Translations under genes and position numbers: made by a program | Assembly (NCBI RefSeq): GCF_018977255.1 | Contig: NW_024704772.1 | Location: 930,001-994,000, forward strand | Length of the DNA: 64,000 nt | Reading direction: 5' to 3' | DNA from: Callorhinchus milii | Lineage: Eukaryota | The notes under the pieces: generated by a model | The model's input: the letters and a program-made list of their open reading frames with translations, nothing else | What the model was told of the DNA's origin: nothing | Database searches by the model: none | Shown here: positions 1 to 64,000 of the stretch, piece by piece | Layout of the letters: the number at the start of each line of letters is the position of its first letter | Numbering within the stretch: the stretch's first letter is position 1

Positions 1-100
1 TCCAACATTCAATATGTTTGTGCCCGGACTGCTCCATTATTTTGGGGTTGAGGGCGTGGGGGAGGGGGAAGTTGCTTTGGGAATGTGGACGGATGGACAG

Positions 101-12282
<12,182 letters not shown>

Positions 12283-12584
12283 TCGCCAATCCCTCAGTGC
12301 ACCTGCTGAGAAGGGACTGGCACGTCCTTCAAAACAGTGACCCTAGGGAGTGAGTGAGTGAGTCAGAGAGTGAGTGAGCAAGAGAGAGAGAGCGAGCGTG
12401 GTGAGGGAGGGAAGCCAGCGAATGTGGGAAACGGAGTGGAGCAGATTAAGAGAGGAACGGGGTGGGGGGAGTACGAGGGGAGGAAAAGCGACAACAGGTT
12501 GGGGGGAAAATTACTTTTGTGCGCTTTTTTTTAACAAAACGCTACAGCAATGAGCTGAGACGCAGTGGTGAGAGCAGAAGCTAC

Positions 12585-12720
12585 CTTGCGGGTGTCCAAC
12601 CACCGAAAAGAGGAGGTGAATAGAGAGAAGCTCCTCCTTTCCTCTCCGCTATGTGCAGCTCAGCTGGAAGTGAAGCAATTGTGCACCATCCTGCAGCAAC
12701 CACACAGCCGTTTTCAGTGA
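12585..12720 (-). promoter_or_regulatory. Candidate GRAP2 non-coding first exon and haematopoietic promoter
   Basis: Minus-strand donor AAG|gtag at 12585. E-box CAGCTG, ETS GGAAGT and RUNX AACCACA cluster at about 12655-12705. The ATG exon has its own acceptor at 12302, so an upstream exon is required. Confidence 0.4.
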
Positions 12721-15719
12721 CGGGGGGATAGGGGGGGCCATGGGGGCAGGGGCGGAGGTGAAAGATACCATCCCGTGCAACTACTCCACTCTAAACTTTT
12801 TTTTAACCCCTTAAGAATAAGTCGCTTTTTACATTGCTGCAGAGATTCCTAGCGTGTGTTCGCAGTACACAGGGGGTCTGTTTAGACCATGTCTGTGCTG
12901 GTGTTCCCTCCACACACACCCACACACACACCACACACACACACACACACACAGAGGAGCTCTCCACTCTAATCCCATTTCCTCGCTCTTTCCTCCTATC
13001 ATGTCTGTGCTGGTGCAGGCTCCCCCTCACACTGGAGCTCTCTAATCCCAAATGTGGTCAAATCCACGAGAGAGGAGAGAATAGAGACGTACGTGAGGGG
13101 GAATGAGGATGGCACAAGATTTATGTGGAGCAAACACAGGTACTGACAAACACAGGAAGATAGGAACAGGAGTCGGCCAAACCTGTTCTGCCAATCTACG
13201 AGATCATGGCTGATCATATAGAATAGCGGAAGAGCGTGTTACCACTCTGTACAGTCTACATAATTCTATATGAATTATGCTGCCGTGTGAATTTCAATTT
13301 TTGCAAAGGTTCAGTTCCAGATTTTACTGTACCGCCACAATTTCCTGTTAGTTAATACTCACAGAATGTCAATGTACATCATCAAAGGGAAGGGAAGCAA
13401 CTCTGCAGTTCAGAGTTTCAATCCCCCCCACCACACTCGTCTTTACTCCCCCCACACCACACCCCCCCACTCTTCTGCTCACTCCATCCGCTCCACTCCA
13501 TACACACACCGCACACACCTATCTTATCAATAATAATAAAGAATTATTATCTCCGGAAAATGATCCGCCAATTGACTAACAACCGGGTTCTTTCTTACTG
13601 CTAGGTAAACAGAGGCATATGGCGTAAGGAACCTTGCCTAAGATTTCGGCCTGCCCGGGAATCGAACCCAGGTCCTCTCGTTTATGAGGCGACTGCTACA
13701 GAACTCCATGAAAATGGTTAGACAGCATTTGAGAAATCAAGACTTGAGATGACACAAGGGTTTGGGCTGGTGATTTAGAGTGAATTGGAGCATTGGTCCT
13801 GAGATCCACAGGATCAGTTTGGGTGAAGAAAACCCTTTGGCCCATCTGATCTCATCACTCCAGAACACCCGACCCAACCCGTCACCCCATCACAGCTCCT
13901 TTTCAAACGAGTCCCAGCTTCCTCGCCTCAAACAATTCTTCCTGATCACCCCAATTCCTATTCCATATAAGCCTCCGGGCAAACAATATTTCCTGGTGTC
14001 TGCCCTGAAATTGCTCTTTGCAAACCCATGCCCTGTTTCTCTGCTGTTCAGCAGATCTGAAAGTAAAAGACGGCAGGCAGGCTTGTTCAGATACAGAATG
14101 CTCGGTTGGGTGTCGTGGTTGAGGCAAGTTCTGTATCGGTTTGTCATCTCAGACACAAAATGCAGTGAGTTGCACAGAATGTTACAGCACAGAAGCAGGC
14201 CTTTCAGTCCAACCAGCCCCCGACAGTCTTTATCTTCTGCACAAGCTTCCTCTCCACCTCTCTTCCCTTCCTTCTCGGGTAAACATCAACTTTCCTCTTA
14301 AATATGCTGACACTTTCTGATTCAACCACAGTTTCCTTTCAGCGAGTTCCACATTCCTAACACTCTCTGCTTAATGAGGTTCCCACCAAACTCCATTTTT
14401 GATGTTGCACACAGCATGAAGTGAATGAAGGGTTTATCTGGAGGGATTGTCAGCTGAGACACTCGGAGAGAAAAACTCCCTTCTCTCTTCAAAAAGTGGG
14501 ATCAATATCTGTCTCAAAAGGCGCAGACAGGCCCTTGGTTTAACGTCTCATCTTAAGGACGGCATCGCCGACAATGCAAAGCTCCCTCTGCACCACAGTG
14601 AACTGCCAACCTAGACCGATGGGTCTCAAGCAAAGTTTTCGAGTGACCTCAGTGTGCAACCACCAACACTTGCTCCACACACACTGTTCCTCCACCCCAC
14701 GCAGAGGGGGGGCGATTGTGGCTGCACAATGGCCCATAGTGGCCGCATTTGAGAAACGCTGGCCTAGACTGACTCAAGAGGCGAGACTGAGCCAGGCTGA
14801 TACATTTACGGCCTCTCACTTTTGGTCTCACCAACTCATGGAAACATTTCATCAAAGCGCACCTTATCAAATCAAATCCTTCCATAATCTTAAAACACCT
14901 CTATTTGGTCTCCTCTTCATCTAATCACCAGAGATTAAACCTCTAGCCTGTAATCTGTCCAATTCTTCTTGATAGCGGTGCGTACTTGTAACATACCTCG
15001 TAAAATCGATGCTCATCTCCCTCCCTCCGATACCCTTCCTGTAACCAGAACTGCACACAGTCCTCGTGTACTTAACACCCTAAAAAAAGAGAGTAATATG
15101 TAAGTGGGGCTGAAGAGATTTCAGGAGACACCACAGTCACCATACAACAACTTGCATTTACACAGCGCCCATCTAAGCGGGTTAGTCCAGAGGGAGTCAG
15201 GCACGGTGGAACGAATGGACAACACGGCGCCTTTCGCGTCAGGAGGACGTCTCGAAGCGCTTCACAGGCTCGACCGCCAAGTGTAGTGACTGACCTGCCG
15301 CACTTGTCAATTTCCCACAGAAAAACCACCAGAGCTTTTCGAAAAGACCAACGGGGAACGGTGGGGGGAAAAGAAAGAGAGGGCAGATGGGACAGGAACG
15401 GGACAGATTTGACTGGGCGGAGCTCTTTCCGAGAGGGACGGTGGGGCCTAATGGCCTCTTCAAGACCATTTCTGCCCATTTCTGTGGGTGTCAACAACAA
15501 CAACAACCATTGCTGTCGGCCATGGATTTGGACTCGGGTCACACCGTTGGACCGTGAGCCTCGGAGGGAGTCCGACCACCCTCGCCTCCTCGGGGGATGG
15601 AGGGGAGTGAAGGGGGAAGATGCTCTGGTCACCGTGTGGCCCCTTCATTGGTGTCCATCTGGTCAACGCCAACCTGGACAGTCAGTCCAGTCAGGCCATC
15701 GAACTGTCAACTGAACACC

Positions 15720-16500
15720 TCAGCCCTCGAAGCTGATTGGTGGAGTGAGCTGTCAATCCTGCGTAACACCCGGATATCCTGCAGCTGATTGGCCAAAAAT
15801 CTGTGTCCCGCCTCCTCCCCCCTCCAACGGTCGCTGAGCCCCCGCCCCCCCCACCCGCCCCCAAAGGCGCGTCTCGTGCGGCGACCGTTAATCAAGCGGA
15901 AGCTGGTAGGACAGAGAGGCTGTCAATCAAAGGGAGACGCGCGATCAGATTGGCTACGATCGAGCTAAGTCCCGCCTCCCACCACGATCATGCAGCGAAG
16001 GGTGGGCAAGGCGGGGTGTGTGGGTGGAGGCGTTTGATTGACAGCCCCGTCAAGGGCGGAGTCCCACCCCCGCCTCGCCATTGATCGGCGAGGCTGTCCG
16101 TCAAGTGGGACCGCGACGCGGATTGGTCATCGAGTCGGCGTTAGTCCCGCCTTCGGCGGCGGTGCGCGCTGACGTAAGGACGCACGGGGGGGTGGGGAAG
16201 TGGGTGGGGCGAGAGCGAGCGGTTTGATTGACAGTCGAGGCCTGCCGGGCGAGCGGGAAGGTAAGGCGGTGAGTGGGTCAACGGTTGTCGAACGGTAAAC
16301 GGTTCATTCAGCGAGGAAACCGCCAAACCGGGCCGGGCCCCGCCGTTTCCGTCACGTTCGGCGCCGCGGAGACGCGCAGGGGAGCGACGGTCGCTCTCCT
16401 TCCGCCTCACCCCCTCGCCCGCCCCCGGGAAGGCCTCAGGCCTCGGGCTTTCCTGCGAGCTCAGGCCGGAGTCGGCGAGGGGGGAAGGGAAGGGAGCGGG
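15720..16500 (+). promoter_or_regulatory. CpG-island promoter and non-coding exon 1 of the epsin gene
   Basis: CpG-rich. ATTGG (NF-Y) at 15736, 15788, 15949 and 16122. PBX/PREP decamer TGATTGACAG (either orientation) at 15920, 16035 and 16225. GC boxes present. Strong donor AAG|gtaagg at 16260/16261. Confidence 0.75.
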
Positions 16501-17214
16501 GTGGCAATTCGAGGCCCTCTCCCCTCAGGGGATCGATGGGCGGACTTGACTTGCCCCGTGCGGCCTTGTCACGTCCAAGTGGCCGCCGATGTCACCGATG
16601 TGACTGCCTTTAAATCCCCACCCACCCCAACAGGAAACAGCAGCCACCCCTTCGGTGCAGGGACCCCCCCCCCTCCCTCCCTCCCTCCCCCGAACCATCT
16701 CAAGGACAAGCCCTCGGAGAGAGGCACTTTGAGGCAGAAACCTTATCGCGTCTTTGAGGCGGCGCAGAGCGCTTCGAGGGCGTCGCGCGTCGACCGTGTG
16801 GGACCGTATCTCGTGGGCGGAACGCAACAGCCGATGACGCACAGCGACGGACCCCCCCCCCCCCCCCACGTGTAGGGTCGTGGATCGAGTTGTCCCATAA
16901 TTATTATTGTTCTTATTAGGACTTTTTGTTTAAGGGGTTGTCTTCGATCGGCGCGGCCTCCAGAAGCGGTTGCTCCCCGAGGAATCCGCCGCCCTGTTTT
17001 CGTGGTGTTTTTGCCCGGTGTTTGGATCCCTCCTCCCTCCCTCCCAACTGTGCTTTTCCATTTCTGCGTTTGGCCGATTTTAAGGAGAGCGATAAATAAT
17101 TGCAGCGCCTCAGTCCCCCGCTCAGGTGTGCGCTTTGCCTCGGTTAAACGCTCCCGGGTGAAGGGCGCTCTGTAAACCCGAGTGATTGTCTTTTCGATGT
17201 GATGGTAAGGCTTG

Positions 17215-17645
17215 GGTATTTGACGCAGAGCCTCGTCACTTCGGGAGGATGTCTCGAAGGCGCTTCACAGGATTTCAGACTGAAGTGCAGTGGTTATGTG
17301 TTGTAGGCAAAGGCAGCAGCCAGTTTACACGCAGCGATGTCCCCCGCAATCAGCAAGAAAGCGAATAGCTATTTTTATCTTGAGGGATTTTAGGACCAGT
17401 ACACAGGGAGAGAGAGAAACTCGCTTCTCTTCCCGACAGCACCACAGCGGATCTTTAACGTCTGCCTGAACAAGGCGCAGGCGGGGAGCTCGGTTTAATG
17501 TCTCATCCGAAGGATAGCATCTTTGTTAATGAGGCGCTTCCCCCCCTCCTCCCCATTGCACTGGAGTGTCAGCCTAGACTGAGCTCAAAGTCTCGATGTG
17601 GGTCTGACTCACAGATGAGAGGGCTGCCAACTCATCCAGGCTGAC
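17215..17645 (-). mobile_element. SINE family A copy
   Basis: Antisense head, body and tail. Confidence 0.75.
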
Positions 17646-19494
17646 GTAAATGCCTTGACTAAACTGAAGTTTCAATTTGCTGTCTAAAAAATGTTGCCAG
17701 TAACTTGCATGAATTGCACTGCCTTAGGAAAGGTTGTGGGATGTTAGTCACTCGTAAGGTTTCAGATGATGGCTTGAGCCGTAAGTCGACGATAAATCAT
17801 GATACTTAAACTTAATCTAAACTAACCTGAGAGTTCCACGCATCCCACCTGCAAAATCTGGAATGTGCACTCTTTCACTGTAGAGACACATCCTGCTTAC
17901 CTATTCCTGGAGATTATTAGGCACAGGTTGGCGAGAGCCAAGGATGACCCCAGAGTTTGCTTCGTGATAAATGCTAGGGTCTAACCAGCTAAAACCGCAT
18001 AGTTTGTCATTGGGAGCATTGCCTGACAAGCTTCCTGCTGCTTGTCCATCCAGGATCACAATATCTGCTAGGGCTTTGGCTTGCAGGGTTAACAGCAGCA
18101 TCCTGGCCTGAGCATCGTGTCCCAATAACCTGTTCAAGTCATTAAGTACCCGCTGTGTAAAGAGATAATTTCTGGTGCCCTAAATTTGCCCTTCACATAC
18201 CTTAACCTGTGCCAATATGTTCTGCTGCCTTGTCATATCTGAAGCTGCTGCTTGGATTTACTTTCTCAATCCCTTTTAGCACCTTATACTGTCTACTCCT
18301 CTACAAGGTTCCCTTTGAGATGTCCATTTTCCAAGGATAAGTCATATATCTGTTTCTCACTGAGAAGAGAATGAAGGCAGCTATGTTTATTTTAATCGCA
18401 CTGTAGAATGCCTCACACAGAGGCACTGATATTGGCAGTGTTGCAGCTCTCTGTGAGACATTTTGATGCAACATTTCAAGCTGCTGTGACTTAGTATTTG
18501 GCTGAGTGAAGGGCACTCTCAAAATGGCACCTTCCTGACTCGGGGTACCCTCGCTCTAATCTAACCAGCGTTTCAATATGAAGCCACACCTCGGCTCAAC
18601 ACCATTCTCCATGTTGTGTGAATGGAGTTGGCTTCAATGAAAAGAATGTGAGTTTTCTGGCGGAGTAACTCAAATAACAGTCGCTGAACTGGAGAGAAAA
18701 TAATCCTCGCCTTTGACATAGTGATTGGACTGTAATGCTTAAGTCATCTTGGAGTACTTCACAAGCTTTCTCTAAAGTGAATTGACTGTATTTGTGGCCA
18801 AACCCCCCAAAAATGGCAAGAGCAAAGACGCCTGATATTCAAGTGTCTCTTCTGGCTACTATTATCGGTCGATTGAGGCGAGAAAAAAAGCCAGAGTTGC
18901 ACTCGCTTTATGACTTGTGGAGGCACAGAATGAGACCCAGGAAAGCCCAGTGTGTCTAAACGTGAGGGCTGCAGTGTTGAATATATTTAGGTCTGAATCC
19001 TAAAGAGTTCTGACTGACTTTTGCATTCGGCTTGGCTTGAGCTGTGCAATAATAATAATAATAATGCTTGCATTTGATAGAACCTTATCATGTGGTCACA
19101 AACGTCTCAAAGCGCTTTGGTACATCCTGTAAAGCGGTGTGACTTGTGTAGGAGACAGAGAGGATAGGCAATGACAGTGCTCGGGTCCGGGGTGGGCAGG
19201 GTTATGTTTTGGGGCTGGAGCTTGTTGTTTTTGGATGGAGAAGTTGAGCAAAACTGCAGCCGTGCTAACCTGTCAGTGACGTTCTTGTTACAGGCAGTGA
19301 CCGCACATCATGCGGCGGCGGAGGAACTCTGGTCAGAGCAGAGGAGAGCAGCCGCGTGACAAAAACCGCACCGTCGAGGCAACATGTAGCTTGACCGAGC
19401 GAGGAGGACGATAAAAGAGCACTTTCCTCGGGGGGAAATAGTTGCCGGTTCGATGCTCTGACCAACGAGGAGGATCCCTTAAGGAAAAGGCATC

Positions 19495-22400
19495 ATGACG
19501 TCCTCATCGCTTCGGCGACAGATGAAAAACATTGTGAACAATTACTCGGAGGCCGAGATCAAAGTGCGGGAGGCCACCTCCAATGATCCCTGGGGGCCCT
19601 CCAGCTCACTGATGGCCGAGATCTCGGACCTGACATACAACGTGGTGGCATTCTCCGAGATCATGAGCATGATCTGGAAGCGGCTGAACGACCACGGCAA
19701 GAACTGGCGACACGTGTACAAAGCCCTGATGCTCATGGACTACCTGATCAAGACGGGTTCGGAACGCGTGGCCCAACAGTGCAAGGAGAACATCTTTGCC
19801 ATCCAGACACTCAAGGACTTTCAGTACATCGACAGGGACGGAAGGGATCAGGGTAAGAACGTAAGAATTTGCTAGGTGAAGGAAGAACTAAGGTCCATCT
19901 AGTTCACCTTCCACCATCCTGGCTGTCGCTTGACATCGTTGTATCCCAAACTACATACTGTAACCCGAGATATTGTGGAGTCCTGTAGCAGAGTGGTTAG
20001 AGCACTCGCCTCCAAGCGAGAGGACCTGGGTTCGATTCCCGGGCAGGACCAGGTGAAATATTGGCCAAGTTTCCTTACTCCATGCACACACACCCCTGTT
20101 TACCTAACAGCAGGTAGGAGCCGGTTGTTAATCGATTGGCAGATCGCTTTTCTGTGGAGAATAATCTTTCCCTTTACAGTCGATTCACTTTACAATGTAT
20201 TCTGTGAAGCACTTTGAGACATCTTGAAGACTTGATAAGGCGCTATATCAAATGCAAGGATTATTATTATTTGAAAAAGTGTAGTGACTGTGTTTCTGTA
20301 TTCAAACGCGGCAGTTAATTTGGTGCAGAACAAGATACCATATCTGATTTATTGAGATTGCTGTTAACCAGGAGACTGGGGCAAAGCTCTCTTCTCTCTG
20401 TTTTTAATCGCATTGTGAGATCTTTAACATCCTCTCCAGATGGGAGCTCAGATTTTAAAGTCTGATCTGAAGGATAGTTTCTCTGACAGTGCAGCACTCT
20501 CCCAGTATTGCACTGGACTGTGAGCTCAGTGATCCTGACTTAGGGCTGGAACCCACCAAGTTATAGTTCTGAGGGAGGGAGGGGTGCCAATTCAGCCAGG
20601 CTTGACACCTACTTAGTTTTTGATCTACAAATATCTCTTTAAGAGCGTGAAAACATTTAGCAGGTCTCAAAGGTGTCCATGCCTGAAAAAATCCCCGCAG
20701 TTTCTGGTGAAGAGGAAAAAAAAGTACACAAGTTTTGATTATCGACCGATAAAGATTGGGGCTATTCTCAACGGCTGGAAAGTCCTAATTGCTGGAGTTC
20801 AGAGCCCTACAGACGGGCATAGAGAATGTGGGTGAGGGGATACGGGTTGAAGAAAAGATTGAGGCCATCATGATCAAATTTTTTGCTGAGCGCTTGTGGC
20901 TGGGCTCACACAGAGTGACCACTTGGGACGAGGTGCCACGTTTTAATCGGACTTCGGTGCTTTGAGGAGCAACCAAAACAATAAAAAAAAATTCGACTAC
21001 CATCTTTAGATTGTTAGAACTTTTTCAGATCAGAAGAGTTGTCGATTGGACCCATGATTTCCTACTGTTAAAAGATTTTAAAAAAGGGTGTGCTTAACAC
21101 CGTTCAGTTCTAATTAAACCCGTTCTGTCGTGCACTTCGAGACGTTTCTTCACAAGAGACGCGGTGTCAATTTTAACTTGCTGTAGAGAGAATCGTGGAT
21201 GCCTGTGGTGGGTGTGGTTGCTTACAAAGTTCTGGTCTGATCAGTTAGAGGAAGACGCGTCAGAAATAAATGGTGTCGTATTAGCAGCCCGACTTTTAAG
21301 AGCCTGAGATTTTAAGACTGAGGGCAAATAAAAGTGTTCTCACAATATTAATAATCCTGGCATTTGATACAGCGCCTTATCACGTCTTCGAGACGTCTCA
21401 AAGCGCTTCACAGAATATACTGTAAAGTGAATTGACTGTACTTTGTGGGCGAAAGGTGGCAGCCGATTGCGCACAGCAGTGTCCCACAATCAGTCGTGGA
21501 TTGAGTGACCAAATTATCATTATTTTGGAACGGATTATCACGCGTGAAAAAGCAATCCGCCAGTCGAATAACCACCGGGTTCCTACTTGTTAGATAAACA
21601 GAGGCGTGTGTATGGAGTAAGGAAACTTGCCCAACATTTCATCCCGCCCGGGAATCGAACCCGGATCCTCTCGCTTACAAGGCGAGTGTGCTAAATGCTG
21701 AGCTACTCCACTCTTGCTGGTGATTGGGAGGTACAAGTATCAGGTCAGCAATGGTGGTGAGGCCAGTGACCACAGCGGTCACCGATCATCTGCATAAGCT
21801 TTGTTTTGGTGTTGGCGACTCACACCAATGCTTCAGAATCTTTATAAAAAGAAATTACGAGCTGTGTGAGTGAAACTGTGCTGAGATCTAGCAGCCCTGT
21901 CTTGTTGGTCTGTCTGAACACACCGCATCATCCATATCAGGAAATGTCTGACTAGCTACTGAGTCTCGCCCAAAGAACCAGTGCGGGGAGGAGGGGAGAG
22001 GAAGGGAGACTACCAAAACATATTTCGTAGAATTTCACAGCACAGAAGGAGGCCTCTCAGCCTTTGCGCCTCTCTGTGAAAGAGCTCTCCATTCACTTCC
22101 ACTTCTTTGCTCTCCTCCCACCCCCACCGCACACACACGCACACACTCCCCCTCCCCCTCCCCCGCCCCACACACGCAGATGCACCCCTTTGTATTTTTC
22201 TTTTTAAAATATTAGTCCAATTCCCTTTTAAAAATCTGTTACGGATTCTGTTTCAGACTCCGTTTTTGGTTTCCTCGGTATTCTGTGTCCTAATAACTAT
22301 CCTTTGTATGAATAAAAATGACACTTCCTTTTATTTCGGTGACTATCTTACATTTATGCCCTGAAATGACTGACTCACCACTCACGGGAACTAGCTTCTT

Positions 22401-25400
22401 CCTGTTGAAGGGGGCGGGGAAATCAACCAACAACAACTTGCATTTATATAGACAGATGGTGCCTGTCGGGCAGGTTAGCATCTCGTAGCGCCACGATGGA
22501 TCCTACAGCTGATTATTATCGGATGTGGAGTGTGGGAACATTGGATGAGTTTTGACTGTTAAGTGCTGGGTTATCGGGAAGTTTACTTGAGTTCGAGAGA
22601 GACATTTGCAGCGAAAGCAGGCAGAGAGAGAGAGAGAGAGAGAGAGAGGTGTGTGATCTCAAGGCCGTGGTGGTTGGTACATGAAGCTACCTGTTTAACC
22701 TGGCTGGGTTGTCCTGTGGTCGATCTTGCCGCACATCCCTGTCTGTCGGTGAGTTGATTTTCCTCGGAATTCTTGTTGAGGTGCGGTGCCTCTCTTCCCC
22801 AGGATTAGCTTCGCCTTGTTTTATTGTCAGCCGCCTCAGACACGCAAGTGACAGCTTCTCGGTGGCAGAAAACAACAATTTAGTTTCTGTTGTGTCAGCG
22901 GTTTTCACAGTCTCTATTGAAGGCTGAAGCCCTCTTTATCTCGAGGTTCTGTGGCCTACATCTCCAGGTCTATAGTTGACCACGTCCTTTGTCGAGTGAC
23001 CGCGGTCACAGTAAACCAATGGTGTGACGGGGCAGCTTTATTGTGTCTCTGAGATGTCTCAAAATACACCGTCAAGTTAGTTAACTGTATGTTTTGTGGG
23101 CGAAACGCGGCGACCAATTGCGCACAGCAGCGTCCCCACAAAGAGTCGTGGATCATAACCAAATTATTTTTACTTGGCTGCCGGGGGCCGGGCGCCTATC
23201 AGATGCGTGCATTATTATTTATTATTATTATTGTTCTTTCTTCCCTGAGCAGGCATCAACGTGAGGGAGAAGTCCAAGCAGCTGATCGCCCTGCTGAAAG
23301 ATGACGAGAGGTTGCGTGTGGAGCGCAGCCACGCGCTCAAGACGAAGGAGCGGATGTCCAGCGTGACCACAGCGGTCGGCAGCAACAACCAGATCATGTT
23401 TGGCCGGGGTTCCAGCCACCCCAACCTGTCCACCAGCCAGTCAGACGAGTGCGGCAAAGTGGGCGGCTCGCCGGCCTCCTACCACGGCTGTAAGTGCGCC
23501 CGGGACGTTTTCGAACGCGTTGATTTTTAAAATCCCTTCACTCCCTGGCATCTCCCTACCCGTCCCGACCCGCTTACTCGCAACCCACAATCCGTTCGGC
23601 TGGCTCTGGCCTCCTGCACGTTCCTCGTGCCCTCCGTTCCACCATTGGGTGGGGGGGGGGCTATGCTTTTAGCCACTACGCCCTGCAACTCTGGATCACT
23701 TTTCCTCTATCCCTCTGCCTTGCCCCTTCCTTCCCCATCTTCAGGCTGCATCTGAAGACCTTCCTCTTCGCCGGCCACCTCCCCTCCCCCCGGCCTCTTG
23801 CGGTGCTGTAACGGCCTGATTCTGGGGAGATGAAGACGCTAGATGTGGCGAGGATTGTGTTGCTCTGATTATGATTACCGCACTGTTTCCCTCTCGCCAG
23901 CGACTTCCCCGAAGATCTCCTCGGAGCTGGAGCAGACGAGGCCGCAGACGAGCGGGGAGGAGGAGCTGCAGCTACAGTTGGCGCTAGCCATGAGCCGCGA
24001 GGAGGCCGATCAGGTGCCCGCCCGAGGAGGGGGCAATATCGAGGGCTTGCCCAGGGAGCTGGTGGGTTTGTCTGCCTCCCCGTCCACATTCCCTGTCCCT
24101 GTCCCATCAGGACGCGGTGCATGTTTGAGAAGAGAGAAAATAGACGCAAAATAATAATAATACTAATAATCCTTAGATTTGATACAGCGCCTTATCATGT
24201 TGTTGATGTGTCTCAAAGCGCTTCACAGAATACATTGTAAAGTGGAGTGACTTGTGTTTTGTGGGTGAAACTTGGCAGCCAATTGCACACAGCAGTATCC
24301 CACAAACAGTCGTCGATTGAGTGACCTAATTATTATTTTGTTAAGGGATTTTTTTACCCCCAGGAAGCAATCCCTCAATCAATTAACAACCAACCTACTG
24401 CTGGGTAAACAGAGGTGTGTGTGTGGAGTAAGGAAACTTGCCCAACGTCTCGCCTGTCCCGGCCGGGTATCGAACCTGAGTCCTCTCGCTTGCGAGGCGA
24501 GTGTTCTAACCACTACTCTACGGGGCTCCACGTAACTGACCGGGTGTCACGTCAGTCAGTGGGACGCTGCCCGCTTTCGGGGAAACTGTTCTGTCCCTCG
24601 TATCCTATCAGAAACTTCTCCTCAAGTTGGTTAAGGCCAACGACGACTCTTTGTGGATCAGTGCTTCGTATTACACTTCACTTAACGGCTCGGCCTCTTT
24701 ACGACGTGGCCACACAAAGCGTTTGACCCCAGAATGGTGGCTGCCCAGTGTAACCAGAGCGCACACACTCGCTCTCTCTCTCGCTTTCCCCCACACAGAT
24801 TTTCAAAGGTGCCCCCACTACCAGCCAGCAGAGGAGTGTCGCGTTGACACTGGGTGTGCAGGTAAGGCTGACCATTACCTGGATTGAGAGAGTAAACTCC
24901 GCGCTCACAGGACAGAGGCGGATGACTGACGGGCTTTCCAACCTCTCCGCAACTGAGCCCGGAAGAAAGATTGATCACGCTTGTTTTTTTTTCTGGGTTC
25001 AAGACCCACGTCCGGACGTGAGCTCACAGTCTACGCTACCTCAATCCCTCCCTCCGCCTTTCCCTCTCCTTTGCCCATCTCTCACCTGAAGACCAACCCA
25101 CTGACAGTCACCCGCTTCCCCGAACCCCCCCCCCCGCCCGCCCCCCCACACACCCTGCTCGGTGTTGTACTACACCACTATTAAGCGCTCTGAGATGCGT
25201 GTATGTGAAGGGCACTGAGTTGCAGTGTCTGTCAAGGGAGGGAGGGGAAAGTGTGGGAGGGGTGGTGGGGAAAGGAGAGAGGACCGATGTTTTACGCCAT
25301 ATGTTGCTATGCGCAGGGGGACAGGCGACGCCGGGGAGATGACTTACGGCTGCAGCTGGCGATGGAGGAAAGCCGACAAAAACTACAGATATCCACAGCC

Positions 25401-26475
25401 GAGCCTCAGGGAGCGGAGGTAAAGCCGGGAACTGGCCTCACAGGGAATGTGATCGCTCAATCCATGGCTGTGTGTTGTGGGTCACTGCTGTGCGCAATTG
25501 GCTGCCGCAGAACATACAGTCAATCCACTTTGTAGACTCTCCTGTGAAGCGCTTTGAGACGTCGCGGCGACGCGATCCAGCGCTGTATCAAATGCAGGGA
25601 TTATTGTTATTTTGTGCGTCACTATGGCGAGATCCATCACAGTGCACTGTCTGCTCCTTTCCACAGCCTTCTCTGCTGGACCTGACGGACTCCTCGCCGT
25701 CTGCCCTGACACAGAAAGCCGACCCCTGGGGAACGCCCTTCCCATCAGCAGCAGCAGCTCCGGCCGCCAAGCCTGACCCCTGGGCTGCCGTGTCCGGTCC
25801 GGCCCCCACCTCCGACCCTTGGAAGCAAATGGGTAAATCGTCCCGGCGTAGTGCAGGGTGTTGGGTGGTTCCCAGCGACTCAGTCAGTTGACGTGTAGCA
25901 GACGTGGCTTGGGTGGTTAGAGCACTCGCCTCGCAAGCGAGAGGACCTGGGTTCGATTCCCGGACAGACAAGTTTCCTTATTCCACATACTCGCATGCCT
26001 CTGCTTACCTAGTAGTAAGTAAGGAACCGGACAGTTAGTTGATTGGCGAATCACTTTGCGGGGGTAATAAGTCCTCCCCCCCCCCCCAAAAAAAAAAATT
26101 GGTCACTCAATGGCTGCCGTGTTTCACCCACAAAATATAGTCACTCTGAGGCGTTGGCCTACACGAAGGAGTGAGTTATTGTTGTCGTGTTTGTCCCAAG
26201 TCACAAGCCTTGTTCTCCCGCCCTCTCGCAGCAGGCTCCAGGCTGGCCGCCGCCTCTGACCCATGGGGAGCCGAACCCCAACAGAAGACCACCGACCCCT
26301 GGGCCTCGGTGACACCAGCCCCCAGTAGAGATCCCTGGGCCCCGGCCTCTCCCACCTCAGGTACTGTTTCTCGTTGAAGTGGAGTCCTGTAGCTCAGTGG
26401 TTAGAGCACTCGTCTCGCAAGCAAGAGGAACCGGGTTCGATTCCCAAAAAGTTAGACAAGTTCCTTTACTCCATA

Positions 26476-26512
<37 letters not shown>

Positions 26513-28446
26513 CTGTTTACCTCGCGGTGTGCAGGAACCTGGTTGTTGATTGGCAGATCACTTTCCGGGGGTAATAAAAAAAATTCACTCAATCCACGTC
26601 TGTTTGTGGGGGACGCCGCTGTGCGCAACTGTCGGCCGCGTTTCGCCCACAAAACACACAGTCACTCCACTTTACCAGGTATCCCGCGAGGCGCTTTGCG
26701 AGATGTCTCAAAGACGTGATAGGGCGCTTTATCAAATGCAAGGGTTGTTATTGTGCTGTGCTTGAGGGGTGTTGAAGGGAGCTGGGGACCAATCTCTCTC
26801 TCTCTCTCTCCCTTCCTCTTCACAGTGGCCTCTCCTTTCCAATTGTTCAGCGCGACGGACACCACGGTGACAGATGACTTCTCAGCGTTCAGCGCTTTGA
26901 GAGGCTCCCCGAAGAAGCCGGAGGGTCAGGGAGCAGGTGAGTTTTGACTCTTAACAAGTCCTGGTTCGGCCAGAGCTCCGCGCTTGCCGAGGGGAAGTTT
27001 ATCCCTGAAGGTCTCAACAACAACAACAACAATAAATGACATTTCCACGGTGCCTCTCACGTCAGGAGAACGTCCCGAGGCGATGGGACAGTCAGGGATT
27101 TGGATCCAAACTGGGGATTGGGATGAGGAGGTTTTCAGGCAGTGGGGGGGGGTTGGTTAGGAGGGTGATCAGATGGCGCGGTTGACGAAGAGGCAAGGCG
27201 CAGGGCAGGGAAAGCGAGGGCAGGAGGGTGACCGATGGCGTTAGGGTTAGGTAAGAGGCTGATTGTTTACTGTGACTCTGGACTCCGCAGGTGGCAGATT
27301 TGAGGCGTTATCCGATGGGCTGACCACTCCGCCCGGCCGCACTGCCAGCCCCGACATGTTTGACATGTCCCGCATGTCCAGCAGCGTGGAGCCCACCCCT
27401 AAACACCAGCCGGCCTTGGCCGCACACAAAAACCCCGAAGCTTTCCTCGGGCCCAACGCCTCGCTCGTCAACCTGGACACCCTGGTCACCCGCACCCCAC
27501 AGCCCAACCTCAACACTAACCCCTTCCTCGCACAGGGTGAGCGGAACGTTTGGTGTTCGGGGGGGAGATGGGGTGTGGGTTAGCAGCCGGTGGTGGTGGC
27601 GGCGAGGGGGAAACGGGGAGGGGGCAAAGGGGTGCGAGGGTGGGCGGAAGGAGAGAGGGAAGGAGAGGGAGGGAGGGAAGGGGGTGGCGGGAGGGAATGG
27701 GAGAGAGGGTGAGGTTTGGGAAGGAGAGTCGGTTTGCTTTATCGGTTCGTGCCGTTCTCTTGTGATTCCCACGGCCAAAGCCCGAAGACCTGTCCACTTC
27801 CTCCTGCCCGAGGGTTAGCTCGTCTGTATTTGTTACAGCAATAATCTTTATATAGTGCCAAGCTCAGTGGGTTTGCATCTCTCTCACTTTCTCTCTTTTT
27901 TTCCCCCTCTCTCTCTCCCCCCCCCCAACCCCCTTCCTCTTCTATCCCCCTCTCCCTCTCGCCCTCTCTCTCCCCCTCCGCTCCTAACCGTACTCCCTCT
28001 TCCCCCCCCATCCCTCTCGCCCTCTCTCCCCACCATCTCTCTCCCCCTCCTCTCCCTCCCCCTCCTCTCCCTCCCTCGCTCCCTGTTCCCCCCCCCCACC
28101 CCCTCTCTCCCTCTCCCCCCCCTCTCTCTCTCTCTCTCCCGCAGGTGTGTCGGCCGCCACAGCCAACCCGTTCCACAGCTCGCAGCCCGCGGTACCCGCC
28201 TGTGGTGGGCCCGTGTCCCAGACCCCGTTCGGGCCGGTGGCTCCGGTCAGTGCCAGCCCCGCCCCCTTTGCGGGGGTGCCGGGGGGCGGGGGCCCGATGA
28301 TGGTGGGCGGGGCCCAGGTGGTGGGTGGGCCGGTGATGCCAATGCCGCTGAGCTCTGCCATGACAGGCCCCGCCTATGTGGCCATGGTGACCCCACCCCC
28401 TCCCACAGGACCGCCTCCCAGGTCCACCAATCCCTTTTTATTATGA
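19495..28446 (+). CDS. Full-length epsin (EPN2-like sequence, in the ENTHD1 syntenic position), ~586 aa
   Basis: Coding exons: 19495-19852 (ENTH, MTSSSLRRQMKNIVNNYSEAEIKVREATSNDPWGP), 23253-23489, 23901-24013 (UIM EEELQLQLALAMS), 25317-25418 (UIM DDLRLQLAMEES), 25667-25832 (clathrin box LLDLT, 3 DPW), 26235-26360 (3 DPW; NAGNAG alternative start 26232), 26826-26936, 27291-27536 (LVNLD, NPF), 28145-28446 (2 NPF, ends TNPFLL*). Phases are consistent, 1761 nt in total. Confidence 0.93.
19976..20270 (+). mobile_element. SINE family B copy
   Basis: GGAGTCCTGTAGCAGAGTGGTTAGAGCACTCGCC head and (ATT)n tail. Confidence 0.85.
20270..20608 (-). mobile_element. SINE family A copy, tail-to-tail with a family B copy
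   Basis: Antisense head and body. Confidence 0.7.
21345..21711 (-). mobile_element. SINE family B, full-length copy
   Basis: Reverse complement of the head, core and tail, about 365 bp. Confidence 0.88.
24150..24530 (-). mobile_element. SINE family B, full-length copy
   Basis: Reverse complement of the head, core and tail. Confidence 0.85.
26380..26752 (+). mobile_element. SINE family B copy with internal (CA)n
   Basis: GGAGTCCTGTAGCTCAGTGGTTAGAGC head and the shared tail. Confidence 0.85.
27880..28140. repeat. CT-rich polypyrimidine low-complexity tract
   Basis: About 260 nt of almost pure C/T directly upstream of the last epsin exon. Confidence 0.9.
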
Positions 28447-29057
28447 TGCCCAAACCCGGGGCCGATTCAACTCACGTCCAAACCTAAACTCAGCGACGAT
28501 GGAGTCTTCTGTTTTGCCGTCCGGGATTTAGCCCAAACCCCCCGCCCCCCACCACGAGCCTCACCCACAGCTCTCCCCTCGTGACGGCGCAGCTTGGTGT
28601 TGGTGGGGGCTGGGGGTGGGAGGTAGACGGGGAGGGGAAGGGGTGGGGGCAGAGAGAGAGAGAGAGAATAGAAAGGGCAAGGCAACAGCAAACAAGGCAC
28701 AGATCTGTTTGTTCCCGTGAAGGTTTGGGGTTGGGGGTGTGTAAGGATCTCTGAAAGCGACTGTGGTTGTGATGTGGCCTCATTGTGGTATAAAATGTCC
28801 CTGTTTCTTGTGCATCCTTCTCTTCCTCTTCGCTTTCTGCCCCCCCCCCCGAAACTCCCCCGAAACTCCCCCACCCCTCCCCACCCGCCCTCCCCACGCT
28901 CCCAGCACCACGTAGGTTTGTTTTTGTTGAGCAGCCCTCTCCGACTATCACGTTAGAGGATTCCCCCCCATGTCATCGCTGCCCTGAGCCGCTTTTTAGC
29001 CCAGTTCTGAACCACCTAGAGTTGTAGAGGTGAGGAAAACGGGAGAGCAAATCATAC

Positions 29058-29347
29058 CGGAGTTCCCGTAGTGTAGTGGTTAGCGCACACACCTCACGAG
29101 TGAGAGGACCTGGTTGTGAGTCGATTGGCGGATCTCTCTTGTGGGGGTAATAATCTCTTCCAACAAAATAATATTAGTTTGGTCATTCATGCCACGACTG
29201 TTGTGGGGACACTGCTGTGCGCACTTGGCTGCTGAGCTTCACCCACGTAACACACAGTCACTCCACTTTACAGTGTATCCTGTGAAGCGCTTTGAGACGT
29301 CTCAACGACGTGATAAGGCGCTGCATCAAATGCGAGGATTATTATTG
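29058..29347 (+). mobile_element. SINE family B copy downstream of the epsin stop
   Basis: Head, core and tail are recognisable. Confidence 0.8.
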
Positions 29348-31339
29348 GTCCAGGCATTACATCTCATCCTGAATCCACTCCCAGTTCTTTGTGTACGTGT
29401 GGCTTGACATCACCGTGCTTTCTACCAAGCTGTGAAATCTCATAATATATATATATATTGTGTTTAGGAACAAAAAGGTATGTCTCTCACTATCCCGAAA
29501 GAATTTAAGGTACTCGTGATAAAGGGAACGCCGTGGGCTGCCGAGCAATCAGTGTAGTACACACTACCCTATCTCAGCAACGTGTGTGCGCAGTTGGCTG
29601 CCGCGTTTCGCCCGCAAAACATACAGTCAATTCACTTTACAGTATATCCTGTGAAGCGCTTTTGAGACGTCTCGAAGACGTGATCAGGCGCTGTATCAAA
29701 TGCGAGGATTATTGTTGTTATTAACTTACTGTGGACTCGTCTTTCAGTCTCTGATTTCAGTATTAAAATAGAGTGTTTTTTTAAAAAAAAATATATATAT
29801 AGTTCGGGTAAACCACGCAAAGTGTTGTAAGCTGTATTTATGTTTTTACCAGACACTACTACACATGAGTTTACAAGTTTTTTTTAGTGTTAATGTTTAC
29901 TGGCTGAATTGCTTGGAATCTGCCACTCTACTCCACCATTATCCCCAGAGGGGCTTTTTTTTAATCAACCCCCTTCCCCCCCCCCCCCCCCCCCCCCGCG
30001 TGTGTGTGAGTGAGTTTGTGCGCGTGTGCATCTTTGTGTGTTAAGTGTAAGTGAGTGTTAAGCCCTCTGGGATGCCAGCGTGCGCGAGGGGTGCTGTGTA
30101 AATGCAAGTCGTCGTCGTGTGTGTGTGGGGTGTGTGTGTGTGTGTGTGTCTGTTTTTGAGTGTGTTTGTGTCTGTGAGTGTGGGTATGTGTCTGCTTTTG
30201 AGTGCGTCCGTGTGAGTGCGCGTGTGCACGTGTTAACCTTAGCGTTCTTTTTTTACACCCACTGGTCCCATCGTGCTCACTGCTGTTTGTCGGGGTCCGA
30301 TCTCGTTCGTGTGTGTGTGAGAGACAGACAACAAGTGAGTTGAACCTCAGGCCCTAAAATTCCACCTGATCTCTGGCGGGCAGCGAGACACGTTCTGTAT
30401 TAGAATTTTTGTGGCGAGACCCCTCCCCACCCCCCACCCCACCCCCCACCCAACATCCGATTAAATGGGATCAACGCAGCAATTTCTAATTGTTGAAGGA
30501 TGCGCGGGGTGGGGGGGGTGGGGGGGGTGGGGAGCGTTTAGGAATGAGAGAAAGGGAACCGAATTAACCTGCAGATCCCCGCTTGACCTGGCGTGGTGTT
30601 TTCAATGCGATTCACGTAGACTAAACGGAAGAAACTTAAGGCCGGCCGGGCGCAGTTGGCTTGCCGCGTTCCGCCCACAAGGAGCACAGTCACCACACTT
30701 CACGGCACGTCCTGCGAAGCGCTTTTGAGACAAGCGCTCGAACCCGTGACGAGGCGCTATTTCGAATGCGAGGCTTGTTAATAGATTAATAATGTTAAAT
30801 CTCCTCTGCCCACTTGGGATCCGTTGCCATTTTAGTCTGTAACCGGGGCTTGCGGGAGCCGCTGTGTGTTATGTTGCAGTGTTGTTGTGCTTGTGCTCTC
30901 TTCACGTTCATACTGTACTGCGCATGAAAGGATCTCAGATCAGAACCGCGCGATTTCTATCAAAGGAAATCCTCCCCGTTTACAGACTTTATCTCTAGTT
31001 TTCTTTCTCTCGTCATCTCGCAGAGCCTGGTATAATTTTTTTTTTTCCCCCTCTTCTTCTCTCGCTCACGCCCACGTGTTTGCATTTGCAGCGACTCTTG
31101 TGTCTGTGAGTTGAGGCGATCGCTTTGAAAATGTGGTCTGTGCGTGTGTGCTTGTGCGCGCGTTTGCTCCTTTCCAATTCAGTATTATGGTTTGTTGCAA
31201 ATCTTAACAGTGCGCAGAGGGGACCTCGTGACCCGACACGTATTCTTTCAGGAGAGAAGAGAAAAGGGCATTGCGCATTTTGATGGGAGATTTAAGGTGT
31301 TTCTTCAGAGACTCAGTGAATTAGGAGGGTCAGGTCATT

Positions 31340-31690
31340 TGGAGTCTTGCAGCTTAGAGGTTAGAGCACTCGCCTCACAAGCGAGAAGACCTGGGTTCGT
31401 TAAGTTTCCTTATTCCACACACACACACACACACACCTGTGTTTACCTTGCGATGAGTAGGAACCCGGTTGATTGGCAGATCGACTTTCCTGGGGTAATA
31501 ATCCCTTCCAAAAACAAAATAATGATTTGATCACTCAATCCATGACTGTTTGTGGGACTCTCCTGTGCTGCTGGGTTTCTCCCACAAAAAGTACAGTCAA
31601 TTAACTTCACATATTCTGTGAAGTGTTTTCAAACGTCTCGAAGACGTGATAAGGTGTTATATCAAATGCAAGATTATTATCATTATTATT
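31340..31690 (+). mobile_element. SINE family B copy
   Basis: Head, core and tail are recognisable. Confidence 0.8.
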
Positions 31691-32751
31691 TCCCGCTGCC
31701 AACAGTTGTAAGAAGCTTTGGGTTTGGGTGGAACACAGGCTGACACGTTACTGTAACAGCAGCACAGACACCAGTGAGTGACCGGGCAGCTGAGCTCCAT
31801 CCTGCGAGCTGGAGGTTTACGCAAACAATAAGGGAAAGAAAAGCACTTTGCGAATGGGACAAACCGCGGCCAAACGCAGACCCCGACCCCCAATTTTTTT
31901 AAAAAAATATAAAAAAAACTAAACCCTTAGTGCAGATTCAGTTAGCCGTCTGAAGGATTGATTTCAGTAGTGCATCATATGCATTTATTAATTTATTATT
32001 CCTAAGAATTAAATGTCTTGTATAAAGCTATTTATCCTGCTGTAGTGAGTCTCGGAGCTGGTGGAAGAGGAGGGTGGGGATTGGGGTGGTGGGAGAAAGG
32101 AATGGGGAGGTGAGAAGCAGAAGGTGAGGTGGATTCTCGGGTCTGGTTGTTTCAGGTTTTCGCTCTCTCCGCATCCATCTGTCCCCGTGTGTCCCGTCCT
32201 CCTCGCTCCCCTGCTATTTACTTGGACGATACTGTATGTATTTTGGGAAGAAATGTTTGCCAATATCGTTAGTGATGCTGTACATTGTACTTAAATGTTT
32301 TCGTACCGCCGTCAAACCCTGAACACGAATCGCAAACGAGAACTGTGGCGAACCTTTGGTTGGGTGTCTGGAGTCCAGTTTGCTGGAGAGAGTGGAAGGC
32401 AGTGGGCAGCAGTATTCATCTCACAGTATTAGCGTCAAAGATAGTATTAGCCTCACAGGTCAAAAGAACTTGCTTTTAATAGTTCTGTCACTTCAGGAAT
32501 CCCAAAGCTGTTTGGGCTCTTCCATTCCCTCGACAAACACTCGTCTTCCCTCCGCCCTCTCCTCCCGCCACACAAACCCGTTCGCCAACGTCAGGTCAGG
32601 CACTCCGGCAGCTATCGGATGAGACGGTCACTGGCCAGAGTTTTATAACACGTAGAAATATGATGACGGGGGTATGGGGCAGCAGCCAGACAGACACCTG
32701 TGCTCGCATCAAGAGCAAGACACTGGACTCTGAATTACTTGGCAATGTGAT

Positions 32752-33050
32752 TAGTCCTGTAGCATAATGGTTAGAGCACTTGCCTCACAAGCGAGAGGAT
32801 CCGGGTTCGATTCCTAGACAGGGAGAAACGTTGGGCAAGTTTTCTTACTCCACACACACACGCGCGCGACTCTGTTTTCCAGCAGTAAGTAGGAACCCGG
32901 TTGTTAGTCGATTGGTGGATCGCTTTTCCAGCGGTGATAAACCCTTCAAAGAAATAGTCAATTCACTTTACAGTATATGCTGCAAAGCGCTTTGAGGTGT
33001 CGGGAAGACATAATAAGGTGCCATATCAAATGCAGGGATTATTATTATTT
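32752..33050 (+). mobile_element. SINE family B copy
   Basis: Head and tail are recognisable; the core is partly deleted. Confidence 0.8.
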
Positions 33051-34405
33051 GAAGTGCTGCCGGTGTCTGGGCTCAGCCACGTTCCTGAAGGAACACAAGG
33101 CTTTCAGAGGTAACAGAGTCAGGTAGTTCCCGGCAAAGAAGGGGAATTTAAAACAGGGCAAACCGGGCTGGTCAGCTGTTTAGAAAATAATTAAATAGAT
33201 GACTACACTTCTGGGAACACTGCAGCTAAACCTTCGTTACAGCTCTCACTAACATTTGCTGTAGATATCAAACCTGTTTTGTTCTTTTTAAAAAAAAAAC
33301 ACAAGTTTAAAACCACTTTGGCTGCATTAACTGTACCCACAGAAAATTAAAGTATTGTGAATCTGTCACAAGCTTCGAGTGTGTGTTCTCTTCACACCAG
33401 CAGTAACGGACAGCCCTGCGACCACCATGTATGGGTTGTAGTTTTTTTTTGGGGGGTTGGGGGGGGGGGGAAATTGGGGGCGACAGAGAGAATCTCGGAG
33501 TGAAATGTCTTTCTTCCCTTCACCCACCGATGACAGGATGGATTCAGTGAGAAACAATTTTCACTCTTCTCAACCCACCTCCGTTGGGTGTTGTGGCTCC
33601 TTTTTGCTTTGGAAGTGAAGTTTGAATTGCATAAACATTCTCCGCACGGACTCATTTCCTGCCCTCCCCCCAAAGAATGGAATTCTAAAAGCCAAACAGC
33701 GCTCTGTGACACCGAGCTCTGCGATATTCGCTGGTTAGACTCCAGCAATTACCCCAACGCACACTCTGGGGTTCACCCCCCCCCCCCCCCAGCCTCGGCT
33801 CTCGTCAACCTGCACCTAATACTCGGGAATTAGGTAAGGATGAATGCATTTCTCCGAGGAGAGGAGAGAGAGAGAGAGAGAGCGTATTCCATTCCAACAA
33901 TCTCGTCCCCGGGGTTTGCACGTGTGGGTGGGATCCATGGAATTCTCAGCTTGGTTTGGAGGCTCTTAAGCAACGGCGATGTGGGTTTCCGCGCGTGTGT
34001 CAGACACCCGGTCGACCCCACCCAAAAAAAACTTGTCGCGTTTCAACTTATTAAATTACTTGTGGGTTAAAAAGCAAGAAACTTAAAAAAAAAAACATTG
34101 AAATAACTTGCATTTATCAGTGCCAATTAAAAATCAGGATCACATTGTTACAGTCTTTTTATATATATATTTTTAAAAAAAAACACAGATGCACAAAATG
34201 CAAACAGGCACCTTTAACAGTCACAAAATGTATTATCGGGTGATAAAGTTTTAAAACGTATTTCCTCCCCCCCCCCCCCCCCACTTCAAAAAAAAAAGTT
34301 CTTCTTTGATAAAAATAATGTCCACATGACTTCCTGATCTTGGACACTTCCATCATTGTTTCCTGTGATGTGGTTCGCTTCGCTGCGGGCACTCAACCGT
34401 GTATC

Positions 34406-45413
<11,008 letters not shown>

Positions 45414-45419
45414 CCCTCC

Positions 45420-47230
45420 CGACCTCCAACCCCTTCCCCCCCCGAACCCAACCCCACCCCTTGTGTTTTCTTTTGTGTGTGTGTGTGTGTGTGTGTGTGA
45501 GGGGGGGGTCCGGGATGGGGAGAGGGGGGAGAGCGGCGGGAAAGGTCCTGGTGTTTCCCGCCCCCCCGATTAAAAGATAAATAATATAATATAATAACTT
45601 AAATCACCGCAGTCTCGGGCGGATTAACCGTTAGAGAGAGAGAGAGAGGGGGAGAGGAGGCGCCGCCGCCGATGTTTACGTCGCCGACCCGAGCCCTATT
45701 GAGGGTGACACCGGCCGCCACGGACCCACTTCCGGTCCCGTTAAAACCGCCGTCAAACCCCCACTCCCCCCTTCGCCGCGCGAGTCCACCCGGTCTTTCT
45801 CTCGGCCGATCGACGTCAACCACCCGCCGCGTCGAACCGAGCCCTCAGAAACCGTTTTGGTTTTTTTTTCCTGTCGGTTTTGGCGGCGGCGGCTTTTTTT
45901 TTATATCCCCCCTCCCCGCCACTCGCCGCCCGCCCTCCGGCCCGGCCGTTTCGTGGTCAACCCAACGTGCTGCGCTGGGCGTGGTCGGCGAGCTTCGGCC
46001 AATCGGGGGTTCGCCTTGCCCTCGATTGACACCTCGTCCGCCAATCGAGGCGCGGCAGGGGCGGAGGGAGGGGCGGGAGCTGCTGCGCGCGGAGGGAGGC
46101 GGGGCCGGGGGGCGAGGCATCAAGTTTGGTTGAGAAGGCGCGGCCTGTGATCGGCGTGCGCTTCGGCCAATCCGCGCGTCACTCGTCGGGGATGGACCAA
46201 TCGGCGCGGGCTGGAGGCGGGAGCTGCGCCCCCACCCGGAGCTGTCAATCAATCCCCAGTTGACTCCTGATGCAACTCCGGGTGTTTGTGGTGCAAAACC
46301 TTTACACTTCATTCAATACACCACCGATGACCTTTTGCACAAGACTATCCTCTTTCATCAATGCAATTGAGGGTGTCTTTATTTCGTTCCCTGTTGCTGA
46401 TGAAACTTTCATGCAATTTATGTCTTCTGCTGCAACTCCTTTGCAATTCATTTCAGTGCGGTCACTCGATCCACGACTGTTTGCGGGACGTAGCTGTGCG
46501 CACTTGGCTGACACGTTTCGCCCCCAAAATATACAGTCACTGCACTTGATGGTATATTCCGTGAAGCGCTTTAGAGACGTCTCGAAGACGCATCTCAAAT
46601 CCCTCCTCTTCGGCCATGCCTTCGGCCACCCTCCCTGCCCTCCACTCTCCCCGATCCCGACTCCCAGCACGAGTCCAAATCCCTGACTGTCCAGCGCCTT
46701 GGGACATCCTCCCGACGGGAAAGGCGCCGTGTAAATGTCATTTTGTAATGTATTGGGGTGTCTCTGAAGCGCTTCACAGAATATACCGTAAAGTGGAATG
46801 ACTCTATATTTTGTGGGCGAGGTTGTAAACGGGGAAGGGGTGATTTGGTGCCTGTGGTGGGGGGGTGGGGTGGGAGGGGTGGGGGTGGAGAGAGGAGAAC
46901 GGTGTAGTGACTGTACATGGAGGGCTGATGATGTCAACGTGGGATATTGGTAGGGTTGGAGGGGTGACGTCAGGCAGGATGACGTGAGCGCAGCGCAGGA
47001 GGGGGGGCGGGAGGCCGGTGACGTCGGGTGGTGGCGTGACGTACAGCGCAGGTGGGTGGCGTAAAGCGCGGGTGGGTGACGTAGAGCACGGGTGGGTGAC
47101 GTAGAGCACGGGTGGCCGCGGGCAGCGCTGGGCTTCTCCTCGGTCTCGCTCTTCGCTGTGTGTGTGAGGCGGCCTTTCCAGAAGCTTCGACCGCGGGCTT
47201 CCCCTCCTCTGTTCAGTCGCAAGTTGTAGG
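45420..47230. promoter_or_regulatory. Divergent GTPBP1/JOSD1 CpG-island promoter region
   Basis: ETS CACTTCCGG near 45727. CCAAT at 45999, 46041, 46167 and 46197. CTGTCAATCA at 46242. Six TGACGT sites at 46965-47102. A repeat cluster at about 46440-46820 splits the region. Confidence 0.75.
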
Positions 47231-47349
47231 TGTGGGGAGGGAGTCAGGGAGGGGGGTAAGAGGCCGTTGGGGAGGGGGAGAGAAGGGGGAAGGTAGTGAG
47301 TGGAGCAGAGCGGCCCTGGGGCGTGGGCCTAGCCTGAGGCTGTGTGTGT

Positions 47350-47920
47350 GAGAGAGGGAGTGAAGGAGAGATAGAGGGAGGGAAGGAGAGAGGGTGAAGG
47401 AGAAAGAGAAGGAACCAGAGAGAAAGGGAAGAGAAGGGAGAGGGAGGGAAGGAGAGAGAGAGGGGGGAGGAGAGAGGGAAGGGGGGGGTGAAGGAGAAAG
47501 AGAAGGAACGAGAGAGAGAGAGTAAGGGAAGAGAAGGGAGAGGGGGGGAAGGAGAGAGGGGGGAAGGAAAGAGAGAGTGGGGGGGGGAGAGAGAGGGGGA
47601 GGGAAGGAGAGAGAGGGGGGAGGCAAGGAGAGAAAGAGGGAGGGAAGGAGAGAGAGGGGGGAGGCAAGGAGAGAGAGGGGGGGAGGGAAGGAGAGAAAGA
47701 GGGAGGGAAGGAGAGAGAGGGGAGGAGGGAAGGAGAGAAGGGGAGGGAAGGAGGAGAGAGGGGAGGAGGGAAGTAGAGAGGGGAGGGGAAGGAGAGAGAG
47801 GGGGGGAGGGAAGGAGAGAAAGAGAGAGGGGAAGGAGAGAAAGAGAGAGGGGAAGGAGAGAGAGAGAGGAAGGAGGGAAGAAGAGAGAGAGAGGGAGGGA
47901 AGGAGAGAGAGGGGGAGGGA
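47350..47920. repeat. GA-rich polypurine low-complexity tract
   Basis: About 570 nt of almost pure G/A with recurring GAAGGAGAGA units. Confidence 0.9.
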
Positions 47921-48806
47921 ATGAATCTTGTTTACTTGCTCTGAGCTCCTGGTACAGGAGGAATCAGCGTTGGAGCCTGACAGGAGGATAGGGGTGGAGG
48001 TTGGGAATTGGCTGTAAACTTGCGAGCAACATGGCTGTGAGAAGCTTTCATCCCCAGCCACTGGACACCTTCCTCTCTCCCACTGAAGCCATGTGAAGCT
48101 GTCTGTCTTGAGGTTTGAGGCAACCAGCTGGGATGGGAATGAAGATCAGCATCAGCCTGGACCCAGACTCGCTGTCGTAGGGACTGGACAGACTGGGGAG
48201 GTTTTTTTCCTCTCACACACGATGACATTTATCCCCTTTTTTTCTCCACCAGCCCCATCAACGCTTCCACCTCCTCCTTCTCCTACGTTTTCTCTCTCGC
48301 TCGCCTTCACACACCCCCCCCACCCCCACCTTTCTGAGAAAAGAAAAACAAACCAACGAAAAATGGGAGCCTGCTGCTGGAACCTCTGAACCATCATGGT
48401 CTTAAATAACAAGGACTTTTGCTTCACTTTGAGAAAAGATTCTCTTTGAAAGGATTCTGGTCGGTCGGTCTCTTTCTGCCTCGACTGGATTCGGTCACAT
48501 TTCATTTCCTTTCATTGTAAAACACCTGGACAGTGCGTTGATGCAATCTTTGGAGGTATTTGAAGTGGACATTCTGCGGTGTCTCTTTTGTTGACTGTGT
48601 GTTTGTATATAGATATATATTATATATATATTTTTGAGCCTTTGATGCAACGTGCACAGCTACTGAATCCTCTGGCGCAGAATTCTTGACATGAATACTG
48701 TTTTTGGTGCCTGCCAAGTGGAATTAAATTGAAGCGGAGCGTTTTCTGCTGTGGCTTTTTTAAATTTCCACCACGTTTCCAGACAATAAGCTGCAAAAAA
48801 AAAACA

Positions 48807-51800
48807 ATGAGCTGTGTTCCCTGGAAAGGAGACAAGTTGAAATTGGAGTCTGATTTTCAGCCTCCCCTTCTGATATACCACGAGAAGCAGAGGAGAGAGC
48901 TGTGTGCACTTCACGCCCTCAACAACGTGTTCCAGGATGGGAGAGCGTTCACCCGGGAGACCTTGCAGGAGATTTTCCAAAGGTAAAGTACCTGACTTGA
49001 GAGAAATATAGTGCAGGTTGCATTTTGTCAGCTTGGTTCAGTTGGTAGCGCTCTCGCCTCTGGGTCAGAAGGTTGCGGGTCAAAGCTCCACTTTGGGTCT
49101 TGAGGCCATAGTCCAGGCTGACGCTCCAACACGGTACCAGGTAGAGCACTGAATTTTCGAAGACGCCGTCCTTCAAATGAGGCCCAAGCGACTTGTTCAG
49201 CCGGTCGCTAAGCATCTCATGGCGCAATTTCCCAAAGTGTCCCGGCCAACTATCCTGCAGATAAAATTGGCCATTCGCTTCATGGGCTGTTTGTGGGATG
49301 TTGTGGTGTGCAAATTGGCTGCCGCGGCTCCTGACAAATACACAGACACTTTGCCTTGCAGTAAATCCCGTGAAGCGCTTTGAGACGCAAGGCATTGTTT
49401 CGTATGCAAGCATTATTATGGCCGTTTGTGGGACTTCGCTGTGCACAAAATGGCTGGCTTGTTTGCCTACAAAGAACTGTCACTACACTAGACTGTAATT
49501 ACCTATGAAGCTCTTTGGGATCTTTTGACGTTTTAGCCATTGTATGAAATGTCCGTTCATGTTTTTCTAAATTATAGGTAGAACTTAAGTTAACCATTTT
49601 GGTTAGTACAGGGGATTTTTTCACCAAATCCTTTTATTAGTGTAAAAGCCGCCCAAGCTTCTGTTTTTATCAAAATCAATGTTAGGAGAATGGGAGTCCT
49701 GGAAAACTATATATGTCTGTGTTAGCTTGAGGTACATTAATATTTCAGCGTGATTTTTTTAATTATTTAGATATGTTTACATCTCGTGTGTGTGAATAAT
49801 TTGTGGGGCTTTTGTCTGCGGAAACCAGCAGTGTTTTGATTCAACCATTGCATGCACGAATATCCAGTGAGTGACATTGGCGCTGAATTCACCCGGTGTC
49901 CACCCGCAAACACAACCCTCCAGCAGGAATAGTGGGAAGGCTCAATGTTGTGTGTCCACGCGCCACTGATGTTGCCTCTTACCTGAATGAAAATGTTTAG
50001 CTTACACAGTCACTACATTTGACAGCAGTTGTCTATGAAGTGTTATGAGACGCTCAGGAGCTATATGAAATGGAAGGATTGTCATAAATGAACAGATCAA
50101 AACAAATCCTGCATATGTACGTATGGTTTCCATTTGCCCGCTATGGAGTACGTGCGCACACACACACACACTCTTTCTCTCTCTCTCTCCAATTGCCGTG
50201 ACATTAAACATTTGTGCAACTGACAGTTTTTTTTTTTCCCCCCACCCCCACCTCCCCGGCCTTCTCTATTTCAATTGCTTTTCTCTTTCTTGCCCACGTG
50301 AGCTCCCGCAACGTGTTAGAACGCTGAGCTCGTATCACAAGTGGAGCTTGGCAAACAGAGCGATGCAGTGGTGTGGTTCCACCTTTTCTCAGTTCCTGTC
50401 GCTCCCACAAAGTTGCCTAATCGCTGAGCTGTTCTGGAACACCCTGCCTTGTTGATTAGGTCATTGCAACAACAACAACTTGCAGGGTAATGTCCTAGAG
50501 TGCTTGACAGTGGCGGAGCACGCACAGCGCCACTCGCTAACCCCCACCCTACAGGACTTGTGAATATATTGAATGAGCTGTATCAGACCCGCCCGGCCTG
50601 AGCTGTCTCCAGCATGTGGTGAGCCAGTGCTGTCTGTCTTCATCGCTCGCTTCTCTGCCATTGGCTGGCGGGCCTTCAGCCTCTCTGCACCCACCCTCTG
50701 GAACTCCATCCCACAGTCCCTCCGCCTCGCCCTGTCCCTTGTCTCCTTCAAGGCCCATCTCAAGACCCTCCTCTTCGACTGGGCCTTCGGTCAGCCTCCT
50801 ACCTCTATCCTCCCCTCCTGATCCCAACCCCCAGCTTGGCTGCGGATCCCTGACTGTCCAGCGCTTTGGGACGTCCTCCTGACGTGTAAATGTAACTTCT
50901 TGTTGTTGCTGCTGCCCAGGCTGTCCCCGAACACTATGGTCACCCCGCACAAGAAGAGCATGCTGGGAACGGGCAACTACGATGTCAACGTGATCATGGC
51001 CGCGCTGCAGACGAAGGGCTACGAAGCCGTTTGGTGGGACAAGCGAAGGTAATCACGTGGCCTTCAACCATCTCCCCCCCCCCCCCCCCCCCGCCACCCC
51101 CCGTTACTACCTCCACCTCCCGTTGGCTTGACTCGGTCACTCTTCACCTCCGGGTGATGATCGGGGTTGAGGTACAGAGATTGTTGGTTCAAGCACTCCC
51201 CCCCTCAATAGTAATAATAATCCTTGCAATTGACACAGCGCCTTATCACGTCTTCGAGACGTCTCAAAGCGCTTCACAGGACACACTGTAAAGTGAATTA
51301 ACTGACTATTTTGTGGTCCCAGCACATTGAGCACACTGTTCAGGCTCTCTCTCCCTGTGGAAGAAATGGAGGTGGGGGTGGTGGGGGGGCCTCTGCTTGT
51401 TCAAAAATGTCCTTTGGGCGAGACGTTAAACCCCAGAAATGTATGACTTGTTTGGCCCATTATTTTGTGTTGGAGTTTGTTCCTCCAAGACGTCTTTCCT
51501 AATCCCTGCTCTTTCCCACCCCCACTTTCCCCCCCACCCCCCAATACCTGTCCTTGACTTGTGCTTGTCCAATTCTTTTTTAAATGCCTCTCCCCACAAT
51601 CATCTGTGCTCTAACCGCTGGCAAAACAGCCCATTCTAACCGCCCTCTGGGAATACAAGTTCTTCCAAACCTCTCCTTTTTACTCCCCTACTCCCAATTC
51701 AAGCCTGTTCATCCTCAAACCGAGGGAAAAGGGATCAGAGATATCAAACACAATTGGTTGCCACGTTACGCCCACAAAATGTATCGTCAATTCACTTTAC

Positions 51801-54130
51801 AGTCTATTCTGTGGTTTGAGATATCACAAAGGCGCTGTATCAAATGCAAGGATTATTTTTAAACCAAGTGTTATGTGGAATTCTGTGTTCCCTGAGCTCC
51901 CTCCCTCCCTCTCGCTCCATATTACCAGCTGACTCAGCCACTGTTTCCTGAGTTCATCTCAACACAGTGTGAGCCAAAGCTATGATGAGTCAACTGTAAA
52001 AGTAATTACCGTGTGTGGGTGGGTGAGAAAAGGTAGGACTGTCGAGCGCTCGCTGGCACGTCAGGGGTTAAAACAGCTTGGTTTTTTTTTAAACGTTAAA
52101 AAAAATTGAGTCCGGATTAATTCCCTCTTATTATCTCTCTCCCGGTTGGGCTTATTAAAAAGCTTAATTTGCAGGGAATGCAAAATGCTCAATGGGAATT
52201 GGTTTGGAAAAGGCCACTGAGCTCGACTGTGCGAGGCAGTCACGCAAATGTCAGTTTGTAGTCATTAACCCGAGGGACGTGGCTGCTTGTTCGGTTTTGC
52301 TTGCACGGTCCGGCTCATTGCTGCTTTGTAGACAGCTCCCCCGTCCCCACCTGACATTGCATTGCTCATCATTTGCATAAAGGGAACTAAAGCCCACAGA
52401 ATTCCTCGTGGTCTCAGGCTGCGAGGCCGTTCTTGCCTCCGGGATATTTAGGACGACGCACAATGGTGGAAAAATCTTCAATCGGCTCTCGATTCGGAAG
52501 GAAGCCAGTATTATATAATGGCTGCTGCGTTACCCTACAAATACAGTTGTTACAGTAATTACCGTGAGGATATTTTGAGATAAGGTACTAATGCAATGTT
52601 CAAAAATTCACCAACAAAATGATAGTCAATTCACTTTACATTTTATTCTGTGAAGCGCTTTGCGACGTCTCGAAGACTTGATAAGGCGCTATATCAAATG
52701 CAAGGATTATTATTGTAAGACTATATGTGCTTAGTTTACATTTCTGTTCTCCTGCAGAGATTTCACTGTGCAAACCCCTCCCCTCTCCCACCCGCGAGCA
52801 ATGGAAGCAAAGATTCTTTCAAAATGATTTCATTTCCAGCAAAATTTCAATTCCTCCCCTTTACAGCTGTGATGTGCCCTGACAGCCGATGCTAATGCCC
52901 ATTATTTCTGGCTCTTTGAATCCCCCTCCCCCACCCCCCATTAATCAGAGAGCCACAAGAGATGCCACAGTCACAGCAGGGCACATCTGTACTGTAGAAG
53001 ATGTAGGCAAGTGTAATCTGCCTCGACATCTGTGTCTGTGTGTGTTGTATACATTGGGTTAGTGACTGTGTGTGCGGACGCTGCTGTGCGCAATTGGCTG
53101 CCGCTTTTCGCCCACAATATATATAGGCAACTCTCTTTACCGTATATTCTGTGAAGCGCTTTGAGACGTCTCGAAGACGTGATAAGGCTCTGTATCAAAT
53201 GCCAGGATTATTATAATAGTGCAGTCGATGGTATAACCTCCCTTGCACCTTTGGGAAGCTGAGATATTATATTATATTGTTGACTGCTGTGTCCTAATCC
53301 CTGTTGTTCCTGTTGCAGAGACGTTAACACTATTGCTCTTTCGAATGTGATGGGTTTCATTATGAACATCCCGTCCAGCCTGTGTTGGGGTCCGGTGAAA
53401 CTCCCCCTCAAGCGGCAGCACTGGATCTGCGTGCGGGAAGTGGGAGGTATCTACTACAACTTGGACTCCAAGCTGAAAGTGCCGGAGCAGATCGGGAGCA
53501 AGGACGAGCTCAGGTTAATTGACTGGGGGGGTGGGTGGAGTGGGAATTAAAGGGGAAGTGAGAAAAAAATACATCATCCTTAACACAGAGAGTGGTGGGA
53601 ATCTCAGCCATTATTAACAATAACAATGATCCTTGCCTTTGAAATAGAGTCTTATCGCATCTTCACGCGTCTCAAAACACTTCACAGAATATACTAACAT
53701 ATGTGTTAATATATTAACCAGAATCAAAGCAAAAATTGTTTACAAATGTAAAGATTGATGTTTGAAGGTGAGGAATATTAAAGGGTAAGGGGGAGCGAAT
53801 GGGACGAGATTTGATGCTTTATTGTGAGTGGTGGAATTAAAGGGTAGGTGAGAGATAAAAATACACCATCCTTTACACAGAGTGTGGTGGGAAACTGGTG
53901 CTCTTAGCCATTAACCAGAGTCAAAGCAAAATCTGTGATTTTACTGTGGGGGTGGAATTCAAGGGGAAGTGAGACAAACAAGATTTTAAAGCTGATCATT
54001 TTGTTTTCCTCTCTCTCTCTCTCTCTGCAGAAAGTTTCTGAAACACCAGTTAAGGGGGAAGAACTGTGAACTCCTATTAGTGGTAACTGAGGAGGTTGAG
54101 GTGCAACAGAGCTGGAGAACAGGTGGCTGA
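48807..54130 (+). CDS. JOSD1: Josephin-1 deubiquitinase, 199 aa
   Basis: Exons: 48807-48982 ([31 protein letters not shown], catalytic Cys), 50920-51048 ([12 protein letters not shown]), 53319-53513 ([15 protein letters not shown], catalytic His/Asp), 54031-54130 (NCELLLVV..*). Total 600 nt. The N-terminal [10 protein letters not shown] is JOSD1-type. Confidence 0.95.
49027..49418 (+). mobile_element. SINE family A, full-length copy
   Basis: GTCAGCTTGGTTCAGTTGGTAGCGCTCTCGCCTCTGGGTCAGAAGG head and the shared tail. Confidence 0.8.
50640..50912 (+). mobile_element. L2 LINE 3' fragment abutting the second JOSD1 coding exon
   Basis: [34 protein letters not shown] plus tail. Confidence 0.8.
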
Positions 54131-57059
54131 CATTACTAAGCTCTGTCTAGCTCTGAACCTGACAGACAGACACACAGAGGGACAGGACACCCTCACAATC
54201 TCCTGATTCCAGAAGACTCTCTTTATTATAGTGCGCTAGTCTTTTTTTTTACTACGTCTGGATCTCTCTTCAATGGCCTGGATGACTTAACAGAGGATTC
54301 TACAAGAAGGGCTGGTTTCACAATCTGGAAAAGGAAGGAAGAAAGAAAAAAAAAATGATCAGCGTGTGTAAATATTACTTGTTCGTGGCGAGAGGGACAT
54401 AAGCCGCATGGAGTTGTTTGTCGATTGCCGATTGGGAATGAAAGGTGTAGGATAAGTACTTGACAAAGATTTACACCCAGAAATACTTATTTGTGTTGGG
54501 GTGGGTGGGAGAGAAAAGAGAGAATGTGGGTCTCTTTTTTTATATACATATATATATATCAAAAAACAAGCAATGTCAGAAATGTTGAGGTGAGCACATG
54601 AGAGTGAGAGAGAGAGAGGGGCCAGAACCAAAGTTAATCCAATACTTTGAACACAGTGACGCACAACTTCGCAAAAGATTCTAATGAAACGTTTTGCTCT
54701 GGGATTGGGAGCTGTCCAGTCTCTTTATGTTTCCCGCCCTCTCATTTTCTTTCTCTCTCTCTCTCTCCCCCCACCCCCCCCCAAGCCCATCGCTCCCTCC
54801 CCTCCTTGTTCTTTCTCTTGTTTCTAACCCTCACTACCACACAACCCCCAATTCAGCAATGGCTCGTAAACACTTACCCAAGATTTACACTCACCATAAC
54901 ACTATGGAGAGGGAAGGGAGGGCTGGGTGGGTGAGTTGGTGTGTCAAGTACAGTTGTTCCTACCCAGCAGTGGCACTGCTTCGGATTGAGTATTTGGCTA
55001 CCTGCTTTTCCTCCTTCCCCCCCCCCCCCCCCCCAGTTGCCAGGTACTAATGTTTCCAAAGCTGTTGCCAATCTGGTTGCAATGAAATTCAGAGGGGGGT
55101 AAGTTGGAAATTGCAGATATTGGCTCCAAAGTACATTGGGAGTGTGGTTTCCCCTCCTAATCTGGTTGGTATTACTCCCTTTTGGTTTCCTCTTTAACTG
55201 TCCGTTAGAAAGCACCACATGTTAAACTGTAATGTTTAGCGGTGGGGGTGTTATATAAAAGGTCTGCTCCTGTTGAGCGGGTGAGATGTTCAGAGTTTGT
55301 CGCTGAAGTCTATCGGGATTTACGTTTGATAGGTTAAAGTTTGTTAACGTTGCTGGTTCCTTCACTCTTGTTCAGTTTGGGGAATGTGTGCGTGTGTGTA
55401 TGTGTGGGGTGGGGTTGGGAAATCAAATAGCTGAGTACTTGATCACCAGCTCAAAAGATGCTCTGTGCGGTGGTGGGTTTGGGCTACAGCCAATGGGGTT
55501 TCCCCAATGTAAAGCCCTTGTTTGATACTTGACATGAGATGCTTCGAAATTCACTAACTGTATCACCAACGATTGTGCCTTCAATGTACACCCTCTTCCC
55601 CGTTCCACCTGTGTTTATTTTGAAACGTTAAACTGTTGTGTTTTGAGAAAGCCTCCATATTGTGTGTGTGTGTGTGTGTGTGTTTCCCTCTCTCTCTGTG
55701 TCCGAAGAGCCCTTTCTTATTCATCAACAACGATTAATAAAGGCATGGTCTGACCGTGAGCATGTTCTGGCCCTTTGGCTGCTGTTGCTGTCTCGAGCAG
55801 TTTGGACACTTTATGAGCGATCAGGTTGTTTGCTGGGGAGAAAATTCCACAGATCCCACATTTTGGAAGTGGGGAACTGGAGAAGACACGTGACGAGGGG
55901 ATTCTAAACACATTTCCGAATGACAAAATATTTCCGCTGTCAGTCGCTGTTTCCATCTCTCTCTATCTCTTCCCCCTCGCTTTATCTCTCTCGCTTTGTC
56001 TTACATGAGGATCTATAGTTGTAGAAACCCAGCACGAAAACATTTCAGTGAGTCACCGAGTCTTGTGAAATACCTTGGCACTCTTCAAAACTGACCTTTT
56101 TATGCTAACCTTTCTGTGTGTGTGTGTCTCTGTCTCTCTCTCTCTCTCTCAAAACCAGGAAAAAGCCATGTAATATACTATTGTGCAATGTTTTATTTGT
56201 TGGGTCCTTTTTGATCGACTTATTTCGGGAAGGTTTTAGGGCCAGGTGGAGGGAGGGCGGTTAGAGGTCCTGAGTGGGAGCAGTTAATGTACACTGAGAT
56301 AATTGCGCGAGAGAGCAAAAGTAGGGGAGAGAATTGAGTGGAGAATGTCACACACACACCTTTAATTAATCGAAGTTGAGGAGTGGTTGGGAGACTCAAC
56401 TAGTGGCTATGTTATCGTGTGTATACGCGCACACTTGAGAAAGAAAATGGAAACCGTATCACTTCATTCTACGCGGTGCCCAAAAAGTCCTGTGTGCCAC
56501 CATGTTTTGTTTTCTACGGTGCACTGACCCAAACACTGAAACTGGAAGAATGTTGATGATAATTGTATTTAGAAGTTACTTTATTGTATTCAGTACAAGT
56601 GTTTAACTGTATTTAGACGTCTAGAAGATCGGGGGGTGTGTGCGTGCGTGTGTGTGAGAGCCCCATCATTTTCGTGGGAGATAATGATCTGTCGCCATGA
56701 TATCTTCTGTCACGTGGACGGACGGAGTGAGAGACGAGGAAGGTTCTGGTATCAGACATTGTTCCACTCAATTCGCCTGGAAAAATTCATCGTCAGAAAA
56801 AAACCCCGGGGCGGTGTGGGGTGGGGTTGGTAGCAGGTCTTCGGGAACACCCCCTGTACTCAATCCAGAGCTGGGTTCGATCCAAGATAAGGTCAAACAG
56901 ACACGTTGATATCTCAGTATTGTACGTCGCACTTTGCTCTTTTCTTTCCCAGTCCCCTCTGCGTAAGGTGTGGACGGTGACAGTTAATGTTGAACACTAT
57001 ATGTTTGGGTGATAATTGTGAGGATTTTTTTTTAAAAAATTGATGTTCAGGGCCACAGA

Positions 57060-57065
57060 AATAAA
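57060..57065 (+). terminator. Candidate JOSD1 polyadenylation signal
   Basis: AATAAA at the end of about 2.9 kb of U-rich, SINE-free, 3'UTR-like sequence downstream of the JOSD1 stop. Confidence 0.5.
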
Positions 57066-57509
57066 TTATGGGTTTCTAACCGACACCTCCAAACCTTTCC
57101 TCGACCATTTGTTTTATTTGCATATATATATATATAGATATATAGCTGTTTAGTGTAATTGAAGGGGGTGGAGGAATCCTTCCATCGCCATGTTTTACTA
57201 CCAAACTGCTAATTGTTTTTTTTTGGGGGGGGCCTTGATATGTATTATAAAAGAAGTTCTGAGCGTGTTTCGGGAAAAAATAGTCGCAATTAAACTTCTC
57301 TGGACAACGGATGTGTTGCCGTGTTCCTCTCAGTATTGTCCTACCACAGGGGAGGTTCCACCACAGCAAAGGAGGTCAGGAGACGCTCAGGATACCGAGG
57401 AGTTTTACGAAGGTAAATAAATGGGAAGGAACTGTTGGGTTGGTAGCAAGGGGCGTATAAGTTTGAAATTGTCGTATTTTTTCTTAAAACAAAGATGGGG
57501 ACCAACCTC

Positions 57510-57812
57510 CTTTAGTGCAGCGGTTAGAGCACTCGCCTCACAAGCGAGAGGACCCGGGTCCGATGGGGCAAAACCTAAGGTACGTTTCCTGACTTCGCAC
57601 ACCTGTGTTTACCTCGCAGTCAGTCAATTGGCAGATCGTTAAAAAAAAAGTCACTCAATCCACGACGGTTTATGGGACACTGCTGCGCGCAATTGGCTGC
57701 CGTGTTTCACCCACAAGGTATACAGTCGATTCACTTTGCAGTGTGTTCTGTGAAGCGCTTTGGGATGTCCACCCGACGTGAAAAGCGCTATATCAAATGC
57801 AAGGATTATTAT
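57510..57812 (+). mobile_element. SINE family B copy
   Basis: Head, core and tail are recognisable. Confidence 0.8.
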
Positions 57813-58234
57813 ATTCTGTGGAGTGGGATTAAAGGGCCTGCTAGAAAAGTTAAGCTCAATTTTTTTTCTTCTTACGGAATTACTAAAGATGTGCTTTTTT
57901 AAAAAAATCAACGGTGCGGCATTTTTTTTAAAAGAAAAAAGTACAGTCAAAAACTTAATTTTTTTTTTCCCCCCTGGGTTGAAAAGGAGAGGAAGTGCAC
58001 TCGGGGAAAGAAAGATGCTTCGTCAGCTAACTGGCAGCGAAGCGAGACTGCGGATTTACACAGTGGCTGTAACTGCCGTCAATGTCGCTATATTCCCAGG
58101 CAACTCCGCAAATCAAACGATGTTTTAAGCGGGTTGGATGGAGGATTTATCTGCAGGATACAGGGAGGATGCAATACAACAGGAGCTTGTGAGTAACCAT
58201 GTGAGGGCTTTTCTTTTTTTTTTGGTGGTGTTCA

Positions 58235-58552
58235 TTGCAGCGCTGGGGACGCACTGAATTGTCGGAGGTGCCGCTCTTCGGGTGAGGTGTTAACCCTGAT
58301 CCCGTCTGCCCGTGCAGGTGGACGTTCAAGACCCCGCGGTGCTGTTCGAAAAGAGAAGGGAGTTTCTCTCTTCGGGTATCCTGGCCGACGAGCTCCCAAA
58401 TAAAAAGTTGCTCACTCGCTCCGTGGCTGTTTGTGGGACACTGCGGTACGCGAATTCACCCACAAAATCCAGTCCCCGGGAGCGCTTCGAATCATCTCGA
58501 CGGCGCGATAAGGCGCCGTATTAGAAACGACAATGATTATTATTATTATCTT
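58235..58552 (+). mobile_element. SINE family A copy, 5'-truncated
   Basis: GTCGGAGGTGCC..GGTGGACGTTCAAGACCCC body and the shared tail. Confidence 0.75.
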
Positions 58553-59289
58553 ATATTCTCTTGGAATTATATCCTTGGCTTCTCGAGCTGTCTGGAACCC
58601 ATTCCTCCCAAACCCGAAGAGTACAATTTTAACCGGATTAATAAAATAAATCATTGCTAATAAACTATTATTGACTGGCGGGCGCTCTTGGGCGCCACGT
58701 GTGCAGGTGCTGTACACGCATGTCAGTTCTGCCTTATCTCAGCCGTCACTGAGAAACCTTTGCCTGTAACTGGAAATGTGTCACAACGTAATGGGATGAC
58801 TCAGTCCTGAGCTGAAGCTTCTTGTAATCCAGTGGTGACCTTCTGGGCAATGGTGAATCAACTGCGATTGAGCAACTTTCAGCGCCTGGAGCTCAGTATC
58901 GCCTGTCCAGTGGGCTGACAATCACCAGACGCATCCTTGAGACGACCTTAGAAGGAGCAGATGATGAGTTGCTGATGACTCGTGACTTAGAATCACACAG
59001 CACAGAAGAGGAGGCCATTCGGCCCATCGAGCCTGCGCCGGCCCTTAGGAGAGAGCTTTCCGAATGCTCCGTGCGGACGGCGGAGGCTGAAAGCTCGGCT
59101 GACGGTGGCCAATTGGTGGGCTTGAAGCAGGCGGAAGGGGAGGGTGGGCTTTGAGGAGGTGGCAGAGGCCGGGTGGGGCAAGACCACGGAAGAGGGGCTT
59201 TGAAGGCAAAAGAGAGAGAGAGAGAGAGAGCGCAGTCTGTCTGTGTTTGGTGTAAACGCGGGTCGATGGCCGGAGTGAGGTGATGAAGG

Positions 59290-59515
59290 AGATAATAATC
59301 GTTGCGTTTGATGCAGCGCCTCATCAGGTCTCTGAGACGTCTCGAAGCGCTTATAATAATAATATACTGTATATTTTGTGGGCAAAACGTACCTAACGTT
59401 CTCTTCCCCGAACCCGACCCCGACCCCAATCCCAACCCCGACCCCAACCCCGACTCCGCCTGGGAATCAAACCCCGGTCCTCGTGCTCGCGAGGCGAGCG
59501 CTCTAACCACTGACC
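59290..59515 (-). mobile_element. SINE family B copy with an internal hexamer microsatellite
   Basis: Antisense head and tail separated by CCCGAC/CCCAAC repeats at 59407-59455. Confidence 0.7.
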
Positions 59516-59883
59516 ATTAATAATAATAATAATTCCCACGGGTGGGGTGGGGGGGGGGGGGGGGTAAGTGCTGGTGAGGGGTGGGGGGGGGGGGGGGGGG
59601 AGAGGGAATCCCCCAAACCTCACTTGGCAACATTGTAACAAAACTGTTGCCGTTTAAAGGGCAAGGAAACCCCAGAGGCGGGTGCACGCTGGAGGCGCGT
59701 GTGAGAGAGAGAGAGAGAGAGAGAGGACATGCGCCCATTGCACAGTGAGAGGGAGAGTGGGGGGGAGGGGGGGAGGGGGGGACGCGCATTACAGAGGGGG
59801 AGGGGGGGGGGGAGGCCTCGGGGACGCGCAGGTGAAAATGTTGCGCAGGAAGAAAGCTGTGGGAGTGCGGGTGAGGGCTGCGT

Positions 59884-62800
59884 ATGGAGCTGTCAGCAAT
59901 AGGGGAGCAAGTGTTTGCTGTGGAGAACATCAGGAAGAAACGCATTAGGAAGGTACNNNNNNNNNNNNNNNNNNNNNNNNNNNNNNNNNNNNNNNNNNNN
60001 NNNNNNNNNNNNNNNNNNNNNNNNNNNNNNNNNNNNNNNNNNNNNNNNNNNNNNNNNNNNNNNNNNNNNNNNNNNNNNNNNNNNNNNNNTATAGAGGGTA
60101 TATATAGNNNNNNNNNNNNNNNNNNNNNNNNNNNNNNNNNNNNNNNNNNNNNNNNNNNNNNNNNNNNNNNNNNNNNNNNNNNNNNNNNNNNNNNNNNNNN
60201 NNNNNNNNNNNNNNNNNNNNNNNNNNNNNNNNNNNNNNNNNNNNNNNNNNNNNNNNNNNNNNNNNNNNNNNNNNNNNNNNNNNNNNNNNNNNNNNNNNNN
60301 NNNNNNNNNNNNNNNNNNNNNNNNNNNNNNNNNNNNNNNNNNNNNNNNNNNNNNNNNNNNNNNNNNNNNNNNNNNNNNNNNNNNNNNNNNNNNNNNNNNN
60401 NNNNNNNNNNNNNNNNNNNNNNNNNNNNNNNNNNNNNNNNNNNNNNNNNNNNNNNNNNNNNNNNNNNNNNNNNNNNNNNNNNNNNNNNNNNNNNNNNNNN
60501 NNNNNNNNNNNNNNNNNNNNNNNNNNNNNNNNNNNNNNNNNNNNNNNNNNNNNNNNNNNNNNNNNNNNNNNNNNNNNNNNNNNNNNNNNNNNNNNNNNNN
60601 NNNNNNNNNNNNNNNNNNNNNNNNNNNNNNNNNNNNNNNNGGGTATATATAGAGAGATCGAGAATGTATACTGTGTGTATATTATATATATATATAGAGA
60701 GAGAATATATATATTTAGAGGGTGTGTGTGTATATGTATAAAGAGAGAGAAAGGATATATATACGCACAGAGAGAGAATGTATATATCTAGAGAGAGATT
60801 ATGAGAGAATTATACATGTATAGTAAGATGGAGAGAGCATACTGTGTGTGTGTGTGTACACATATATATTGTATAATGTGTATATATGTATATATATATC
60901 GAGAGAGAGAGAGAGAGGTTGTGGCTATAGATGGGAATTTGCAAAGGCCTTGAAAAAACTTTTCAATGTGCATTTATTGATTTAAAATATATTACTATTT
61001 AATTTTTATCATGAATAAATAAATTCCATGTGCAGTGAAGTGAGTACCGGTTGGCTTTGCAAGGAGAAATTAAATTAAACGGACAATTTAGTGAGACATT
61101 AAAGCTCCCCCATGTAAGGGTGCTGTGTTTTTGTTTGGAACACTTCACTGGTATTATTGCTGGTTTTGTTCATCGGTTTCTCGGTAGCAATGAATCAATG
61201 GTGCAAAAAAAACGTGTGTGTTGCAAGTGTCAGAGATTGATGCAATGTAGTGCATTGCAGGAAAGAGAAAGGAGGGGGTGATCATTTTTGCAAATCCTTT
61301 TTACACATCGACACGTGTGTGTGTGTGTGTGTGTGTGTTTTATTTTTAAAATCTCTGTCATAATGAATTAACCATTATTTTTCTTATTGCCTCTGTGTCT
61401 TGAAGGATGAGTGTGTCAGCCATTGGGATAGATCGATAGATAGATAGAGAGAGGGAGAGAGAGAGAGGCAAATGGTAGCAATTTAACATGTGGATGCAGT
61501 GTGTGTGTGTCAATTTAAAATTTTAAATATTTTATTTAAAATAATAAATCTTGTTTTTTTTTGCAAAAAAATTGCAATAGAAAATTCTTGGTTTAAGGCC
61601 TCAAACGTTCCTATGAATTTAAGTGGGGAGGGTTATTTAAACAAGGCAATAGAATTAACGCTCTGTAAATGAATCCAACCACCCCACCCACCTCCTTTCT
61701 TCCTTCTCTTATACCCCACCCCCTTCCCCACACACCCACTCCCCTCCTCAAAGATTGCAATGATATTAAATGGACAATTTAATGGGACATTAAAGCCATG
61801 CTTTCAGCCACTGTGCCCTGTGACTCTGCCTCAATCCCTCTTCACATCACACCTGAAAACCTTCCTCTTCGACCGTACCTACGGTCACCTCCCCCATCTC
61901 TCTCTCTCTCTCTCTCTCTTCCCGGCTCCGTGTCAGGCTCCGCCACTGTTGAGCGCTCAGTGACCACTGCCCCATGTGAAGGGCGCTGTGTAAATGTAAA
62001 TGCAAATGTTGTCATTGTTGGTCAACATTAGTTAAACCAATTCAGATAGGCAACCCCCCCCCCCCCCACCACACCCACCCCAATCCCTGTTTATGTGTCA
62101 TTATTGCTGGTTGCCATGGCGGCTTTTTGTGTGTATGCGTGTGCGGAGCTTTGATCGTGCAGATTAATACCAATAATTGTTTTTACCTTAAAAAAAAACC
62201 ACGCACTCTCTTCAAAAGAGAGCGTTGGAATTCCACTGGAACCCAAATGCTTTGAGCATTCTCATAAGCCATGGACGGAGGGAGGGAGGGATGGGGAGTG
62301 AAGAGTAGAATGGTTGTTGGGATGGGTTTTTTTTTGGGTGGGAGGCGGGGGGGGGGGAAGGCAATTAATTCGGGGTGGAGAATCTCCTTGCCTCGACGAT
62401 TAACTTTCGAGACGCTTCCTTTTTCGTGTTGCTTTTTCGTGGCATATGGACTGTGAGGTCAAAGTACTGAAGTTGGCTCTTGGAATCCAGCAACAACAAC
62501 AACTTGCATTTAGGTGGCGCCCCTCACGTGGAATTTATTATTATTATTATTATCAGCCTCGCCGAGGTGGGAGCTCAACCAACTGAGCCAAAGCAGGTGG
62601 TTGGCAAGTTCAGAAAGTATTGCAAGTGTCAAGGTTTCCCTCTCACCCCTCCCTCCCTCCCTTTCTCTCTCTCTCTCTCCTCCCCCCTCGAGGAAAGCCT
62701 GTGTAGCGCCATGTCCAGGGAGGATTGTTTTTTTCGGGTTTCACGTGCTTGTTATGGTTGAGGACTTGTTTTGTTTCTGTGCACTCAGCGAATCGTTCTG

Positions 62801-63725
62801 GGGCTCGCAGGCAGGTAAACAGGAGGAAACTGACCTCCGGCTCCTGCTAAACCCTCACAATCAAATGAGGGTCGAGGGGAGTAATAGTAATAATGATCCT
62901 TGCATTTGATAGAGCGCCTTATGACGTCTTCTCAGGACAATGAGCCATGTTGTGCCCAGAGCAGGGGAGAAATTGGGTCAGGCTGTATGTGGCAATGGTT
63001 ATAAATAACTGGATACACAGAATATAGGGCGGTCGGGAAACACTTGCATCCAAGCGGGCGCCTGAATCCCGCCCGGTCTCAGCCTGTCTTCGGCGGACGT
63101 CGCTGCTGCATTTTGGTCGCTCGACAAACACACTCAAATTCGCTCCAGTTTCCGGTAAAGCACTTGGAGACGCTCGCCATCCCGATGCAGGGCACAACAT
63201 CGGACGTGAAGCGAGACTTAACGAAAATGGCCCTGAAGGGAGAAACGAGGATAATAATAATCCTGGCATTTGATGCAGCGTCTGATCACGTCGTCGAGAC
63301 GTCTCAAAGCGCTTCACAGGATATACCGTAAAGTGAATTGACTGTGGATTTTTGTGTAGGCGACTGTTTGTGGGGAAACCGCTGTACGCAATTGGCTGCC
63401 GAGTTTCGCCCACAAAATACACAGTGAATTCACTCTACAGTATAATCTGTGAGGCATTTTGAGACGTCATGTGAATAAGGCGCTGTATCAAATGCAAAGA
63501 TTATTATTGTGGCTCGATCCTCAATCGCTGGCCTCAGCCTTTACCGAGTGGGGAGGGGACGAGGGGTTGAGCTGGTGGTGGGGGGGGGGAAGAGCCTTGA
63601 TACCAAAGCTTCTGTTGCCCTGAAGTCAAAGCACTTCTTGTGTGATCTCATGTGAACCAGTTTCTTTGTGTTTGTTTTTAGGGCAGAGTGGAGTACCTTG
63701 TGAAGTGGAAAGGATGGCCCCCAAA
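59884..63725 (+). CDS. CBX7: Chromobox protein homolog 7 (Polycomb chromodomain), 5' partial
   Basis: Exon 59884-59952 encodes MELSAIGEQVFAVENIRKKRIRK and exon 63682-63725 encodes GRVEYLVKWKGWPP(K). IGEQVFAV and GWPPK are CBX7-type; CBX6 has VGERVFAA and GWAIK. The gene continues beyond the window. Confidence 0.88.
59957..60640. other. Assembly gaps (59957-60089 and 60108-60640) flanked by TA/GA microsatellite
   Basis: N bases. Confidence 1.
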
Positions 63726-64000
63726 GTAAGTACAGTCGGCCCAAATCTCAACCGTTTTCCCCCTCTCCCAACCTCCGCTGTTTGCCAATGTGTCTCTGTG
63801 TCTGTCTGTCTGTGTCTGTGTGTGTATGTGTTTGTGTCTCTCTTTCTCTGTGTCTGTCTGTCTCTTAGTTTCACCGACCCACTGTCTCAGATGTACCGCC
63901 AGACCCCCAGCTCGGGTGCAAATCCCTGACTGTCCAGCACCTTGGGACGTCCTCCCGATGTGAAAGGCGCCGTGTAAATGTAACCTGTTGTTGTTGTTGG

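Follow-up and report, generated by a model that had tools for sequence, protein, structure and literature searches.

A complete classical epsin beside a GRAP2-like gene in Callorhinchus milii: a likely fourth whole-genome-duplication copy and probable orthologue of human ENTHD1

ENTHD1 (ENTD1) is a protein described as largely of unknown function, which has been assigned to a vertebrate subfamily, ENTHC, that stands apart from epsins 1–3 and likewise has no known function (De Craene et al. 2012, PMC3473312). The portion of that study's taxon list covered here names no cartilaginous fish. The genomic setting of the epsins has been described for paralogon 4 in Table S1 of Lamb 2021 (PMC8040251), a table built from seven bony vertebrates. 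There, GRAP2/GRAP/GRB2 and CACNA1I/H/G occupy quadrants A/B/C, and epsins occupy quadrants B, C and D; the epsin slot of quadrant A (GRAP2/CACNA1I) is empty. In all seven species columns EPN2 is found 12–198 kb from GRAP, and in five of them GRAP and CACNA1H flank it. Branching of the form ((A,B),(C,D)) predicts a sister of EPN2 in quadrant A. ENTHD1 did not appear in the part of the supplement covered. Human ENTHD1 is encoded on the minus strand at chr22:39.87 Mb, between CACNA1I (39.57) and GRAP2 (39.90), and has one HindIII promoter fragment in common with GRAP2; it occupies the empty quadrant-A epsin slot of the Lamb table.

Here we describe a 64-kb stretch of the genome of the chimaera C. 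milii (the window; 64,000 nucleotides). We conclude, with a probability of roughly 0.8, that it encodes a classical epsin which is complete, makes up a separate clade with its cartilaginous-fish orthologues, is sister to EPN2, likely represents the fourth whole-genome-duplication copy and is likely the orthologue of human ENTHD1. We found no publication that states this reading.

The epsin gene and its neighbours

The epsin open reading frame runs on the plus strand from an ATG at 19495 to a TGA at 28446 and, when its exons are joined by coordinate, has GT–AG borders at every intron. A nine-exon model yields 586 or 587 amino acids, depending on a NAGNAG acceptor (26235/26232), the two forms of which are found in 13/23 and 7/23 orthologous records. 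Between the two UIM exons lies a further in-frame exon of 63 nt that is carried by all 23 of these records, so that the protein probably comprises 607 or 608 amino acids encoded by ten coding exons. The reading frame and motifs of the 586-residue product put forward in an earlier note therefore stand, and its exon set was one short. The features of the window are as follows.

101..12282, minus strand: GRAP2-like gene, six coding exons (SH3–SH2–linker–SH3), ATG at 12282, 402/405 aa, all introns GT–AG
15500..17000, no strand: CpG-rich island between the divergent genes, GC 0.61–0.70, CpG observed/expected 0.74–1.09
19495..19852, plus strand: epsin exon 1, with helix 0 and the greater part of ENTH; the phase-1 intron that follows codon 119 is absent from EPN2
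23253..23489, plus strand: exon 2, end of ENTH and linker, with a phase-1 donor at the position of that in EPN2
23901..24013, plus strand: exon 3, first UIM-type motif
24799..24861, plus strand: exon 4, the 63 nt overlooked earlier
25317..25418, plus strand: exon 5, second UIM-type motif
25667..25832, plus strand: exon 6, clathrin box LLDLT and three DPW
26232..26360, plus strand: exon 7, three DPW; NAGNAG acceptor with alternative start at 26235
26826..26936, plus strand: exon 8, segment with DDF
27291..27536, plus strand: exon 9, second clathrin box LVNLD and first NPF
28145..28446, plus strand: exon 10, two NPF, C-terminal NPFLL and stop
34400..45413 (ends approximate), minus strand: GTPBP1-like gene, tail-to-tail with the epsin
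48808..54132, plus strand: Josephin-domain gene, JOSD1 by exclusion only
63682..63726, plus strand: chromodomain exon of some CBX gene, 15 codons

In the nine-exon numbering, the UIM-type motifs fall at residues 219 and 244 and the clathrin boxes at 273 (LLDLT) and 463/464 (LVNLD); six DPW and three NPF motifs complete the tail, the last NPF being C-terminal. The joined exons thus bear out the description of the gene as a complete epsin with ENTH, two UIMs, both clathrin boxes, six DPW and three NPF. Both UIM motifs align with those of EPN2; the Pfam UIM model matched neither the older C. milii record P0003, nor the orthologue P0011, nor EPN2 P0034. The ENTH domain matches PF01417 at 185 bits (P0003) and lies nearer to epsin 1 than to epsinR (298 bits to 1h0a versus 160 to 1xgw, with P0011 as the query), and its predicted fold is plain from this PDB similarity. 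R7, R8, K11, R25, N30, R63, K69, R72, H73 and K76, taken as the helix 0 and phosphoinositide-binding residues, are as in the EPN1-type protein P0231.

Identity of the first exon is 99–100% with the best-matching records from sharks, rays and chimaeras and 97–100% over all 23, and the whole model is 79–82% identical to two elasmobranch orthologues, levels of identity that exclude a chance open reading frame. In a tabulation of tail motifs across 15 elasmobranch orthologues, six DPW-type motifs were counted in 14 and three NPF in 13.

The adaptor gene lies head-to-head with the epsin, as had been proposed, and includes a 194-codon Pro/Gln-rich linker exon. Its SH2 exon best matches GRAP2/Gads (80.9 bits versus 70.5 for GRB2), and its C-terminal SH3 domain does not separate GRAP2 from GRB2 (66.7 versus 66.8 bits). 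We call this quadrant-A neighbour GRAP2-like by its SH2 best match and long linker, in a comparison that took in GRAP2 and GRB2, GRAP being absent from the matches. A putative untranslated first exon of the epsin would lie in the CpG island between the two genes, with its donor at 16261 and a candidate acceptor ahead of 19294. Of the other neighbours named in the earlier note, GTPBP1 is upheld by a minus-strand GTPase exon (242.7 bits); the JOSD1 label was reached by exclusion, the Josephin exon being about half identical to JOSD2, its sole PDB match; and a chromodomain exon is indeed present, for which CBX7 is a tentative name suggested by a motif. The local order differs from that in humans, because GTPBP1 rather than a calcium-channel gene comes after the epsin here.

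The cartilaginous-fish clade and EPN2

With the post-ENTH region as the query, 23 chondrichthyan records scored 366–607 bits. After a gap, the remainder of the 120 matches listed scored no higher than 220 bits, and none of the 120 was a tail-bearing clade member from a bony vertebrate. Orthologues from 16 cartilaginous fishes form a single clade (support 100/100), which in a 45-row tree joins the EPN2 clade (100/100) at 98/87 with hagfish outside, and which is sister to EPN2 at 94/86 in a second set, of 29 rows, that includes named EPN1 and EPN3. The hagfish epsin, represented by one sequence (P0211), falls outside the pair, joined at 88/80 and 87/78. No named chondrichthyan EPN1 was retrieved. 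In three trees shark EPN2 groups with bony-vertebrate EPN2 to the exclusion of the clade (96, in a quick tree; 100/100; and 99/96), so in these trees the window protein is not nested within EPN2, and its split from EPN2 predates the divergence of sharks from bony vertebrates. Nor is it the only such gene in its genome: as anticipated, C. milii has a separate epsin-2 (P0034), which falls inside the EPN2 clade and is 64% identical to the window epsin, and a separate EPN2 is present in 11 of the 16 species with the clade gene, C. milii included. The two genes are not tandem copies, because they lie on contigs of unlike size in all ten comparable species.

Gene structure also separates the two. 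Codons 1–198 of EPN2 lie in one exon, and L001 and seven genomic frames (P0025–P0030, P0035) are uninterrupted at codon 119. The linker in exon 2 was dropped as an EPN2-specific mark, as it is also found in shark EPN3 and the hagfish epsin. A metagenome scan returned 79 loci, comprising one vertebrate EPN2 locus and invertebrate-type epsins, with ENTHD1 absent; all 79 cover codons 105–135 in one aligned piece, and they were set aside as evidence on the age of the codon-119 intron because they had been picked for long matches and many are transcripts. Prokaryote and viral scans gave no matches, and no epsin term occurs in 12 of the 24 supplementary files of the whale shark paper.

Together, these data make a fourth epsin, sister to EPN2, well supported. 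The gene matches a C. milii record named 'epsin-2-like', as predicted, and this label lumps the clade with a shark EPN3 and a lamprey protein, an annotation that the present grouping corrects.

Relation to ENTHD1

The proposal that GRAP–EPN2 and GRAP2–ENTHD1 are whole-genome-duplication paralogons agrees with Table S1 of Lamb 2021 (PMC8040251). For sequence comparison, the ENTHD1-type sample comprised two proteins, P0382 and P0383, with no ray-finned fish, coelacanth, lungfish or amphibian intermediates. The Atlas cluster 'ENTH domain-containing protein 1' matches P0382 with a score of 0.97; an earlier Atlas search had returned generic ENTH clusters only, all below 0.9. No ENTHD1-type member occurred among 147 further representatives listed, down to 232 bits and mostly grouped by similarity. 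In the best tree of each of three ENTH analyses the ENTHD1-type proteins group weakly with the clade (75/89; 67/78 and 67/77 once further long branches were included), and AU tests leave alternative partners unrejected (EPN2, p 0.24; EPN3, 0.36; EPN1, 0.22; cyclostome epsins, 0.40). Three residues chosen after the alignment was seen, S44, M81 and I131, are present in 23/23 clade members and in both ENTHD1-type proteins, and even two of them co-occur in none of the 449 other proteins scored (of 453); singly, each of the three recurs in other proteins, S44 in 72/72 teleost epn1b-type records and M81 in 19 of 24 EPN1. The coding exons of human ENTHD1 may end in phases 1, 1 and 0 at matching codons. 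Its exon boundaries were not found in the papers searched, including 13 of the 29 files of PMC6131170.

Neither ENTHD1-type tail contains DPW, UIM or LVNL motifs, and each has a single NPF. Against epsin tail profiles neither scored above shuffled sequences (for the clade profile, 153/200 and 41/200 shuffles were as high), and UIM-like remnants apparent in the alignment failed shuffle controls. Two other candidates for ENTHD1 found no support: teleost epn1b, which groups with an EPN1-type row (96/89 and 97/91), and the lamprey-type tail-less proteins, which are sister to ENTHD1 in only 3/1000 and 41/1000 bootstrap trees.

We therefore consider the window epsin likely to be orthologous to ENTHD1, mainly by synteny. 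The three ENTH trees and three residues favour this part of the earlier proposal, which sequence alone does not prove (AU p 0.22–0.40). Human ENTHD1 is, likewise, likely a fourth epsin minus its cargo- and coat-binding tail. The earlier claim that the tail decayed in mammals is too specific, given that no tail-bearing bony-vertebrate member occurs among the matches listed.

Four other accounts were weighed. The first, which we judge improbable, is that a tandem epsin pair once stood at the GRAP2 slot, of which cartilaginous fishes kept the complete copy and bony vertebrates the other, making ENTHD1 a close paralogue. It fits the synteny equally well, along with the absence of intermediate forms among the matches listed and of significant homology between ENTHD1 and epsin tails, and the lamprey protein P0353 and a relative, P0355, show that ENTH genes with UIM-less tails occur outside jawed vertebrates. 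However, it requires an extra duplication and two reciprocal losses, the window contains no second ENTH-coding stretch or separate ENTHD1 (1,183 of its bases being N), and the lamprey-type pair rarely joins ENTHD1 in the bootstrap trees described above. There is a slimmer chance that the window gene is the quadrant-A epsin, lost in bony vertebrates, and that ENTHD1 arose later as a copy of EPN3 and came to lie at the same place. ENTHD1-type proteins and many EPN3 records share V10, F48, K91 and E137 (all four also occur in 11 other proteins), and EPN3 rows are sister to ENTHD1 in 97/1000 (top rows) and 177/1000 (LG+G4) bootstrap trees, with the AU p of 0.36. Such a copy would have had to insert into the exact vacated slot in the same head-to-head orientation, and under a mixture model EPN3 alone is absent from the eight commonest sister sets listed.

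Slighter still, and already largely refuted, is the case for an EPN2 duplicate born within cartilaginous fishes and unconnected to 2R or ENTHD1. The RefSeq name, the 64% identity to EPN2 as the closest paralogue and the finding of complete members in chondrichthyans only are in its favour, and the AU test falls short of rejecting it (p 0.086; for the clade as EPN3 sister, p 0.084), but imposing it as a constraint worsens the tree by 17.8 log units, the three trees above unite shark EPN2 with that of bony vertebrates and the neighbours of the window gene are quadrant-A paralogues. Finally, an explanation of the full tail as an artefact of the gene model, or as part of a pseudogene, is hardly credible: P0003 has a different end after the first NPF and the model rests on DNA rather than RNA, but all nine introns of the ten-exon model are GT–AG and in frame, the last exon matches shark orthologues and the NPFLL end recurs in 20/23 orthologous records.

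Proposed history and comparison with known epsins

Under orthology with ENTHD1, an ancestral block of GRB2-family, epsin and T-type calcium-channel genes would have been quadrupled, the second duplication giving GRAP–EPN2–CACNA1H and GRAP2–(window epsin)–CACNA1I. Cartilaginous fishes would have retained the second epsin whole, and in the line to humans the ENTH domain and its lipid-binding residues would have been kept while the tail was altered beyond recognition, yielding ENTHD1. Retention by cartilaginous fishes of a duplicate that was lost or changed in bony vertebrates is a familiar pattern.

We expect the biochemistry of the shark protein itself to be ordinary. By analogy with the epsins of Messa 2014, helix 0 and ENTH would bind PI(4,5)P2 and curve the plasma membrane, while ubiquitinated cargo would be held through the UIMs, AP-2 through DPW, clathrin through the clathrin boxes and the EH domains of Eps15 and intersectin through NPF; with such binding, the protein would work at clathrin-coated pits beside EPN1–3. 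A further idea, possible although we would sooner bet against it, is that human ENTHD1 is a fourth epsin turned stand-alone membrane module, which kept every lipid-binding residue, shed its ubiquitin, AP-2, clathrin and most EH-binding sites, and could compete with epsins 1–3 for PI(4,5)P2 and Hip1R without a link to the coat. The shark gene would then represent the ancestral condition, and the lamprey-type and teleost epn1b proteins suggest that such a tail was lost independently on more than one occasion.

If the orthology holds, it accounts for the origin of ENTHD1, makes a quartet of the epsin trio in paralogon 4 and supplies a living form of the ancestral type for comparing the lipid-binding residues that were kept with the UIM, DPW and clathrin boxes that were lost. 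Mouse knock-outs of 'all three epsins' (Messa 2014) would still contain a fourth ENTH paralogue.

Compared with the EPN2/EPN3/EPN1 ohnologue trio of Lamb 2021 (PMC8040251), the window gene belongs to the same paralogon and shows the A–B sister relation predicted from that work. EpsinR/CLINT1 ('Epsin 4' in PDB 1xgw) also has an ENTH domain and lies much farther away (160 bits, against 298 for epsin 1); 'epsin 4' as a name already belongs to this unrelated Golgi/endosome subfamily. With EPN2 the window epsin shares ENTH, the linker, two UIMs, clathrin boxes, 5–6 DPW-type motifs, three NPF, the NPFLL end and an intron at codon 198/199, and EPN2 presumably also lies head-to-head with a GRB2-family adaptor gene. 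It differs from EPN2 in its separate clade, its extra intron after codon 119 and its place beside a GRAP2-like gene rather than GRAP, and its complete form is found only in cartilaginous fishes among the matches listed. An ENTHC type, with ENTH and no endocytic tail, does not fit the window protein, whose tail is full. ENTHD1-type proteins, which lack UIM, DPW and LVNL, are 65–71% identical to it over ENTH residues 7–152; they share with it S44, M81 and I131 and every PI(4,5)P2-binding residue listed above, and ENTHD1 occupies the same genomic slot, head-to-head with GRAP2.

The epsin gene and its neighbours

Joining exons by coordinate gives an open reading frame from 19495 to 28446 in which every intron is GT–AG. 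The nine-exon, 586-residue model proposed in an earlier note had captured this genuine frame but fell short by a single 63-nt exon, which is in frame and is carried by all 23 orthologous records; the predicted product is likely to be 607/608 residues long. A NAGNAG acceptor at 26229–26235 makes a one-residue difference, its two forms occurring in 13 and 7 of the 23 orthologous records.

19495–28446 (+): epsin gene, the gene under study
24799–24861 (+): 63-nt exon of the epsin gene
ATG at 12282 (-): six-exon SH3–SH2–linker–SH3 gene, GRAP2-like
1051–1632 (-): Pro/Gln linker exon of the GRAP2-like gene, 194 codons
Between the epsin and GRAP2-like genes: CpG-rich island
Downstream of the epsin gene: GTPBP1-like gene
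Downstream of the epsin gene, with the GTPBP1-like gene: Josephin gene
Downstream of the epsin gene: short chromodomain exon, assigned to no CBX paralogue

The ENTH domain was detected in searches run with an older C. milii record of the gene (P0003) and an orthologue (P0011) as stand-ins, and the gene has all of the residues that we take to be phosphoinositide-binding. The complete epsin motif set claimed in the note can be read in the sequence: a pair of UIM-type motifs, the clathrin boxes LLDLT and LVNLD, six copies of DPW and three of NPF. From this motif content and a portion of Messa 2014 (PMC4161027), the protein would be an ordinary clathrin-pit adaptor. The label predicted for it, 'epsin-2-like', is the name borne by C. 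milii XP_007908008.1, to which exon 1 is 100% identical; over the full length of the C. milii 'epsin-2-like' record, 511 of 520 aligned residues match, and the gene is therefore already annotated, under a generic name. By eye, its introns (for example, 19977–20270, 21450–21720 and 25895–26170) hold many short interspersed repeats with tRNA-like heads.

Among the neighbours named previously, the GRAP2-like, GTPBP1-like and Josephin genes stand, but we did not adopt the label CBX7 for what is a chromodomain exon only. The SH2 exon of the opposite-strand gene is closest to GRAP2/Gads in a comparison that left GRAP outside, its C-terminal SH3 is non-discriminating, and its long Pro/Gln linker is presumably a GRAP2 trait. 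Within this linker exon, a 30-nt unit is repeated in tandem (5.6 copies at 92% matches) alongside a 48-nt repeat, and together they encode about ten PMQR-type units.

Separation from EPN2

Using residues 140–420 of the Heptranchias orthologue as query, 8,000 candidates were scored and the best 120 of 3,429 matches were used. Among these 120, 23 records from 16 cartilaginous fishes scored 366–607 bits, the next records dropped to 220 bits or less and were almost all labelled epsin-2, and there was no tail-bearing bony-vertebrate member. In a 45-row tree, the gene and its cartilaginous-fish orthologues form a clade (100/100), shark and bony-vertebrate EPN2 form another (100/100), and the two are united at 98/87, with hagfish, EPN1-type and EPN3-type rows outside; a 29-row tree including named EPN1 and EPN3 recovers the union at 94/86. 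With EPN3 as sister, the AU test gave p = 0.084, short of rejection. The earlier note would have abandoned its claim for a gene nested in EPN2 with no other EPN2 in the genome; instead, the clade lies outside EPN2 and at least 11 of the 16 species have both genes, on host contigs that differ in size in all ten species with contig data for both. An intron follows codon 119 in the window gene, whereas in EPN2 the genomic frames show no break up to and including codon 198. Judged from sequence, the gene is not EPN2.

The start of that intron (19853–19866) resembles the start of the next exon (23253–23266) in frame at four of five residues, and a tblastn match extends into it. The likeness may be coincidental, or it may date from a tandem duplication that created the intron.

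ENTHD1-type and other ENTH proteins

Two ENTHD1-type records, both unnamed (P0382 and P0383), came from a search restricted to long proteins. P0382 matches the Atlas cluster 'ENTH domain-containing protein 1' at 0.97 (237 of 256 features) and has Asn at residue 196, as at the human variant p.N196T. Both lack DPW, UIM and LVNL, carry one NPF each and retain the presumed lipid-binding residues, and their tails gave no match to epsin tail profiles above shuffles. In an ENTH tree of 147 columns they join the clade at 75/89, the clade or part of it being sister of the ENTHD1 type in 747 of 1,000 bootstrap trees, and the join survives the addition of lamprey-type, teleost epn1b and fast amphibian-type rows (67/78 under a mixture model, and 67/77). 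AU tests rejected none of the alternative ENTHD1 placements (p = 0.22–0.40). All 23 clade members and the two ENTHD1-type proteins have S44, M81 and I131, sites chosen post hoc and each found singly elsewhere; of 449 other proteins scored, none has two or more of them. Given the weak join, the unrejected alternatives and the post hoc residues, the sequences lean towards the same reading as synteny but are insufficient alone. Human ENTHD1 introns presumably lie at matching codons, including the one absent from EPN2, but they are given no weight here.

Two other proteins, a sea lamprey 'epsin-2-like' (P0353, 830 residues) and an unnamed relative (P0355, 645 residues), have ENTH but carry neither UIM nor NPF, and DPW-type motifs number two at most. 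They do not join ENTHD1 in the ENTH tree, which suggests a separate, independent tail loss. In teleost epn1b-type proteins (P0394, P0402 and about 70 alike), ENTH evolves fast and the tail has been rebuilt and is rich in repeats; these proteins group with EPN1 and share S44 with the clade by convergence. The epsin-2 labels of P0381 (Hemiscyllium, 'epsin-2-like'), P0362 (Atractosteus, 'EPN2') and P0384 (Labeo, 'Epsin-2') are unreliable, because the first two are EPN3-type by tree and the third by eye. In a tamarin hypothetical protein (P0024), an EPN3-like ENTH-end/UIM segment occurs three times in tandem; the record may reflect a pseudogene that was duplicated, or an assembly error.

Paralogon 4 and the human ENTHD1 slot

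In extracts from Lamb 2021 (PMC8040251), GRAP2/GRAP/GRB2 and CACNA1I/H/G mark quadrants A/B/C of paralogon 4, epsins occupy B, C and D but leave A vacant, and the quadrants branch as ((A,B),(C,D)). A quadrant-A epsin is therefore expected as the sister of EPN2, matching our tree. In the same extracts, all 7 species columns have EPN2 12–198 kb from GRAP, and 5 of the 7 have it between GRAP and CACNA1H; EPN3 is at most 124 kb from CACNA1G in 5/7. The proposed whole-genome-duplication paralogon fits both this table and the EPN2-sister position.

Excerpts from PMC11805910 put intron 2 of human ENTHD1 at chr22:39.874 Mb, flanked by CACNA1I (39.571) and GRAP2 (39.901; PMC8040251); a variant row in PMC4747093 implies the minus strand, and an excerpt of bioRxiv 10.1101/2020.12.15.422932 has the ENTHD1 and GRAP2 promoters on one HindIII fragment. 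ENTHD1 therefore fills the expected epsin slot in the window's orientation. The two genes also appear together in mouse/cattle candidate-gene lists excerpted from PMC3585141 and PMC8694269. According to the PMC11805910 excerpts, an ENTHD1 transcript that is elevated in sarcoid macrophages has as its first exon a THE1B retroviral LTR within intron 2 (chr22:39873892–39874245); should intron 2 be the one that interrupts ENTH, this transcript would be without most of the domain.

We give a probability of about 80% to a history in which the second genome duplication would have produced EPN2 and this gene, both kept whole in cartilaginous fishes, with the second copy becoming ENTHD1 on the human line. 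The claimed ENTHD1 orthology draws on the GRAP2 slot, orientation and tree lean, but by sequence alone falls short of proof in the AU tests. ENTHD1-type proteins occur in most vertebrates, birds excepted, in a passage of De Craene 2012 (PMC3473312), and no intermediate between a full-tailed epsin and ENTHD1 was found among the listed matches. A full-text search outside subscription journals turned up no paper that connects ENTHD1 with either a shark epsin or 2R ohnology; a passage of PMC12923970 names it in passing as an epsin-family member, and part of the link may already be in ohnologue databases, Ensembl gene trees or the supplements of Lamb 2021, PMC8455134 and PMC6131170.

That the same slot instead held tandem epsin paralogues, lost reciprocally, is unlikely. 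Derivation of ENTHD1 from EPN3, with placement in a vacated slot, is more doubtful still, even with four residues that ENTHD1-type proteins share with many EPN3 records. An EPN2 duplicate arisen in chondrichthyans escapes rejection by the AU test (p = 0.086), but shark EPN2 joins bony-vertebrate EPN2 to the exclusion of the clade, and we consider it slightly less probable again. A gene-model artefact is scarcely credible.

By eye, 28446–34400 shows no trace of a gene for a T-type calcium channel. The local gene orders differ: GTPBP1 directly follows the epsin in C. milii, whereas the human order is CACNA1I–ENTHD1–GRAP2.
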